A DNA stretch of 64,000 bases from a delta proteobacterium MLS_D (lineage in GTDB: Bacteria; Desulfobacterota; Syntrophia; Syntrophales; UBA2210). Below, piece after piece: positions 1-64,000 of this stretch. A program made the translations under genes and the position numbers. The notes beneath the pieces were generated by a model. It worked only from the letters and a program-made list of their open reading frames with translations, was not told the DNA's origin and did not search any database. The DNA is taken from positions 3,190 to 67,189 of the forward strand of contig LQBH01000001.1 of NCBI GenBank assembly GCA_002030015.1, given 5' to 3'. Numbering within the stretch: position 1 is the stretch's first letter; the number at the start of each line of letters is the position of its first letter.

Positions 1-393
1 ATCGTCGAGCACAAGGTCGAGCCAGTCTTTGTCCACCAAGTCTGTTTTTGTGAGGGCCACCAGTCCCAGCCTCACGTTCAGAAGTTCACAGATGCTGAGA
101 TGTTCTCTTGTCTGGGGCATGACGCCTTCGTCGGCGGCGATTACCAGGGCCACCATGTCGATACCGGCGGCCCCGGCCACCATGTTCTTGACAAACCGCT
201 CATGGCCGGGAACATCCACGACGCCGACCAGGGTTTCCTCGTCGAGCTTGAGCGGTGCAAAACCCAGCTCGATGGTGATGCCCCGCTTTTTTTCTTCTTT
301 CAGGCGGTCTGTGTCGATATCCGTCAATGCTTTGACAAGGGTTGTTTTTCCATGATCCACATGGCCCGCCGTTCCCAGTACAATATGTTTCAT
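1..393 (-). CDS. selB: Selenocysteine-specific elongation factor SelB, N-terminal part (runs off window start)
   Basis: Manual minus-strand translation from ATG 393: [46 protein letters not shown]...[20 protein letters not shown]...[14 protein letters not shown]...TKTD, the SelB G-domain signature. Not in the ORF track because the stop lies outside the window. Confidence 0.95.
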
Positions 394-667
394 GGAGCGA
401 TAAGCCTTCCGTGGTATTTAAATAAAAATGCGGAATCGCCTTGCTTCGGAGGGGTCCTCCGTTCCTGGACCGAGGTGAAACGCTACCAGAATATCATCGT
501 TTATACAACTTGAAAACTCAGTACATCGCGGCATTCCGACGATCGGAACAAATTACGTTGTCGCCGCGGCAGGCGGGAATAGTTCCTGTAAAGAGATGAT
601 GGCCTGTCCACTCTGGTGAATGCGAACATTTTTGTAAATTGAGGTTCCCTGTGATATTAACTTTTTC

Positions 668-1117
668 ATGCGGTTATTGGGCCTTGACTACGGAACACGG
701 CGCATCGGCGTGGCGGTCAGCGACGAGCTGGGCATTACGGCTCAGTCCCTGTGCGTTATAGTTCGTAAGACAACAGCGACTGATCTGGATAAGATTGCCG
801 GTATAGCGCGGGAAAGGGGTGTTTCAGCGATCGTGATCGGATATCCCCGCAGGCTGGACGGGACCGAGGGCGTCGAATGTGAACGGGTCACGCGGTTTGC
901 CGGGTGCCTTGAATCCAGGTGCGGTCTCCCTGTAATCCCCTGGGATGAACGTTTCACGACTCGTGACGCCGAAGCACTACTGCTCGAGGCCGACATGAGC
1001 CGGAAAAAGAGAAAAAAGGTAATCGACAGGGTGGCGGCGGCGCTTATTCTCCAGGGATATATGGACTCGATAAAAGACACGCCGACGGCCGCGCGGACCG
1101 GTGATGAAGACAGGTAA
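668..1117 (+). CDS. ruvX: RuvX/YqgF (pre-16S rRNA maturation nuclease, putative Holliday junction resolvase)
   Basis: LGLDYGTRRIGVAVSD, DERFTT, IDRVAAALILQ motifs. Confidence 0.93.
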   Translation: MRLLGLDYGTRRIGVAVSDELGITAQSLCVIVRKTTATDLDKIAGIARERGVSAIVIGYPRRLDGTEGVECERVTRFAGCLESRCGLPVIPWDERFTTRDAEALLLEADMSRKKRKKVIDRVAAALILQGYMDSIKDTPTAARTGDEDR

Positions 1118-2114
1118 AATAATTATAATCATCTTTGCGGTTATTCTGGTTGTCGGTATCGCCCTCGCCTCGTTTGGTTTCCACCGATACGCGAACAGTC
1201 CCCTCAATCCTGCCGCGGGGACAACCGTTATCAATATTCCAAGAGGGGCATCTTTCGTCGATATAGCCGAACTGCTTGAACGTAAAGGGATCCTTCGCCA
1301 CCGGAGGGTCTTCAGCCTGATTGCCCGGGCGCTGGAATTTCACCGGGACCTTAAGGCCGGCGAGTACGAAATATCTGGCTCCGCCACACCGCTGGATCTG
1401 CTCGAACAATTGAGAAAGGGGGTGGTCAAGGAGTATCTGGTTACCGTTCCCGAAGGATTTTCGATGAAACAGACGGCGGACTGTTTCGCGGCTCAGGGCC
1501 TGGCGGACCGCGAAATTTTCCTTTCCCTTGTCGAAGATCGTGACTTTCTGTCATCACTCGGTATTGAAGCCGAAAGCGCGGAAGGATACCTCTTCCCGGA
1601 TACGTACCGGGTGACGCGTTCAAATGATGAAGCGGCGATTATTCGATTAATGGTACGCTGTTTCCGGCAAGCCCTGCCGCCGGATGTAAGCGCAAAATCG
1701 GAGCGGCTCAAATATTCCCTGCACGGAATCATTACCATCGCGTCACTCATTGAAAAAGAGGCCACACTGGATGAGGAAAAACCTCTCATTTCGGCAGTTT
1801 TTCACAACCGCCTAAAAAGGGGAATGCGCCTGCAGAGCGATCCCACCGTTGTGTACCAGGTCGATGATTTTAAGGGAAAAATCAGGAAACAGGACCTGCT
1901 GCGTGAAACGCCGTACAACACCTATCTCATTTCAGGGCTTCCTCCAGGCCCTATATGCAATCCGGGCGCTGCTTCGATCAAGGCGGCCCTGAATCCAGCC
2001 TCGGTGGACTACCTGTATTTCGTTGCCAAAAATGATGGGACGCATCATTTTTCGTCGAATCTTTCCGATCACAACAAAGCCGTCATAAAATATCAGATTA
2101 AAAGGAAAAAATAA
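1104..2114 (+). CDS. mltG: Endolytic transglycosylase MltG (YceG)
   Basis: N-terminal TM, EGYLFPDTY, ASLIEKE, LQSDPT, PYNTY, GLPPGPICNPG. Confidence 0.95.
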   Translation: MKTGKIIIIIFAVILVVGIALASFGFHRYANSPLNPAAGTTVINIPRGASFVDIAELLERKGILRHRRVFSLIARALEFHRDLKAGEYEISGSATPLDLLEQLRKGVVKEYLVTVPEGFSMKQTADCFAAQGLADREIFLSLVEDRDFLSSLGIEAESAEGYLFPDTYRVTRSNDEAAIIRLMVRCFRQALPPDVSAKSERLKYSLHGIITIASLIEKEATLDEEKPLISAVFHNRLKRGMRLQSDPTVVYQVDDFKGKIRKQDLLRETPYNTYLISGLPPGPICNPGAASIKAALNPASVDYLYFVAKNDGTHHFSSNLSDHNKAVIKYQIKRKK

Positions 2115-2123
2115 CTTTTTTGC

Positions 2124-2152
2124 TTGACAAAGAACTGGCCCCTCTCTATAGT
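2124..2152 (+). promoter_or_regulatory. sigma70-type promoter of the dcw cluster
   Basis: TTGACA (2124-2129), 17 bp spacer, TATAGT (2147-2152). Confidence 0.8.
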
Positions 2153-2160
2153 CGAACCTG

Positions 2161-2186
2161 GTGGAGCAAAGTGGATGAATGTGGAG
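2161..2186 (+). promoter_or_regulatory. MraZ operator: three GTGGA(G/T) direct repeats with 10-bp period
   Basis: GTGGAG-caaa-GTGGAT-gaat-GTGGAG at 2161/2171/2181, between promoter and mraZ start; matches known MraZ-box architecture. Confidence 0.8.
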
Positions 2187-2199
2187 GAGGCTTGGAACT

Positions 2200-2646
2200 T
2201 TGTCAGTTTTCAGGGGCCGTTACTACCACAGTATTGACGAGAAGGGCAGGATAATATTTCCCGCGAAGCTTTGCGATATTTTCGCGGAGCATTATGACAA
2301 CCGGCTGGTCATTACGAGCTGGGACGGATATCTCCTCGTCTTTCCCTATGCCGAGTGGACGGTCATTGAAGAAAAAATGTTTCAACAGTCCATTATCCGC
2401 AAGGAAGTCCGTGAATTTCAACGTCTTTTCATGTCAGGGGCCGTGGATTGCACACTGGATTCCCAGAGGCGGATTCTCATTCCGCCATCACTGAGAAGAG
2501 ACGCCGGCCTCGAACGGGATATCGTAACGGCTGGAATGGGTCGAAGCATTGAAATTTGGGATAAGGACCACTTTGAGGCCGCCCTGGAAAAAACAAGCAG
2601 GAACGTGGAGCTGTACAGTCAATATATCGCCGACCTGGGAATATAG
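2200..2646 (+). CDS. mraZ: Division/cell wall cluster transcriptional repressor MraZ
   Basis: FRGRYYHSIDEKGRII and LDSQRRILIP repeats; likely TTG start at 2200 after GGAGGAGG. Confidence 0.93.
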   Translation: MSVFRGRYYHSIDEKGRIIFPAKLCDIFAEHYDNRLVITSWDGYLLVFPYAEWTVIEEKMFQQSIIRKEVREFQRLFMSGAVDCTLDSQRRILIPPSLRRDAGLERDIVTAGMGRSIEIWDKDHFEAALEKTSRNVELYSQYIADLGI

Positions 2647-2650
2647 GCGA

Positions 2651-3592
2651 ATGGAGGATTGCTTTCACACGCCTGTCATGCTTGACGAGGCGGTCGGTTC
2701 ACTTAACCCGAGACAGGGGGGGGTTTACGTGGACGGTACGCTGGGAGGCGGAGGGCACGCACGTGAAATTCTTCGACGTTCTTCGCCGGACGGAATTCTT
2801 GTTGGAATCGACCGGGATGATGAGGCCCTTGAGCAAGCTCGGCAGACTCTGAAAGTTTTCGGCGGCCGGGCGATTCTCATAAAGGGTAATTTCAGGGATA
2901 TCAAGGAGATCGTTTCTCGACTGTTGCCGGGTTATGTCGACGGTATTCTTTTCGATCTCGGCGTTTCATCTCACCATCTTGAGACGGCTTCCCGGGGGTT
3001 CAGTTTCAGCAAGGACGGACCGCTCGATATGCGAATGAATCAGCAGGATGAACTGAATGCATTCCATATTGTCAATACCTGGGCGGAACCCCGTCTCAAG
3101 GAGATTTTGCGGGAATTCGGCGAGGAGCGGTTCGCCGGGAAAATAGCCCGAACGATTGTTCGGGTGCGGAAAAATTCACCCGTGAAAACGACGGGCGAAC
3201 TTGCTTCTATCGTGGAAAAGGCCCTGGGACCGCGGGCCCGAAGAGAGAAAATTCATCCCGCCACCAGAACGTTCCAGGCACTCCGAATATGCGTTAATCG
3301 CGAACTGGATGATCTGCCCCCGGCCATCGAGGGTGCAATCGATGTCCTGACCCCCGGAAGAGGGCGTTTCACCGTTATTTCATTTCATTCACTCGAGGAC
3401 AGGATCGTGAAACGTCTGTTTCGGGGGTCCGAACGACGCTGTGTCTGTCCTCCCGATTTTCCCGTGTGCGTCTGCGGGAGAAAAGGGGTTGTAAAGGTAC
3501 TGACCAGGAGGGTTGTAAAACCCGGGCCGGATGAAATAGGGCGAAACCCGCGGGCCGCAAGTGCGCGGCTCCGAACGGTGGAGAAGCTGTGA
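2651..3592 (+). CDS. rsmH: 16S rRNA m4C1402 methyltransferase RsmH
   Basis: HTPVML, DGTLGGGGH, DLGVSS, PLDMRM, ISFHSLEDRIVK, NPRAASARLR. Confidence 0.96.
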   Translation: MEDCFHTPVMLDEAVGSLNPRQGGVYVDGTLGGGGHAREILRRSSPDGILVGIDRDDEALEQARQTLKVFGGRAILIKGNFRDIKEIVSRLLPGYVDGILFDLGVSSHHLETASRGFSFSKDGPLDMRMNQQDELNAFHIVNTWAEPRLKEILREFGEERFAGKIARTIVRVRKNSPVKTTGELASIVEKALGPRARREKIHPATRTFQALRICVNRELDDLPPAIEGAIDVLTPGRGRFTVISFHSLEDRIVKRLFRGSERRCVCPPDFPVCVCGRKGVVKVLTRRVVKPGPDEIGRNPRAASARLRTVEKL

Positions 3593-3595
3593 GTC

Positions 3596-3895
3596 ATGAC
3601 GGTGGAAGTCGGCATAAGACAGCGGAAGACGCTCCGTTTATCACATGTTGTCGTCGGCGTAATGACGATCATGGTTGTCGCCCTGGTCTACGTATGGTTC
3701 CAGGTGAACACAACGAGGATCAATTACGCCATAGCGCGGGAAATGCAGTTGCAGGAACGGCTGATTGAAGAAGGCAGGCAACTGAAAATGGAAATCGAAG
3801 TACTGGAATCACCGCGGCGGATTGAAACAATAGCGAAAGAAACGCTGGAGATGAACTATCCCCGAAGTGACCAGGTGGTGTTGCTCGATGAGTAG
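3596..3895 (+). CDS. ftsL: Cell division protein FtsL
   Basis: Single TM plus coiled coil, SPRRIETIA..L.M..P; lies between rsmH and ftsI. Confidence 0.85.
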   Translation: MTVEVGIRQRKTLRLSHVVVGVMTIMVVALVYVWFQVNTTRINYAIAREMQLQERLIEEGRQLKMEIEVLESPRRIETIAKETLEMNYPRSDQVVLLDE

Positions 3896-5891
3896 AAAGG
3901 CTCGCAAATGGTTGCGGTTCAGGGTCACCATGGTGGCGGTCCTGTTTTTCGTCCTTTTCGTGGGACTGCTGTCCCGTGCCGTCCATCTCCAGATAATTTC
4001 AGGCAACGTCCTGAAGGGTTTTGCCGAAAGGCAGCACACACGCAACCTTGTTCTTCATCCCGAACGGAACATGATTCTCGACCGCAACGGGCAAAAACTC
4101 GCCGCCACGATCAGGGTCGATTCCATATACGCGGACCCATCAAAAATAATCGATACCGATGAAACGGCCTTTCGCCTGTCAAAGGCACTCGGTATCGACA
4201 GATCAAAACTTGCCGCGGCCCTGTCGAAGCGGGGGCGGTTTTGCTGGATCGCCCGCCAGGTATCACCTGATAAGAAAAAGCGTGTAACCGAACTCGGCCT
4301 TGAAGGCGTTTACACGGTGTATGAGCCGAAGCGTTTTTACCCGCATCGCGAGCTGGCCTGTCATGTCCTCGGTTTCACCGGCATCGATTCGTCCGGTCTG
4401 GAAGGCCTGGAACTTTATTACGACAATCGTCTTAAGACTCACCCTCGAAATGTTCACTGGGGAAGAGACGCGAAAGGAAACAGCATCTATCGTGCCGCTG
4501 CCGGTACGGAGACGATGGAAGGAACCACGGGAGCGGACCTCGTTCTTACCATTGATGGAAAAATACAATACGCCGCCGAACTCGAACTGCAGAAGGCGGT
4601 CAGGAATACGGAAGCCAGAAGCGGCACCGTCGTCGTCATGGACGTTCATACCGGAGAAATACTGGCAATGGCGAACGCTCCGTCCTACAACTTGAACGCC
4701 TTTAAAAGTTCGAATGCCGATGTTAGGCGGAACAGGGCCGTAACAGACACCTTTGAACCGGGATCCGTGTTCAAACCTTTCGTCATGGCCGCCGCACTGG
4801 AAGAAGGCGTGATAACTGAGCAGGATGTAATCGATTGCGAAGAAGGATCCTATGCAGTGAGAGGTCGTATCATTCGCGAAGCGAATGCAAAGAAATACGG
4901 ACTGCTGGGTCCCGGGGAAGTGTTGAAGCGTTCCAGCAACATCGGTATGGCCAAAATAGCTGAAAGAATTGAGAAAGACAGCCTTTACCGGTACTTGTCT
5001 TCCTTTGGTTTCGGTTCGCCCGCCGGCGTCGATCTGCCCGGCGAGGTGGGGGGTGTCTTGCGAAGTCCCGGCGAATGGAGGCCCGTCGATTTAGCCGCAC
5101 TGTCTTTCGGCCAGGGTGTTTCCATCACGGTGCTTCAGATCGCCTCGGCCATGTCGGCCATAGCGAACGACGGCGTTCTGATGAGACCTTACGTGGTAAA
5201 GGCGATGGTAGACGAGACGGGAACAGTGACCAACGAATTTCAGTCGACTCCCGTAAGGCGTGTCATTTCACCGGTCACCGCCAGAAGGCTTACGGCAATG
5301 CTGAAAGACGTTGTCGAAAGTGACGACGGGACCGGCAGCGGCGCACGCATCTCCGGCGTTTCCGCGGCGGGGAAGACCGGAACCTCGCAGAAATTCGACT
5401 GGCTTCTTCACCAGTACTCGTCCGAAAAGGTGGTTACATCTTTTGCTGGATTTTTTCCGGCCGACGACCCGAAAATAACCGTCGTCGTGGTGCTTGACGA
5501 ACCCATCAAGAATCCCTGGGGCGGCGCCTCGGCGGCTCCCGTGTTCAGCAAGATATCACAGCATATTGTTACCCGTTTCAACAGGGATATCGATTTGAAC
5601 CGCGTGGCAAAGCGAGTGATCGAACCGGAGTTTCCGATTATACCCGCTTCGGCTCCGATTCACGGGGCGGACACCGTCGTATTCGATTCAACGAAGCAGA
5701 AGACTTCCGATTTCCCGTCCCCCGACTTTACCGGTCTTTCGATGCGTGAAGTGCTTCATGCGGGAAAGGAATTCGGCATTGATATCAGGGTTTCCGGAAG
5801 CGGCTGGGCCGTGAGCCAGAAAATGCAACCACCGAGCGGTCCGGGCAAAAGGCCGGTCTGTTTTGTGTCGTTCAGCAACGATTTCCGCTGA
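3888..5891 (+). CDS. ftsI: Penicillin-binding protein 3 / FtsI with C-terminal PASTA-like domain
   Basis: SxxK (EPGSVFK), SxN (SSN), KTG motifs; N-terminal TM. Confidence 0.94.
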   Translation: MSRKARKWLRFRVTMVAVLFFVLFVGLLSRAVHLQIISGNVLKGFAERQHTRNLVLHPERNMILDRNGQKLAATIRVDSIYADPSKIIDTDETAFRLSKALGIDRSKLAAALSKRGRFCWIARQVSPDKKKRVTELGLEGVYTVYEPKRFYPHRELACHVLGFTGIDSSGLEGLELYYDNRLKTHPRNVHWGRDAKGNSIYRAAAGTETMEGTTGADLVLTIDGKIQYAAELELQKAVRNTEARSGTVVVMDVHTGEILAMANAPSYNLNAFKSSNADVRRNRAVTDTFEPGSVFKPFVMAAALEEGVITEQDVIDCEEGSYAVRGRIIREANAKKYGLLGPGEVLKRSSNIGMAKIAERIEKDSLYRYLSSFGFGSPAGVDLPGEVGGVLRSPGEWRPVDLAALSFGQGVSITVLQIASAMSAIANDGVLMRPYVVKAMVDETGTVTNEFQSTPVRRVISPVTARRLTAMLKDVVESDDGTGSGARISGVSAAGKTGTSQKFDWLLHQYSSEKVVTSFAGFFPADDPKITVVVVLDEPIKNPWGGASAAPVFSKISQHIVTRFNRDIDLNRVAKRVIEPEFPIIPASAPIHGADTVVFDSTKQKTSDFPSPDFTGLSMREVLHAGKEFGIDIRVSGSGWAVSQKMQPPSGPGKRPVCFVSFSNDFR

Positions 5892-5906
5892 GGGTGAGAA
5901 AAACGC

Positions 5907-7421
5907 ATGGAACTTCGGCGAATTCTCGATAATCTTGATGTAATCGAACTACGGGGCGAGTCTTCGGTCGACGTGATGAATATCACCTGCGATTCAAGGC
6001 AATGCAGCACAGGGTCTCTTTTTTTCGCCGTTCCCGGTCACCTTCGCGACGGCCATAACTATATCGACGAGGCGATACGAGCGGGCACGCGGTGCGTGGT
6101 TTACGAGAGCTATATTCCGGAACCGGCGGGAGTGACGTTTGTGCGCGTGGCGGACAGCAGGCGTGCGATGAGTCAGGCGGCGAAAAACTTTTTCGGAGAT
6201 CCGTCAAATGAGCTCACCGTCGTGGGTGTAACGGGGACCAACGGAAAGACAACCGTAACGTGCCTTGTAGAGGCCGTGCTGAAGGCGGCGGGACTCAATC
6301 CCGGCGTGATTGGAACGATAGAGTGGCGGTACGGTGAGACAGCTGTTCCCTCACGAAACACGACCCCGGAATCACTTGACCTCCAGAGGATACTCAGGTC
6401 TATGGCCGACGGGGGTGTAACGCACGTGGTGATGGAAGTATCATCCCATGCCATCGACATGCAGCGGGTCGCCGATGTTCATTTCGATCTCGGCGTTTTC
6501 ACGAACCTGTCGCCGGAGCACCTAGATTATCACGGTACCATGGAGAACTACTACACCGTTAAGAAGAGCTTTTTTCAACACCTGCCGAAAGGACGTACGG
6601 CGGTGATAAACGAAAATGATCCCTGGGGAGAGAGACTGATCCGCGAAATCGGAGGTTCAATCATCACCTTCGGGATGGATAAGACCTGCCACGTCAGTCC
6701 GACCGACGTTGATCTTGGTCCGGCGGGGTTGAAGGCGCGTCTGAAAACGCCCGGGGGCTTCCTGACACTCGAATCGCCGCTTACGGGTGCGTTCAACCTG
6801 TCAAACATCATGGCCGCCGTGGGAACATGCCTCGCGCTGAAAATCGACAACGAATACATCGTTGAGGGCATCGAAACGGCCGGTCCCGTTCCGGGACGGC
6901 TTGAGCGCATACCTGCCGACGAAAATATTTATGTTTTTGTCGATTACGCACACACCGAAGATGCATTGAAAAATGTTCTGGAAACGTTGCGAAGGTTCGC
7001 CGAGAAGCGGCTGATTACTGTTTTTGGATGTGGCGGTGACCGCGACAAAACGAAGCGGCCGCTCATGGGGCGGACGGCGGCGGAACTCAGCGATTGCGTC
7101 GTTATAACCTCGGACAACCCTCGAGGTGAGGATCCTCGAGCCATTATGAGTGATATAGAAAAGGGCGTCGACCTGGTTAAAATTGATCCCGCCCTTTCAC
7201 CAGGCGGGGCAGGAACAGAACAAACGGGGTACCGGGTGATTGAAGACCGTGCCGAGGCGATCAATTGGGCTGTTCACTCGGCCCGGTCCGGCGACATTGT
7301 TCTCATAGCCGGCAAGGGGCACGAGGATTACCAGATCGTGGGTGACAGGCGGCTGCCGTTCGACGACAGAATTGCTGCTGCCCGTGCTCTCGCATCAAGG
7401 CGTTCGAGGAGCGTGTCGTGA
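5907..7421 (+). CDS. murE: UDP-MurNAc-dipeptide--meso-DAP ligase
   Basis: GTNGKTT, TTPES, MEVSSH, DYAHT, DNPR (meso-DAP-specific motif), AGKGHE. Confidence 0.96.
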   Translation: MELRRILDNLDVIELRGESSVDVMNITCDSRQCSTGSLFFAVPGHLRDGHNYIDEAIRAGTRCVVYESYIPEPAGVTFVRVADSRRAMSQAAKNFFGDPSNELTVVGVTGTNGKTTVTCLVEAVLKAAGLNPGVIGTIEWRYGETAVPSRNTTPESLDLQRILRSMADGGVTHVVMEVSSHAIDMQRVADVHFDLGVFTNLSPEHLDYHGTMENYYTVKKSFFQHLPKGRTAVINENDPWGERLIREIGGSIITFGMDKTCHVSPTDVDLGPAGLKARLKTPGGFLTLESPLTGAFNLSNIMAAVGTCLALKIDNEYIVEGIETAGPVPGRLERIPADENIYVFVDYAHTEDALKNVLETLRRFAEKRLITVFGCGGDRDKTKRPLMGRTAAELSDCVVITSDNPRGEDPRAIMSDIEKGVDLVKIDPALSPGGAGTEQTGYRVIEDRAEAINWAVHSARSGDIVLIAGKGHEDYQIVGDRRLPFDDRIAAARALASRRSRSVS

Positions 7422-8875
7422 AGGATACTACACCGGCCATAAAGCTGAACGATATAGTCGAGGCTACGGGAGGTATACTCCTGCGACAGGGGAAGCGAGC
7501 GGAATGCAGCGAAGTTTCCACGGATACGCGGACGATCGCCGAGGGCGCCTTGTTCATTCCGCTTCGCGGGCGCACCTATAACGGTCATGATTACCTTGAG
7601 GATGCCCTGAACCGCGGTGCCGCTGCCGTTCTCGCAGCGAAGGAATACGCACAGGCCGCCGAATCGCTTTCCGGCGACGTCTCGATCATCATTGTCGACG
7701 ACACCCTGAAGGCTCTGGGTGACCTTGCATACTGGTGGCGCCGTCGGTTCGACGTCCCTGTTATAGCCGTGACCGGAAGTTCCGGGAAAACGACGACAAA
7801 GGAGATGGTCGCGCTCATCGGTGAGCGATCCCTCAAAATTCACAAGAACAGCGGCAACCTGAACAATTGCATCGGTTTTCCCCTGAGTCTGCTGCGGTTG
7901 ACATCCGCTCACGGTGCCGGTGTCTACGAACTGGCGTCGAATCAACCCGGAGAAATTGCCCGGCTGGCGCAAATCGCCTTACCCGATGTGGCGGTCATCA
8001 CCAACGTGGGACCCGCACATTTGCAGGGGTTTCATTCTCTCGAAGCGGTGCGGGAAGAGAAAGGTTCGATCCTTTCCTTTGTGAAGCCCGGCGGACTGGC
8101 CGTTATGAACCGGGACGACGCGAACGTAAGAATTCTCGAAGACAGGTGGAAGGGGAAGAGCATCAGTTTCGGCATCGCGGAACGGGCAACGGTGAAGGCT
8201 GAACATATTTTTACCAGGGGGGATACGGGCGTCAGCTTTACGATCAAAATCGGCGGTCTGTCGAGAGGTATCGATATGACCACGTTGGGGATACATAATA
8301 TTTATAACGCTCTTGCCGCCGCTGCGGCCTCATGGGCCGTCGGCGTTCCTTTTGATGAGATCTGTGTCGGTCTTGCCGCGTTCAGGCAGGTGCCGGGCCG
8401 TATGACCGTTACCAGACTGGCGTCGGGGGCGACGCTCATCGACGACAGCTACAACGCGAATCCCGCTTCCGCTGCGGCGGCATTGAAAACACTCTCCGCT
8501 GTCAAAGGCGCAGGGACCGCCGTGGTCATTTTCGGTGACATGCTCGAACTTGGTGAAGAAAGCGAGGAAAAGCACCGCGAGGCGGGTGAACTCATTGCGT
8601 CGACGGGTGTTGATTTTCTTTTCGTAACGGGCGGGCAGGCGTTTGCCGTGGCGGAAGGGGCCCGCCGGGGCGGCATGAATGCTGAACGGATACACGCGGT
8701 CGAGAATCCGGGCGAGGTGTTATCCCTGCTGAGAACGATACCGCGGTCTGATTTGTGGATTCTCGTCAAGGGATCCCGCGCAATGAAAATGGAACGTTTC
8801 TGTGCGGCGATTTCCGACGCCCTGAAAGGGAAAGCATCGCCGACGGACATTCGTGGGGGGGAGGAGACGATATGA
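7418..8875 (+). CDS. murF: UDP-MurNAc-tripeptide--D-Ala-D-Ala ligase
   Basis: [34 protein letters not shown]. Confidence 0.95.
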
Positions 8876-9951
8876 TTTATCATTTTCTCTACCCACTCAG
8901 CGACACGATTTCATCATTCAATATATTCCGGTACATAACCTTCCGGACGATATACGCCACCATCACGGCCCTTTTGATCTGTTTTCTCCTTGGTCCCTGG
9001 CTGATACGGAAGATGCAGACCATGCAGATCGTTCAGCAGATCCGCTCCGACGGTCCGGGATCCCATTTTTCCAAGGAAGGTACCCCGACGATGGGCGGCG
9101 TCCTGATCGTTTTTTCAGTGGTTGTGTCCACGATCCTGTGGGCGAAACTCAATGTGGATTATATCTGGATGGCGCTGGCCGTGACAGTGAGTTTCGGATT
9201 GATTGGTTTCATCGACGATTTCCGCAAACTCTCTGAAAAGAACAGTCGAGGCCTCCCCGGAAAGGTCCGTTTCCTGCTGGAAATTCTTATAGCATTGTCG
9301 GTGAGTTGTTTCCTGTTTTTTAAGCCGGGATTCGATACCACCGTGATGATTCCTTTTTTTAAAACCGTTGTACCCGACATCGGTTGGGTCTACGTCATTT
9401 TTTCAACCTTTATCATCGTGGGCGCCGCTAACGCCGTAAACCTGACCGACGGTCTCGACGGCCTGGCCATCGGACCCGTAACCATCTGTTTTGCCACGTA
9501 CGTTCTGTTTGCTTATTTCGCGGGCAACATAAAAATCGCCGAATATCTTCAGACATTTTACGTGGCCGGTGTGGGTGAGCTTGCCGTGTTCTGCGGTGCC
9601 ATGGTGGGCGCAGGTCTGGGATTCCTCTGGTACAACACGTACCCGGCCCAGATATTCATGGGAGACGTAGGATCCCTCCCCCTCGGCGGAGCGTTGGGAA
9701 CGGTGGCCGTTCTTACGAAGCAGGAGATCGCGCTGGTCATCGTGGGCGGCATCTTTGTGGTGGAAACCATCTCTGTCATATTCCAGGTCGGCTGGTTCAA
9801 GATGTCCAATGGAAAGCGCATATTCCGCATGGCGCCTGTGCATCATCATTTTGAACTGAAGGGGTGGCCCGAACCGAAAGTTATAGTCCGGTTCTGGCTG
9901 ATTTCGATCATCCTGGCGCTTATCGCCATCAGCACCCTGAAAATAAGGTGA
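8872..9951 (+). CDS. mraY: Phospho-N-acetylmuramoyl-pentapeptide transferase
   Basis: [33 protein letters not shown]. Confidence 0.97.
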
Positions 9952-9960
9952 CGGGCAGCG

Positions 9961-11343
9961 ATGAATCTGTTGGAAGAAAACATTCTGGTGTACGGTATCG
10001 GGGCGACAGGCATCGCCGCAGCGCGCTTTCTTGCCGGCGAGGGTGCCGGGGTGCTTGCCGTCGACGACAGGCCTCTTTCCGAGCTGCATGAAGCCGAGGC
10101 CGCACTGGGAAAAATCGGCGTCAATATTCGTGGCGGGTTCGCCGGGAGTCCCCTTCCGCGGGAAATCTCGCTGGTGGTAGCGTCGCCGGGTGTTCCTCCG
10201 TCCAACCAATTGCTGCGCGAGGCGGAAGCGAAGGGGGTCGACGTTATAAGCGAAATCGAGCTTGCCTCGCGGTTTATTCAGGCACCGATAATCGCTGTGA
10301 CGGGAACCAACGGAAAAACGACCACCACGGAATTCATCGCGCATATTCTTCGGCGATGGGGGAAGCGAATATTTGTCGGCGGAAACATCGGAAATCCTCT
10401 TGTCAATTGCGCCGGGCGGGACGACGACATCGATTTTCTGGTCGTAGAAGTAAGCAGTTTCCAGTTGCAGAGAATCCGTTACTTCCATCCCCGTATCGCC
10501 GTTCTCTTGAACGTGGGATCGGATCACCTGGATTATCACGGAAGCATTGACGCCTACCATGCCGCGAAAAGTCGCGTATTTGAAAATATGAAGGCGGACG
10601 ACCTGGCCATTCTGAATGCCGACGATCCCCACTCTTCGGAACTGGAGCGATCAATCGAGGCCGAGGTCCTTTATTTCAGTGTGATGCACAGACTTGAGAG
10701 GGGAATTTTCGCGGACGGTGAACGACTGATTTTAAAGACGTCAGCAGGCGAAGACGAGGTATTTTCGCGAGAGTCCATCAGGCTGGTGGGGCGCCACAAT
10801 CTTGAAAACATCATGGCCGGCATCGTGGCAGTCAGACATTGCGGATGCCCCGCCGAGGCAATACGTGAAGGACTGGCAACATTTGTCGGTCCGCCCCACC
10901 GGATGGAACACGTGGCAACCCGGGAAGATATTACTTATTACAACGATTCCAAGGGCACCAACGCGGACGCCGTGAGTGCCGCCCTGGAATCTTGTGAACG
11001 GCCGGTGGTCCTTCTCATGGGAGGGCGGGACAAAGGCGAAAATTTCGGCCGTCTCGCCAATTCCATACGGCGTAAGGTGCGAAAACTGGTACTTTTCGGT
11101 GAAGCGGCGCCTGTCATTGAGACCGCGCTGGGCGGTCTTGTTGCAATAACCATGAAAAGAACCCTGGGTGAGGCCGTCGATGAAGCGCTCATGTCGGCCC
11201 GCCGGGGAGACACGGTGCTCCTTTCGCCGGGGTGCTCAAGCTTCGATGAATTCAGGGACTACCGTGAGCGGGGCGAATTTTTCAGGGACCGCGTGCTTTC
11301 GGCCGCTGCATTTTCAAAAACGCCGATGCGGGAGGAATCATGA
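9961..11343 (+). CDS. murD: UDP-MurNAc-L-Ala--D-Glu ligase
   Basis: SPGVP, TGTNGKTTT, EVSSFQL, NDSKGTN, LLSPGCSSFD. Confidence 0.96.
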   Translation: MNLLEENILVYGIGATGIAAARFLAGEGAGVLAVDDRPLSELHEAEAALGKIGVNIRGGFAGSPLPREISLVVASPGVPPSNQLLREAEAKGVDVISEIELASRFIQAPIIAVTGTNGKTTTTEFIAHILRRWGKRIFVGGNIGNPLVNCAGRDDDIDFLVVEVSSFQLQRIRYFHPRIAVLLNVGSDHLDYHGSIDAYHAAKSRVFENMKADDLAILNADDPHSSELERSIEAEVLYFSVMHRLERGIFADGERLILKTSAGEDEVFSRESIRLVGRHNLENIMAGIVAVRHCGCPAEAIREGLATFVGPPHRMEHVATREDITYYNDSKGTNADAVSAALESCERPVVLLMGGRDKGENFGRLANSIRRKVRKLVLFGEAAPVIETALGGLVAITMKRTLGEAVDEALMSARRGDTVLLSPGCSSFDEFRDYRERGEFFRDRVLSAAAFSKTPMREES

Positions 11344-12476
11344 CCGTACCTGATCGCCACAGTGACAAGACGCCCGACGCTATACTTCTTTTCACAACCC
11401 TCGTTCTGGTCTGTGTGGGAACAGTCATGGTGTACAGTTCCAGTTCTCTCATGGCAGCCGATCGGTTCGGAGATCAGTATTATTTTCTGAAGAAACAGAT
11501 CCTCTTCGTTTTTATGGGGCTCGGCGCCATGATGGCCGTTGCCCGCTTCCCCTATCGTTTCTGGAAGAAACTTGCCTATCCCGGCGTCGTCCTTTCATGC
11601 GTTCTGCTTGTTCTGCTGGCGGTCCCGGGGGTGGGAACCACGGTAGGCGGCGCAACCCGCTGGCTGAAGGCAGGATCCTTTACGTTCCAGGTGTCAGAAG
11701 TCGTCAAGGTCGCCGTTGTGATCTTCATGGCCCATTACCTGACGAAAAAATCTCAATATCTCAAGGAGTTCTGCCGGATATTTCTGGTTCCACTCATTCT
11801 GACGGCGCTTATCGTCGCGTTGATACTGGCGCAACCCGATTTTGGAACGGCCGTCATAATAATGATGACGGTCTTCTTCATGTTTTTCGTGGCGGGGGGA
11901 CGCATCATTCACTTGGCGGGGCTTGCGGCCGCCTCTATTCCCGTCGTCGTTTTTCTTGTGCTCCTCGAGAGTTATCGGCTTCAAAGGATCATGTCTTTTC
12001 GAAGCCCCTGGGACGATCCCACGCGATCCGGTTACCAGATCATTCAATCCTTCATCTCCTTCGGTTCCGGAGGGACCTTCGGTGTGGGACTGGGAAACAG
12101 CATGCAGAAATTATTTTATCTTCCCGAGCCACACACTGATTTCATATTGGCGGTACTGGCGGAAGAGGGAGGATTCATAGCCGTTGCTTCAGTTATAGCG
12201 CTCTTCGCATTGCTTCTCGCCCGGGGGTTCATGATTGCCTTCAGGGCGGATTCGGTATTCGGGACGCTCCTCGCCGCGGGGCTCACCACACTGCTCGCCT
12301 TGCAGGGATTCGTAAACATGAGTGTTGTTATGGGACTTGTTCCCACAAAAGGCCTTGCCCTGCCATTCCTGAGTTACGGTGGAACCTCGCTGATTATGAG
12401 CATGGTCTCAGTAGGTATTCTCATCAATATCTCCTCTTACCAGACGGAATCACCGGTGAAGGGAGCAAAACGATGA
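11340..12476 (+). CDS. ftsW: SEDS peptidoglycan polymerase FtsW
   Basis: Multi-TM; GATRW, QPDFG, LPEPHTDFI, LPFLSYGGTS. Confidence 0.96.
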   Translation: MTVPDRHSDKTPDAILLFTTLVLVCVGTVMVYSSSSLMAADRFGDQYYFLKKQILFVFMGLGAMMAVARFPYRFWKKLAYPGVVLSCVLLVLLAVPGVGTTVGGATRWLKAGSFTFQVSEVVKVAVVIFMAHYLTKKSQYLKEFCRIFLVPLILTALIVALILAQPDFGTAVIIMMTVFFMFFVAGGRIIHLAGLAAASIPVVVFLVLLESYRLQRIMSFRSPWDDPTRSGYQIIQSFISFGSGGTFGVGLGNSMQKLFYLPEPHTDFILAVLAEEGGFIAVASVIALFALLLARGFMIAFRADSVFGTLLAAGLTTLLALQGFVNMSVVMGLVPTKGLALPFLSYGGTSLIMSMVSVGILINISSYQTESPVKGAKR

Positions 12477-13570
12477 ATGCCGGAAAACGAGGCATGAAAA
12501 TGCTGATAGCCGGGGGCGGAACAGGCGGACATATATTCCCCGCAATTGCCGTAGCCGAAGAGCTGATCGGGCGGGGCGACGAAAATGAAGTGCTTTTCGT
12601 TGGTACCGGCAGGGGGCTCGAGGCACGGGTGGTTCCGAAGGCCGGGTACCGGCTTCAAACGATAGACGTGGCGGGCCTTATGGGGAAAGGGTTTACGGGA
12701 GTCCTGGCGGGATTGAAAAAGATTCCCGGGAGTATTATCCGCTCGCGGACCGTCATTAAGGAATTCAACCCGGACGTTGTTATGGGGGTCGGTGGATATG
12801 TGTCGGGACCGGTTGTGATTACGGCCCATTTCATGGGCATCCTTACTGCCGTCGCCGAACAGAATGCCGTACCCGGCATGACCAACAACATTCTGGGACG
12901 ATTTGCAGACAGGATATTCGTGTCGTTTGAGGAAACGAGCGAATGGTTTCCTGTCCGAAGGGTTGTATACACCGGCAACCCCGTGCGGGCCGGGTTCGCA
13001 CGACCGGCCGGCAGGAAGAAAACCGACGACGGTGTTTTCACGTTGCTTGTCTTCGGTGGGAGCCAGGGGGCGTCAAGCGTCAACCGGTCGGTCGTCGCCG
13101 CCCTGCCGTATCTGGAAGACCTGAAAGAGTCGCTGGCGATTATTCACCAGGCCGGAATGAACGATCGGGATGAAGTCGAGGAGGCCTATCGCAGACGCGG
13201 GTTGAACGCCGAGATTGTCGATTTTATCGATGATATGCCGGCGGTGTATGAACAGGCCGACCTTCTGATCTGCCGGGCCGGTGCCACATCTATAGCCGAA
13301 ATAACCGCCATGGGCAAAGCGTCGCTCCTGATTCCTTATCCCTACGCGACCGGAAATCACCAGGTACTGAACGCCCGGGCGCTCGTCAAAAAAGGAGCCG
13401 CCGAGATGCTCGAAGAAAAAGATTGTACCGGGGAATCGCTGGCGATGCACATTCGCGACATGTACCGGGATCCGGCGCGACTGCAGTCAATGGAAGCGGC
13501 TTCAAAGAGCATGGGAAACCCCGATGCAGCCAGGGTGATCGTCGATCACTGTTTTGATCTGCTTCAATAA
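12473..13570 (+). CDS. murG: Lipid II GlcNAc transferase MurG (start may be 12494)
   Basis: GGGTGGH, GGYVS, EQN, GNPVR, GGSQGA, RAGATS. Confidence 0.96.
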   Translation: MNAGKRGMKMLIAGGGTGGHIFPAIAVAEELIGRGDENEVLFVGTGRGLEARVVPKAGYRLQTIDVAGLMGKGFTGVLAGLKKIPGSIIRSRTVIKEFNPDVVMGVGGYVSGPVVITAHFMGILTAVAEQNAVPGMTNNILGRFADRIFVSFEETSEWFPVRRVVYTGNPVRAGFARPAGRKKTDDGVFTLLVFGGSQGASSVNRSVVAALPYLEDLKESLAIIHQAGMNDRDEVEEAYRRRGLNAEIVDFIDDMPAVYEQADLLICRAGATSIAEITAMGKASLLIPYPYATGNHQVLNARALVKKGAAEMLEEKDCTGESLAMHIRDMYRDPARLQSMEAASKSMGNPDAARVIVDHCFDLLQ

Positions 13571-13581
13571 GGGCACGCACC

Positions 13582-14973
13582 ATGAATTATGAGTCAAGAG
13601 ATTACATGAGAAGAAAAATCGAGCGCATTCACTTTATCGGTATCGGGGGTATCGGTATGAGCGGTATCGCCGAAGTTCTTCTCAATCTGGGATACCGGAT
13701 AAGTGGATCGGATATTCAGGAAACGGAAATCACGAAACGGCTGGGAAGTCTGGGTGCCAAAGTGTGGTACGGCCACGAGGCTAAGAACGTGAAAGATGCG
13801 CAGGTGGTGGTCACGTCGACGGCCATATCCGCCGACAATCCGGAAGTCGCCGCCGCCGACGCCGAAGGAATTCCCGTGATACCGAGGGCTGAAATGCTGG
13901 CGGAGCTTCTTAAGATGAAAGCGTCAGTGGCAGTTTCCGGCTGTCACGGCAAAACGACCACCACTTCCATGATAGCTTCGGTACTGTCATTCGCGGGGCT
14001 TGATCCCACGATGGTGGTGGGGGGTAAACTGCTCAGCATGGGAAGCAGCGCGCGCCTTGGAAGCGGTGAAATCATCGTCGCCGAGGCCGACGAGAGCGAC
14101 GGGTCTTTTCTCGGCCTCGCTCCCCTGATCGCCGTCGTTACCAACATCGACCGGGAGCATCTGGATTATTACCGTGACATAGAGGACATCAAGAACGCCT
14201 TTATCCGTTTCGCCAACTCCGTGCCTTTTTACGGGGCCGCGATCGTTTGCATCGATTGTCCGCACGTGCGGGCGATCCTTCCGCAGATAAAACGCCGCGT
14301 GATCACCTACGGTATGACCGGAGAGGCTGACTACCGGGCCTTCGATGTTGCTTTCGAAAACATGACATCACGTTATTCCCTGTCCTGCGGCGGAGAACCG
14401 GTCGGCGACATCAGCCTTCGTGTGCCGGGCTTATTCAATGTCTACAATTCTCTCGCGGCTGTGGCGGCGGCGAGGGAACTCGATGTGCCGTTCAGGGAGG
14501 CGCAGGAGGGGATCGGGACCTTCAGCGGCGTTCACCGCAGGCTCGAAATCAAGGGATCAAAAAATAATGTTCTGGTCGTCGATGATTACGGTCACCATCC
14601 GACGGAAATCAGGGAGACGCTGAAGACGGCCCGGCAGGTATGGCCCGGGCGCCTGGTGGTGGTTTTTCAACCTCACCGGTATTCGCGGACGAAAGCCCTG
14701 CTCGGTGATTTTGCCGACGCTTTTGACGAGGCCGACGAGATTATTCTGACGGATATATACGGGGCGGGGGAAAAGCCGATTCCCGGGATCAACGCGCCGC
14801 TGCTTCGTGAAACCCTGGAGCGGGCCGGTCATCCCCGTGTGCGGTATGTAGGAACCTTCGACGAAATCGTAACGATGCTGCGCCGGGAAACATCTCCGGG
14901 CGATACGCTCATCACCCTGGGTGCCGGTACCATATGGCAGGTGGGGGAAATGTTTCTGGAGAACGAGGCATGA
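13582..14973 (+). CDS. murC: UDP-MurNAc--L-Ala ligase
   Basis: IGIGGIGMSG, HGKTTTTSM, EADESDGSF, DDYGHHP, FQPHRYSRT. Confidence 0.96.
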   Translation: MNYESRDYMRRKIERIHFIGIGGIGMSGIAEVLLNLGYRISGSDIQETEITKRLGSLGAKVWYGHEAKNVKDAQVVVTSTAISADNPEVAAADAEGIPVIPRAEMLAELLKMKASVAVSGCHGKTTTTSMIASVLSFAGLDPTMVVGGKLLSMGSSARLGSGEIIVAEADESDGSFLGLAPLIAVVTNIDREHLDYYRDIEDIKNAFIRFANSVPFYGAAIVCIDCPHVRAILPQIKRRVITYGMTGEADYRAFDVAFENMTSRYSLSCGGEPVGDISLRVPGLFNVYNSLAAVAAARELDVPFREAQEGIGTFSGVHRRLEIKGSKNNVLVVDDYGHHPTEIRETLKTARQVWPGRLVVVFQPHRYSRTKALLGDFADAFDEADEIILTDIYGAGEKPIPGINAPLLRETLERAGHPRVRYVGTFDEIVTMLRRETSPGDTLITLGAGTIWQVGEMFLENEA

Positions 14974-15043
14974 GCCGATTTCGAAACGATTGCGGAAAGG
15001 CGGCACTGTCCGGTTTGAAACAACGGCCCGTGAAGGACATATC

Positions 15044-15976
15044 ATGAAGCACTCTGTCGATGAAGCCTTTGGCAGGCAGGTACAACAAATAATTTCGGGA
15101 GAGGTGTTTTTTAACGAACCGATGAACCGCCACGCGTCTCTCGGGGTCGGCGGGAACGCGGACGTCTTCGCCTGTCCCGAAAATGAGCGTGAAGTTGTCG
15201 GGCTTGTCGGGTTTCTTGTTGACCGGGATATCCCTTTTTATCCGGTTGGAAACTGCACCAACCTTGTGGTCCGCGACGGCGGCTACCGGGGCGTCCTGAT
15301 TTCACTGAGGCGCCTTCAGGGATTGGAAATGAGGACGGACTCGACGGAAGAGATTCTTCTTTACGCTGAAGCCGGGGTGTCCCTGGCGCGTCTGACAGAA
15401 TTCACGCTGCGGGAATCCCTGGCCGGTCTTGAATTCTGTGCCGGCATTCCGGGTACGCTCGGGGGCGCCCTTCGAATGAACGCCGGGGCCTGGGGTTCTG
15501 AAATGAAGAATATTGTTTCATCGGTTCATCTTCTGGCGCCCGGGAGGAAAATCGAGGAGATTCCCCGTTCACGACTGTCCTTCTCTTACCGGAACCTTGA
15601 TCTTCCTCGTGGCGGTGTAATAACGGCGGCGCTTCTTGCGCTACGCCGGGGGCGCCGGGAATCGATCAAGACCCGTGTCGAGGAGATCATGGCGGAGCGG
15701 GAAAAGCGTCACCCCCTTACTTTCCGGAGCGCCGGGTCCGTGTTTAAAAACCCTGCGGGGACACCGGCGGGCAGGCTCATAGAAGAAACGGGCCTCAAAG
15801 GCTTGAGAGTCGGCGATGCCGTCGTTTCAGAACAGCACGGCAACTTTATTGTCAATACCGGGGCGGCCAGGGCACACGACATTCTCGCTCTTATCGAAAT
15901 CGTTCGACGGACGGTGAAGGAGCAGCGGGGCATCGAACTCAAAACAGAAATCGTAATAATCGGAGATGAACAATGA
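15044..15976 (+). CDS. murB: UDP-N-acetylenolpyruvoylglucosamine reductase
   Basis: GIPGTLGGALRMNAGA, SAGSVFKNP, HGNFIVN. Confidence 0.95.
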   Translation: MKHSVDEAFGRQVQQIISGEVFFNEPMNRHASLGVGGNADVFACPENEREVVGLVGFLVDRDIPFYPVGNCTNLVVRDGGYRGVLISLRRLQGLEMRTDSTEEILLYAEAGVSLARLTEFTLRESLAGLEFCAGIPGTLGGALRMNAGAWGSEMKNIVSSVHLLAPGRKIEEIPRSRLSFSYRNLDLPRGGVITAALLALRRGRRESIKTRVEEIMAEREKRHPLTFRSAGSVFKNPAGTPAGRLIEETGLKGLRVGDAVVSEQHGNFIVNTGAARAHDILALIEIVRRTVKEQRGIELKTEIVIIGDEQ

Positions 15977-16815
15977 AGCGGTCGATCGGTAGCTCACGCG
16001 CCGTGAAGAAAAGCAGGATCAGGCGACGGTGGACCAAAATAGCGCGGGAAATAGGTGTCGCGCTGTCGGTGATGACAGCGGCGACGGTTTTCGCGTTGAT
16101 CATGATGTACGGATATAACGTCGCACTGTGTTCCGATTTCTTTACCCTGGCTGAGGCCGCGGTAAAAGGAACGGACCGCCTGTCCGACCGCGAGGTCATA
16201 CAACTTTTGGGTGTTGATGACTCCACGAATATTCTCACGGCGGACCTCAATAAAATGGTCGCCGGAGTTAAAACAAATCCCTGGGTCAGGGATGTGCGGA
16301 TGACCCGGGATCTTCCGAACCGTTTGATTGTCGAAATTATAGAGCGCAAGCCCGTGGCGCTCATAAGCCATGACCATAATATCTATCTGCTGGACCGTGA
16401 GGGGACAATTTTTAAAAATCTTGATCACGACGACAAGATCGACCTGCCGGTCATGACCGGTTTCAGTGATCAGGGAGTACTGGACGAGAAACTGCTTCAA
16501 GGCGCCTTCGAGTTGCTCGACTGTCTCGCGGGGCGGAAAGGGTATCCCGAAATGAGGCACATCTCGGAAGTCCGGGGAGATCATCTGTACGGTTATTCGC
16601 TGTGTACCATGGATCGGCGCTTCTATCTCCTGGGATTCGGGGACTTCGAAACCAAGCTGCGACGTCTTGAAAACGTTCTTTTCGATCTGACGACGAAAAA
16701 CGTCTCGTTGTCTCCCTTATTCGTCGATATGGTGGATCCTGAAAGAATTATTGTCCGTCACGGGGGCGCCGTTGGAACGGGCGTCAGTGACGGGCGGAAA
16801 AGAACAGATATTTGA
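15973..16815 (+). CDS. ftsQ: Cell division protein FtsQ/DivIB
   Basis: N-terminal TM, POTRA-like PWV...R.LPN.L...I.ER.P; lies upstream of ftsA. Confidence 0.85.
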   Translation: MKRSIGSSRAVKKSRIRRRWTKIAREIGVALSVMTAATVFALIMMYGYNVALCSDFFTLAEAAVKGTDRLSDREVIQLLGVDDSTNILTADLNKMVAGVKTNPWVRDVRMTRDLPNRLIVEIIERKPVALISHDHNIYLLDREGTIFKNLDHDDKIDLPVMTGFSDQGVLDEKLLQGAFELLDCLAGRKGYPEMRHISEVRGDHLYGYSLCTMDRRFYLLGFGDFETKLRRLENVLFDLTTKNVSLSPLFVDMVDPERIIVRHGGAVGTGVSDGRKRTDI

Positions 16816-16967
16816 AACGGGGGGGAACACCGTATGTGGCTCACTATGATTGATATACCGCGGGAATTTGTGAGGTGGGAATCCGGGTTGCCCGCGGAGC
16901 TTTGTTCAGGGCTTGTTTTGATGTGAGAGCGGTGATGCGCCGCCTGCCCGGAAAGGAAGTTCGCTTA

Positions 16968-18194
16968 ATGGCACGACGGGAAAAAGTGATTGTAGGACTC
17001 GATGTTGGAACAACCAAAACCTGCGCGATCGTCGGCGAGATCAACGATGCGGGCATCGACGTCATCGGGATTGGAACGCACGCGTCGACGGGACTGCGAA
17101 AAGGCGTGGTTGTCAACATCGATAATACGGTGGAAGCCATAAAGCGCGCCGTGGAGGAAGCGGAACTGATGTCGGGTTGCGAGATAAAGTCCGTCTACGC
17201 CGGTATTGCGGGCAGCCACATTCGGGGGCTCAACAGTCACGGAATTGTCGCCGTCCGGGGTGGCGAAGTGGATGAGGATGATGTGAAAAGGGCCATCGAC
17301 GCGGCGATGGCGTTGGCGATTCCTCTTGATCGGCAGGTTATTCACGCCCTTCCCCAGTACTATATCGTCGATGACCAGGACGGCGTGAAGGAACCCATCG
17401 GCATGGCAGGGGTCCGACTGGAGTCGAAAGTGCACATTGTGCTCGGCGCCGTGACGTCCATTCAGAACATCGTCAAATCCGTCAACCGGGTGGGACTGGA
17501 TGTAAACGATATTGTCCTGGAACCTCTGGCCTCCAGCGAGGCCGTGCTCAGTCAGGACGAGCGTGATCTCGGCGTCGCGCTTATCGATATCGGCGGTGGA
17601 ACCACCGACGTGGCCGTCTTCGCCGACGGCAGCATCAAACACACGGCGGTACTTCCCATGGGAGGAATTTACGTAACCAGCGACATCGCGGTGGGACTCA
17701 GGACGCCGGCACTGGAAGCGGAAAAAATAAAGATACAGTATGGATGCGCATTCACCGGCCTGATTCCGCAGGACGAAACCATCGAGGTTCCCAGCGTGGG
17801 AGGACGGAATCCTCGAAAAGTGTCCCGCCAGATTCTCGGTGAAATCATTCAACCTCGCGTGGAAGAAATTCTCAATTTCGCGCACCGGGAAATCGTCCGA
17901 TCCGGCTTCGACGACCTGCTGGGCGCAGGAATCGTTCTCACGGGCGGTACGTCACTGATCGAAGGGGCGCTGGAACTCGGTGAAAGTGTTTTCAACATGC
18001 CTGTCAGAATCGGTTATCCCACGGGTGTCGGCGGTATATCGGACATCGTGAAAAGCCCCGTATACGCGACAGGTGTGGGACTGATCGTGCACGGGGCCAG
18101 AGATCGATCGCCCGCACGATTCAAGAAGGGCGATATTAATATAGTACGTAAAATAACGGCGCGAATGAAACGATGGTTCAACGATTTTTTCTGA
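16968..18194 (+). CDS. ftsA: Cell division protein FtsA
   Basis: GLDVGTTK, DIGGGTTD, VLTGGTS; ATG 16968 after GAAAGGAAG. Confidence 0.97.
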   Translation: MARREKVIVGLDVGTTKTCAIVGEINDAGIDVIGIGTHASTGLRKGVVVNIDNTVEAIKRAVEEAELMSGCEIKSVYAGIAGSHIRGLNSHGIVAVRGGEVDEDDVKRAIDAAMALAIPLDRQVIHALPQYYIVDDQDGVKEPIGMAGVRLESKVHIVLGAVTSIQNIVKSVNRVGLDVNDIVLEPLASSEAVLSQDERDLGVALIDIGGGTTDVAVFADGSIKHTAVLPMGGIYVTSDIAVGLRTPALEAEKIKIQYGCAFTGLIPQDETIEVPSVGGRNPRKVSRQILGEIIQPRVEEILNFAHREIVRSGFDDLLGAGIVLTGGTSLIEGALELGESVFNMPVRIGYPTGVGGISDIVKSPVYATGVGLIVHGARDRSPARFKKGDINIVRKITARMKRWFNDFF

Positions 18195-18209
18195 AAGGGA
18201 GGATGAGAC

Positions 18210-19373
18210 ATGTTTGAATTACTTCAGGGAGGAAAAGGCGACGGCGCGAAAATCAAGGTTGTCGGCGTCGGCGGAGGCGGCGGCAACGCCGTCAACATGA
18301 TGATTTCCTACCAGCTCAACGGTGTGGATTTCATTGTGACGAACACGGATTCCCAGGCGCTTGAGGTATCGAAAGCGCCCGTCAAACTCCAGCTGGGATC
18401 CGACGTGACCCGCGGGCTTGGCGCCGGTTCTGATCCCGAAGTGGGACGCAGAGCGGCCATGGAGTCGAAAGACCGCATCAGGGATCTGATCGACGGGGCC
18501 GACATGGTGTTCATCACCGCGGGCCTGGGAGGTGGAACGGGAACGGGCGGTGCGCCGGTCATTGCTGAAATTGCTCGTGAACTCGGCATTCTGACCGTGG
18601 CGGTCGTGACGAAGCCCTTCCAGTTTGAGGGAAAGCGGAGAGAGCGGAATGCGGAGGAAGGACTGGCCGAACTCAAGGACGTTGTGGACAGTCTCATCGT
18701 CATTCCCAATCAGCGGCTTCTCAGCATCAGCGGAAGAAACATGTCGCTGACGGACGCCTTCAAGAAGGCCGACGATATTCTCTATCACGGCGTCAAGGGA
18801 ATATCGGACCTGGTTATGGTTCCGGGATTGATTAACCTGGATTTCGCCGATGTGAAGACCATCATGTCCGACATGGGGCTCGCCCTGATGGGAACCGGTA
18901 TCGCCAGCGGCGAGGGGAGGGCCGTTGAAGCGGCTCAGAAAGCGATTTCCTCACCTCTGCTTGAAGACAACTCGATCCAGGGAGCCAGGGGCGTGCTTCT
19001 CAATATCACGGGGAATTCCGATTTGACGCTGTTCGAGGTGAACGAGGCGTCGACACTGGTCCAGACAGAAACCCACGAGGATGCGAATATTATTTTCGGC
19101 ACCGTCATTGATGAAAACATGGGCGAAGAATTAAGAGTCACGGTGATCGCCACGGGATTCGACGCTCGGGAAGGAAAACGGCGTGAAGAAACTATTCCCA
19201 ATGTTTCGAACATCAATACGATGAAACGGCCGAAAGAGGACCTCGCGACGCCGACTTTCGTAAGGCAGAAAGAGAGTGCCGAGAAACCCGTAGTCATAAA
19301 AATGGGTATGATCAGCGACGAGGAAAATTACGACTTTGAAACACCGGCGTTTTTGAGGAAAACCGAGAACTGA
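18210..19373 (+). CDS. ftsZ: Cell division protein FtsZ
   Basis: [15 protein letters not shown] tubulin motif, NLDFADV, C-terminal PAFLRK. Confidence 0.98.
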
Positions 19374-19489
19374 TCAGTTGCAGGTTTTCGGTGGAATGTC
19401 GGGACTCCTGGTGACACGCCTTTCCGGATTCGATCCGGTGCGCCGGGGCGTTCTTACCGGGTAATGCTTTTTTTACCTCCCTTTCATCG

Positions 19490-19523
19490 GTCGGGGCGGG
19501 TGACCGCCCCGGCTTTGTTATTT
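19490..19523 (+). terminator. Probable intrinsic terminator downstream of ftsZ
   Basis: GTCGGGGCGG-GTGA-CCGCCCCGGC hairpin followed by TTTGTTATTT, between convergent genes. Confidence 0.55.
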
Positions 19524-19564
19524 CCTGCGGACCCGTTTTCAGGCGCTGTTCCGGCACCGCGTAC

Positions 19565-20842
19565 TTAAATAAAAAAAATAACGAGCAGTCCCAGCGACAG
19601 CATGAAGATGAATCCCGGCAGAATTGATCGTCTGAACAGCGCCGTACCTGCAAAGAGTGCGATACCGCCTTTGGCGGCCGTGTTTGCCGCCGCTGCGAGA
19701 AGTATCGATCGGGCCGCCGTGGTAAGTTCCAGTCCTTCGGGCTCATCGCTCAAGGCAGCCAGGGACAGGGCGATGGCATCCACGTCTGCCAGTCCTGCGA
19801 CAGCACTGGAAATATACGTACCCATGTCGCCGAGATAAACCTGGGCGGCCCGGCTGACCAGCAGAATACCCGCGAAAATGAATCCAAAGGTGAGCGCGGG
19901 CTTCAGTTCGAAGGGGTTGCTGAAACTGACGTCCGCCCTTTCTTTCGACCAGCGCGAACGGTAGAGAAACCAGCAGGCGAGCAGCCCTCCAGCTACGGGC
20001 GCCAGGACGGGAATCATGATCATTCGGGCAAGCTCGACATTCAGTACGGCCACCTCCACCACGACTCGACCGTACATGATTGTCCATGCGACGATAACGG
20101 CGAGCGCGAAAGGCCGTGCCAGATTTTCCGCGTCCCGGCTCCGCTGGCTGAAACTTACCGTGGCCGCGGTACTCGATGCGAGGCCGCCGAAAAGTCCCGT
20201 CAGGCCGATCGCCTTCCGGGTACCAATGACTTTTATCAGAACATACCCGACGAAACTGATTCCGGAAATAAGAATAACCAGTAACCAGATTTTATAGGGG
20301 TTCAGAACGTCGAGGGGCGGTATGCCGAAGTTTTCGTTAGGAAGAACCGGAAGAACAATAGCCGTGATGACGGCGAATTTCAGTGTCGCCCAGATGTCCT
20401 CCCTGGTAATTTTTTTCGCGAACCGGTGCAGTTCGGGTTTCACCGAAAGTACTACTGCTATGGTGACACCCAGGGCCACAGCCAGAGTCAGGTGCTTCCA
20501 GAACGCAAGAACGCCCACGAAGAAGGTTAACAGAGCGGCAACCTCCGTGGTAATGCCTGTTTCACCCCGTGAGGATTCAATGGCATAGTTTATGGCGAAG
20601 AGGGCGCCCAGAATGAGAAGCGATGCGGCCATGGGCAGCGGTGAACCGGTCAGGTCGGAGACATAACCCGCTGTACACCCCAGGAGGGCCATGAGGGAAA
20701 AGGTTCTCGCGCCCGAAACAAGCTCGCGGTCTTCCTTTTCGAAGGCGTGTTCCCGTTGCATGCCGATCAATATTCCGATGACAAGAGCGATGCCGAACCT
20801 CAGGAAAAGGCTGCTTTCATCGATATGGGGCATAGTGATCAC
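19565..20842 (-). CDS. MgtC/SapB family membrane protein with C-terminal DUF4010
   Basis: GILIGMQRE, SGARTF, GITTEVAA, GLASSTAAT, GLADVDAI; multi-TM. Confidence 0.85.
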   Translation of the reverse strand: MITMPHIDESSLFLRFGIALVIGILIGMQREHAFEKEDRELVSGARTFSLMALLGCTAGYVSDLTGSPLPMAASLLILGALFAINYAIESSRGETGITTEVAALLTFFVGVLAFWKHLTLAVALGVTIAVVLSVKPELHRFAKKITREDIWATLKFAVITAIVLPVLPNENFGIPPLDVLNPYKIWLLVILISGISFVGYVLIKVIGTRKAIGLTGLFGGLASSTAATVSFSQRSRDAENLARPFALAVIVAWTIMYGRVVVEVAVLNVELARMIMIPVLAPVAGGLLACWFLYRSRWSKERADVSFSNPFELKPALTFGFIFAGILLVSRAAQVYLGDMGTYISSAVAGLADVDAIALSLAALSDEPEGLELTTAARSILLAAAANTAAKGGIALFAGTALFRRSILPGFIFMLSLGLLVIFFI

Positions 20843-20903
20843 GGTAATTATCCCTCCCCGCGAGCGGTTCCGTCACGGCGATACCGCCGCCCGCCGCAAC
20901 GCT

Positions 20904-21773
20904 TTATGACTGAAGAAAATCATTCAACAGGGCGGCAACCGTTTCAGGGCGCTCTTCCTGCAGAAAATGGCCGGCATCCACTTCGACGACCTTGACATCG
21001 TCGAAACAGGACTCGACGTGATTCAGGTACTGGGGAATAATAACAATATCCTTGTTTCCGTAAATATAAAGGGACGGCATGGGGAATTTTGTTCCCGCCA
21101 GTTCGGCCCACCGTTTCTGGTCCCTGTTCATGGCCCGGTAATAATACGCGGCCGTTGCCGGTGTGTTCTCGATACTGTAGCACCTGACATACTCGTCGAT
21201 GGCCTCTTGTGAAATACGACCGTCGCGCCCGGCCTTTCCGAAGAAATAGCGGACCCAGACGTCCTCGTTGCCCGGTATCATGGCTTCCGCCAGTCCCGGT
21301 TGCTGCTGAAAGTATTGATACCAGAAAGGCAACGATCCCATCGACTGAATGACTTTCAGGGCCTCGGCGTTGCCCTGTGCGTTGTTGATGACAATCATAT
21401 TCATCAGTACGAACTTTTTGACCCGTTCCGGAACGGCCAGGGCGGTTTCCTGCGCGACGGCGCCTCCCCAGTCGTGACCGGCAAGATAAAAGGAATCAAT
21501 GCCGAGTGCATCGATTATTTCGATGACGTCTTTTGCCAGCTCATTTTTCAGGTAACAATCCGGGTTCATTGTCCGCTCGCTGTCACCGAGGCCGCGCAGA
21601 TCGGGCGCGATGAGCCGTAGATCTTCTCGCAGAAACGGCGTCAAAGCCTCCCAGCAGCAGGACGTTTCGGGCCAGCCGTGAATCATGACGAGGGGCGTTC
21701 CATTCTCGTTTCCCCGGTCGCGGACGTTAAAGGCACCCCGCGAGAGGGACAGTTTCCGTGTTTCCATCATCAT
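20904..21773 (-). CDS. Alpha/beta hydrolase (epoxide hydrolase / haloacetate dehalogenase-like)
   Basis: HGWP oxyanion motif, PDLRGLG, GHDWGG (Asp nucleophile), AGHFLQEE. Confidence 0.85.
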   Translation of the reverse strand: MMMETRKLSLSRGAFNVRDRGNENGTPLVMIHGWPETSCCWEALTPFLREDLRLIAPDLRGLGDSERTMNPDCYLKNELAKDVIEIIDALGIDSFYLAGHDWGGAVAQETALAVPERVKKFVLMNMIVINNAQGNAEALKVIQSMGSLPFWYQYFQQQPGLAEAMIPGNEDVWVRYFFGKAGRDGRISQEAIDEYVRCYSIENTPATAAYYYRAMNRDQKRWAELAGTKFPMPSLYIYGNKDIVIIPQYLNHVESCFDDVKVVEVDAGHFLQEERPETVAALLNDFLQS

Positions 21774-21867
21774 TTTTCTCCTTTTCGCAGTTGTGGTTCA
21801 ATCGGTTATTATAATATTTTTCCGGACGGAACCCGGGACCTATATGGTGTTCACGGAGCACCCGGAC

Positions 21868-22581
21868 TCAGCCCGATTCATCTTCGAAACCCGCGTCAAC
21901 AGCAAGATTGTCCCCCGACGCGGCCCGCAAGGCCAGTTCGTCGCATCGCGTGTTTCCCGGGTTTCCCGCATGGCCCCGAACCCAGATAATTTTTACCTGG
22001 TGACGTTCGCAGAGGCGAAGCAGGCGTTCCCAGAGATCGGCGTTGGCGGCTTGCTCCGAGCTAGTCCGCCGCCAGTTGTTTGCCTGCCATTTCTTCGCCC
22101 ATCCCTTGCTGATACCGTTGACCACATAGCTCGAGTCACTGTGAAGGACGATTCGCTCCGGTTTTTTCAGTGTTTCCAGGGCGACAATGCAGGCCATGAG
22201 TTCCATGCGGTTATTGGTGGTACGACGAAATCCGCCTGATAGTTCCTTCCTTTTTCCCCGGTTCGTGATAACTATTCCATAACCGCCTGGACCCGGATTG
22301 CCGCGGCAGCTCCCGTCGGTATAGATAATCACGTTTTCGGGAAAGGAATCGGAGCGGGCCTCGGAGGAGGATTTTTTCAAGGGACGATCCGCTCCGGCGT
22401 CTTTATTATTATCAAGATTACCAAGCCAGGCAGACGCCTCTGCCCTCGAGGCAAAACGTTTGTAACGGGCGCCGGCCCAGCCGCGCACCTGCTCCTCAGC
22501 ACCGCCGGGTCCGAACCAGGTGTTATAAATACCGGGCGCTCTTCCTTGTTTTACGGCGTAATATTTGATCTTGTCTGCCAT
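21868..22581 (-). CDS. rnhA: Ribonuclease HI with N-terminal hybrid-binding (caulimovirus viroplasmin-like) domain
   Basis: KYYAVKQGRAPGIYNTW N-domain; YTDGSCRGNPGPGG, TTNNRMEL, WVRGHAG, CDELA. Confidence 0.92.
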   Translation of the reverse strand: MADKIKYYAVKQGRAPGIYNTWFGPGGAEEQVRGWAGARYKRFASRAEASAWLGNLDNNKDAGADRPLKKSSSEARSDSFPENVIIYTDGSCRGNPGPGGYGIVITNRGKRKELSGGFRRTTNNRMELMACIVALETLKKPERIVLHSDSSYVVNGISKGWAKKWQANNWRRTSSEQAANADLWERLLRLCERHQVKIIWVRGHAGNPGNTRCDELALRAASGDNLAVDAGFEDESG

Positions 22582-22741
22582 CGTGCGTATCCTTTTACTG
22601 CCCGGTTCCGCCGGACGACGACTTTTTTATCATATTTTTTTGAATCCCCAGAATTATTTTTTGCAACCGGCTCGCGAACCCGCGGCCGGACATGCTGTTG
22701 CGACCCGGGAACGGCCGCGCCCGCTTCACCGGAACAGCCTG

Positions 22742-23560
22742 TTATGCTTTCTGCAAGTTTTTCCAGGTGGGGCGTTCAATGAATGACCCCGGCACGTTTT
22801 CTTCCATCTCCCGAAAAAGCGACAGGGGGACGGCGAACGTCATGAAGTGAGGATCACCCAGTTGTTTCCGAATATTGAGCCGCGCCGAGAGATCGGTGAG
22901 CCCGACCACGGCGCGGGGGGTTTGAGAACGGGCTTCCTGGTAAGGGTAGATTCCCATGGTCTGACATCCGGCAGCGTATGGAATAATAACGTTTTCGTTT
23001 CCCTTCTGGGCGTAATTTGCCAGAATCACCAGAGCCGACAATTGATCGGGAGTGGCGAAAAAAATAATAATTTCAGGAGGATTTTCTTGTTCGTCAGCAT
23101 CTTTCAGCGGCCTGAAAACCACGAAACGCCTGGGTATGGTCGTGATGGGCAGATCATCTATAAACTTCTGAACCCGTTCCGGGTCTTTCAAATACCGTTC
23201 ACCTTCAAGAAAGTCGTCGTACGTATCGGCTGTCACAAAGGGTCGGATTGATGCGGCCATGTCCTTCCCGCCTTCGCGGAAGGCGTTGCCGTAAGAAAGA
23301 AAATGACAGAAGCCTGTCAGTCCGCCGGGAAAGTTGACGTACTGGTTGCCGAATCCCAAGCCGACGCCGCCTCCCACGCAACCACATGTCTTTTCGTCAC
23401 AGACGGCCGGTTTCCCCTTGGCGGCGTGAGCCGCAAGCCACATGACGCAGCCCCATCGGCCTTCCTTGAACTGAACGGCCCCGTTCGGTTTTTCATCGCT
23501 CCAGGAGAGTGCGACGGGATAATGACGAAGGCCTATCGATTCGGCAATCATGGATTCCAT
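22742..23560 (-). CDS. DUF169 family protein
   Basis: Cys-containing CV...CGC.GG...LG, PDQLSAL, GC, GLTD..AR, F.VP pattern; ATG 23560 follows GGAGG. Confidence 0.75.
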   Translation of the reverse strand: MESMIAESIGLRHYPVALSWSDEKPNGAVQFKEGRWGCVMWLAAHAAKGKPAVCDEKTCGCVGGGVGLGFGNQYVNFPGGLTGFCHFLSYGNAFREGGKDMAASIRPFVTADTYDDFLEGERYLKDPERVQKFIDDLPITTIPRRFVVFRPLKDADEQENPPEIIIFFATPDQLSALVILANYAQKGNENVIIPYAAGCQTMGIYPYQEARSQTPRAVVGLTDLSARLNIRKQLGDPHFMTFAVPLSLFREMEENVPGSFIERPTWKNLQKA

Positions 23561-23598
23561 GAACTGATTTCCTCCTTCACGGGACGGTGATAATTCCC

Positions 23599-23614
23599 TC
23601 GAGATATATCTCGA
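23599..23614. promoter_or_regulatory. Perfect 16-bp palindrome, candidate operator of the DUF169 gene
   Basis: TCGAGATATATCTCGA, between a minus-strand TTGACA (23626-23621) and the RBS. Confidence 0.55.
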
Positions 23615-23741
23615 AAAGACTGTCAAGTAAACATGGGTGGAGATTTTAATCACTATCCGGCTGACATCGTTGCGGGAACGGGTGATTCCGATGCTTTTCG
23701 AAGACGCCGACCCGCGGCGGGATCAGCTCCGAATGACAATC

Positions 23742-23796
23742 TGTAACCCGGACAGTTTATGTGCTACAAACCCGGACAGTTTACGTGTTACTAACA
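23742..23796. mobile_element. Isolated insertion-sequence end (IS481/IS1202-like), no transposase
   Basis: Tandem 23-bp repeats AACCCGGACAGTTTAYGTGYTAC (23745-23767, 23769-23791; 21/23 identical), terminating in ...CTAACA. Confidence 0.55.
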
Positions 23797-23813
23797 CAAA
23801 ATGAACTTTCCAC

Positions 23814-23842
23814 TTGACGCGAAGGTACAACCTTCATACAAT
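23814..23842 (+). promoter_or_regulatory. sigma70-type promoter with an inverted repeat in the spacer
   Basis: TTGACG, 17 bp, TACAAT; spacer contains GAAGGT-aca-ACCTTC. Confidence 0.55.
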
Positions 23843-24156
23843 GCGCCACGGAACACGATCCGAATACTCACGCTGCTCTTCTTAATGTTGTGTTCCTGTC
23901 GCGGGTGTAAGGGTACAATCAATGTTACAGGACATGTCAAAGGATTGCTTGATTAAGGCGCGTCAGTCTGTCTGATTGCGGAAGGTGTTTCTTTGTGTAT
24001 GATCCCGAATCGGCCTCAAAGGGGGGAGATTCAGGAACTTTCAGTTCATGGGTACTGTCGGGAAGTAGCACGGGGCAGATTAACTCAGCGGAGACGCTGA
24101 AAAGGCCCCGCGGTGGTTTTTGTCATCGCGGGAGAAACAGAAAAGGAGGATGAACA

Positions 24157-25515
24157 GTGGTGAAAGGTATGCGTTGCTTGATTATTTCTGCGGCGGTTCT
24201 TGCCATGATTCTGGCCTTCGGTTCGACATCGTCGGCGGAAGCGCCCAAGGGAGAGCCGATTGTCATCGGTTATGTCGGCTTTACGCTTTCCCCGGGTACG
24301 AGGCCCTGCATGGACGTCCAGAGAATTGCAGTAGAGGAGATCAATCAGGCGGGCGGTGTTCTCGGACGGCCGTTGAAGTACGTAACAGCGGACAACAAGG
24401 GTCAGACCTCGCTTACTGTCGAGGGTGGCCGCCACCTGCTTCAGACTGAAAACGCCAAGTTTATATCCATCGAAGGACGGACGGAGATCTGCCTCGCCGC
24501 TCAGGAGAACTCGGCGGCAATGTTCAAGGACTATCCCCATATCCTGGTTTTCAACGGGCCCATGGGGATGGAACTGACGTCACGTGTGCTTGATGATTAT
24601 GAAAAGTATCGCTTCTGCTTCCGCGACTGGGATCCCGAGTCATCTCACTATGCCCAGCAGCGCTATTACTGGGAAGACACCTGGAACCGGATGCGGCCGG
24701 AGGGTTTCAAAAAGATCGCTTTCATCTGGGAAGACCTGGCATGGACCCATGCATGGCAGAAAGGCATTGACTTTCTGGATCTGCCCGACTGGGAAAGTTA
24801 CGCAGAAGGGTTCGGATACGACGTCGTGTTCAGCCAGGCTGTGGCGCCCCGGGGAACGATGTATCTTCCCGTTCTACAGCAGATAGCCCGATCCAAGGCC
24901 GACCGTATTTTCTACGTCAGCTCCTGGTTCACCGACACGGAATCATTCGTGAAACAGTGGGCTGATTCGGCGGCCCGTGACATTGCCGTCGACCTCTACG
25001 GCGGCGTATCGCAAACCAAGGCCTTCTGGCAGATGACGGGCGGCAAGGCCCTTGGCGTGGTCGGTTCCTACACGGAAACGGACATTCCCATGACGGAGAA
25101 GACGAAGCCCTTCTATGAAATGGCGAAGAAGAATAATATTCCCACCCAGATTCACGTTCACATCGCCTATGCCGACATCTACTTCTTCAAGAAGGTCATC
25201 GAAAATGCCGGCGGCGTGGACGACATCGACAAACTCATTACGGCCATGGAGACCTCGGAGACCACTTATTCCATGGGCAAGATGGCCTACGAGTCGGAGC
25301 GGGTGAAACCCTTCTTCCATTCGAAGAAGCGCGTGGATCCGAAGGATCCCGCGAGGGCGACCTATCCGGATGTCTTCCTGCAGCCCATCGCCCAGTACCA
25401 GAACGACGGCAAGATGCAGTACCTGGGCGGTTCCTGCCCCGAGAACGAACCTTTCTGGGAACCCTACGGTTCGCCTGAAGACTGGGTTTCGCCGGCAGAA
25501 TTGCGCAAACGGTAA
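24157..25515 (+). CDS. ABC transporter periplasmic substrate-binding protein (LivJ/PBP1 type), orphan
   Basis: Signal peptide; AVEEINQAGGVLGRPLKYVTAD family motif; RBS AAGGAGG. Confidence 0.85.
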   Translation: MVKGMRCLIISAAVLAMILAFGSTSSAEAPKGEPIVIGYVGFTLSPGTRPCMDVQRIAVEEINQAGGVLGRPLKYVTADNKGQTSLTVEGGRHLLQTENAKFISIEGRTEICLAAQENSAAMFKDYPHILVFNGPMGMELTSRVLDDYEKYRFCFRDWDPESSHYAQQRYYWEDTWNRMRPEGFKKIAFIWEDLAWTHAWQKGIDFLDLPDWESYAEGFGYDVVFSQAVAPRGTMYLPVLQQIARSKADRIFYVSSWFTDTESFVKQWADSAARDIAVDLYGGVSQTKAFWQMTGGKALGVVGSYTETDIPMTEKTKPFYEMAKKNNIPTQIHVHIAYADIYFFKKVIENAGGVDDIDKLITAMETSETTYSMGKMAYESERVKPFFHSKKRVDPKDPARATYPDVFLQPIAQYQNDGKMQYLGGSCPENEPFWEPYGSPEDWVSPAELRKR

Positions 25516-25545
25516 GGGGGAATCGCACCTGTTACCTTTGAACTG

Positions 25546-25587
25546 AAAAAGAGCCCCGTTCCGGCATTCCGGAACGGGGTTTTTTAT
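25546..25587 (+). terminator. Intrinsic terminator (possibly bidirectional)
   Basis: AAAAAGAG-CCCCGTTCCGG-catt-CCGGAACGGGG-TTTTTTT. Confidence 0.85.
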
Positions 25588-25785
25588 TATTTGGTTGTTG
25601 GATTGTTACCTTTCCATCCCCTGCGAACGCGAAAGAATCTGTGCAATTCAGCCGCGTGCTTTGCTCATGTCTGCCCAGGCGAACCGTCACTAGAGGTTTC
25701 TCCGCTGTTGTGGATTTTACCGGGGAGTGGTGTTACAAGAAAGTGTCAGGCGGGAACACCGGAAGATTGATACTCTGAAGGAGAT

Positions 25786-28461
25786 ATGGTCGGCATGAAA
25801 ACGAATTACCTGATGGCGATCGACGTGGGAGGGGGTTCCGGGCGCTGTTTACTTCTTGACCCCGATACGGGAACGGCGCATTCGGCACAGCGGAACTGGA
25901 CCCATCCCGCCGCGGCCGGAACGGACGGCCTGGGTTATGACATTGATTCCAACGATGTGCTGAAAAAACTGGGAGAGGCTTCTCGCGAGGTTCTCGCGGT
26001 CGCGGCAGTCGATCCCGGACAGGTTGCCGGCATAGCGGCGGGCGGCATGCGGAATACCATTGTCGTGCTGGACGCCGGGAACGACATTCTACTGGCGACA
26101 CCCAACCGTGACGCCCGGGCCCTCGGCGAAGGCCTGGTTCTGGGATCCGAACGGGGACAAGAGATACACGCCCTCACGGGACACTGGCCGACGCCGCTGT
26201 TTCTCGGAACCCGCCTGCTCTGGATGAAAAACAACGCTCCCGAAATCTTCAAGCGGGCCGCCGTCGCCCTCTCAATCACCGACTGGATGACCTTTATACT
26301 GTCTGGGCGCATTGTTTCTGAACGTTCGCAGGCGGGCGAGTCATTACTCCTTGACTTGAAGCAGGGCGCGTGGGCCGCCGATCTTATTGAATCACTTGAA
26401 CTCTCGGTGTCGTTCTTTCCGGAGCTTGTCGATTCTGGTACGTTTCTGGGAGGCCTCACGAAAGATGCGGCCGACCTTCTCGGTCTTGTTCCCGGCATAC
26501 CGGTGGCGGCCGGGGGAGCCGACACCCAGTGCGGTCTTCTGGGAACGGGCGCCGTGCGGGACGGTGACCTGGCCGTCATGGCGGGAACGACCATGCCGCT
26601 GCAACTGGTAACCGATGACCTGGTGCTTGACGAATCGGGATGCCTCTGGAGCGGGTTACACGTGCTTCCGGGTAAATTTATTCTGGAAAGCAACGGGCTG
26701 GTTACCGGCGATATAGTCGACTGGTTCGCCCGTCTTTTGTATCCGCTGTTTTCCGAGGCGACACTCTGTCTTTTTGCGGAAGCGGCTGCCTCCCGTCCGG
26801 GAGCGGAAGGTGTATATTCCACGTTCGGTGCTTCTCTGTTCGACGGCAGGAATGTCGGGTTTCCCGTCGGCAACCTGACCTTTTCACACATGATCACGGG
26901 AGATCCCTCGCGAAGCCGGACGCATATCGCCCGCGCGCTGGTCGAAGGGATCGCTTTTTCCGTTCGCGCCAATCTGGAACAGCTTGTGGCTGTTTCCGAA
27001 CGGGAAATTCCTCTGGTACGGGTATCGGGCGGTATGTCAAAGAGCCGGCTTTTCACGCGGATTATTTCCGATGTAACGGGACGGTCGGTTCTCGTGCCCG
27101 CCACCGGCGAAAGTACGTCCGTCGGCGCCGCCCTGCTGGCCGGCGTCGGCGCGGGGCTGTATCCTGACCCGGTATCGGCGGTCGAGGCCGTGGTTGCGGC
27201 GTCCGAAAAGCACAGTCCGGGAGATGAATCACCGAAATACGGCAGCCTCTATGCGGGCTGGCGGCAGGCTTTTGATAAACGCGGCGAAGCCGACAAAATA
27301 ATAGGTGATCTGCTCACGGCCTCCCTGTTTGAACCCGGCCCCACAGCCGGCAGAGCGGCCGACCCGTCTTTTGTGCCCGAGATCTGCATCACGGCTTCCA
27401 TGGACGCAGTAGCGCTTGATGAATTTGAAAAGAGGGGTTCCGTTACGTACGCCGATTGGAGAGAAACGCAGAAATTGTACGATGGAGGCGCTGATCTGGC
27501 GCGGATTCTCGCCGGGAAACATATATTCGTAACCGAGATGGACGTCGTGGATTTTGAGACCATTCGGGATGCCCGCGATCTTCGGGCTATCGTCACCTGC
27601 CGGGGAAACGCGGTCAACGTCGACCTGGCGGCGGCAACAGCCTACGGTATTCCGGTCATCAACACGCCCGGAAGAAACGCCGACGCCGTTGCGGACCTGG
27701 CGGTTGCCTTTATGGTGATGCTTGCCCGTAACATGCCGGGTTCACTTGATTTTCTCAAACACGGAGAGGTTCGTGAAGGCGATATGGTGAAGATGGGCGA
27801 CGCGTACCTGGGCTTTCAGGGAGAGGAGCTCTGGAGGAAAACTATCGGACTGGTAGGCATGGGAAGCGTCGGTGCCCGCGTAGCCGAACGATTAGCCGGA
27901 TTCGGAGCCGAGGTGATTTTCTTTGATCCGGGGGTTACGGCCGAAGCGGGGGCGCTTGCCGGGGGACGGAAAGTATCTTTCGAAACCTTGCTGGCCGAAA
28001 GCGATTTCGTGAGTCTTCACGCCCCCGTAATGGATACTACAAAGGGGATGATAAACCGTGCCGCTTTCGAAAAAATGAAAAAAGGCGTTTTTTTCATCAA
28101 CACTGCGAGGGCATCCCTGGTGGACGAAGCGGCCCTGCTGGAAGCACTGAACGCGGGAAAGGTCGCCGGCGCCGCACTGGACGTGTTTCCCGTCGAACCC
28201 CCGGGGTCTGACGATCCCGTTGTTTCACATCCCAACGTTATCGCCACGCCTCACCTCGGGGGGAATACGAAGGAGATCGCCGCACACCAGGGAGCGACAG
28301 CCGTCAGCGAGATCAGAAAACTCCTGGCCGGCGACAGGCCCGATTATATTCTCAATCCCGACGTTCTCGACGGGCTCAGCTGGACGTCGCCCCGTCCGCA
28401 GCCGGACGAAAAAAAACAAAAGGAGCTTGCCGCGAACCCGAGACCCTCGGTGACGTCATGA
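25786..28461 (+). CDS. Fusion: FGGY carbohydrate kinase (LsrK/YoaC-like) + D-isomer-specific 2-hydroxyacid dehydrogenase (YoaD/SerA-like)
   Basis: Kinase: YLMAIDVGGGSGR, GGADTQC, AGTT, SGGMSKS. Dehydrogenase: NTPGRNADAVA, GLVGMGSVG, INTARA, LDVFPVEP, TPHLGG. One uninterrupted 891-aa ORF. Confidence 0.88.
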   Translation: MVGMKTNYLMAIDVGGGSGRCLLLDPDTGTAHSAQRNWTHPAAAGTDGLGYDIDSNDVLKKLGEASREVLAVAAVDPGQVAGIAAGGMRNTIVVLDAGNDILLATPNRDARALGEGLVLGSERGQEIHALTGHWPTPLFLGTRLLWMKNNAPEIFKRAAVALSITDWMTFILSGRIVSERSQAGESLLLDLKQGAWAADLIESLELSVSFFPELVDSGTFLGGLTKDAADLLGLVPGIPVAAGGADTQCGLLGTGAVRDGDLAVMAGTTMPLQLVTDDLVLDESGCLWSGLHVLPGKFILESNGLVTGDIVDWFARLLYPLFSEATLCLFAEAAASRPGAEGVYSTFGASLFDGRNVGFPVGNLTFSHMITGDPSRSRTHIARALVEGIAFSVRANLEQLVAVSEREIPLVRVSGGMSKSRLFTRIISDVTGRSVLVPATGESTSVGAALLAGVGAGLYPDPVSAVEAVVAASEKHSPGDESPKYGSLYAGWRQAFDKRGEADKIIGDLLTASLFEPGPTAGRAADPSFVPEICITASMDAVALDEFEKRGSVTYADWRETQKLYDGGADLARILAGKHIFVTEMDVVDFETIRDARDLRAIVTCRGNAVNVDLAAATAYGIPVINTPGRNADAVADLAVAFMVMLARNMPGSLDFLKHGEVREGDMVKMGDAYLGFQGEELWRKTIGLVGMGSVGARVAERLAGFGAEVIFFDPGVTAEAGALAGGRKVSFETLLAESDFVSLHAPVMDTTKGMINRAAFEKMKKGVFFINTARASLVDEAALLEALNAGKVAGAALDVFPVEPPGSDDPVVSHPNVIATPHLGGNTKEIAAHQGATAVSEIRKLLAGDRPDYILNPDVLDGLSWTSPRPQPDEKKQKELAANPRPSVTS

Positions 28462-28530
28462 TGATGCGGGTGGAAAGATCCGGGCACGGCTGTTTGCAAT
28501 GATAACAGATCAGGAAAGGAAGCGCGGACT

Positions 28531-29208
28531 ATGAGCGTATACGAAACCTATCAGAAAGAAGTACTCCAGGCGGGTCTCTGGCTCTCGGAACACGGTTTTT
28601 TCGGTTCTCTGCGGGGTACCGGCGGAAACGTATCAGTCAGAATAGCGGGGGAAGACCTGATGGCCGTTACCCCTTCGTCGGTGAAATATCACGAGATTAC
28701 GCCGGAGGATATTTGTATCGTCGACCTTTCGAGTACCCTGGTGGAGGGGGAACGCGCCCCTTCAATCGAGGCGGGAATGCACGCCGCCGTTTACCGCGAA
28801 AGGCCGGATGTGAAGGCCGTCGTTCACACACACCAGACGTACGGAAGTGTTTTTGCTCTGATCAATCGTTCCGTCCCCGCCCTGTTCGACGAGGTTGCCT
28901 TCGCCCTGGGGGAAAAAATAGACATGATTCCCTACGCCCTGTCGGGAAGTCCGGAACTGGCGGCCAACGTGGGGCACGCGGTCAGGAACAATGCAAACGC
29001 CTATATAATCAGAAATCACGGGATTATCGCCCTCGGAAAAAATATGGACAAGGCGCTGCTGGCCGCCGAGCTCCTTGAAAAGGCCGCAAAAACTTACTGT
29101 ATTGCGCTTTCAACCGGAGTCCCCGTTGTCGAGCTGCCGGACGACGTTCTCGAGATGGCACGTGGCCTGCGGGAATACGAGGCGGAAGAAGCGAAAAAGA
29201 AAGGCTGA
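28531..29208 (+). CDS. Class II aldolase/adducin family (fuculose-1-P aldolase-like)
   Basis: GGNVSVR, TPSS, PSIEAGMH, VHTH and NHG zinc ligands. Confidence 0.9.
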   Translation: MSVYETYQKEVLQAGLWLSEHGFFGSLRGTGGNVSVRIAGEDLMAVTPSSVKYHEITPEDICIVDLSSTLVEGERAPSIEAGMHAAVYRERPDVKAVVHTHQTYGSVFALINRSVPALFDEVAFALGEKIDMIPYALSGSPELAANVGHAVRNNANAYIIRNHGIIALGKNMDKALLAAELLEKAAKTYCIALSTGVPVVELPDDVLEMARGLREYEAEEAKKKG

Positions 29209-29282
29209 ACGCCCCGGAATACAAAATAATTAAATTGTTTCAGCGTTTCCACGAAGAGTTTTCCCACCATCGGGAGGTTGCC

Positions 29283-30863
29283 ATGGCGAAAGAACCTATT
29301 TCCAGGCGCGGGTTTCTGAAACGATCACTCTGGACAGGCGCCGGCATCGGCGGTGTGGCGCTGGCGGGAGGAGGGGTTTATAAACTCCTGCGGGTCAGGG
29401 ACATCGAGAAACTTGTCGGTGCTTATCCCGGAGGAGCGGAACATCACGCCCTCGAAATAGTGAACGGCTCGGCGCCGCGGCCGAACATTGTGCTTATTTA
29501 TTGCGACGATCTGGGTTACGGGGATGTGGGTTGCTTCGGCAACTCGGTTATCCGGACGCCCCATGTCGACAGCCTGGCGGCTGAGGGTACGCGTTTTACC
29601 GAATACTATGCCTGTAATGCCGTGTGCGCGCCATCGAGGGCTGGTCTGCTTACCGGCAGATACCCACTGCGGACCGGCATCATCGGCAACACCTATCCCG
29701 AAAACGAACCGGTGGGCAGAAGGATGGCCAGGAATTTCGGTGTAATGCTGAAACACCTCGGGGTGCTGGATATCCGTGAAGAATATGTGGCGCGAGGTAT
29801 CGACGCCGCCGAAATAACCCTGGCGGAAGCGTTGAAAGTCGCCGGATACCGCACCGGCATGATGGGTAAGTGGCATCTCGGTGATTACAGCACCAATCAG
29901 GATTTCAACCCTCTGCGCCACGGGTTTGACTACTATTTCGGCGTTCCCTACAGCAACGACATGAGGCCGCTTCCTCTGTACCGTAACGAGACCGAACTCG
30001 ATGCCGACCTTGATTCGGGAGAAAAACAGGCGAAACTCACCGGCCGGTATACGGAGGAAGCGGTTAGATTCATAGAAAATTCTTCAGGCGGCCCCTTTTT
30101 CCTGTACCTGGCGCACACCTTTCCACACCAGCCGCTCTTTCCTTCCGAGCGGTTCGAAAAACAGTCGCGCGCGGGAAAATTCGGCGACGTGGTCGAGGAA
30201 ATCGACTGGAGCGTCGGGGAGATACTGAAATGCCTTGAGAGAAACGGCCTCGATCGTAATACCCTGTTGATATTCACCAGTGACAACGGTCCCTGGTACG
30301 AAGGCAGTACCGGCAGTCTTCGCGGGCGGAAGGGACAGAGTTATGAAGGCGGTTTCCGGGTCCCCTTTATCGCCCGGTGGCCGGGGAACATTCCGCGGGG
30401 AAGTGAGAATGCCGCCCCGGTGATGAACATCGATCTCTATCCCACACTGCTGTCGCTGGCGGGCGTCGGTCTGCCCCGGGACAGGATTGTGGACGGGAAA
30501 GATATTATGCCACTGCTCACCGGGACACGTACGCAATCTCCCCACGATGCGCTTTACTTTTTTCATTACGATCAACTGGAGGGGATCAGGGCAGGCAGGT
30601 GGAAATATTTTGATAAACTGCATCGCTACACATGGCCTATAGCCCTCGACGCCGCGGTGGTTCCGAATAAGCTGGGAGCCGATCAGCTGGGCGACAGGTG
30701 GCCCCTGTTGTACGACATCAAGCGTGATCCGGGAGAATCGTACAACGTCATCAACACCTATCCCGACGTGGCCGAACAACTGAAAAAGAAGATGGATACG
30801 TTCAGAAATCTCATGGCGGAAAATCCCCGGGGATTTAAAAACCGCTCTTCGTCCGCAATGTGA
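29283..30863 (+). CDS. Tat-exported Cys-type formylglycine-dependent sulfatase (arylsulfatase A-like)
   Basis: SRRGFLK twin-arginine signal; PNIVLIYCDDLGYGD, CAPSRAGLLTGR, GKWHLG, SDNG, YEGGFRVP. Confidence 0.92.
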   Translation: MAKEPISRRGFLKRSLWTGAGIGGVALAGGGVYKLLRVRDIEKLVGAYPGGAEHHALEIVNGSAPRPNIVLIYCDDLGYGDVGCFGNSVIRTPHVDSLAAEGTRFTEYYACNAVCAPSRAGLLTGRYPLRTGIIGNTYPENEPVGRRMARNFGVMLKHLGVLDIREEYVARGIDAAEITLAEALKVAGYRTGMMGKWHLGDYSTNQDFNPLRHGFDYYFGVPYSNDMRPLPLYRNETELDADLDSGEKQAKLTGRYTEEAVRFIENSSGGPFFLYLAHTFPHQPLFPSERFEKQSRAGKFGDVVEEIDWSVGEILKCLERNGLDRNTLLIFTSDNGPWYEGSTGSLRGRKGQSYEGGFRVPFIARWPGNIPRGSENAAPVMNIDLYPTLLSLAGVGLPRDRIVDGKDIMPLLTGTRTQSPHDALYFFHYDQLEGIRAGRWKYFDKLHRYTWPIALDAAVVPNKLGADQLGDRWPLLYDIKRDPGESYNVINTYPDVAEQLKKKMDTFRNLMAENPRGFKNRSSSAM

Positions 30864-30913
30864 CGGTTCCCGAATGCCGCGAGTTTCCACCTGTTTGTGA
30901 GAAATGATTGATT

Positions 30914-32134
30914 ATGGACAGCCTGTCACTGCTCTTGAAACCGGCGTCGTACCGCTGTAACCTCGAGTGCTCTTACTGTTTTTACAGGCGGGTCGCCGGT
31001 GTTTACGAACAACCGTCGACGTTCATGAAATACGACGTCCTGGACATGCTCGTCAAAACCGCCATGACGTCCGGCGCCCGGCGGGTTTCTTTCTGCTGGC
31101 AGGGCGGCGAACCAACGCTGATGGGTGTCAATTTTTTCAGGAATGCCGTTGAATTGCAGAGAAAATACGCCCGGCCGGGTCAGCAGGTCGAGAACCTGCT
31201 CCAGACGAACGGCGTGCTGCTTGACGACGACTGGTTTCGCTTTCTTCGCGACAACCGTTTCCTGGTGGGAATAAGCCTCGACGGACCGGAGAATATCCAT
31301 GACGCGTACCGCGTCGACCGAAACGGCGAAGGCACGTTTCAGCGGGTAATGGATGTGGTTGACGGCATGAGGACGGGCGGGGTTGATTTCAATATTCTCA
31401 CCCTGGTGCATGATAAAAACGTTCGGCAGCCTGATCGGCTGTATGACTTCATGCGCCGAAACAATTTCAATTATCTCCAGTTTATACCCTGTTTTGAAGT
31501 CGATGAGAAATCGGGGAAGGCACTGCCTTATTCGGTTGACGGCAGGGAACTCGGCGAGTTTTATTGCCGGCTCTTTGATCGATGGTACGAGGACGGGTTT
31601 CCCTACGTGTCGATACGGCTTTTCGCTGATATCCTGATCTACCTGGTTGACGGTGCTCTGACGTCCTGTTCCTGGCTTGAAGAATGTAAATCTTATATCG
31701 TGGTCGAGCATAACGGGGATTGCTATCCCTGTGATTTTTTCGTGTATCCCGAATGGCGCCTCGGCAATATAATGGAAGACAGCCTTGCATCCATCCTGGA
31801 CGGTAAAGCGAGAGAGGAATTCAGCGCCATGAAGACTGATATTCCGGCGGCTTGCCGTCATTGCCCCTTGTTCGACTTCTGCCACGGAGACTGCACGAGA
31901 TTCAGGTGGGACGGAACAGGTGGATATAGGGACGTCAGCCGGTACTGTGAAACCTGGTTGATGCTTTTCCGGCACATCGACCCGGTGAAAGACGAGATGC
32001 GGGATCGCGCCGTCCGGTTGAGAGAATCGATTCTGAGCGGTCGGTTTGATCTGATCGGCAGGAACCAGCCCTGTCCCTGCGGGAGCGGTAAAAAGCTCAA
32101 ACATTGTTGCGGCAGGGGCGCGCCGGTTATATGA
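30914..32134 (+). CDS. Anaerobic sulfatase maturase (radical SAM/SPASM, anSME) with C-terminal SEC-C motif
   Basis: CNLECSYC, WQGGEP, QTNG, ISLDGP, YPCDFFV, CxxCxxxxxCxGxC, GRNQPCPCGSGKKLKHCC. Confidence 0.92.
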   Translation: MDSLSLLLKPASYRCNLECSYCFYRRVAGVYEQPSTFMKYDVLDMLVKTAMTSGARRVSFCWQGGEPTLMGVNFFRNAVELQRKYARPGQQVENLLQTNGVLLDDDWFRFLRDNRFLVGISLDGPENIHDAYRVDRNGEGTFQRVMDVVDGMRTGGVDFNILTLVHDKNVRQPDRLYDFMRRNNFNYLQFIPCFEVDEKSGKALPYSVDGRELGEFYCRLFDRWYEDGFPYVSIRLFADILIYLVDGALTSCSWLEECKSYIVVEHNGDCYPCDFFVYPEWRLGNIMEDSLASILDGKAREEFSAMKTDIPAACRHCPLFDFCHGDCTRFRWDGTGGYRDVSRYCETWLMLFRHIDPVKDEMRDRAVRLRESILSGRFDLIGRNQPCPCGSGKKLKHCCGRGAPVI

Positions 32135-32187
32135 TTCGAAGAAACGGAAACGTCCTGTCGGAATATCGCCCGCCCCGGCCGTCTCAT

Positions 32188-32216
32188 TTGCCATAGTTTC
32201 CAACTTTATTTATTAT
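32188..32216 (+). promoter_or_regulatory. sigma70-type promoter
   Basis: TTGCCA, 17 bp, TATTAT. Confidence 0.55.
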
Positions 32217-32223
32217 ACAGAAC

Positions 32224-32994
32224 ATGTCCAGGGTATACTTAATAAGATGTTTCACGTGGGCAAGACGGCACATTCAAGCCTTTGTGCGCCGGTACACGGG
32301 ATACATGAATTCTCCCTCCGTACTCAGGCGTGGCGTCAGTTTCGCCGTATTTTCAGGTGTGCTTTTCCTGGCCGTCCTGGGCCTGCTGCATGTTATTGAT
32401 CCATACCCGCTGAGAGACTGGATCTATCTCCGGCTCAGTCTTCACGACCTCGGGGCGGCGGGACCGATCATCTTTATCTTGCTGGCCGGCGTCCTGCCGC
32501 TTTTTTCACCTTTGAACATACTGGTAGTGACCGGCTCGGCAAGTTTCGGACCGGTAGTCGGTATGATCCTGTCCTACCTGGGGGCCCTGATCAACGCCAA
32601 CATCACCTTTATTCTCGTCAAGGCGCTCGGCGTCGAGGACAAATGGGGGAACAGCCATCGTCAGGCCCGGATCAAAAGGAACATTCAACGCAACGGATAT
32701 CCCATTGTACTGCTGCTGCAGATCATCTCGATTTTTCCCTTCGTCGCCATCAATTCGGCGGCCGCTGCCGCCGGAATAGGGTGGAGGGATTTTATGAAAG
32801 CCAATCTCCTGGGTGTTATTCTCCCCATCGCGGTTTACTCGTTTTTCGGGGAAGCGATCGTCCTGGAACTGTTATCGCCCCGGATGTACTGCGCCTTCAT
32901 AATAGTAATATTTTTGACTATCGTGATTGTCGCATTGAGGGAGAAAAGAAATTCTCATCGGGGGCGAGGACAGCGTCAGCTTCGCAGGGAATAA
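32224..32994 (+). CDS. TVP38/TMEM64 (DedA-superfamily, SNARE-associated) membrane protein; start 32224 or 32305
   Basis: G..GPIIFI, FGPVVG..LSYLGA, PF.AIN.AAA..GI.W.DF...N.LG pattern. Confidence 0.75.
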   Translation: MSRVYLIRCFTWARRHIQAFVRRYTGYMNSPSVLRRGVSFAVFSGVLFLAVLGLLHVIDPYPLRDWIYLRLSLHDLGAAGPIIFILLAGVLPLFSPLNILVVTGSASFGPVVGMILSYLGALINANITFILVKALGVEDKWGNSHRQARIKRNIQRNGYPIVLLLQIISIFPFVAINSAAAAAGIGWRDFMKANLLGVILPIAVYSFFGEAIVLELLSPRMYCAFIIVIFLTIVIVALREKRNSHRGRGQRQLRRE

Positions 32995-33166
32995 CCGTGT
33001 CGCCGGACCGGTTTCCGGCAGTCGGTAACGGAGAAAATTATTAATCGCCGTCAGGGTGTTCTGTGTTTTTCAATTATTTTCGTGGCGGGGTCAACAGGCG
33101 GGAGTTGATCATCGGGCGTTTGATCCGGGGCCACGGAAACGGTCGATACCGGCTTTTTCTCCTTCA

Positions 33167-33203
33167 AAAAAAAAGAACCTGGCGTGTAATAATCCAGGTT
33201 CCT
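33167..33203 (-). terminator. Intrinsic terminator downstream of tRNA-Glu
   Basis: Minus strand GAACCTGG-loop-CCAGGTTC followed by a T-run. Confidence 0.7.
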
Positions 33204-33214
33204 GAGAGAAAAAC

Positions 33215-33290
33215 TGGCGTCCCCACGGGGAGTCGAACCCCGGTTACCGGCGTGAAAGGCCGGTGTCCTAGGCCACTAGACGATGGGGAC
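33215..33290 (-). tRNA. tRNA-Glu (TTC)
   Basis: Reverse complement GTCCCCATCGTCTAGTGGCCTAGGACACCGGCC-TTTCAC-GCCGGTAACCGGGGTTCGACTCCCCGTGGGGACGCCA; cloverleaf, encoded CCA. Confidence 0.97.
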
Positions 33291-33415
33291 GAAAAGACGT
33301 GATTCAAGCCGGAATTAAAGTGCGCTCTATATATCGTTCGGTGCGACCTGTCAAGAAGAAACGACCACGGTTGTCAGCCTCTTGCGCACTATTTACGGGT
33401 GCTTTGCACGTGGTG

Positions 33416-35506
33416 CTATTCGAATACCACCGGTTCACGCATGATGACATCCCGCGCTTCCATCGCCAGGGCGGCTATGGCCGGGTGTGTTTCCCGGAGG
33501 GACCCGATCTGGCGGAGGTTGTCCGCCGTTCTCGATATCAGCATGACCAGATCGCCGTCGGCGATTTTCAGGCTGCCGGTTACGAGATTCCAATCCAGAC
33601 CGCGGGCCCAGTGATAGATGGCGAGCGAAGCCCAGAGGGGAAGCGCGGCGGTTTCAAATCCATCCGCCGCCATCCGATCCGCCAGGGGTTTGACAGCCGC
33701 CGCGACGGCGTCGTAGGCCGTCCGAAGCCTGCGCGGCACGTCTCTCTTTCTGAGCGTGATATCCTGTCCGCGGTCGGAAACAAAGGCGGCCACCACTGCC
33801 GCCAGCAGCGCCGGGTCGTCTCCGGGGAAAACTTCATCCTTCACGCACTGGGCGATCAGCAGGGGCTGGTCAAGGCGGAGCCGTGACGCCCACATTCCCG
33901 ACTCGGTCAGTCTTCCGCGGTCATCAACGTAGCCTTCCTGTTGGAGAAAAGCCAGGTGACGGAGGAAATCCTTCCAGAGCCCGCCGCTCTGGGGTCGTTT
34001 CTTTTTCGTCGGCCGGAAGTCGGCGAAGGAGGATTCAAAAATAATCCTGATTTCGTCGGGGCCGTGCGACAGAAGAAGGTTGAGGGCCATGGAAAAATCA
34101 TTTTTTATCCGGCTCTCGATCCGTTCGGATTTTTTCGCCAGCATTTTCCGGATGTGATGCAGGTCCATGAATCTGCCGGGGAACACGATCATGAAACCGA
34201 CGTTGTCGAGTCCTCTCCTTCCCGCCCGACCCGTCATCTGGTGAAATTCCGTGGCGGTCAGCGGTACGAATTCATGGCCGTTGAACCGGTCGGAGTTGAA
34301 CAGCACCACGGTGCGGGCCGGAAAATTGACGCCTGCCGCTATGGTTGACGTGGCGAAAACAGCTTCCAGGAATCCCTTCTTCATGAGATGTTCCACCAGA
34401 AATTTCCACGCCGGAAGCTGACCGCCGTGATGAGACGCCAGGCGCAGATATCTGAGAGCTTCCAGGTGCTTGTGGTTCCGGAGGAAGGGGTTGTTTTCCA
34501 GGTATGCCTCGAGGGTTTCTTCGAATTCCGCCGTGTCATGCAGATGCGGACGGCTGTGGCAGAGTGCGAGTGCGGCGTCGCATTCATCGCGGGACTTGAG
34601 AAAGAAGATCGCCGGCAGGAGGTTCAAGCGCCGGAGCGTGCAGGTAATGTCGTCGAATGGTGGAAAGCGGGGAAAACGTTTCGGCTGAGATCCCCGTTCC
34701 ATCCATGCCGTAACCTTGTCGTGGAGAGACCGTTCCTTCAAAAGTGGAGTGACCGTTCCCGACGGCTGCAGGAAAAGAGGGTGAAGATCAACGGGGCGTC
34801 TGGTTTCTGCTATGACGATGCATTTCTTGTCCCGTATCGACTGAAGCCACCCGGCTATTTCATCGGCGTTGCCGACGGTCGCCGAGAGCAGCAGAAGGTT
34901 GATCCTCGCCGGAAGGTAGATCATTATTTCTTCCCATACGACGCCTCGATCCGGATCTCCCATGAAATGAGCTTCATCGAGGACGACCAGATCGCAGTCG
35001 AGCATTTCTCCCCGGTGCATCGAATCGTAGAGCTGATTCCTCAGGATTTCCGTGGTGCCCACTACCAGGGGAGCGTCGGCGTTCTCGTGGGTATCGCCTG
35101 TTAAAATTCCCACCTGGTCATGGCCGAAGATACCGGAGAACTCGACCCATTTCGAATTCGACAAGGCCTTCAGCGGCGACGCGTACCAGCAGCGGCCGCC
35201 TTTTTGAAGCGTTTCGGCAATGGCCTTTTCCGCTATCCAGGTTTTTCCGGCGCCCGTGGGAGCGGTCACCAGGCAGTCCGTCCGGCCGATGGCCTCGATT
35301 GCCGCCACCTGGAAAGGATCCGGTCGAAACGTCGTTTCCTCCGGCTTCCCGATAAGGGTGAGCAGGTTTCGCAGTTCACCGTCTATCTGAGGCTTCATCC
35401 GTTTCCGTGACGGTTTTTGATCCGTCGAAACGGGGCGCCTCTTCCCGCCGGGCCTCCTGTTTCCGGGCTGCCTTCTGTATGTGAACTGTTTTGCAGTACC
35501 TGTCAT
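33416..35506 (-). CDS. Ski2-like (HelY-type) DEAD/DEAH-box helicase
   Basis: PDPFQ Q motif, APTGAGKT, PLKALSN, DEAH, SAT, HHGG, QMTGRAGRRG, DSHCT-like C-terminus. Confidence 0.9.
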   Translation of the reverse strand: MTGTAKQFTYRRQPGNRRPGGKRRPVSTDQKPSRKRMKPQIDGELRNLLTLIGKPEETTFRPDPFQVAAIEAIGRTDCLVTAPTGAGKTWIAEKAIAETLQKGGRCWYASPLKALSNSKWVEFSGIFGHDQVGILTGDTHENADAPLVVGTTEILRNQLYDSMHRGEMLDCDLVVLDEAHFMGDPDRGVVWEEIMIYLPARINLLLLSATVGNADEIAGWLQSIRDKKCIVIAETRRPVDLHPLFLQPSGTVTPLLKERSLHDKVTAWMERGSQPKRFPRFPPFDDITCTLRRLNLLPAIFFLKSRDECDAALALCHSRPHLHDTAEFEETLEAYLENNPFLRNHKHLEALRYLRLASHHGGQLPAWKFLVEHLMKKGFLEAVFATSTIAAGVNFPARTVVLFNSDRFNGHEFVPLTATEFHQMTGRAGRRGLDNVGFMIVFPGRFMDLHHIRKMLAKKSERIESRIKNDFSMALNLLLSHGPDEIRIIFESSFADFRPTKKKRPQSGGLWKDFLRHLAFLQQEGYVDDRGRLTESGMWASRLRLDQPLLIAQCVKDEVFPGDDPALLAAVVAAFVSDRGQDITLRKRDVPRRLRTAYDAVAAAVKPLADRMAADGFETAALPLWASLAIYHWARGLDWNLVTGSLKIADGDLVMLISRTADNLRQIGSLRETHPAIAALAMEARDVIMREPVVFE

Positions 35507-35622
35507 GGTGTCCTTTTTTCATCCTTCCACGTGCCGGGTAACGCTATCACAGTGAGATGCCGTCGTAAAGAAAGGGCTTCCGTAAAGAAGCGGGTCCTTT
35601 CTCGTCTTCAGGGCAGAATGAC

Positions 35623-35664
35623 GAAAGGCCCGACGAGAATTTTCTCGTTTCGGGCCTTTTTTTG
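35623..35664. terminator. Hairpin/terminator between the small basic protein and the helicase
   Basis: AAAGGCCCGA-CGAGAA-tt-TTCTCG-tt-TCGGGCCTTT followed by further Ts. Confidence 0.6.
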
Positions 35665-35699
35665 AAACATGAACAACGAAAAGAGCTTCACCGTGCCTG

Positions 35700-36056
35700 T
35701 TATGACTCGTCGCCTTCTTTCTTTTCCTTTTTCTGTTTTTTCTTCTGCTGGCGCTTGCTCTCCTCGGGCGACACCTCATCGGCTGCCGCTTTCTTCTTTG
35801 GCTTTTCCGGTTTCGGCGCGGCAAGCTTTTCCGCTTTCCGTGCCGCTTTTTCGTCTACTTTTTTCGCCATTTCGGCGATTGAACGCAACCGGGCCCTGCT
35901 TCTCCTGATTTTTGCCTTCAGCATTTTTACGATCGTGTCTTTATTGACGGCTGGTGTCTCCGCGCCTTCCTCTGTTAACAGGGCGATACGCTCTGCCAGT
36001 TTCTTTTCCCAGTATTCCTTCTGGTTCGCCCGCGTTTCTTCGCTCTTGGATGTCAT
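35700..36056 (-). CDS. Small Lys/Glu-rich hypothetical protein (118 aa)
   Basis: ATG 36056 with AAGAAAGGA RBS; helical, highly charged; the longer ORF-track start overlaps tRNA-Lys. Confidence 0.7.
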   Translation of the reverse strand: MTSKSEETRANQKEYWEKKLAERIALLTEEGAETPAVNKDTIVKMLKAKIRRSRARLRSIAEMAKKVDEKAARKAEKLAAPKPEKPKKKAAADEVSPEESKRQQKKKQKKEKKEGDES

Positions 36057-36124
36057 GGTGCCCGATCCTTTCTTCCTTGAATCCCGCCCCGTCCGCCGGT
36101 TCAGTTCCTCCACCAACCGCCGAC

Positions 36125-36201
36125 TGGTGGGCCGTGCGGGATTCGAACCCGCGGCCAACGGATTAAAAGTCCGCTGCTCTACCGGACTGAGCTAACGGCC
36201 C
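36125..36201 (-). tRNA. tRNA-Lys (TTT)
   Basis: Reverse complement GGGCCGTTAGCTCAGTCCGGTAGAGCAGCGGA-CTTTTAA-TCCGTTGGCCGCGGGTTCGAATCCCGCACGGCCCACCA. Confidence 0.97.
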
Positions 36202-36226
36202 TTCGTGCGGCTTGGGAAAGTGAACC

Positions 36227-36256
36227 TTCATAGCAGGAAGCCTTTTTCATTGTCAA
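36227..36256 (-). promoter_or_regulatory. Promoter of tRNA-Lys
   Basis: Minus strand TTGACA, 18 bp, TATGAA with TGn extension. Confidence 0.55.
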
Positions 36257-36414
36257 GAAGAAAACCCGGAAATGCGGTCAATTCCGCCGCCAATACGGGC
36301 GTCTTCGGCGATGCAGGCCCGGTCCCCGTTCCGTTGCAATCAGGGTTGTCCCGGTTGTGATAGGTATCACCCTGTGGTAAAGGAATGACACGCGAAAGGG
36401 GCGTTGAAATCACC

Positions 36415-37227
36415 ATGAATATAACGTCGATTGTGCAGCACGTCCACGTGAACATGCCGGTTCACTTGCTCCTGAAACAGTACTTTCCCCTGGTGCTTGA
36501 AAAACGACTGAACCTTGAAATCGGTTTCGACTGTTTTGCCCTCGACACGTACGGAATGGAGGATTATCGGGAGGCCGCCCGCATATTGTCCGGAGCGGGC
36601 GTCAGAGTCACCTTTCACGCACCTTTTTACGACCTGCGGCCCGGCGCGCTTGATTACACCGTGAGAAACGCCACTGTCGAACGCATTCAACAGGTTTTCG
36701 ATCTGGTGGAGATTTTTCACCCGCTGTCCGTGGTGTGTCACGCGGCTTTCGACCGCCGTTACTACGTTTCTCATGAAGAGAACTGGATCGAGAACAGCAT
36801 TACCACCTGGGCGCCCTTCGTTCGGGCCGCCGCGGAACTGGGAACGGTCCTCATGCTGGAGAACGTGTATGAAGACGGCCCGCGGGAACTGGAGCGTCTC
36901 CTGGAAGGGCTTGGCGACGATCCCCACGTGGGAATCTGTTTCGACACGGGTCACTGGAACGCCTTTTCCGCCGCACCGCTTCGCGAATGGATGGACAGCC
37001 TGGCGGATCGTATCGGTGAGCTTCATCTTCATGACAACCACGGTTCCCGTGACGAACATCTGCCCGCGGGCGCGGGAACGTTTCCCTTCCGCGATTTTTT
37101 TACGATGCTCGCCGATTGTGGTCGAAACCCCATCGTCACCGTCGAACCCCACAAGCCGGAAGACTTGTGGAAGACCCTGGAATATATCGCCGGTATGGAC
37201 ACGTTGCCGCCGGGGATGACAATCTGA
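36415..37227 (+). CDS. Sugar phosphate isomerase/epimerase (AP endonuclease 2 / xylose isomerase-like TIM barrel)
   Basis: HAPF.DL, MLENV, FDTGH, HLHDNHG..DEHL..G.G, E metal ligands. Confidence 0.85.
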
Positions 37228-37240
37228 GAAGCGCGTATTC

Positions 37241-38218
37241 ATGGTTTTCTATCTTGTAAAAAGACTCCTTACGATGATTCCACTGCTGATCGGCATCACG
37301 ATCATCTGCTTCGTCGTAATTCACCTGGCGCCGGGGTCTCCCACCGATCTCCAGACCGAGCTCAGTCCGCACGCGTCGGTGGAGGCGAAAGAACGCCTTA
37401 TGGCTCTTTACGATCTGGATAAACCTGTTCACGTGCAGTACCTGCTCTGGATCAAGAAGCTGGCAACCCTTGATCTCGGTCATTCCTTCTCATCCGACGG
37501 GCGTCTTGTGGTGGACAAGATCGCCGAGCGGCTTCCCATCACCATACTAATCAATGTTCTTTCCATGATTCTCATTATAGCAGTTGCCGTGCCGCTGGGC
37601 GTGATTTCGGCCGTCCGGCGCGATTCTCTCTTCGACAAAGCGACGACGATCTTTGTTTTCGTAGGATTCGCCATCCCGACCTTCTGGCTGGCGCTTTTGC
37701 TGATGATTCTCTTCGGTGTCAACCTGGGCTGGCTTCCCATATCGGGCATCCGGTCGTTGAATTACGAGTATTTCCCCGTGTGGCACCAGTATGTAGACCT
37801 CGTCAAGCATCTCGTGCTGCCCGTTCTGCTTTCGGCCTTCGGAGGTCTCGCGGGATTCTCACGCTACATGCGGGCCAACATGCTGGAAGTGATCCGCCAG
37901 GATTACATCACGACGGCCAGGGCCAAAGGACTGAGCGAGCGCGTGGTCATTTACAAGCACGCCCTTCGAAACGCCCTTCTTCCGGTCATCACCATCCTCG
38001 GTCTGTCCGTGCCGGGACTTATCGGGGGAAGCGTTATTTTCGAGACAATTTTCGCCATCCCCGGTATGGGACAGCTTTTTTATTTGTCCGTCATGTCGAG
38101 GGATTATCCGGTGGTCATGGGTATTCTGTTTATCGGCGCCGTGCTGACTCTCATGGGAAACCTGCTCGCCGACGTATCCTACGCCGCGGCTGATCCGCGG
38201 ATCAGGGTGTCATCATGA
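37241..38218 (+). CDS. Peptide ABC transporter permease (DppB/OppB-like)
   Basis: [40 protein letters not shown]. Confidence 0.92.
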
Positions 38219-39048
38219 AAACGGACTTCTGGTATCGATTTTTCCGGAACAGGCTGGCCGTGATCGGTGGAATCGTTGTTGTCTCGCTTTTCGCCGTTTC
38301 GCTGCTCGCGTCCTGGATCGCGCCCTATGACCCGAATGAAATTAATATCGACCGCGTACTTGAATCACCGTCGTCGGAGCATCTTCTCGGGACCGACCAG
38401 CTCGGTCGCGACGTTTTGAGCCGCATGATCTGGGGATCGAGAATTTCACTGAAAGTGGGATTCGTGGCGACGGGAATCGCCATCCTGGTCGGCGCCGTGC
38501 TCGGCGCGGTGGCGGGATATTACGGTCGCTGGGTCGATTCCGTCATCATGCGCTTTGTGGACGTGATGCTCTGTTTCCCTTCTTTCTTCCTGATCCTCGC
38601 GGTCATCGCGCTTCTGGAACCTTCGATCTGGAACATCATGATCGTCATCGGGCTCACGGGGTGGATGGGAATAACGCGGCTGGTCCGGGCCGATTTCATC
38701 TCTCTGAGAGAACGGGACTTTGTCCAGGCGGCGCGCGTCATCGGCGCCGGCGACGCAAGAATTATTTTCAGGCATATTCTGCCCAACGCCATGGCCTCGG
38801 TGCTGGTGGCGGCCACCCTGGGCGTTGCGGGCGCGATTCTGACCGAGTCGGCCCTGTCATTCCTCGGCATCGGGGTGCAGCCTCCCACACCGAGCTGGGG
38901 CAACATTCTCACGGCGGGCAAGGACAACATCGACATCGCCTGGTGGTTATCCCTCTACCCGGGGCTGGCCATTCTCATAACCGTGCTGGGATACAACCTG
39001 CTGGGCGAAGGAATCAGGGATTCCCTCGATCCCCGGCTTCGGGAGTAA
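38215..39048 (+). CDS. Peptide ABC transporter permease (DppC/OppC-like)
   Basis: [49 protein letters not shown]. Confidence 0.92.
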
Positions 39049-39122
39049 ACCGGTACAATAACGCGAAGGAACGACGCGGGAAGAACATAATTATTTTTGC
39101 AGCACAAGGAGACCAGTGATTC

Positions 39123-39935
39123 ATGCTCATCGACTCACACGCCCATCTTGAACTGGACGATTTTGATGAAGACCGCGACGCCGTCGTCGAACGAGCCCGC
39201 GAAGCCGGGCTGGACGGGGTGATCACCGTCGGCATCGATCTCGAAGACAGCAGGAAAGCCGTTGAAACGGCCAGCCGCTACGACATGGTCTGGGCGTCGG
39301 TGGGAATACACCCCCACGAGACGAAAACAATAACCGCGGATACCTACGACGGGATCCGCCGCCTCGCGACGGATCCCAAGGTTGTTGCCTACGGGGAGAT
39401 AGGCCTGGACTTTTTCAAGAATTATTCGCCCCGAAAAACCCAGGTCAAGCGATTCGGTGAACAGCTCGAACTGTGCCGGGATCTGGGATTACCAGTCATT
39501 ATTCATGACAGGGACGCGCACGAGGAAACCATGCAAATGCTCGAGCAACACCGCGGCAGCCTTTCCGGCGTGATCCACTGTTTTTCGGGGGATTACGCCA
39601 TGGCCCGCCGGTGCATGGACATGGGATATTATATTTCTATTCCCGGCACGGTTACCTTCAAAGGCGCCGACAAGATCCGGAACGTGGCGCGGAAAATTCC
39701 TCTGGACCGGCTCCTGGTGGAGACGGATGCGCCGTTTCTCGCGCCCGAACCGAAACGGGGGCGGCGGAACGAGCCTTCCTTCGTCGTGTACACCGCCTGG
39801 AAAGTTGCCGAGATACGGGGCATCGGTTTCGAGGAACTGGCGCGCGTAAGCGCGGAAAACGCGTTGAACCTGTTCCGCTTTTCGAACGATCGCAGCAGGA
39901 GTAAGGCGAAGCCGGACACCGGCGCCGCCGTTTAA
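39123..39935 (+). CDS. tatD: TatD family nuclease
   Basis: DSHAHL, GIHPH, GEIGLD, IHDR, HCFSG, ETDAPFL. Confidence 0.93.
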   Translation: MLIDSHAHLELDDFDEDRDAVVERAREAGLDGVITVGIDLEDSRKAVETASRYDMVWASVGIHPHETKTITADTYDGIRRLATDPKVVAYGEIGLDFFKNYSPRKTQVKRFGEQLELCRDLGLPVIIHDRDAHEETMQMLEQHRGSLSGVIHCFSGDYAMARRCMDMGYYISIPGTVTFKGADKIRNVARKIPLDRLLVETDAPFLAPEPKRGRRNEPSFVVYTAWKVAEIRGIGFEELARVSAENALNLFRFSNDRSRSKAKPDTGAAV

Positions 39936-39945
39936 GGGGGAAATC

Positions 39946-40953
39946 ATGAGCGAGGTACTGAGGCGGGCCGTCCAGGATCATCTCGACGCGTGGTTATTCA
40001 CGGCGTCCGTGACCGCCGTTTCGGTCAGATCTTGTCCGGCCCGATTCCCGCTCCGCCCCGGCAGTGATTCCGATTGGAACGTGGCGCGGTCGATGGTCGA
40101 CGATGTCTATCCATGCGTCGGCGAAATGTTGGCAGTCCTGCAAACAAAGACCGATTTTAATGCCTTCATCTGGAAGCGGCTCAGGCACGGCGTAAAAATC
40201 ATGTTTAGGCCGGCGGCGGGCTCGACGATTCACATGGATGACCGTGGGGGAAAAACGCAGGAACGGGTAGCAACCCTCGATGCCGGCTGGATCTTTACGG
40301 CGGCGGTCATGCGGTGGTTCCACGATCACCCGCGCATCAGCTATTATGACATGTGTCTCGGCGTTTCCCTGGATGGTAGAGGGGGCGGTACGGGCGAAGC
40401 GTGGGTGGAAGGAGGCCCGGAGAATGTCGGCGTCGGCTGGGGGTTTTATTGTGTGCGCCGCTATCTTGCCGAAATGTCCGATCCCGGGCTGGGCGATGAC
40501 CCGTTGCGGGGACTGCGGGAGAGTGCCGAGGGACTATACCTTCCGCCGGGGGCAGTTTTCGACCGTATGATGGTGTATGACCTCAACAGGAGGGACGCTG
40601 ATATGACACGGGAACGGGAATTAGAGTTCCCGGAAGGAGGATTTCTCACGGTTCACAAGGTGCTCCTGGGAGGTGATCCGGGCGACGCGGGAGACCGTGT
40701 TCTCTATCCAGGGTCGATTCCGGTAAATCTGGTTAAACTTGAAAAAGCGGATCCCCGGCTCATCGCCGGTTCGATCGCGCACGTTGCCGGGAACGTCGGC
40801 ACGCATATGGCACCGGGGTGTAAGGGCGACGCTCTTCTCGCGCGAGCCGTGGGAGAAGAGTCGGAATTCATGCTGCATCTCGTGGACGCCGGCACCGACG
40901 GTATTCTTGGTTTTTTCGTAAGCTTTGAACAGGGTGGTCTTCCGGGGCAATAA
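39946..40953 (+). CDS. Divergent/truncated DUF362-like protein
   Basis: AA.MRWFHD...ISYY.M.LG, GWGFY.VRRYLAE, DDP..G, YLPPG, MVYDLN, HKV..GGDP blocks recalled from a long DUF362 subfamily; the usual KPN and PKLKxH motifs are altered. Confidence 0.5.
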   Translation: MSEVLRRAVQDHLDAWLFTASVTAVSVRSCPARFPLRPGSDSDWNVARSMVDDVYPCVGEMLAVLQTKTDFNAFIWKRLRHGVKIMFRPAAGSTIHMDDRGGKTQERVATLDAGWIFTAAVMRWFHDHPRISYYDMCLGVSLDGRGGGTGEAWVEGGPENVGVGWGFYCVRRYLAEMSDPGLGDDPLRGLRESAEGLYLPPGAVFDRMMVYDLNRRDADMTRERELEFPEGGFLTVHKVLLGGDPGDAGDRVLYPGSIPVNLVKLEKADPRLIAGSIAHVAGNVGTHMAPGCKGDALLARAVGEESEFMLHLVDAGTDGILGFFVSFEQGGLPGQ

Positions 40954-41003
40954 AAAAGCGTTGAATAAATTAAAAAATTTGTGCCCCCGTACGGGAAAGT
41001 ACG

Positions 41004-41033
41004 TTGACAAAGTGAAATACGCTGGTTTATGGT
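41004..41033 (+). promoter_or_regulatory. sigma70-type promoter of the OFA transporter gene
   Basis: TTGACA, 18 bp, TATGGT, with AT-rich flanks. Confidence 0.5.
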
Positions 41034-41082
41034 ACACTGATTTTTATTTTTTAAATTTTAATAAAAAAGGAGGAAACGGGGT

Positions 41083-42309
41083 GTGAGCGAAAACAGACTT
41101 TTCGGTGTAGCGCCGGAATCCGGGCGATGGATGTTTATTATTCTGGGGTTCATAATCAATATCTGCCTGGGAAGCGTCTATGCCTACAGCGTGTTTAACA
41201 GGCCTGTACAGGAACTGCTCGGTGCGAGCGCCACCTGGGCGGGGATGCCCTTCATGGTGTTTCTGGCGATCTTCGCCATCATGGTTTTCGTGGGCGGTCA
41301 GCTCATCGGCAAGCTCGGTCCGCGTAACCTGGGTATTCTGGGCGGTGTGGTTGTCGGTCTCGGTTGGATGCTGGCGAGCCAGTCCCCGAATATCGGTGTG
41401 CTGACCATTACCTACGGATTGATCGGCGGCGCCGGCGTCGGTCTTGCTTACGGTGTTCCCCTTGCCGTGGTCGGCCGGTGGTTCCCGGACAAGCGAGGTT
41501 TAGCACTCGGTCTCACCATTGCCGGATTCGGCGGTTCACCCTTCGTTTCCGCCTACGTGGCTGCGTCGCTTATCAACAGTGCCGGTCCCATGCAGGCCTT
41601 CTTCACAATGGGACTTGCCTTTCTCATCGTCATCTGTGCTTGCTTCATTCCCTTCCGTTATCCTGCGGACGGCTGGACACCGGCCGGCTTTACGGCGGCT
41701 ACGACAGGCGCCGGTTCCGTTGATTTCACCACCGGTGAAATGGTCAAAACAAAAGCCTTCTACGGTTTGTTCCTTTCCTATACCATCGGTTGCCTGGCCG
41801 GTCTCATGGCCATCGGCATATCCAGTCCGGTGGGACAGGAAATCATCGTGATCCCGGCCGCCACGGCCGCCACGCTGGTGGGGATTTTTGCCATATTCAA
41901 CGGCCTTGGACGACCTCTTTTCGGCAGCCTCACGGATAAGCTGAATCCTCAAAAGACGGCGATTCTGTCTTTTGTCATTATTCTGGTCTGCTCGCTGGGA
42001 ATGCTGGTAGCGAAGGAAGGGAGCGTAGCGCTGTACGTCACCTGCTTCGTCGGATTCTGGCTCTGCCTGGGCGGCTGGCTGGCCATCGGCCCCACGGCGA
42101 CGAACGCCTATTTCGGTGTGACCAATTATGCCAAGAACTACGGCGTTGTTTTCCTGGCTTACGGTTTAGGTGCTATCCTGGGCAGTATTATCTCAGGGCA
42201 GGCCCGAGACGTGTTCGGCTCCTATATGTTCGCCTTTGTTCCCACGGCGATCCTGGCGGTGCTGGGTATCATAATCGCCTTTTTTATGATGACGCCGCCG
42301 AAGAAATAA
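41083..42309 (+). CDS. MFS transporter, oxalate/formate antiporter (OFA) family
   Basis: CLGSVYAYSVF, GVGLAY, WFPDKRGLA.G...AGFG, FNGLGR..FG.L.D, NYG; about 12 TM. Confidence 0.88.
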   Translation: MSENRLFGVAPESGRWMFIILGFIINICLGSVYAYSVFNRPVQELLGASATWAGMPFMVFLAIFAIMVFVGGQLIGKLGPRNLGILGGVVVGLGWMLASQSPNIGVLTITYGLIGGAGVGLAYGVPLAVVGRWFPDKRGLALGLTIAGFGGSPFVSAYVAASLINSAGPMQAFFTMGLAFLIVICACFIPFRYPADGWTPAGFTAATTGAGSVDFTTGEMVKTKAFYGLFLSYTIGCLAGLMAIGISSPVGQEIIVIPAATAATLVGIFAIFNGLGRPLFGSLTDKLNPQKTAILSFVIILVCSLGMLVAKEGSVALYVTCFVGFWLCLGGWLAIGPTATNAYFGVTNYAKNYGVVFLAYGLGAILGSIISGQARDVFGSYMFAFVPTAILAVLGIIIAFFMMTPPKK

Positions 42310-42320
42310 TGCGTACGCGT

Positions 42321-42358
42321 AAAACAGGGGTGCCCTTCGGTGCCCCTGTTTTTTTTTG
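42321..42358 (+). terminator. Intrinsic terminator
   Basis: AAAACAGGGGTGC-ccttcg-GTGCCCCTGTTTTTTTTT. Confidence 0.8.
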
Positions 42359-42455
42359 TGAATTTCATGTTCCGGATTCCGCCCGCAGTTGCGTCAGAAG
42401 CATTTTTTCTGTATGAGCGTGTCTGAAAAATATTAATTAAGGAGGTAGAGGGTTG

Positions 42456-43031
42456 ATGGAAGACGGAACAATGAAGATTACCGATAATACTGCAAACCCG
42501 GCCCCTCTCGGACTCATGGGGTTCGGCATGACGACGGTGCTTTTGAACATTCATAACGCGGGGTTCACGTCGCTTGACACCATGATTCTCGCGATGGGCA
42601 TTTTCTATGGCGGCCTGGCGCAGGTGATAGCCGGTATATTTGAATGGAAAAAGAATAATACCTTCGGGACAACCGCGTTTACCTCATACGGTCTTTTCTG
42701 GCTTTCTCTGGTTTTCCTGTTGCTCATGAGTGAGTGGGGATGGTGGCAGGGAGCGACCAGTGGCGCCATGGCGATATACCTGTTCATGTGGGGGCTCTTC
42801 ACATTTCTTATGTTCATAGCCACATTGAAATTAAACAGGGCACTCCAGGTCGTTTTTGCCACACTGACCATTTTGTTCTGGCTTCTGGCCTGGGGGGACG
42901 CGTCGGGAAGCACCGTCGTTACTCGTATTGCGGGGTACGAGGGAATCGTCTGCGGTTTTTCTGCGATTTATGCGGCAATGGCCCAGGTCTTGAATGAATA
43001 TTATGGAAAAAACGTGCTTCCCCTGGGATAG
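42456..43031 (+). CDS. satP: Acetate uptake transporter SatP (GPR1/FUN34/YaaH)
   Basis: [15 protein letters not shown] signature, FYGG.AQ, TFG.TAF.SYG.FW. Confidence 0.92.
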
Positions 43032-43319
43032 TGCTGCATTAACAGATAAAACATGACACAGATGCGGCTGGCGTTTTTCCGTGGCAATTGATATCGATAG
43101 ATTCCCCGTTTGTACTGGATTCTGTTTTGTGGCATAAGACAGGACCGGGGAAAGAGGTATTTTCAAAAACAACTCTGTTTCCATGGCTGGTTTCCAGGCG
43201 ATTCATTGCGATGGAAAGAAATACCGCCGGGTCATGGCGACGCAGTCGTGAGATCCATGGCCGCCGGCGAGCCGAGCGGCGGCCGGCAGCCGCAAATTCT
43301 CATCCCTGGAGGAAAAAGG

Positions 43320-44213
43320 ATGTCCGAATTGTCTGATATTCTCGGGTCCACCTGGCCCGTTATTCAGGGCCCCATCGGTTCCATGAACAGTCCCGATATG
43401 GTGGCCGCCGTATCGGAAGCGGGCGGCTTCGGCATGTTGGCCCTCGGTTTCGTCAATCGGCTCGAAGACGCGAAAAGGCTGGTCGAAGAAGTGAAGGATC
43501 GAACCGGTAAGCCTTTCGGGGCGAACGTGGTTATCATGAATCCCCTTCATCGGGAAATCATTGAAATGCTTGCCGAAGAGGGCATTCAAACAGTTACCAC
43601 CTCCGTGGGAAGGCCCGATGCGATCTATCCTCTCATTCATGAGTTGGGTATGAAGGGGCTGCATGTGGTTCTATCGCTGACCCATGCCGTCAAGGCCGAA
43701 CAGGCGGGAGCCGACGGACTGGTGGTGGTGGGCTGCGAAGCGGGGGGGCTTCGAAGCAGACGGCCCGAGTCGTCCACTATGGTTCTTGTTCCTCTCGTAT
43801 GTGATCACGTCTCCATTCCCGTGGTGGCCGCGGGCGGAATCGCCGATTCTCGCGGCTACCGGGCGGCCCTCGCATTGGGCGCTCAGGGCGTCCAGATAGG
43901 AACACGCTTCCTCGTTTCAGAGGAAAGCATCGCCCACGAAGCCTGGAAACAGGTGGTGATCGATTGCGGCGACGGGGGGACCGACCTGTTGCCGGTGGGA
44001 AACATGATGACGCGGGCCGTCATAACGCCGGGCATTCGGAAACTCATTGAAGATCCCTCGGTTGACCTGGAAGAGGAACTGCAGAAAATCGACCGACTCA
44101 AGGCCTGGGACGACGGGGACCTGGAAAATGCAATGCCCGGCGCGGGACAGGTAAGCGCCCTTATCCGGGACGTCAAGTCGGTCCGCGAGGTAATTGAAGA
44201 GATGGTGTCGTGA
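43320..44213 (+). CDS. Nitronate monooxygenase / FabK-like FMN oxidoreductase
   Basis: AAVSEAGGFG, G.EAGG, VVAAGGIAD, GVQIGTRF, AGQVS. Confidence 0.85.
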   Translation: MSELSDILGSTWPVIQGPIGSMNSPDMVAAVSEAGGFGMLALGFVNRLEDAKRLVEEVKDRTGKPFGANVVIMNPLHREIIEMLAEEGIQTVTTSVGRPDAIYPLIHELGMKGLHVVLSLTHAVKAEQAGADGLVVVGCEAGGLRSRRPESSTMVLVPLVCDHVSIPVVAAGGIADSRGYRAALALGAQGVQIGTRFLVSEESIAHEAWKQVVIDCGDGGTDLLPVGNMMTRAVITPGIRKLIEDPSVDLEEELQKIDRLKAWDDGDLENAMPGAGQVSALIRDVKSVREVIEEMVS

Positions 44214-44271
44214 GATTGTATTTCACGGCGTCAGACGACCTCCAACCGAATGCGGGTATGAAGGCATGCCG

Positions 44272-44323
44272 TTGACATTACGTGGTCTTTCTGTTATTAC
44301 CAGCGCCCCCGCAGGGGGGCGCT
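44272..44323 (+). promoter_or_regulatory. trpS promoter plus leader hairpin
   Basis: TTGACA, 17 bp, TATTAC (TGn extended); AGCGCCCCC-gcag-GGGGGCGCT hairpin. Confidence 0.55.
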
Positions 44324-44349
44324 AATACATACTCGGGGAGTCATTATTC

Positions 44350-45357
44350 TTGCAGAAAAAACGAATTTTAAGCGGCATGCGGCCCACCGGCAAGCTCCAC
44401 CTGGGGAATCTCCACGGAGCTTTGACAAACTGGGTGAACCTTCAGAATGACGGTGGATACGAATGTTTCTATTTCGTCGCCGACTGGCACGCCCTGACCA
44501 GTGATTATAAAGACACGTCGGAAATCGGCGAAAACACCATCGATATGCTCGTGGACTGGCTGAGCGCCGGCCTTGATCCTTCCCGGAGCGTCCTGTTCCT
44601 GCAGTCGGAAGTTATGGAGCACGCGGAGCTTTTTCTTGTTCTTTCCATGATAACGCCCCTGGCGTGGCTTGAGCGAAATCCGACTTACAAGGAAATGAGA
44701 GAAGAACTTGCCGACCGTGACCTGTCGACGGCCGGTTTTCTGGGATACCCCGTTCTTCAGGCGGCGGACATCATCATGTACAAAGCTTACGGTGTTCCCG
44801 TGGGCGTCGACCAGCTTCCGCACATCGAACTGACGCGGGAAATAGCGCGGCGCTTCAATTTTATTTTTCGTGAAGTTTTTCCCGTGCCCGAGCCGCTTCT
44901 GGCGAACGTGCCGAAGCTTCTGGGCATCGACGGGCGCAAGATGAGCAAGTCCTACGACAACTCGATATACCTGCGTGACCGGGGTGATATGCTTTCCGAC
45001 AAGATCCTGGCCATGTTCACCGATCCCGAACGCAAAAGAAAAAAAGATCCCGGGCGGCCGGAGCTGTGCAACGTGTTTGCTTTTCACCGGTTATACAGTC
45101 CCGCCCCGGAGGTCGAGCAGATAGAGGAAGACTGCAGAAAAGCGGCAATCGGATGCGTTGAGTGCAAGCGCCGCCTCGCAGCGGCCGTTGCCGAGGGCAT
45201 GGCGCCCTTCCACGAACGTCAGGATCATTACCTCGGCAACCTCGATGAAGTGAGGGACATTCTGGCCGCGGGCACCGTCAGGGCGCGCGATATCGCCCGC
45301 CTCACCATGGACGAGGTCAGGGACGCTCTGAAGATTTACCGGATCAACAAGGCGTAA
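44350..45357 (+). CDS. trpS: Tryptophan--tRNA ligase
   Basis: SGMRPTGKLHLGN, YPVLQAADI, PVGVDQ, KMSKS; TTG start. Confidence 0.97.
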   Translation: MQKKRILSGMRPTGKLHLGNLHGALTNWVNLQNDGGYECFYFVADWHALTSDYKDTSEIGENTIDMLVDWLSAGLDPSRSVLFLQSEVMEHAELFLVLSMITPLAWLERNPTYKEMREELADRDLSTAGFLGYPVLQAADIIMYKAYGVPVGVDQLPHIELTREIARRFNFIFREVFPVPEPLLANVPKLLGIDGRKMSKSYDNSIYLRDRGDMLSDKILAMFTDPERKRKKDPGRPELCNVFAFHRLYSPAPEVEQIEEDCRKAAIGCVECKRRLAAAVAEGMAPFHERQDHYLGNLDEVRDILAAGTVRARDIARLTMDEVRDALKIYRINKA

Positions 45358-45393
45358 ATGAACGGGGCGCCGATTGGGGGGATATCCGGTGTT

Positions 45394-46146
45394 ATGGACT
45401 ACAGGATAAAACTCGATATATTTGAAGGTCCGCTCGATCTTCTGCTCTATCTCATCAGAAAAAACGAAATCGATATCTACGACATTCCCATCTCCATGAT
45501 AACCGAGCAGTATATTGCCTACCTCGACGCGATGAAGTCGCTTAATCTGGACCTGGCGGGGGAATACCTCGTCCTGGCGGCGACCCTTCTGCACATCAAG
45601 TCCCGTATGCTTCTGCCGGTTCACGAGGAAGAAGGAGCGGAAGAAGAAGATCCCCGTGCCGAACTGGTGCGCCAGCTCCTGGAATACCAGGCTTTCAAAG
45701 AGGCGGCCCTCGACTTGAACAATCGCAAGCTCCTCGACCGGGACCTGTTCGTCAGGAAGGAGCCGGTTGACGATCGTGACGATGACGGGGACAGCCCGAT
45801 TCGTGAAGTGGGTGTGTTCGAACTGGTGAAAGCCTTCCAGCGGGTGATAACCGAACGGGGGGGAGATTTCACCATGGAAATCGACACGGAGACTATGTCG
45901 CTTTCGCAACGGGTCAGTGAAATCCTCGATCTGCTCAATGAAAAAAAGACGCTTACCTTCAATGAATTGCTGGGGCGGGAATTTAATCGACGATCCATCG
46001 TCTTTACCTTTCTCGCACTTCTTGAATTAATGAAGATGAGAGTGGCCCGGGCTTTTCAGCAGGCCCCTTACGAGACAATCCGCATATACCTGGCCGTTGA
46101 GCTGGAGGGGACGGAGGACCATGAAGGAGCTGAAAACGGTTATTGA
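45394..46146 (+). CDS. scpA: Segregation/condensation protein A
   Basis: FEGPLDLLLYLI, KSRMLLP, DPRAELV, FLALLEL. Confidence 0.95.
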   Translation: MDYRIKLDIFEGPLDLLLYLIRKNEIDIYDIPISMITEQYIAYLDAMKSLNLDLAGEYLVLAATLLHIKSRMLLPVHEEEGAEEEDPRAELVRQLLEYQAFKEAALDLNNRKLLDRDLFVRKEPVDDRDDDGDSPIREVGVFELVKAFQRVITERGGDFTMEIDTETMSLSQRVSEILDLLNEKKTLTFNELLGREFNRRSIVFTFLALLELMKMRVARAFQQAPYETIRIYLAVELEGTEDHEGAENGY

Positions 46147-46657
46147 GTCGCTGCTGTTTGTATCCGACATTCCACTTTCAATAAAGAAAATGAAAGAACT
46201 CCTCGACGACGTGTCGGAATCCGACGTCGCCGCCGCGGTCCGGGAACTTGTCGACGAGTATTCGCGAAGAGAGGGAGGTGTTTTCCTGGCGGAAGTGGCC
46301 GGCGGGTTCCAGTTCCGCACGGCTGATATTTCCACGCCATGGATTCTGAAGTTCCGAGGTGGACGACCCGCCTCGCTCAGCCAGGCCGCCCTGGAAACCC
46401 TGGCCGTCATTGCCTACCGGCAGCCGGTCCTGAAATCCGATATCGAGCAGGTCCGGGGAGTCGATGTCAGCGCCGCCCTGAAAGGGCTGCTGGAAAAAAA
46501 CCTCGTGCGAGTCGTTGGGCGAAAGGACGTTCCCGGCAGGCCGATCATGTACGGAACCACGAAAAGATTCCTTGAGGTATTCAATCTGAAGGATCTGTCT
46601 GAACTGCCGACGCTCAGGGAGTTGAAGGAACTGGAGGAGGAAGAGACCTTTGACTGA
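46121..46657 (+). CDS. scpB: SMC-Scp complex subunit ScpB
   Basis: ESLLF, LSQAALETLAVIAYRQP, RGV, GRP.MYGTT. Confidence 0.95.
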   Translation: MKELKTVIESLLFVSDIPLSIKKMKELLDDVSESDVAAAVRELVDEYSRREGGVFLAEVAGGFQFRTADISTPWILKFRGGRPASLSQAALETLAVIAYRQPVLKSDIEQVRGVDVSAALKGLLEKNLVRVVGRKDVPGRPIMYGTTKRFLEVFNLKDLSELPTLRELKELEEEETFD

Positions 46658-47369
46658 ACGCCTGCAGAAAATCATCGCGGCGGCCGGCGTCGCATCACGC
46701 CGTGCGGCCGAGCGGCTTATTCGGGAAGGCCGCGTCAGCGTTAACGGCGTGGTTGTCACCGAACTGGGCGTCAAGGCGGATGCCGTGGCTGACGTTATTC
46801 GCGTCAACGGTGCCCGCATCACCGTGGACACGTCGAAAGTATACCTGGTTCTGCATAAGCCGGCGGGGTACCTGACAGCCGTAAGTGATTCCCGTGGCAG
46901 AAAAACAGTCGCCGATCTGATACCCGGTTTTACTGAACGGCTGGTGCCCGTGGGTCGGCTCGACTACGCGTCGGAAGGTCTTTTGATCATGACCAACGAC
47001 GGCTATTTGTCCTATCGCCTGCAGCATCCGAAATTCGCCGTTCCCAAGACCTACCGTGTCAAGGTCCGTGGTTCGATTGACACGGCGAGCCTTTCAGCGA
47101 TACGAAAAGGGATGAGTCTCAGCGACGGTTTTTTCATTCCCCGTGAGGTCGACTTGGAAAAAACCAACAAAAAAAGTACCTGGTTGCGCATAACTATCGA
47201 AGAGGGCAGGTACAGAATCGTGCGACGTTATCTCGAGGCGCAGGGTTTTCCGGTGGTGCGTCTTATTCGCGTGGCTGAGGGGAACGTGGAACTGGGCGAT
47301 CTGAAACCCGGGGAATACAGGTTCATGAGTTCGAAAGAATTAAAACATCTGGGCGGTGCCGGGCGATGA
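46650..47369 (+). CDS. rluB: rRNA pseudouridine synthase (RluB/RsuA family)
   Basis: S4 domain RLQK..A.AG.ASRR, VGRLD, EGL, KTY. Confidence 0.88.
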   Translation: MTERLQKIIAAAGVASRRAAERLIREGRVSVNGVVVTELGVKADAVADVIRVNGARITVDTSKVYLVLHKPAGYLTAVSDSRGRKTVADLIPGFTERLVPVGRLDYASEGLLIMTNDGYLSYRLQHPKFAVPKTYRVKVRGSIDTASLSAIRKGMSLSDGFFIPREVDLEKTNKKSTWLRITIEEGRYRIVRRYLEAQGFPVVRLIRVAEGNVELGDLKPGEYRFMSSKELKHLGGAGR

Positions 47370-47504
47370 GAAGTTCTTGAAAAATATCTTGACATTAGAA
47401 GCAAAATAAATAATACCTAGCGCTGATTGGACGGCAGGACCCGTAATGCCGGAACGACGGCAGGTAAATGAAAACCGGAAACAATTCCTTGAAGAGGGGG
47501 CTGT

Positions 47505-47786
47505 ATGAACAAGTCGGAACTGATATCTGCGTTGAGCAAAAAAGAAGGTCTCACTGAAAAGCAGGCCTCGGATACGGTCAATCTGATATTTAAAAGTTTC
47601 AGCGCCGAACTGCAAAAGGGGAATCGCATCGAGATACGCGGGTTCGGAAGCTTTGTGGTCCGGGAGTACAACGCTTACACCGGCAGAAATCCGAAAACAG
47701 GCGGTGTGATCCAGGTCGCTCCGAAGAAACTTCCCTTCTTCAAGGTTGGAAAAGATCTGAAGGAAAAAGTGAATTCGGGGAAATAA
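47505..47786 (+). CDS. HU/IHF-beta family DNA-binding protein
   Basis: MNKSELI, IEIRGFGSF, GRNPKTG, PFFK.GK. Confidence 0.93.
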   Translation: MNKSELISALSKKEGLTEKQASDTVNLIFKSFSAELQKGNRIEIRGFGSFVVREYNAYTGRNPKTGGVIQVAPKKLPFFKVGKDLKEKVNSGK

Positions 47787-47852
47787 GAAGTTGGCTCGTT
47801 TGAGTCAGTCCTGTGTTGAGAATAAATGATGCAGCGAACCGGTGATGTTCTG

Positions 47853-47880
47853 AGGGAGCGAAATGCTCCCTTTTTCTTTT
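47853..47880 (+). terminator. Intrinsic terminator after the HU/IHF gene
   Basis: AGGGAGC-gaaat-GCTCCCT followed by TTTTCTTTT. Confidence 0.75.
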
Positions 47881-48107
47881 GGAAAAACCGGGAACGCGGA
47901 GTTGTGGCGCCTCTTGTGAGTCAGCGGCGCGGACCGATATTTCCCACTCGCGTGAGCTGTTCATTCCGGGCGGTGTTCAGACGCATCCGCATATTTTACT
48001 TGACCGGAGTAGGGAATATGCAAAACTGACGGGAAGAGATGTTTATGAGCGCCCGGAAGAATGCATTGACGGGCGCAGGCCAGAATGCTGAAAGACAGTG
48101 AACGGAT

Positions 48108-50321
48108 ATGACAAAAGAAAAGAAAAAAACTGCAAGAAATACCGGGGATGACGGTTCCGCTCTCCGGAAGGACGATCTTCATCGGGGCGAGTACGAGAAT
48201 TTGTACCAGGCACTGGCCGAAAGCTCCCAAACCGGTGTTTACGTCGCCCAGCGGGGAAAGTTCCGCTTCGTCAACCCCTACATGCTCAATTATTCCGGAT
48301 ATGGTGAAGACGAATGGATCGGCCGGGACGTCACGAGTTTTCTGTATCCCGAGGACCGCGAACCGACGAGAAGAAACGCCATCGCCATGCTGAAGGGCGA
48401 GCGCACGGCGCCCTATGAATACCGTTTCGTTACGAAAAACGGCCAGACGCGGTGGATCATGGAAAATATCATATCGGTTCAGTTCCACGGGGAACGTGCA
48501 GTGTTGGGAAACACCATGGATGTCACCGAGGAAAGGGAGGCGAAAGCGAAACTCGCCGAGGCGGAGCAATTGTACCGGAGTTTCACGAACAATACACAGA
48601 CCGGTGTCTTTGTTGCCAGAAAAGGGAAGGTCCGGTTTGCCAATCCTCATCTGCTCGCCTATACGCAGTGCGAACGGATGGAGGATCTTATCGGAAGCGA
48701 TCTTGTCGATTTTATTTATCCGGAGGACCGGGAATCCGCTGCTGAACACGCCCGCCAGATGCTGCGCGGAGAACGCTCCTATCCTTACGAATACCGGATG
48801 GTACGAAAAGACGGAAGTATCCGGTGGATCCTTGAAACGGTGGCGCCTATCGATTACATGGGCGAACCGGCTGTCCTGGGAAGTTCCATCGACATTACCG
48901 AGCTCGTGAAAATGAAGGAACATCTCGTCGAGGTACGGGCCCTCGAATCAAGTCTTCTGGCCGCGGTACCACATGCCGTAATCGGACTTGAAAACAGGCG
49001 GATCGTTTTTGCCAACGATTCCGTCGAAACGGTGTTCGGCTGGAACCCGCAGGAACTGATAGGCAGACAGACGAGGGTCCTGTATCGTTCCGACGAAGAT
49101 TACGAGGCCATCGCGAAACATTTTTATCCCATGCTGGAACGTGTCAGGACCACGAACGGAGAATTCCGGTGCGTAAAGAAAGACGGAACCGTTATCGAGT
49201 GCCTGATGAGCGCCGCGCGGGTCGGCGAGGAGCTCAAAAACGGGCGCATTGTTGTCGTATACGAAGACATTACCAGGCGGAAGCAAAGCGAGCGGGCTCT
49301 TCGGGAAAGTGAAGAAAAATACGCCGCCCTGGTGGAACAGGCCATGGACGGTATCGTCATTGTCCAGAACGGCTCCTGTCTTTTCGCCAACAAGGCAATG
49401 GCGGCCATGTCCGGGTACGAAGTCGGCAAGCTGACGGGAATGCCGTTTCAGGACCTGCTGGTGGAGGGAGAAAGAGACCGCGTGTGCGGCCAGTATCTGC
49501 GGGAGGCAACCGGAGGGAATAAACCGGCGCTGTTCGAAAGCTGCCTGCTCTGCAGTGACGGATCGGTGAAAGACGTGGAGATCGCTTTCGGAGCCGTTAC
49601 AATAGAGGGACAGCGCGCTGAAATGGGGTATATCCGTGATATCACCTTCAGGAAAAAGGCGCAGGATGAAATACGCCGCACAGTGGACAGGCTGAAAAAA
49701 CGTCTTGAAGAGACGGTAAACGCGCTCGCCTCCATAACCGAAAAACGCGACCCCTACACGGCGGGACACCAGCAGCGGGTGGCGGAACTCACCTCAGCCA
49801 TAGCTGAAGAAATGGATATCGGCGATGACCGGACGGAAGGGGCTGTTGTGGCCGCTACGCTTCATGATATCGGCAAGATATACGAACCCTCCGAGATATT
49901 GAGCAAACCCGATCTGCTTACGGACATCGAATATCTCATGATGAAGGTTCACCCGGAGATCGGATACGATATTTTAAAAAATATTGATTTTCCCTGGCCC
50001 GTCGCGCGTATCGTTCGCCAACACCATGAACGGATGGATGGTTCCGGCTATCCCGACGGACTGGCCGGAAACGAGATTTTACTGGAAGCCAGGATCATCG
50101 CCGTGGCGGACGTGGTGGAAGCAATGGCGTCACACCGGCCCTACCGGTCGGCTCTGGGTATTGACTCGGCCCTGGAGGAAATCACGAAGTACAGGGGGAA
50201 ATTATATGATCCCGACGTGGTGGATGCCTGCGTCAAGCTTTTCAAAAAGAAGAATTTTGCCTTCAGCACGAGCAGCGAAGAAGAACTTGTGCTGAAGGGG
50301 AAACACCGACCGGGTGCCTGA
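48108..50321 (+). CDS. Four-PAS-domain HD-GYP cyclic-dinucleotide phosphodiesterase
   Basis: Four PAS/PAC units; DPYTAGH..RV, LHDIGK, HP..G, HHERMDGSGYP, AD..EAM..HRPYR. Confidence 0.9.
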   Translation: MTKEKKKTARNTGDDGSALRKDDLHRGEYENLYQALAESSQTGVYVAQRGKFRFVNPYMLNYSGYGEDEWIGRDVTSFLYPEDREPTRRNAIAMLKGERTAPYEYRFVTKNGQTRWIMENIISVQFHGERAVLGNTMDVTEEREAKAKLAEAEQLYRSFTNNTQTGVFVARKGKVRFANPHLLAYTQCERMEDLIGSDLVDFIYPEDRESAAEHARQMLRGERSYPYEYRMVRKDGSIRWILETVAPIDYMGEPAVLGSSIDITELVKMKEHLVEVRALESSLLAAVPHAVIGLENRRIVFANDSVETVFGWNPQELIGRQTRVLYRSDEDYEAIAKHFYPMLERVRTTNGEFRCVKKDGTVIECLMSAARVGEELKNGRIVVVYEDITRRKQSERALRESEEKYAALVEQAMDGIVIVQNGSCLFANKAMAAMSGYEVGKLTGMPFQDLLVEGERDRVCGQYLREATGGNKPALFESCLLCSDGSVKDVEIAFGAVTIEGQRAEMGYIRDITFRKKAQDEIRRTVDRLKKRLEETVNALASITEKRDPYTAGHQQRVAELTSAIAEEMDIGDDRTEGAVVAATLHDIGKIYEPSEILSKPDLLTDIEYLMMKVHPEIGYDILKNIDFPWPVARIVRQHHERMDGSGYPDGLAGNEILLEARIIAVADVVEAMASHRPYRSALGIDSALEEITKYRGKLYDPDVVDACVKLFKKKNFAFSTSSEEELVLKGKHRPGA

Positions 50322-50339
50322 TTGATCAGTTCACAATCC

Positions 50340-51680
50340 ATGAAGCGGTATTATATTCAAACATTCGGATGCCAGATGAATGTCCGGGACTCGGAACTCG
50401 CGGCGGGCCTTCTTGAAAAAGACGGATACCGGTTGACCGGCAACCCGGCCGAGGCCGATCTCGTTCTTGTCAACACCTGCACCGTCCGGGAAAAAGCCGA
50501 GCAGAAGGCTCACAGTTTCATCGGGCGGATTGGAAGGTTCAAGGCGAAGCGACCCGGCCTGATTCTCGGCGTCATGGGATGTCTGGCCCAGCAGTGGGGA
50601 AGAGAGTTTTTTAACCGTTCTCCTTACATCGATTTCGTTTGTGGAACCCATGCGCTGGATCGCATTCCGGACATGGCGAGAGAGGTCCGCGCGGGGAAAA
50701 AACATCCGGCGGACACGGCGTTCCGGGATTATCCGGCATCGCTGGCGGTGCATTCCCCTTCTCACAACGGGGAAATCGCGTCGTATGTCAACATCATGCA
50801 GGGGTGCGATAATTTCTGCGCCTACTGTATTGTTCCTTATGTCAGGGGCAGAGAACGGAGCCGGCCTTCAGATGACATCATCGATGAAGTGGCCCGGCTT
50901 GCCGAAGCCGGCGTCAAGGAAGTGACTCTGCTTGGGCAGAATGTCAATTCTTACGGAACAGGACTGGAAGAAGCTGTAAATTTCCCGTTGCTTTTAAAGC
51001 GTCTCGGCACCGTCCAGGGGATCGAGCGGATCCGGTTCACAACATCCCATCCCAAGGATATTTCTGAGGAACTTATGGATGCGTTTCTTGAAATCGATTC
51101 CCTCTGCGACTACCTGCACCTGCCTTTTCAGGCCGGATCGAACCGCGTGCTCAAGCGGATGAACCGGGGTTATACGGCGGAAGAATACCTGGAGAAAATT
51201 GACGGTTTACGAAGCCGCGTTCCCTCGTTGAGTCTGAGTACCGACATTATCGTTGGATTCCCCGGCGAAAGCGGCGAGGATTTTCAAAAAACTATTGACC
51301 TTATAGAGAAAGTAAGGTTTGATAATGCCTTTTCATTCAAGTATTCCGATCGCCCCGGAACTGCGGCGGCGGGGTACGACGGGAAGATCGACGAGGCAGA
51401 GAAGAGCAGGCGGCTGACCCACCTGCAGAAGCTTCAGGCCGGTCATACTCGTGAGAAGAACAAAGCCCTTGAAGGAACGGTGCAGGAGGTCTTGGTGGAG
51501 GGACCGAGCAAGGGCGGATTTTCAGACGTGACGGGACGAACCAGAAGAAATAAAGTTGTGAATTTTCAAGGCGATGCCGCCTTGTTCGGAAAGACGGTTC
51601 TGGTTAAAATAACGCATGGCTTCGCCCATTCTCTCAGGGGTGAAATGGTTCAGGGAGGAGACGTCGAATCATGCTCATAG
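50340..51680 (+). CDS. miaB: tRNA ms2i6A37 methylthiotransferase MiaB
   Basis: TFGCQMN, NTCTVRE, GCLAQ, GCDNFCAYC, LLGQNVN, TRAM domain. Confidence 0.95.
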   Translation: MKRYYIQTFGCQMNVRDSELAAGLLEKDGYRLTGNPAEADLVLVNTCTVREKAEQKAHSFIGRIGRFKAKRPGLILGVMGCLAQQWGREFFNRSPYIDFVCGTHALDRIPDMAREVRAGKKHPADTAFRDYPASLAVHSPSHNGEIASYVNIMQGCDNFCAYCIVPYVRGRERSRPSDDIIDEVARLAEAGVKEVTLLGQNVNSYGTGLEEAVNFPLLLKRLGTVQGIERIRFTTSHPKDISEELMDAFLEIDSLCDYLHLPFQAGSNRVLKRMNRGYTAEEYLEKIDGLRSRVPSLSLSTDIIVGFPGESGEDFQKTIDLIEKVRFDNAFSFKYSDRPGTAAAGYDGKIDEAEKSRRLTHLQKLQAGHTREKNKALEGTVQEVLVEGPSKGGFSDVTGRTRRNKVVNFQGDAALFGKTVLVKITHGFAHSLRGEMVQGGDVESCS

Positions 51681-52171
51681 AAATGAAGGTTTTCGGACTC
51701 GCAATCGACCCCGCCGCGGGTACTCCCATCGTCATATTGAAAGATATGGAAGGAAAACGGGCGGTTCCCATTTGGATCGGTCTTTTCGAGGCGAGCGCCA
51801 TTGCCACGCAGCTGGAACGAATCGACCTGTCCCGTCCCATGACTCATGATCTGGCGCAAAACATCATCGGCGCTCTCGAAGCGAGGATTACCAGGATCGT
51901 GATCAACGATCTGAAAAACAATACCTTTTTCGCGGTAATCCATCTGGAACGGGGCGATACGGAGCTGATGATCGATTCGAGGCCGAGCGACGCCATAGCG
52001 ATGGCGCTCAGGGCCGATGCGCCTATTTTCGTGGATGATAAAGTCGTAGAAAAGTCAATGGACATCCACTTTACGAAGCAGGTGGGCGACCTGAACAGAT
52101 ATACGAAGGAACAGCTTGAGGAATTTCTCGAAGATCTCTCGCCGGAAGATTTCGGGAAATACAAGATGTAA
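51671..52171 (+). CDS. Bifunctional nuclease family (DUF151)
   Basis: PIWIG.FEA.AI, RPMTHDL, DSRPSDAIA.ALR. Confidence 0.9.
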   Translation: MLIEMKVFGLAIDPAAGTPIVILKDMEGKRAVPIWIGLFEASAIATQLERIDLSRPMTHDLAQNIIGALEARITRIVINDLKNNTFFAVIHLERGDTELMIDSRPSDAIAMALRADAPIFVDDKVVEKSMDIHFTKQVGDLNRYTKEQLEEFLEDLSPEDFGKYKM

Positions 52172-52319
52172 TCCGCACGACGCCGCCCCGGCTTCGCCTC
52201 AATCCGGGCTGCCGCGAGAACCCCCGCGCGATGCGTTGATCGCACAGGGGAAAAACACTTTTACCGATCGGCGAAGGTTGAAGAACCATTGAAACGTCCT
52301 GTGCTGAGCGAGACGGGTT

Positions 52320-52550
52320 ATGAAAGAAGAAATTCGGCGTCTCTATCTGAAGGCGGGGGATCAGGTGTTCCACAGGCGATATCCCGAATGGGGTTTCGGT
52401 GTCGTGGTCGAAGAATGGAATTCAGGCGTGGTAGGCGGTATGTCCTACGTAAGAATAATTTTCAGGGACGGTCGAACGCGGGTGTTCGACAATAACTTCG
52501 CCAACGAGTGTTGCTGTTACTACGCGGGACTCCGGCGATGTGCCGAATGA
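52320..52550 (+). CDS. DUF3553-like small protein (UvrD/PcrA C-terminal Tudor-like)
   Basis: GDQVFH...PEWGFGVV...V.I.F.DG..R.F; Cys-rich tail; stop overlaps xerC start. Confidence 0.65.
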   Translation: MKEEIRRLYLKAGDQVFHRRYPEWGFGVVVEEWNSGVVGGMSYVRIIFRDGRTRVFDNNFANECCCYYAGLRRCAE

Positions 52551-53482
52551 ATAATCAATCGGGCGGGGCAACCGCCCTGCTGGTGAATATGGAACGGGTG
52601 ATCAACAGCTTTGCACGTCATATCGCAACGGAGAGAAACCTTTCGGTGCATACGCAGCGGAGCTACCTGTCCGATCTGACGCAATTCAGGGAGTTTGCTC
52701 GAGGCCGGCATGTCACGGATATCGACGGTGTCGACCAGGAGCTCATCTCGGCATGGCTGGCCGGTCTTTACATGAAAAAAGTAAAAAAAACCACCATCGC
52801 CCGCAAACTGTCGAGTCTGAAAGCCCTGTTCAAGTATCTCATGCGCGAAGGCACGGTAGCCGTGAATCCCGCCCAGGTGATCCAGACGCCGAAGAGGGAC
52901 AAATATCTTCCTTCGTTTCTGTCCGTTGACGAAGCCTTCGGGCTGCTCGATCAACGGTTCGAAGACGACGAGGCCGGCTGCCGAGACCGGGCGATTCTGG
53001 AAGTTCTCTATTCGTCGGGTATGCGGGCGGCGGAGCTGGCCTCTCTTAATGTGGAAGATGTCCACCTGGCGTCGTCGCTCGTAAAAATCAGGGGCAAGGG
53101 AAGCAAGGAAAGAATCGTACCGCTGGGAAGACCGGCGGGCGAGGCGTTGCTTCGGTATCTCGAGAAGCGATTTCCCGGGGGTCGGAACGGAAAGGGGCCT
53201 CTGTTCGTCAATAGTTCGGGAGGACGGCTTACTACGCGAACAGTTGCCCGGATTGTTGACAAGTACGTGAGAAACGCCGGTATAGGGAAGAAGATCAGTC
53301 CTCACTCGTTGCGTCACAGCTTTGCTACGCATCTGTTGGACGCGGGAGCGGATCTGCGGTCCATACAGGAATTGCTGGGGCACGAGAGCCTTTCAACGAC
53401 GCAGAAATATACCTCCCTGGGTGCGGCGAAACTGCTTGATGTTTATGACAGAAGCCACCCCAGGGCACGCAGAGAAAGATGA
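52547..53482 (+). CDS. xerC: Tyrosine recombinase XerC
   Basis: [51 protein letters not shown]; xerC-hslV-hslU context. Confidence 0.9.
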
Positions 53483-54027
53483 AAAACATGAAGATTCTCG
53501 GTACAACCATTCTGGCGGTGAAGCAGGGTGACGGGATTGCCGTGGCAGGCGACGGCCAGGTTACTCTTGATACCACCATTCTCAAACATGGAGCAAAAAA
53601 GGTTCGAAAACTTTATCAGGACAGGGTCATCGTTGGTTTTGCCGGTGCGACGGCCGACGCCTTTACGCTGTTCGAACGTTTCGATCAGAAACTCGAACAG
53701 TACAACGGCAACCTGCTCAGGGCCGCCGTCGAGCTGACGAAGGACTGGCGGACGGACCGCGTGCTGAGGCACCTTGAGGCCCTGATGATAGCAGTGAGCC
53801 GGGATCACGCGCTCATCATATCGGGTAACGGGGACGTCATCGAATCCGACGACAATATTCTCGCCATAGGGTCGGGCGGTCCCTACGCGCAGGCGGCGGC
53901 ACGCGCCCTCGTGCGCCACAGCGATCTGGACGCCGTTACCATTGCCGCAGAATCGATGAAGATAGCGTCCGAACTCTGTATATATACGAACGACAAGTTT
54001 ACCATAGAGGAGCTCGCCTTCGAATGA
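53479..54027 (+). CDS. hslV: ATP-dependent protease subunit HslV
   Basis: TTIL catalytic Thr, [21 protein letters not shown]. Confidence 0.96.
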
Positions 54028-54180
54028 TCGTGTGAATTCCGGCAAGCCTGACCGGAAGCCTGCGGCGGGATGTAGAGACGCCGGGAGCCTGTTTGTGAGA
54101 TTCCCCCTCGGGCCCGTTGCCGTGGGGGTTTCATTCGTGAAAAAACAATTGCCGGAGCAACGAGAGAAAACGGAGATTTC

Positions 54181-55569
54181 ATGACTTCATCACAATTAAC
54201 GCCACGGGAAATCGTATCGGAGCTGGACAGGTACATCATTGGGCAGCACAAGGCCAAGAGAGCGGTTGCCATAGCCCTCAGGAACCGATGGAGAAGACAA
54301 CAGGTTCCGGAAGACCTGCGCGAGGAGATCGCGCCGAAAAATATTGTTATGATCGGACCAACGGGAGTGGGGAAGACTGAGATTGCCCGCAGGCTGGCGA
54401 AGCTCGACAATTCGCCATTTCTGAAGGTTGAAGCCTCGAAATTTACTGAAGTGGGGTATGTGGGACGTGACGTGGAGTCCATGGTGCGCGACCTGGTCGA
54501 ACTGGCCGTGAACATGGTGAAGTCGGAGGAACAGGAGAACGTCAAGGCAAAAGCGCTTGAGATCGCCGAGGAAAGGATCCTCGATATTCTTCTGCCGCGC
54601 AAGCATGCTTCCGAAGAGCCTTCCGATGACGAGGGGCGCCTGATCGGTATGGAGCAGGACGTTGACGGGGAAGCCGCTGCGAGGCAGGCAACGACCAGGG
54701 AAAAACTGCGTCGTCTCCTGAGACAGGGAAGCCTGGATGAGCGGATCGTCGATGTCGAGGTTCGGGAAGGCAGAACCGGCCCCATGATCGAAGTATTTTC
54801 GTCTTCCGGCGTCGAAGACCTGGGGTTCAACATGAAGGAGATGTTCGGCAATCTCTTCCCGCAGAAGAAGAAAACGAGAAAGGCGACGGTATCGGAAGCC
54901 ATCCAGATCCTGGCCGACGAGGAGGCGCAGAAACTTGTGGACATGGAGTCCGTCACCAGGACCGCCGTTGAACGGGTCGAACAGTCGGGCATACTATTTC
55001 TCGATGAAATCGACAAGATCGTGGGAGGCGATTCAAGCCAGGGTCCCGACGTGTCGCGGGAAGGAGTCCAGCGCGACCTGCTGCCCATCGTCGAAGGATC
55101 TACGGTGAGCACGAAATACGGCATGGTCAGGACGGATCACATCCTGTTCATTGCCGCCGGCGCCTTCAGTTTTACCAAGCCTTCGGACCTGATACCGGAA
55201 CTGCAGGGGCGCTTCCCGATCCGTGTTGAACTTGATTCGCTGGACCGGGACGATTTCATCCGCATACTCACGGAGCCCCATAATGCACTGGTAAAACAAT
55301 ACGTGGAAATGCTCGCCACGGAAAAGCTTCGCATTGTTTTCGAGGGCGACGCCGTTGCCGAAATAGCGGAAGTAGCGACTCTTGTCAATGAGCGGACTGA
55401 AAACATCGGCGCACGACGACTTTATACCATCATGGAAACGCTTCTCGACGAGATTTCTTTTGACGCTCCCGATATGGCGGAAAAAACAGTCCATATCGGA
55501 GCGGAATACGTGCAGGAGAAACTGAGCGACATTATCGAGGACGAGGATTTGAGCCGATACGTCCTGTAA
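54181..55569 (+). CDS. hslU: ATP-dependent protease ATPase subunit HslU
   Basis: [34 protein letters not shown]. Confidence 0.97.
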
Positions 55570-55598
55570 CGCAGGGCATTCCGTTTCGTACAAGGAGA

Positions 55599-56507
55599 AT
55601 GTTCACCGTGGAAAAGGAAGAATTCAGGGAACCGCTGGAAAAGGCGCGCATACTGCTCGAGGTGTTGCCTTATATACGCCGTTTTTACGGGAAAATTGTC
55701 GTCATAAAATACGGCGGCCATGCCATGGTTGACGAAGAGCTGAAGCGGCAATTCGCCCTGGACGTGGTCATGCTGAAGTTCATCGGTCTCAGCCCGGTGA
55801 TCGTTCACGGCGGCGGACCACAGATAGGTGCTATCCTGGAAAGGCTGGGAATCGTTTCGAAGTTTATAAACGGCATGCGGGTCACGGACCAGGAAACCAT
55901 GGATATTGTCGAGATGGTTCTTGCCGGAAAAGTGAACAAGGAGATAGTGGGTTTTATCAATCACAACGGCGGCAGGGCCGTGGGACTCAGCGGCAAGGAC
56001 GGCAACCTGATACGGGCGGAAAAATATTATCTCAGCGACGAGAAAGCCGTTGATTCACCGCCGGAGATAATCGATATCGGTCTGGTCGGCAGGGTGACGG
56101 AAATCGGCGCCGACCTGATTCTGTCTCTTGTCGGAAGCGGTCATATTCCCGTAATCGCTCCGACCGGCGTGGGGAATGACGGTGAGACTTACAACATCAA
56201 CGCCGACGTGGTGGCGGGAGAAGTGGCAGCGGCCCTCAAGGCGGAAAAACTGGTCCTGCTCACGGATGTCCCCGGCGTTCTCGACGAGCAGGGAAATCTG
56301 ATCGCCACCCTGAAAAGCGATGAAGCCGAAGATCTCATCGGGCGGAACGTCATCACCGGCGGCATGTACCCAAAGATAAAATGCTGTCTGAAAGCCCTCA
56401 GGGGTGGCGTCGGGAAGACTCATATTGTAGACGGCAGGCTGAGCCACGCCGTTCTCCTTGAAATATTTACAGATCGGGGCATCGGAACGGAAGTCGTCAG
56501 GGAATAA
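55599..56507 (+). CDS. argB: Acetylglutamate kinase
   Basis: KYGGHAM, HGGGP, GMRVTD, NINAD, GGM.PK. Confidence 0.96.
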
Positions 56508-56533
56508 CGGACCGGCTCCAGGAGCGATGGAAT

Positions 56534-57724
56534 ATGGATTCAAAAGAGTGTATGGAACGCGGCAGGCGGTACATCATGGATACGTACGCCCGGTTCCCGG
56601 TGGTGCTCGTTCGAGGCCGGGGCGCCCGTGTCTGGGACATGGACGGGAAGGAGTATCTCGATTTCCTGGGAGGAATAGCCGTGTGTAATCTCGGCCATGC
56701 CCATCCCCGGGTGGTGGAAGCCGTTGCGCGGCAGGCGGGAACATTGATGCACGTTTCCAACCTGTTCTTTATCGAGCCGCAGGTGCGACTGGCGCAGCTC
56801 CTGGTGGAGCATTCCTTTGCCGATAAAGTGTTTTTCTGTAACAGCGGCGCCGAGGCCAACGAGGGAGCCATCAAGCTGGCCCGCCGCTACTTTCACGACA
56901 AAGCCGGGGATTCACGATTTGAAATCATAGCCATGGATGAATCGTTTCACGGCAGGACTATGGCCACGATGACCGCCACGGGGCAGGCAAAACATCAAGT
57001 CGGCTTCAATCCGCTGCTTCCGGGATTTTGTCATGTTCCCTTCGACGATCTCGACGCACTGGAAAAGGCGGTATCCAACAACACCTGCGCCGTCATGATC
57101 GAACCAATCCAGGGTGAAGGGGGCATCCGCGTCCCGGGTGCTGACTATCTGAGGGGCGTCCGCGATATCTGCGACCGTCACGGTCTCCTTCTTATTTATG
57201 ACGAGGTGCAGGCCGGCATGGGACGTACGGGGACTCTTTTCGCCTACGAGGAGAGTGGCGTTGCGCCTGATATCATGACGCTGGCCAAGGCGCTGGGAAA
57301 CGGGTTTCCCGTGGGTGCGCTGCTTGCCACGGACCGGGTCGCGGCGGCCTTCAAACCGGGAAGCCACGCGTCAACGTTCGGCGGCAACCCGCTGGCCATG
57401 TCGGCGGCGATCGCCACGGTCGAAACGATTCTGAACGACGGTATACTCGAAAACGTGCGCGCCGTCGGGTCCTATTTTATGGACCGGCTTCGCTCGTTTG
57501 CCGCGGCATACCCGGTCGTTAAGGAAGTACGGGGGCGCGGGCTGATGATCGGCGTGGAGCTTACCCGCGAGGGAGCGTCGGTTGTGCAGTGCGCTTCCAA
57601 ACACGGACTGTTGATGAACTGCACCGCGGATCGAGTTCTCAGGTTTGTCCCACCGCTTATTATTAATGAGGCCGACGTGGACAGGGCGATGGATATCCTC
57701 GGCGACTGCATGGAGGGGTTATGA
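56534..57724 (+). CDS. argD: Acetylornithine aminotransferase
   Basis: NSGAEANE, SFHGRT, EPIQGEGG, DEVQ, AK.LG.G; arg operon context. Confidence 0.94.
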   Translation: MDSKECMERGRRYIMDTYARFPVVLVRGRGARVWDMDGKEYLDFLGGIAVCNLGHAHPRVVEAVARQAGTLMHVSNLFFIEPQVRLAQLLVEHSFADKVFFCNSGAEANEGAIKLARRYFHDKAGDSRFEIIAMDESFHGRTMATMTATGQAKHQVGFNPLLPGFCHVPFDDLDALEKAVSNNTCAVMIEPIQGEGGIRVPGADYLRGVRDICDRHGLLLIYDEVQAGMGRTGTLFAYEESGVAPDIMTLAKALGNGFPVGALLATDRVAAAFKPGSHASTFGGNPLAMSAAIATVETILNDGILENVRAVGSYFMDRLRSFAAAYPVVKEVRGRGLMIGVELTREGASVVQCASKHGLLMNCTADRVLRFVPPLIINEADVDRAMDILGDCMEGL

Positions 57725-58647
57725 AGCAGGATTTTTTAACGCTTTACGGTTTGAAGAAAAGTGATTTCGATGGGATAATGAAACGTGCCGCTGACCTGAA
57801 GAGACTGCGCCGAGAAGGGAAAGATCATCGTTCCCTCACAGGTAAAACGCTGGGAATGATTTTTGACAAGTCATCAACGAGAACCAGGCTGTCCTTTGAA
57901 GTGGGCATGTTTCAGCTTGGCGGCCTGGCCATATTTCTAAGCCGCCGGGACATTCAGCTGGGGCGGGGTGAATCCGTCGCCGATACGGCGAAGGTCATCT
58001 CCCGTTACCTGGACGCTGTCATGATTCGTACCTTCGAACAGGAGATTGTCGAGGAATTCGCCGGGAACGCATCGGTCCCCGTCATAAACGGGCTTACGGA
58101 CCTGCTCCATCCCTGCCAGATCGCCAGCGATCTCTTCACCATCGAAGAGCGGTTCGGATCATACGAAGGAATAACCGTCGCCTATATCGGCGACGGGAAT
58201 AACGTGGCAAATTCATGGCTCAACGCGGCGGCGATGCTGCCTTTCCGGCTTACACTCGCCTGTCCCGAGGGCTATGACCCGGACGCGTTCATTCTGGAGC
58301 GGGCGAAAAAAGAAACCGCTCTCGGTGTGGAGTTGCATCGATCACCGGCCGACGCGGTTCGCGGCGCCGCAGTGGTATATACCGATGTGTGGGCCAGTAT
58401 GGGAATGGAAGATGAACGGGACGAGCGGTCCGGGATTTTTAGGCCGTACCAGGTTAACGGGGACCTGCTTCAGGAGGCCGGGTCCAACGCTATTGTCATG
58501 CACTGTCTGCCCGCCCATCGCGGCGAAGAAATAACGGATAACGTTATCGACGGCGACCGTTCAGTTGTGACGGAGCAGGCTGAAAATCGGCTGCATGTCC
58601 AGAAGGCGATTCTGGAGATGCTTCTGGGAGGAGGAACAACTACGTGA
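57721..58647 (+). CDS. argF: Ornithine carbamoyltransferase
   Basis: [24 protein letters not shown]. Confidence 0.96.
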
Positions 58648-59858
58648 AACAGGAAGTCAAAAAAGTAGTACTTGCTTATTCGGGTGGTCTCGATACGTCG
58701 GTCATCGTGCGGTGGCTCATTGATGTGTTCGGATGCGAGGTCATTGCTTTCGCCGCCGATGTCGGTCAGAAAGAAGAACTGAAAGGACTGAAAAAAAAGG
58801 CCGTTGATACGGGGGCAAGCACTGTATATATCGAAGACCTGAAGGAAGAATTCGTTCGGGATTTTGTTTTTCCGGCTCTCAGGGCAAACGCCGTTTACGA
58901 AGGGACCTATCTTTTAGGGACTTCGCTGGCCCGTCCCCTTATCGCGAAACGGCAGATTGAAATCGCCGCGTCTGAGGGAGCTGATGCCGTCTGTCACGGA
59001 GCTACGGGTAAAGGGAACGATCAGGTCAGGTTCGAGATGACCTATCTGGCATTGAATCCCACTATACACATCATTTCACCCTGGAAGGATGACCGGTGGA
59101 CGCTCCGTTCACGGGAGGCCATGATTGATTACGCGGCCAAACACAACATCCCCGTTAACATCACGAAGAAAAAACCGTACAGCGAGGACAGGAACCTGTT
59201 GCATATTTCCCATGAGGGCGGCGTGCTGGAAGATCTCTGGGCCGAAGCTCCCGAGGACTTTTTCGTTCTCACCGAATCACCGATGAAAGCGCCCGACACG
59301 CCTACGTACGTGGAGATCGATTTCAATGAGGGGAATCCCGTGGCACTGGACGGCGAGAAACTCAGCCCGGCGGAACTCCTCGACACGATGAACCGCATCG
59401 CCGGAGCCAACGGTGTCGGCCGGGTCGACATGGTGGAAAACCGCTTCGTGGGAATGAAATCCCGGGGCGTGTATGAAACGCCCGGAGGCACTGTTCTCTG
59501 GAGGGCCCACCGGGCCATGGAGTCCATCACCATGGATCGGGAAGTGATGCAGATCAGGGATTCGATTGCACCGAAATACGCACAACTCGTGTACAACGGG
59601 TTCTGGTACGCGCCGGAACGGGAACTGTTGCAGACTCTCGTGGATGAATCTCAGAAAAACGTGACGGGCACCGTCCGCGTGAGGTTATACAAGGGGAATT
59701 GCGATCCCGTCGGCCTGAAATCACCCTATTCTCTGTACAGCGAACAGTTTGCCACTTTCGGGGAGGACGAGGTCTACGATCAGAAGGATGCAACGGGTTT
59801 TATCCGGCTCAATGCTCTCAGAATGCGGATAAGGACGCTTAACCGGGACAGGCGGTAA
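58644..59858 (+). CDS. argG: Argininosuccinate synthase
   Basis: [30 protein letters not shown]. Confidence 0.97.
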
Positions 59859-59910
59859 TAGAGGCGGTTTACCGCACTGTCTTTTACAGGAACATGAACG
59901 GATCGTGATC

Positions 59911-61293
59911 ATGACGGGTACGAAACTCTGGAGCGGGCGATTCAAGGAAGCAACCGATGCCCGGGTCGAAGAATTTACGGCGTCGATTCACTTCGATCGG
60001 CGTCTCTACCGGTATGATATCGAGGGAAGCATCGCGCATGCCACGATGCTGGCGCGGCAGGGCGTTATCAGCGACGACGAATGTGCTTCAATAGTCTCCG
60101 GACTCAGGGCTATTCAAGACGAGATAGAACAGGGCGTATTCGTTTTTCACCCGGAACAGGAAGACATTCACATGGCGATCGAGGCGGCACTGATCAGCCG
60201 CATCGGCGATGCCGGGGAAAAACTTCACACGGGCCGCAGCAGGAACGACCAGATCGCGCTGGACCTTCGGCTGTATCTGCGCGATGAAATCACCGGCGTC
60301 ATAGACCGCATCGGCCGGTTGAAACAGGTTCTTCTGCGACGGGCCAGGGAAGAGGTCGACACGATATTGCCCGGATATACGCATCTGCAAAAGGCCCAGC
60401 CCGTGAGACTGTCCCATTATCTGCTGGCGTACCGGGAGATGTTTGACCGGGACGAGGAGCGTCTCAGATCGTGTTTCGAAAGAGTCAACGTCATGCCCCT
60501 GGGATCGGCTGCGCTGGCGGGAACGAGCATACCAATCGACCGGGCCTTTGTGGCTGAATTACTTGGGTTTCCGCGTTTGTCCGCGAACAGTATGGACGCG
60601 GTTGCCGACCGCGACGGGCCGGCGGAATTCATTTTTGCCGCCGCCCTCACGATGGCTCATCTGAGCCGTTTTTGCGAGGATTTGATACTCTGGTCCACCG
60701 ACCATTTCGGGTTCGTGGAAATGGCGGATTCCTTTACCACGGGAAGCAGCATCATGCCTCAGAAAAAAAATCCCGACGTGGCGGAACTGTTGCGGGGAAA
60801 GACCGGGCGCGTCTATGGCGACCTCATATCGCTGCTGACCGTTCTCAAGGGACTCCCCATGACGTATAATCGCGACCTGCAGGAAGACAAGGAACCGCTG
60901 TTCGATGCTGCGGACACGCTCGCATCGTCGCTCGATGTATTCGAGGGACTGGTGGCGACGATGGCTTTTAGAAGAGATCGCATGTTTGAAGAGGCCTCGA
61001 GGGGGTTCGCAACCGCCACGGACCTTGCGGAATACCTGGTCACGCGGGGTATACCTTTCCGACGCGCTCACAACATCGTGGGGCGCCTCGTAGGATACTG
61101 CCTGGAGCAGGGAAAGGATTTCAGCGGTCTTTCACTTGAGGAAATCCGGCAGTTCTATTCGGAGGCTGACGAAACGGTCTTTGAATTTTTTTCCGTTCAG
61201 GCGTCGCCGGATCGCAGGTCGGCGCCCGGAGGAACGGCGAAAAGTGCCGTCCTCCAGAGAATAAAGGAGATAGAAGAAGCGGATGAGCACTGA
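59911..61293 (+). CDS. argH: Argininosuccinate lyase
   Basis: LWSGRF, GRSRNDQ, PGYTHLQ, GSSIMPQKKNPD. Confidence 0.97.
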   Translation: MTGTKLWSGRFKEATDARVEEFTASIHFDRRLYRYDIEGSIAHATMLARQGVISDDECASIVSGLRAIQDEIEQGVFVFHPEQEDIHMAIEAALISRIGDAGEKLHTGRSRNDQIALDLRLYLRDEITGVIDRIGRLKQVLLRRAREEVDTILPGYTHLQKAQPVRLSHYLLAYREMFDRDEERLRSCFERVNVMPLGSAALAGTSIPIDRAFVAELLGFPRLSANSMDAVADRDGPAEFIFAAALTMAHLSRFCEDLILWSTDHFGFVEMADSFTTGSSIMPQKKNPDVAELLRGKTGRVYGDLISLLTVLKGLPMTYNRDLQEDKEPLFDAADTLASSLDVFEGLVATMAFRRDRMFEEASRGFATATDLAEYLVTRGIPFRRAHNIVGRLVGYCLEQGKDFSGLSLEEIRQFYSEADETVFEFFSVQASPDRRSAPGGTAKSAVLQRIKEIEEADEH

Positions 61294-61525
61294 TTTCATC
61301 CGCCGCGTGGTGTGCTTCGCGGTGGTATTTCTGATTTTTTCAGTATCTGTGGCCGGATGCGGGAAGAAAGGAGATCCCCGTCCCTCGCAAGAGGTTTTTC
61401 TCGAAGAGGGGGTTCAGGGAGATTGTTCCGCTCCGGTGGGCGAACATCAACAGGAAAGAACTGCGGGATGGCTTCGCGTATTCGCCGTTAAAACCTGCGG
61501 ACCGACCGGGAATGAATTATTTTAA
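61283..61525 (+). CDS. Small lipoprotein (LptM/YifL-like)
   Basis: Lipobox VAG-C followed by GKKGDP; conserved position before lysA. Confidence 0.65.
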   Translation: MSTDFIRRVVCFAVVFLIFSVSVAGCGKKGDPRPSQEVFLEEGVQGDCSAPVGEHQQERTAGWLRVFAVKTCGPTGNELF

Positions 61526-62786
61526 TTATGTCGAAGGCGAGCTGCACTGTGAGGATCTTTCCGTATCGGATATTGTCGAGAAGGAAGGAACTCCGCTGTA
61601 CGTGTACAGCCTCAGGACGTTAAAGCGCCATTACCAGGTTTTCGACCGGGCGTTCGCCGACATCGATCACCTGGTGTGTTTTTCCGCGAAAGCGAACTCC
61701 AATATCGCGGTTTTGCGGGCGCTCGTCAACGAAGGCGGCGGCGTGGACGTGGTATCGGGAGGAGAGTTATACCGGTCGCTGAAGGCTGGCGCGGACCCGA
61801 AAAAAATTGTCTATTCCGGCGTCGGCAAGCGGCGTGATGAAATCCGTTTCGCTCTTGAATCCGGTATTCTCATGTTCAATGTGGAGTCGCCGCAGGAACT
61901 GGAAGTCATCAACGACACGGCACGAGATCTGAAAACCCTGGCGCCCATTGCACTGCGGGTCAATCCCGACGTGGATCCCCGGACTCATCCCCACATATCA
62001 ACGGGTCTGAAGGAAAACAAATTCGGCATCGACATGGAAGAGTCCGTCGTGGAATATCGGCGGGCCGCTAAGTTCGAACATATCGAGATCGTCGGGGTCG
62101 ACTGCCATATCGGTTCCCAGATAGTCGAGCTGGTACCCTTTCTCGACGCGCTGAACCGAATGAAGAGCATGATAGGGCTGGTTCGCGCGGAGGGAATCAA
62201 CATTCGTTATCTCGACATCGGGGGCGGCCTGGGAATAACCTACGATCGCGAGGAACCGCCCCATCCGGACGATTACGCCCGCGCCATCGTGGAAGAAGTG
62301 CGGGACCTGCAGTGTACCCTGATTCTGGAACCCGGCAGGGTCATCGCCGGGAACGCCGGCATTCTGGTAACGCGGGTGCTGTTCACGAAGGAACGGGACA
62401 ATAAAAGATTCATCATCGTTGATGCGGGCATGAACGATCTTATTCGGCCGAGCCTCTATGATTCGTACCATCGGGTGTTGCCGGTACGGGAAAATGTCGG
62501 TGGAACCGCCGTGGCTGATATCGTTGGTCCCATTTGCGAATCCGGCGATTTTCTTGTAAAGAATAGAGAAATGCCCCGTTTCGAACGGGGTGATCTGATC
62601 GCCGTTATGAGCGCCGGGGCGTATGGATTTACCATGTCGTCGAATTACAACTCGCGGCCCCGTGCGGCGGAATTGCTTGTCAGCGGAAAGCAGGCGACGG
62701 TCATCAGGAAACGTGAAGGTTTCGAAGACCTGGTGCGGGGTGAAACCCTTCCCGGATTTCTGCTCCGCCACGACGGCAACAGGTGA
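61512..62786 (+). CDS. lysA: Diaminopimelate decarboxylase
   Basis: KANSN, HIGSQ, DIGGGLG, EPGR, GPICESGD, SNYN. Confidence 0.96.
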   Translation: MNYFNYVEGELHCEDLSVSDIVEKEGTPLYVYSLRTLKRHYQVFDRAFADIDHLVCFSAKANSNIAVLRALVNEGGGVDVVSGGELYRSLKAGADPKKIVYSGVGKRRDEIRFALESGILMFNVESPQELEVINDTARDLKTLAPIALRVNPDVDPRTHPHISTGLKENKFGIDMEESVVEYRRAAKFEHIEIVGVDCHIGSQIVELVPFLDALNRMKSMIGLVRAEGINIRYLDIGGGLGITYDREEPPHPDDYARAIVEEVRDLQCTLILEPGRVIAGNAGILVTRVLFTKERDNKRFIIVDAGMNDLIRPSLYDSYHRVLPVRENVGGTAVADIVGPICESGDFLVKNREMPRFERGDLIAVMSAGAYGFTMSSNYNSRPRAAELLVSGKQATVIRKREGFEDLVRGETLPGFLLRHDGNR

Positions 62787-62831
62787 TAAAGCAGGTAAAA
62801 ACTCTACAGGTAAGAATGTGAGGAGGCAAAT

Positions 62832-63704
62832 ATGTTCAAGGGATCCATGACGGCTATCGTAACGCCCTTCAAGAACGGGGCCGTTGACGAAGAAAGCTTG
62901 AGACGGCTGGTTGAGTTCCAGATAGAAAACGGAACCGACGGAATCATTCCCTGCGGCACCACGGGAGAGTCAGCCACGCTTTCCCATGATGAGCATCATC
63001 GGGTCGTGGAAATCGTCATTGATGCCGTCGGGAAGAGGATACCCGTTATAGCCGGATCGGGGTCGAACAACACGGCGGAAGCGATCCGGCTCACAAAGCA
63101 CGCCTACGAAGCGGGGGCCGACGGCGTTCTCATGTTGTCTCCCTATTACAACCGACCGACCCAGGAAGGAATCTATCGTCATTTCAAGGCAGTGGCGGAA
63201 GAAGTACCGATACCTATTATTATTTATAATGTTCCCAGCCGGACGGGAAGCAACGTGCTTCCGGAAACCCTGGCGAGGCTTGCCGTTATCGACAACATCG
63301 TGGGGGTCAAGGAAGCAACGGGCGACCTGAAACAGATCAGCTCCGTCGTCAACCTCTGCGGTAACGACTTCTCAGTTCTCTCGGGCGACGACTTCACACT
63401 TCTGCCGATCCTGGCCATCGGCGGAAGAGGGGTTGTGTCGGTTGCGTCAAACGTTATTCCCGGTGACATGGCTGCCATGGTGGATGCCTTCGAAGCGGGT
63501 GATCTGGCCGAGGCACGCAGGCTGCATTACAAGATGTGGCCTCTCATGCAGGCGTTGTTTTACGAAACCAATCCCATTCCCCTGAAGGCGGCGCTCGCCC
63601 TGATGGGAAAAATCGAATACGAATACCGGTTACCCATGTGTCCACCTTCCGATGAAAATTATGAAAAACTCAAAAAGGTCATGACCAGCTACGGACTGAT
63701 ATGA
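62832..63704 (+). CDS. dapA: 4-hydroxy-tetrahydrodipicolinate synthase
   Basis: GTTGES, PYYN, YNVPSRTG, GVKEA, LSGDD, NPIP.K. Confidence 0.97.
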   Translation: MFKGSMTAIVTPFKNGAVDEESLRRLVEFQIENGTDGIIPCGTTGESATLSHDEHHRVVEIVIDAVGKRIPVIAGSGSNNTAEAIRLTKHAYEAGADGVLMLSPYYNRPTQEGIYRHFKAVAEEVPIPIIIYNVPSRTGSNVLPETLARLAVIDNIVGVKEATGDLKQISSVVNLCGNDFSVLSGDDFTLLPILAIGGRGVVSVASNVIPGDMAAMVDAFEAGDLAEARRLHYKMWPLMQALFYETNPIPLKAALALMGKIEYEYRLPMCPPSDENYEKLKKVMTSYGLI

Positions 63705-63756
63705 TGACAGACCGGGGAGTTGTTCGGTCGGCCTGTCCCCGGAGGAGGGAAAAGCA

Positions 63757-64000
63757 GTGATCAGAATAATTGTTCTGGGCGCGGGAGGAAAAATGGGAGG
63801 CAGAATCTGCTCCCTTGTCGACGCCGCGGACGACCTTGTGCTGGCAGGCGCCGTAGAAACACCCGGGCACCCCCTCGTGGAGACTGACATAGGGGAAGCC
63901 CTCGCTCTGAAAATACGGGGAATTCAAATCACGGACAACCTGGAAGACTGCATCGGGCAGGGGGACGTGGTTATCGATTTCACTCATCACGAAGCGGCTG
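63757..64000 (+). CDS. dapB: 4-hydroxy-tetrahydrodipicolinate reductase, N-terminal part (runs off window)
   Basis: Manual translation from GTG 63757: MIRIIVLGAGGKMGGRI...DVVIDFT; RBS GGAGG; follows dapA. Confidence 0.92.
   Translation, partial: MIRIIVLGAGGKMGGRICSLVDAADDLVLAGAVETPGHPLVETDIGEALALKIRGIQITDNLEDCIGQGDVVIDFTHHEAA

Follow-up and report, generated by a model that had tools for sequence, protein, structure and literature searches.

Does the run of genes that begins with an ABC binding-protein gene in this 64,000-nucleotide stretch of DNA (hereafter the window) encode a single catabolic system for a sulfated carbohydrate, as the original prediction proposed, or do its members belong to separate systems? 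The features concerned, in window positions, are:

24157 to 25515, plus strand: orphan Peripla_BP_6 ABC substrate-binding protein of the Leu/Ile/Val/urea type (PF13458, E 1e-23)
25548 to 25585, plus strand: terminator-like hairpin closing the binding-protein gene (fold, z -5.8)
25786 to 28461, plus strand: fusion of an LsrK-like FGGY kinase and a D-2-hydroxyacid-dehydrogenase-family domain, 891 aa (Pfam/NCBIfam)
28531 to 29208, plus strand: class II ketose-1-phosphate aldolase, FucA/DrdA type (E80, H99, H101, H163)
29283 to 30863, plus strand: Cys-type formylglycine sulfatase with a twin-arginine motif (PF00884, motifs)
30914 to 32134, plus strand: anSME, radical SAM/SPASM with a C-terminal SEC-C (TIGR03942, Pfam)
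32224 to 32994, plus strand: VTT/DedA-family membrane protein, the final gene of the block (PF09335)
33215 to 33290, minus strand: tRNA-Glu(TTC), whose 3' end the block adjoins

The predicted layout proved accurate: all five ORFs are real, share one orientation and have the coordinates claimed for them, re-measurement returned the same gaps of 69, 74 and 50 bp (fusion-aldolase, aldolase-sulfatase and sulfatase-anSME), and the identities of the FGGY kinase-D-2-hydroxyacid dehydrogenase fusion, the class II aldolase, the Tat-motif sulfatase and the anSME were confirmed. As predicted, no terminator separates fusion and anSME; the three inner gaps lack terminator-like folds (z +0.6, +0.8 and +1.0), and this includes positions 29209-29282 between aldolase and sulfatase, where a separate terminator was looked for. 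The binding protein, however, lost its place in the run. It belongs to Peripla_BP_6 (branched-chain amino acid/urea type), a non-sugar-binding family, and its gene ends 270 bp before the fusion and is closed by a strong terminator of its own (the hairpin at 25548-25585: 17 pairs, an A run before and a T run after, -31.7 kcal/mol, equally stable shuffles 0/200). Furthermore, a Leu/Ile/Val-type binding protein was upstream of the fusion at 0 of 97 other module loci with at least 2 kb of upstream DNA. The genome contains three clear paralogues of the protein (30-69% identity) and two weaker matches. Genome G002 is without the whole block, and there an 82% identical orthologue of the binding protein lies 117 bp from tRNA-Glu with no gene in between, while its aldolase and VTT genes are at other loci. 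On sequence evidence, the binding protein is a backbone gene of the genus, outside the block that comes after it. At the 3' end of tRNA-Glu, G002 carries nothing and G003 carries an unrelated island; no duplicated tRNA end was found at the far side of the block, the longest match being 8 bp. The suggested methionine/S-box link also fell away, as Rfam detected two tRNAs only in the window, and neither an S-box nor another riboswitch.

We then asked how far the sulfatase/anSME pair is linked to the kinase and aldolase across 132 module loci, redundant loci included. The neighbourhood check found the pair beside the fusion at only four of these, which form one close clade and share 86% identity or more with the window; the gene order fusion-aldolase-sulfatase-anSME is conserved in three close relatives. 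Another 83 loci had 2.5 kb or more of sequence downstream, and none of them placed a sulfatase beside the fusion; the 18 orthologous sulfatase loci in other genomes lacked both fusion and aldolase. G013, a 100% complete genome, encodes a 79% identical sulfatase and an anSME but contains no fusion and no aldolase. Co-occurrence of sulfatase and fusion in genomes gave p 0.002 across the class, p 0.11 with the window's genus excluded and p 0.66 in the largest family. No sugar transporter or glycosidase supporting a sulfated carbohydrate was found. Thus, the modules are adjacent in one genus only and probably do not form a single sulfated-sugar pathway; the proposed five-gene system is left unsupported, with its linkage confined to that genus and the binding protein no part of it. 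The locus very probably consists of two independent modules that came to lie side by side in one genus.

Sulfatase and anSME hold as a pair and travel together without the fusion in other genomes. The sulfatase has the CxPxR core and the metal/Lys/His motifs of formylglycine (S1) sulfatases (CDD 74, CAPSR 115, LLTGR 122, GKWHL 195, SDNG 333) and a twin-arginine motif, SRRGFLK, at residue 7. Its nearest solved structures are steryl-sulfatase (E 5e-78) and arylsulfatase A, and the next include GalNAc-6-sulfate and carrageenan sulfatases. The anSME scores 408.7 bits against TIGR03942, above the curated cut-off of 349.45, and contains radical SAM C15/C19/C22 and the SPASM cysteines. Compared with known formylglycine sulfatase and anSME pairs, the window's pair has the expected motifs and curated family and is otherwise unremarkable.

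The other module is an unstudied enzyme set. The fusion comprises a kinase (about residues 5-515) and an NAD-type dehydrogenase domain (about residues 530-860), and its structure model has a pLDDT of 88. LsrK is the closest solved relative of the kinase by sequence and fold; however, the LsrK model NF008187 scores 242.8 bits against a cut-off of 528 and the FucK model 123 against 471, and no D-2-hydroxyacid dehydrogenase equivalog in NCBIfam exceeds its cut-off on the fusion. Enzymes of the 2-hydroxyacid dehydrogenase family usually require a carboxylate on the substrate. The dehydrogenase carries the Arg-Glu-His triad (R775, E804, H823), the NAD-binding GxGxxG...D (G691/G693/G696, with D714 past the GxGxxG strand) and the substrate loop CRGNAVNVD. 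D246, R775, D799, E804 and H823 are invariant across 43 family members, and the catalytic residues of the fusion are intact. The aldolase, the sole class II aldolase found in the genome, has the FucA-type features N33, P48-S49-S50, S78, E80, H99, H101 and H163; FucA and DrdA are its nearest solved relatives, although FucA models score only 123-158 bits against cut-offs of 264-400. It shares only about 30% identity with the aldolase domain of four-domain relatives of the fusion, and aldolases of its type occur in 79 of 281 genomes of the class. Away from the fusion they mostly lie with an aminotransferase, a further FGGY kinase and a RuBisCO-like protein, and the aldolase was therefore recruited from a different pathway. 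No fucose/rhamnose isomerase or permease was linked to the module among its neighbours. From domains, residues, linkage and its absence, all observed, we infer every reaction and substrate of the module; on that footing the predicted DHAP-plus-aldehyde role of kinase, dehydrogenase and aldolase stands, and kinase-oxidation-aldol chemistry is likely.

To which substrate would this chemistry apply? The conserved unit is an LsrK-like kinase, a 2-hydroxyacid-type dehydrogenase and a FucA-type aldolase. Of the 120 top-ranking homologue clusters, 21 are SCP2-bearing chains of 1094-1473 aa, which, except for one partial entry, also contain aldolase; by locus, SCP2 lies within the chain at 41 of 110, with aldolase as well in 38 of the 41. 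The parts are also found as split operons (SCP2-DH-kinase-aldolase, with or without AOR) whose gene order varies. Across 890 aa, the window's fusion shares 48-51% identity with the SCP2-bearing forms, and the kinase pocket motif at 89-90 is R-N/H in the window and the four-domain forms, whereas most SCP2-free relatives have R-E/G. Two- and four-domain forms cluster apart from split forms in the tree, the best version of which places window-type fusions as one clade (SH-aLRT 100) inside the four-domain proteins. The window's fusion may have arisen by truncation of a four-domain ancestor, but an AU test did not reject the four-domain proteins as a separate clade (p 0.071).

Several neighbours of the module point to hopanoids. 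In Anaerolineae genomes that lack hopene cyclase, operons combine it with aldehyde oxidoreductase (AOR) and hopanoid-tail enzymes of the HpnA/HpnO type. In all three cases tested, the gene lying upstream of that for the four-domain protein scored as HpnA (420-428 against a cut-off of 367.65 bits), and this operon HpnA clusters with the HpnA of Anaerolineae shc/hpnH clusters (supports 87/93 and 86/76, not starred). Among plasmids, Streptomyces provides the best matches to the adjacent class III aminotransferase, at about 50% identity over the full length; in the one annotated region inspected, the matching protein belongs to an hpnCDE-shc-hpnH cluster as its aminotransferase. Among the 132 loci, neighbours included AOR (18), M28 (11, in three lineages), HpnA (8) and HpnO-like proteins (7). 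HpnA exceeded the cut-off in 8 of 28 module-positive Anaerolineae genomes compared to 11 of 223 others (Fisher p 3e-4, with related genomes not independent). Hopene cyclase was found in 0 of 53 module-positive genomes by a search positive in 11 of 15 comparison genomes; since the enzyme is rare in those groups anyway, this says only that the linked HpnA and HpnO do not serve synthesis. At one metagenome locus (L146) a four-domain gene lies within an shc-hpnG-hpnB cluster. According to passages of PMC12583986, the hopanoid tail derives from ribosylhopane and HpnO produces aminotriol, and the reductase to bacteriohopanetetrol and the function of HpnA are both unknown. Close homologues of these side-chain enzymes thus share operons with four-domain and split forms of the module, but differ in setting, standing beside a cleaving enzyme and AOR. 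We consider a hopanoid tail marginally favoured as the substrate of the SCP2-bearing family.

In the window's own genome (96% complete), searches for SCP2 and the M28 protein came back empty, and the closest proteins to HpnA and HpnO, at 26% and 32% identity, are not orthologues; of 339 genomes of its class, 14 had HpnA above the cut-off, none of them among the 23 fusion carriers, and no hopanoid importer is conserved beside the module. With SCP2, HpnA and HpnO missing, the ribitol-type tail of scavenged bacteriohopanetetrol is a good candidate substrate for the window's copy, though short of a probable one. In the proposed route, the FGGY domain would phosphorylate the terminal CH2OH (C35) with ATP, and the dehydrogenase would use NAD+ to turn the adjacent carbinol (C34) into a ketone, with the phosphate in place of the usual carboxylate; the order of these steps may be reversed. 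The class II aldolase would then split the resulting 5-substituted D-ribulose 1-phosphate analogue into DHAP and an aldehyde, with a hopanoid substrate bishomohopan-32-al (C32), which the product of a gene outside this locus, an alcohol dehydrogenase or an aldehyde:ferredoxin oxidoreductase, would remove. In relatives, the SCP2 domain would act as lipid carrier, and the M28 hydrolase, HpnO-like and HpnA-like enzymes would feed N-acyl/amino tails into the route. The explanation as a whole, two modules of which fusion and aldolase clip DHAP off a ribitol-type polyol, most plausibly the bacteriohopanetetrol tail, is one we advance tentatively.

Known systems resemble parts of this scheme. FucK with FucA (L-fucose/D-arabinose) and DrdK-DrdI-DrdA (5-deoxyribose) likewise rely on a class II metal aldolase that converts a ketose 1-phosphate to DHAP and an aldehyde, DrdA cleaving (3R,4R)-5-deoxyribulose 1-phosphate according to sections of PMC6079011. 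In contrast, the window's module has no isomerase, its ketose is predicted to come from the NAD-linked dehydrogenase fused to the LsrK-like kinase, its relatives add an SCP2 lipid carrier, and FucA and FucK models all remain below cut-off. The Sinorhizobium meliloti erythritol/adonitol/L-arabitol locus (mptABCDE, eryA, rbtA, fucA1, eryB) has an FGGY kinase that phosphorylates a pentitol, and fucA is dispensable there, as described in parts of PMC3599248. Comparable loci on plasmids line up an FGGY kinase with a class II aldolase and a dehydrogenase from the window's subfamily; however, their kinases share about 25% identity with the window's, and these loci include sugar ABC transporters. RbtA we take to be a dehydrogenase of the window's subfamily. 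By description, Bacillus subtilis YoaD/YoaC also pair a 2-hydroxyacid dehydrogenase with a sugar kinase, a pair whose function excerpts of PMC2885750 present as a guess only; unlike the YoaDC/S-box regulon, the window has no S-box (SAM riboswitch) in Rfam.

A rival reading has a soluble substrate: the two-domain form would convert a small polyol (5-deoxyribitol, 5-methylthioribitol, ribitol or fucitol) to a pentulose 1-phosphate split by the aldolase, which perhaps also acts in 5'-deoxyadenosine/MTA (DHAP shunt) salvage. SCP2-free relatives (e.g. L248) adjoin sugar ABC or MFS transporters, and so the triad apparently also serves soluble polyols. The lack of SCP2 in the window's genome fits, as does an aldolase close to DrdA and widespread without the fusion. 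Of 25 genomes tested for MtnA, 20 exceeded the cut-off, including the window's, where the gene lies on a different contig. At 21 other aldolase loci, no MtnA and no phosphorylase/kinase partner was recognised up to four genes away. Dehydrogenases of the same subfamily (37-38% identity) stand beside FGGY kinases in polyol-type operons and share the CR-x-x-x-VN-D and PGRNA motifs with the window's, one in Klebsiella lies directly 3' of mtnB, and adonitol (ribitol) is a substrate of the S. meliloti kinase EryA (PMC3599248). However, the kinases of those operons are far more distant from the window's than the SCP2-bearing forms are, the pocket motif sides with the four-domain forms, no conserved transporter was found among the neighbours of the two-domain fusion, and two two-domain loci (L107, L108) are flanked by SCP2, Fe-ADH and AOR, which makes this reading somewhat improbable. 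A lipid with another polyol or amino-polyol head, such as a phytosphingosine/ceramide-type base, perhaps desulfated first by the sulfatase in the window's genus, would suit the SCP2, M28 hydrolase, aminotransferase, AOR, P450 and thiolase neighbours, which fit any head group, the kinship to lipid sulfatases and the terminator-free aldolase-sulfatase gap. It is nevertheless unlikely: a 2-amino-1,3,4-triol would make the aminotransferase essential and the dehydrogenase spare, while the dehydrogenase is always there and the aminotransferase is at 7 of 132 loci; the accessory genes are specifically HpnA/HpnO-like, and the sulfatase linkage is limited to one genus.

A single operon whose products desulfate a sulfated carbohydrate in the periplasm, import it and cleave it would account for four co-oriented, closely spaced genes without terminators, for the order retained in three close relatives and for the GalNAc-6-sulfate and carrageenan sulfatases among the next relatives. 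As a conserved system it is largely refuted by the 0/83 and 0/18 linkage counts, and the gene content of G013, the missing S-box and a binding protein of the wrong family, with its own terminator and backbone position, leave it very unlikely. Least probable by our estimate is a sink for autoinducer-2 (DPD), in which LsrK-like phosphorylation, reduction of one ketone and aldol cleavage would give DHAP and acetaldehyde. LsrK does top the NCBIfam, PDB-sequence and fold matches, and a SorC/LsrR-type regulator lies upstream of three four-domain loci; yet the kinase is only about 30% identical to LsrK, below its cut-off (243 against 528) and fused to a dehydrogenase, LuxS was found in 0 of 25 fusion-bearing genomes (5 of 14 controls were positive), the Lsr transporter was not found among annotated neighbours, and SCP2 would be left unexplained.

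Returning to the hopanoid reading, it is possible, if doubtful, that the kinase-dehydrogenase(-SCP2)-aldolase family represents the missing oxygen-free stripping of the C35 tail that turns bacteriohopanepolyols into C32 hopanoids. If so, anaerobes of sediment and digesters (Anaerolineae, Syntrophales and Solincola-type Actinomycetota) would harvest DHAP from the membranes of dead cells, the window's form would be a reduced one that has recruited its aldolase, and to the linked HpnA would fall the so far unassigned role of ribosylhopane/bacteriohopanetetrol oxidoreductase.

The original prediction had read five co-oriented genes, for a binding protein, a kinase-dehydrogenase fusion, an aldolase, a sulfatase and an anSME maturase, as one system for a sulfated or sulfur-containing carbohydrate. 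We recovered the five ORFs with the strands and the gaps of 69, 74 and 50 bp that it described, and the families matched as well: FGGY kinase plus D-2-hydroxyacid dehydrogenase, class II aldolase, formylglycine sulfatase and, above the cut-off, anSME. The fusion and the flanking features are:

24157-25515, binding-protein gene, Peripla_BP_6 family by profile match
25786-28461, plus strand, fusion gene, 891 aa, LsrK-like FGGY kinase and D-2-hydroxyacid dehydrogenase
after the anSME gene, VTT/DedA gene and then tRNA-Glu (33215-33290), from family and tRNA scans

The predicted lack of terminators held for the three inner gaps, whose folding is no more stable than that of shuffled sequences; the binding-protein gene, in contrast, ends in a highly stable hairpin followed by a T run. 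S-box control of genes in the window was rejected, as no S-box was found there. The binding-protein gene has no adjoining permease gene; Leu/Ile/Val-type binding proteins are expanded in the window's genus, with paralogues on contigs C1, C20, C32 and C35 and several copies in genomes G002, G004 and G005. Upstream of this gene, at 23738-23798, lies a short tandem-like element with 97-100% matches elsewhere in G002 and G005.

Linkage was counted over sulfatase loci and over loci of the module, the unit of kinase-dehydrogenase and aldolase. Among 339 genomes of the window's class, the fusion and the sulfatase subfamily each occurred in 23 and both occurred in 6, of which three belong to the window's genus and the other three hold the two genes on different contigs. 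Sulfatase and anSME genes adjoin the module in 4 of 132 loci, a set that includes the window and was not dereplicated, and each of the four shares 86% or more identity with the window. By phmmer, none of the 83 other module loci with at least 2.5 kb of downstream DNA contained any sulfatase; the same query picked up a 27% identical sulfatase by tblastn, demonstrating that it can detect distant sulfatases. At the 18 sulfatase-orthologue loci, several of which are short contigs, an adjoining anSME was full or large in 9 and a short remnant in 2, and neither fusion nor aldolase was found at any. Thus, the linkage counts do not support the five-gene system, and the run of genes is a local assembly. 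This negative result disposes of a spurious five-gene system and is an example of how a block beside a tRNA gene can look like an operon.

In G002, a genome of the same genus, the binding-protein gene lies 117 bp from tRNA-Glu and the entire 7.6-kb block that follows it in the window is absent, with aldolase and VTT orthologues on other contigs. The same tRNA-Glu site in G003 carries an unrelated island with large helicase-like ORFs (L224:7033-18516). We found no integration signature at the block, neither a duplicated tRNA end nor a GC anomaly (0.561 in the block vs 0.553 in the window), so that its distribution may reflect either gain or loss.

The core module is real and uncharacterised. 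A homologue search with the fusion gave 371 protein hits with E values of 1e-50 or below; homologues of 72-73% identity bear the names Smithellaceae and Syntrophaceae, which puts the window's organism close to the Syntrophales. Among the best 120, 21 were long chains adding SCP2 and, bar one partial entry, class II aldolase. Across 110 loci, SCP2 was present in 41 chains, 38 of which carried the aldolase as well, and a separate aldolase gene was present in 21 by our gene calls, while many Actinomycetota loci had no aldolase nearby. Of 251 sampled Anaerolineae genomes, 28 contained the module, and the fetched loci comprised the fused form and split operons of varied gene order, such as GntR-SCP2-DH-kinase-aldolase-AOR-aminotransferase-M28-HpnA in L246. 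No conserved transporter was found among the module's neighbours. Catalytic residues were unchanged in all 43 aligned family members. A fold search with the predicted structure of the fusion matched only LsrK and other FGGY kinases, the two- and four-domain families carry nothing but automatically assigned names in the ESM Atlas, and the literature, searched mainly through titles and abstract openings, held no description of this kinase-dehydrogenase fusion. In the best tree the two-domain forms are one clade within the four-domain forms, which favours descent of the former from the latter, though the AU test does not reject monophyly of the four-domain forms (p 0.071; 51 of 101 rows, hand-picked to span clades). 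In nine loci (L107, L108, L111-L113, L116, L117, L126, L190) the gene immediately upstream of the two-domain fusion encodes a HAD-family hydrolase, which could relieve accumulation of a phosphorylated intermediate. In Actinomycetota, URO-D/MtaA-like methyltransferase genes lie upstream of the kinase in L035, L136 and L228, and in L228 the kinase stands alone (51% identity), next to a gene of the alpha-L-fucosidase family.

Some of the module's neighbours resemble hopanoid enzymes. The epimerase-family gene preceding the four-domain protein scored above the HpnA cut-off, and operon HpnA proteins cluster with HpnA of Anaerolineae hopanoid clusters with moderate support. The operon aminotransferase is about 50% identical to that of a Streptomyces hpnCDE-shc-hpnH cluster; we call it HpnO-like from this match and its position, no curated HpnO model having matched in the scan. 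HpnA was enriched in module-positive Anaerolineae (8/28 vs 11/223), and hopene cyclase was found in none of 53 module-positive genomes. One metagenome contig (L146) carries the four-domain gene inside a hopanoid producer's cluster. Near the module, AOR occurred in 18 and M28 in 11 of 132 loci, and a few further loci were flanked by P450, lipid-transfer thiolase, ChsH2-like and KshA-like genes. Hopene cyclase scored above cut-off in at least 7 of the 251 sampled Anaerolineae genomes, in clusters (L269-L273, L276, L281) that contain HpnA and, in those scanned, HpnH; four genomes of the Syntrophales class with high HpnA scores also match hopene cyclase.

Early products of hopanoid side-chain cleavage commonly include C32 acids and alcohols. 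Sedimentary hopanoids above C30 derive from bacteriohopanepolyols whose side chains have been cleaved (PMC8600536), and ribosylhopane is the intermediate through which the hopanoid tail comes from ribose (PMC12583986). In the route that we infer for all its reactions, the kinase would phosphorylate C35 and the dehydrogenase would oxidise C34, yielding a 5-substituted D-ribulose 1-phosphate, a configuration that DrdA and FucA cleave (PMC6079011 and structure-relative comparison). Aldolase cleavage would then give DHAP and a C32 aldehyde, to be passed to AOR. Kinase action, oxidation and class II aldol cleavage are chemistry of a known kind. All three enzymes would be required, with M28, HpnO and HpnA as optional feeders, which agrees with the pattern of conservation. 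Literature searched mainly via titles and abstract openings described no enzyme route for hopanoid side-chain cleavage. The question would become directly testable with a three-enzyme, ATP/NAD-coupled assay, which could assign a function to HpnA and would show a 2-hydroxyacid-dehydrogenase fold working on a non-acid.

The window's copy is the least telling member of the family. No counterpart of SCP2, HpnA, HpnO or M28 was found in its genome, and within its class none of the genomes with the fusion had HpnA above the cut-off, G185 falling only slightly below. Its aldolase belongs to a lineage other than the four-domain one, and the Syntrophales version appears pared down, with a recruited aldolase. 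Fusion-gene remnants directly upstream of an intact aldolase (L299:5200-5400 and L300:8370-8550, in G096 and G184) indicate occasional loss of the fusion. Since SCP2-free relatives serve soluble substrates, these limits make a small 5-substituted ribitol a real rival as substrate of the window's fusion. One such relative was found behind mtnB in Klebsiella: in a Klebsiella pneumoniae record (L257:6890-10032), mtnB runs in the same direction as genes for an FGGY kinase and for a dehydrogenase from the window's subfamily, with mtnC/mtnD nearby, and the cluster could channel a methylthio-pentitol to methionine salvage. It was rejected as a directly orthologous system, the kinase being only 25% identical, and it remains an analogy. 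Endogenous AI-2 was rejected as a substrate, LuxS being found in 0 of 25 fusion-bearing genomes.

We found the window-type aldolase in 79 of 281 class genomes, usually next to genes for a RuBisCO-like protein, a second FGGY kinase and an aminotransferase. It thereby belongs to a second recurrent uncharacterised cluster, in which the RuBisCO-like protein, the FGGY kinase and the aminotransferase, of class III, are accompanied by an SDR, an amidohydrolase and an MFS gene, joined at times by a saccharopine-dehydrogenase-like or GlpD-like gene. The RuBisCO-like protein was present in 13 of 21 aldolase loci, and the cluster occurs in Syntrophales (L287-L290, L293-L296, L302-L306) and in Actinomycetota (L229, L231).

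Follow-up and report, generated by a model that had tools for sequence, protein, structure and literature searches.

The Locus

The stretch of DNA analyzed here (64,000 nucleotides, "the window" below) carries on its forward strand a gene, P0001, whose single open frame (25786–28461, 891 aa) encodes an FGGY kinase, a linker, a D-2-hydroxyacid dehydrogenase, and a conserved C-terminal tail. It starts with an ATG that has GGAG ahead of it. The next gene on the same strand, P0243 (28531–29208, 225 aa), encodes a class II (FucA-like) aldolase; an earlier note on this DNA, made from the sequence alone, does not mention it. A strong, bidirectional hairpin resembling an intrinsic terminator (25548–25585, a 17-bp stem and a T run) stands between the fusion gene and an upstream solute-binding-protein gene (24157–25515), and there is no similarly strong terminator-like site between the fusion and aldolase genes. 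The upstream gene (Peripla_BP_6) was rejected as a transporter for the pathway because of this terminator.

Two further forward-strand genes follow: a Cys-type sulfatase (29235–30863), with a twin-arginine signal (SRRGFLK), a CAPSR motif, and a likely true start at ATG 29283, and an anaerobic sulfatase-maturating radical SAM enzyme (30908–32134; TIGR03942, 408.7 bits, cut-off 349.45) that carries a SEC-C motif at its C terminus. The sulfatase shares the gene string of the fusion only in this genus-level lineage, and both genes were set aside as pathway members because only the window and its closest relatives, loci L001 and L087 (87 to 92% identical), have them 3′ of the aldolase. We treat the sulfatase, which is predicted to be Tat-exported, as lineage-specific baggage.

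The Fusion Protein

The earlier note described an uninterrupted frame with intact kinase and dehydrogenase motifs and without an ACT domain, and on each of these points it was right. Pfam places FGGY_N (PF00370) at residues 8–253 (120.1 bits, cut-off 28.8), FGGY_C (PF02782) at 263–455 (82.1 bits, cut-off 27), 2-Hacid_dh (PF00389) at 538–857 (48.0 bits), and 2-Hacid_dh_C (PF02826) at 641–825 (186.4 bits), all above their gathering scores, and reports no ACT domain in P0001. By these matches the N-terminal half is assigned to the FGGY carbohydrate kinase family and the C-terminal half to the D-isomer-specific 2-hydroxyacid dehydrogenases, both of them textbook superfamilies.

In the kinase module (25807–27150, residues 8–455) the motifs IDVGGGSGR, GGADTQ, and SGG occupy residues 11–19, 243–248, and 414–416. 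We take the N-terminal Asp of such kinases to bind phosphate and the Asp of GGxDTQ to be catalytic. The dehydrogenase module (27397–28356, residues 538–857) holds GMGSVG (691–696), INTAR (771–775), VEP (803–805), and TPH (821–823), the last three supplying the R775/E804/H823 triad. D13, D246, G691, G693, G696, D714, R775, E804, and H823 are invariant in all 21 aligned family members. The linker and the tail (28357–28461, residues 858–891) are conserved in the same alignment, in which R870 is also invariant. Modeled at full length with AlphaFold2, the protein reaches a mean pLDDT of 83.0 and a pTM of 0.59; confidence is low at residues 1–4, 368–370, 517–521 (in the linker), 651–676, and 825–827, of which 651–676 is a conserved stretch of the dehydrogenase specific to this family.

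Distribution of the Family

The search for other full-length fusions that the earlier note proposed was productive, and among relatives the kinase–dehydrogenase architecture is, judging by database sequences, not rare. Both halves are present in 119 of the 120 best listed database relatives, and 118 of the 120 are 47–92% identical to P0001 over at least 94% of its length (P0094 and P0096 are partial). After clustering at 50%, 22 of the 150 best representatives match across both halves. Stand-alone kinases that are at least 47% identical and under 490 aa in length look like fragments, and the next ones are at most 35% identical. The 50% clustering also yields single-domain representatives at 41–56% identity; P0266, P0279, P0280, and P0285 are possibly real split forms, while P0272 was rejected as one, being a fragment whose 90% cluster contains an 886-aa member. 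Bacteria of anaerobic sediments, digesters, and the subsurface widely carry members of the family, whose database annotations are no more than generic ("NAD(P)-dependent oxidoreductase" or "AI-2 kinase").

The modules also occur in other combinations among relatives: kinase–dehydrogenase–SCP2, kinase–dehydrogenase–SCP2–aldolase, dehydrogenase–SCP2–aldolase, and kinase–aldolase, the last a fusion without the dehydrogenase (P0274). The forms with kinase, dehydrogenase, SCP2, and aldolase (long forms, about 1260–1485 aa) make up 25 of the 119 full-length relatives, form a monophyletic clade with a support of 1.0, and come from Chloroflexota wherever the source names them. In the alignment the tails of the short forms mostly finish with an RP(S/T)xTS-like motif.

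These data also bear on the question of whether assembly has united two separate genes by chimera or frameshift, as the origin of the window in a 70-contig metagenome-type assembly might lead one to ask. Two sequencing runs from other studies supply Logan contigs that span the domain junction without a gap (X4 record 15, covering 26790–29036, and X6 record 18, covering 26180–29300), including the interval 27250–27400 in which the earlier note proposed to map reads; the sole indel listed, at 25721, lies upstream of the gene. Among the sequencing runs listed as holding the sequence, none is of RNA. With the same architecture in 119 of the listed relatives, some of them on contigs of 1–4.8 Mb, and with a conserved linker and tail, we regard an artefact as refuted and give it practically no weight. 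P0001 is predicted to be a genuine bifunctional enzyme of a conserved, uncharacterized family. Full-text literature searches found no characterized kinase–dehydrogenase fusion of such build, in line with the earlier note.

Nearest Named Families and Conserved Partners

The best NCBIfam match of the kinase half (residues 5–515) is LsrK (NF008187), at 242.8 bits against an equivalog cut-off of 528, and its best structure match is LsrK as well (PDB 5ya0, E 2.8e-55). It is LsrK-like, as the earlier note said of the N-terminus, but not an equivalog. For the dehydrogenase half (residues about 570–860) the best match is PGDH (TIGR01327, 226.8 bits, cut-off 454); the glyoxylate reductase model gives 180.2 bits, and the structural relatives are McyI and PHGDH (PDB 6plf, 9jnq). 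Neither half reaches an equivalog cut-off in NCBIfam, the LsrK and PGDH models included. A second FGGY kinase in the genome, on contig C24, was rejected; it is 26–27% identical and lies outside the FGGY–aminotransferase–RLP cluster found in relatives.

P0243 is the sole Aldolase_II gene found in the genome. Among 19 loci from the class to which this genome belongs, 15 have an ortholog immediately 3′ of the fusion; in a wider set the count is 9 of 59. Three genomes of the same order carry the aldolase ortholog elsewhere, in a cluster that includes another FGGY kinase. A close ortholog is lacking for the short forms of Actinomycetota, two of whose genomes hold only class II aldolases of 30–38% identity. 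Its best solved relatives are the fuculose-phosphate aldolases 4c24 (E 1.1e-37) and 6btd (E 6.9e-34), and it scores below the FucA equivalogs (NF005302, 157.5 bits, cut-off 264; TIGR01086, 122.8 bits, cut-off 400.25). In E. coli FucA the zinc ligands are Glu73, His92, His94, and His155 and the catalytic tyrosine is Tyr113. On that numbering, E80, H99, H101, and H163 of P0243, all invariant, align with the four metal ligands, and Asp119 followed by Glu120 occupies the Tyr113 position, which in the long forms holds Thr or Ala and then Glu or Asp. On sequence grounds P0243 looks like a DHAP-forming ketose-1-phosphate aldolase; because it has no Tyr at that position, its chemistry may differ (decarboxylase- or epimerase-like, for example). 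With all scores under their equivalog cut-offs, any specificity given to either half or to this partner is tentative.

The wider neighborhoods of relatives are variable, with no conserved transporter. Of 73 related loci, 14 have a gene for aldehyde:ferredoxin oxidoreductase (AFOR) upstream; the genome of the window has its AFOR genes elsewhere. Some long-form relatives adjoin HpnA-type SDRs, AFORs, and class III aminotransferases.

The earlier note saw in P0001 a YoaC+YoaD-like "Rosetta-stone" protein; as a fusion of orthologs of Bacillus subtilis YoaC and YoaD it would act in sulfur or cysteine metabolism linked to the S-box. YoaC and YoaD do belong to the two superfamilies found here, and a published guess puts YoaD and YoaC in one pathway (PMC2885750, from an excerpt of that article). 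However, an Rfam E-value scan of 18000–36000 returned only a tRNA and a chance IRES match, with no riboswitch or S-box upstream of the fusion. The conserved partner, moreover, is an aldolase, of which the yoaDCB operon as the earlier note describes it (yoaD, yoaC, yoaB) has none. Finally, 71 loci with a relative of the dehydrogenase half only (L010–L080, chosen by peptide patterns) contain 0 FGGY kinases and 0 P0243-type aldolases within 8 kb, which is a weak negative. Taken together, we consider such an origin very unlikely.

A Proposed Three-Step Module

What we observe is that the domains are present with their catalytic residues intact, that the fusion is conserved, and that the aldolase is linked to it both genetically and physically; the step order, catabolic direction, and product of the pathway are our inference. 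We propose that P0001 and P0243 form a module of three steps, which would cut a C3 unit, in the form of dihydroxyacetone phosphate (DHAP), from a substrate with terminal vicinal hydroxyls, and we find the case for and against this proposal evenly balanced. The LsrK-like FGGY kinase would use ATP to phosphorylate the terminal primary hydroxyl. The NAD-dependent dehydrogenase would then oxidize the adjacent secondary hydroxyl to a ketone, giving an intermediate of the 2-ketose-1-phosphate type whose phosphate would occupy the site where 2-hydroxyacid dehydrogenases usually hold a carboxylate, and the zinc aldolase would split this intermediate into DHAP and an aldehyde. AFOR is a plausible sink for the latter.

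That both halves act on one substrate, as the earlier note suggested, is reasonable. Its order, oxidation followed by phosphorylation of the keto product, is less well supported than phosphorylation, oxidation, and aldol cleavage, because a class II aldolase gene lies directly downstream; the domain order of the long forms (kinase, dehydrogenase, SCP2, aldolase) is also that of the proposed reactions. Against the module, D-2-hydroxyacid dehydrogenases usually act on 2-hydroxy or 2-oxo acids, the nearest named families are PGDH and McyI, and that a polyol phosphate is oxidized here is something we infer.

The same dehydrogenase relatives (PGDH, glyoxylate reductase, McyI, PHGDH), all users of hydroxy acids, would suit a sugar-acid route. 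There the substrate of the dehydrogenase would be a free acid with a 2-hydroxy or 2-oxo group (glycerate/hydroxypyruvate, or an erythronate/threonate type), the kinase would phosphorylate the acid, and the aldolase-fold protein, as an OtnC-like decarboxylase or isomerase, would give DHAP or a phosphoglycerate-type product. The missing tyrosine of P0243 fits such chemistry, and the 3-oxo-tetronate 4-phosphate decarboxylase (OtnC) model is among its NCBIfam matches; yet its 92.5 bits are far below the cut-off of 250 and below the 157.5 bits of the FucA-type model. The kinase of P0001 is of the FGGY type, whereas those of the tetronate routes belong to another family. No 2-oxo-tetronate isomerase or sugar-acid transporter occurs among the recurrent neighbors. 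In the literature, the logic of a dehydrogenase, a kinase, and a decarboxylase of the class II fold is described for tetronates (PMC12994016, from an excerpt), and the excerpt of PMC2885750 contains a guess that B. subtilis YoaDC turns glycerate into phosphoglycerate. On balance this route strikes us as rather unlikely, though not negligible.

Another candidate role is the salvage of a by-product derived from SAM. Here the LsrK-like kinase would phosphorylate a DPD/AI-2-like diketone or a derivative of a 5-deoxypentose, the dehydrogenase would reduce or oxidize this to a 5-deoxy-pentulose-1-phosphate, and a DrdA/Ald2-like aldolase would release DHAP and acetaldehyde. LsrK is the best match of the kinase, and one of the best matches of P0243 is 6btd, presumably the 5-deoxyribulose-1-phosphate aldolase DrdA. 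Many neighborhoods of relatives resemble housekeeping genes and lack transporters, which would suit salvage, as would a genome with one MtnA-type isomerase and P0243 as its only class II aldolase. The MtnA-type gene, however, adjoins gatB and a HAD phosphatase and not salvage genes, and the LsrK score does not reach half of its cut-off. LuxS, the source of DPD, has no match in the 96%-complete genome, and no Lsr-type gene was found among the 12 neighboring ORFs scanned for domains (the Lsr operon comprises LsrR, LsrACDB, LsrF, and LsrG). Salvage would also leave unexplained the SCP2 domain of relatives and their aminotransferase and HpnA-like neighbors. We therefore think it improbable.

If we return to the three-step module, the neighbors of some long forms (HpnA-type SDR, AFOR, and class III aminotransferase) hint that the substrate might be a polyol of lipid origin, for instance the side chain of a hopanoid. 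The SCP2 domains of the long forms are a further ground for this reading. The family might trim the polyol tails of lipids, most likely those of bacteriohopanepolyols, an idea we hold to be doubtful and offer with much reserve. On bacteriohopanetetrol the kinase would phosphorylate the C35 hydroxyl, the dehydrogenase would oxidize the C34 hydroxyl, and the aldolase would cut the C32–C33 bond to give DHAP and a C32 hopanoid aldehyde, which AFOR would convert to C32 hopanoic acid. The class III aminotransferase and HpnA-type SDR of some long-form operons would act before this, turning the aminotriol into the tetrol.

SDRs above the cut-off of the HpnA model occur in 6 loci, in all of them beside or just 3′ of the fusion gene. 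In five Chloroflexota genome copies of the fusion, AFOR lies within 1.5 kb in one and an HpnA-like gene in none. A full-length squalene-hopene cyclase was found in 0 of 23 fusion holders of the same class and in 0 of 5 Chloroflexota, which means that these cells would depend on an external supply of the lipid. The case is weaker for the window than for the long forms, since P0001 has no SCP2 domain and its genome has no match to SCP2 or HpnA; squalene-hopene cyclase has no match there either. Geochemists currently treat hopanoid side-chain breakdown mostly as diagenesis, and this, if the lipid reading holds, would be a first enzymatic route for it.

Whatever the substrate, kinase, dehydrogenase, SCP2, and aldolase have been shuffled repeatedly, and this genomic pattern speaks strongly for a short, as yet undescribed pathway that would feed DHAP into glycolysis. 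Once the substrate is named, many misleading annotations as AI-2 kinase could be corrected.

Comparison with Known Systems

Within the family, the long forms match P0001 at 47–51% identity along 97–100% of its length, and those sampled have the same invariant residues. P0001 differs in that it ends after the dehydrogenase, has no SCP2 domain, is accompanied by the aldolase as a separate gene (24–31% identical to the fused aldolase domains), and belongs to a different clade.

Tetronate catabolism, as an excerpt of PMC12994016 presents it, runs through LtnD/DenD–OtnI–OtnK–OtnC and an Ltn3D–3OtnK–3OtnC bypass and ends in a decarboxylation; it likewise combines a dehydrogenase, a kinase, and an enzyme of the class II aldolase fold, but its dehydrogenase is an SDR and that of P0001 is of the D-2-hydroxyacid type. 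The dehydrogenase half shares with PGDH and McyI the Arg/Glu/His triad, the GxGxxG motif of the Rossmann fold, and the acidic residue that follows strand 2 (D714). It differs from them in standing behind a kinase, in lacking an ACT domain (a regulatory domain of the long type of SerA), and in its extra conserved 651–676 stretch and C-terminal tail. LsrK and the kinase half share the FGGY fold and the invariant catalytic Asp; the latter is fused to a dehydrogenase and scores under the 528-bit equivalog cut-off.

The proposed module is closest in outline to FucK–FucA, RhaB–RhaD, and the DHAP shunt (DrdK–DrdI–DrdA), in which a kinase and a class II aldolase yield DHAP and an aldehyde. As there, the gene for an FGGY-type kinase adjoins that for a FucA-like zinc aldolase, although P0243 differs from FucA itself in falling under every FucA cut-off and in the residue aligned to Tyr113. 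Those systems form the ketose with an isomerase, whereas here a dehydrogenase, fused to the kinase, would take that place.

The fusion gene and its product

The fusion gene (25786-28461, + strand) starts at an ATG with GGAG ahead of it, and its translation, P0001, confirms the single uninterrupted 891-aa ORF claimed in the earlier note, with every motif quoted there present. That note had also described an FGGY kinase joined to a 2-hydroxyacid dehydrogenase lacking an ACT domain, and Pfam bears this out: FGGY_N (residues 8-253), FGGY_C (263-455), 2-Hacid_dh (538-857), and 2-Hacid_dh_C (641-825) all score above threshold, and a search of the whole protein reported no ACT domain. The catalytic machinery is intact: across an alignment of 21 family members there is no variation at the kinase aspartates (D13, D246), in the NAD motif (G691/G693/G696, and D714), or in the dehydrogenase triad R775/E804/H823. 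The AlphaFold2 model has a mean pLDDT of 83, with low confidence in a short linker (517-521) and a family-specific stretch (651-676).

That the fusion is an artefact of assembly is next to impossible. Logan contigs from other studies (two sequencing runs) span the domain junction (27250-27400) without gaps (X4, 26790-29036; X6, 26180-29300), the sole indel listed in that comparison lies at position 25721, 5' of the gene, and at least 119 relatives share the same build.

Spread and stability of the family

Relatives were sought among 5.8 billion proteins by a word-indexed search, with 491 hits among 7999 scored candidates. Other full-length fusions exist: 119 of the best 120 relatives listed (of the 491 hits) have Pfam domains of both the kinase and the dehydrogenase. 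By size, these 120 comprise 93 short forms (kinase-dehydrogenase, 862-944 aa), 25 long forms (1094-1473 aa), and 2 partial proteins. Source names include Syntrophaceae, Smithellaceae, Actinomycetota (Anoxymicrobiaceae), and Chloroflexota, and the labels these proteins carry ("NAD(P)-dependent oxidoreductase" or "AI-2 kinase") are generic. When 1.84 billion 50%-cluster representatives were searched exhaustively with HMMER, 22 of the best 150 matched across both halves. Kinase-only proteins of <490 aa at ≥47% identity appear to be fragments, and below them identity drops to ≤35%. The fusion is thus old and stable, and no accident of assembly.

Distribution within the window's class is patchy, with the fusion in 23 of 301 sampled genomes (its own included), among them 14 of 43 in genus g14 and 2 of the 5 others in the window's genus. 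A degraded Actinomycetota copy (L009, 8407-9965) matches over residues 229-888 only; it is split by a frameshift over two overlapping ORFs, with a URO-D-family gene in place of the kinase N-terminus.

The aldolase partner

The class II aldolase P0243 (28531-29208, 225 aa) is encoded 70 bases 3' of the fusion gene; no other Aldolase_II gene was found in its genome, which is 96% complete. Among solved structures it is closest to fuculose-phosphate aldolases (4c24, 1.1e-37; 6btd, 6.9e-34; Escherichia coli FucA, ~1e-31), and its best NCBIfam match is FucA, at 157.5 bits under a cut-off of 264. Residues E80, H99, H101, and H163 are invariant and align with the metal ligands of FucA; Asp119, followed by Glu120, occupies the position of FucA Tyr113.

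An ortholog lies directly 3' of the fusion in 15 of 19 same-class loci (complete in 13, cut by contig ends in 2), with 3 lacking it and 1 uninformative; in the wider set, this holds for 9 of 59 fusion-holding loci. P0001 is a real and intact bifunctional enzyme, and both it and its aldolase partner are conserved.

Two genomes of the window's order hold a P0243 ortholog (60-63% identical) in another conserved cluster (L185, G079:C1:4313500-4330500, 364-8652; L186, G263:C33, 309-8507). The cluster order is an HpnA-like SDR (356.9 bits, just below the 367.65 cut-off), TetR, a FGGY kinase, a class III aminotransferase, a RuBisCO-like protein, a 356-aa protein, and, on the other strand, the aldolase; L185 alone shows the SDR and TetR, the L186 sequence beginning at the kinase gene. 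The kinase is stand-alone, XylB-like, and only 24% identical to P0001, the aminotransferase is GSA-aminomutase-like, and the RuBisCO-like protein is MtnW-like (323.6 bits vs. a cut-off of 409). The cluster thus resembles another uncharacterised pathway with an aldolase of the same subfamily.

Long forms and module shuffling

In the long forms, kinase, dehydrogenase, one or two SCP2 domains, and aldolase follow one another in one polypeptide. A FastTree phylogeny of 119 family members, built on their first 900 residues, places all 25 in one clade (support 1.0) with no short form within. At the 50%-cluster level there are also kinase-dehydrogenase-SCP2 (P0259, P0264), kinase-aldolase without dehydrogenase (P0274), and dehydrogenase-SCP2-aldolase (P0290) builds. 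Nothing else speaks as strongly as this shuffling for a single pathway served by kinase, dehydrogenase, and aldolase. Two further builds were noted: P0281 (501 aa), in which the dehydrogenase half runs on into an MreB fragment and which is possibly a chimeric gene call, and P0297 (996 aa), a kinase half behind ~490 residues without a Pfam match.

Genomic neighbourhoods

In the window, a terminator with a 17-bp stem (25548-25585) closes the Peripla_BP_6 gene upstream of the fusion; no comparably strong terminator-like site was found between the fusion, aldolase, sulfatase, and maturase genes, and no riboswitch ahead of the fusion gene. With its CAPSR motif and twin-arginine signal, the sulfatase (29235-30863) works outside the cytoplasm. 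Its anaerobic maturase (30908-32134) matches TIGR03942 above cut-off (408.7 bits). Outside the window the sulfatase is shared by L001 and L087 alone, the closest relatives, and we read it as lineage-specific and outside the core module. The maturase ends in a SEC-C zinc-finger-like motif (residues 385-403; PF02810, 37.6 bits), also present in L001. An RNase H gene (21868-22581, - strand) has an N-terminal Cauli_VI/RNase H1-type hybrid-binding domain (PF01693), and a DEAD/DSHCT (Ski2/HelY-type) helicase (33416-35506, - strand), in the same position in L001, adjoins tRNA-Glu(TTC) (33215-33290, - strand).

ORFs of 73 loci, 59 with the fusion gene, were clustered. An aldehyde:ferredoxin oxidoreductase (AFOR) is the commonest neighbour; its gene lies upstream of the fusion, on the same strand, in 14 loci. 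Long-form loci L126, L129, L142, and L146 share the string GntR/UTRA regulator, AFOR, class III aminotransferase, M28 peptidase-like protein, SDR, and fusion, which is partial in L127, L128, L132, L144, and L149. On TIGR03466 (HpnA, hopanoid-associated sugar epimerase; cut-off 367.65), six of the seven SDRs in this neighbour cluster reach 416-481 bits, with sterol demethylase SdmB as second-best model. According to PMC12583986, hpnA has no established function, and in a literature search a phrase for hopanoid degradation turned up in a single place. Actinomycetota short forms neighbour either AFOR, in some cases together with a BAAT-type thioesterase, or a B12-radical SAM protein, an M28-like protein, and a geranylgeranyl-reductase-family flavoprotein. 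The other neighbourhoods are variable and contain no conserved transporter.

The window's genome lacks these lipid-related traits: it has no match to SCP2 or squalene-hopene cyclase, and its best HpnA score is only 42.8 bits. A full-length cyclase occurs in none of the 23 same-class fusion holders (9 genomes of the class sample have one) and in none of five Chloroflexota long-form holders. ADP-ribosylglycohydrolase-family genes lie near the fusion in two unrelated loci (L003, 5360-6451; L112, 7136-7702), one two genes upstream, the other directly downstream.

Proposed reaction

The best-supported reading, which we hold about evenly poised between right and wrong, is a three-step module. The kinase would phosphorylate a terminal primary hydroxyl, the dehydrogenase would oxidise the neighbouring hydroxyl to a ketone, and the aldolase would split the resulting ketose-1-phosphate-type compound into DHAP plus an aldehyde that could go on to be oxidised by AFOR-type enzymes. 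This order is suggested by the domain order and the requirement of a FucA-type aldolase; phosphate would be taken where this dehydrogenase family usually binds carboxylate. The kinship of the dehydrogenase half with PGDH and glyoxylate reductase would suit a sugar-acid route ending in an OtnC-like decarboxylation, and dehydrogenase-kinase-decarboxylase logic is known for tetronates (PMC12994016); we consider this route rather unlikely. Salvage of DPD or a 5-deoxypentose, to which the LsrK match of the kinase and the 6btd match of the aldolase point, is more doubtful still, as no LuxS was found in the window's 96%-complete genome and no Lsr genes in the vicinity.

Comparison with known systems

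The kinase half works like LsrK or a xylulokinase-type FGGY kinase, and the LsrK equivalog was rejected (242.8 bits vs. 528). The other half is a D-2-hydroxyacid dehydrogenase; SerA identity was likewise rejected (226.8 bits vs. 454, ACT domain lacking). Literature searches found nothing on an FGGY and 2-hydroxyacid dehydrogenase fusion, and nothing relevant on FGGY kinase, class II aldolase, and AFOR together. The genuine fusion and the proposed shared substrate of the earlier note stand, and it overlooked the aldolase neighbour; its YoaC/YoaD reading is very improbable, and for the pathway of yoaD and yoaC PMC2885750 gives no more than a guess. P0243 resembles FucA and DrdA, reaching no cut-off. 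Kinase and aldolase routes to DHAP (fucose, rhamnose, and the DHAP shunt) employ an isomerase; the window's system has a dehydrogenase in its place. P0001 and its aldolase mark an undescribed short pathway built from known kinds of enzyme.
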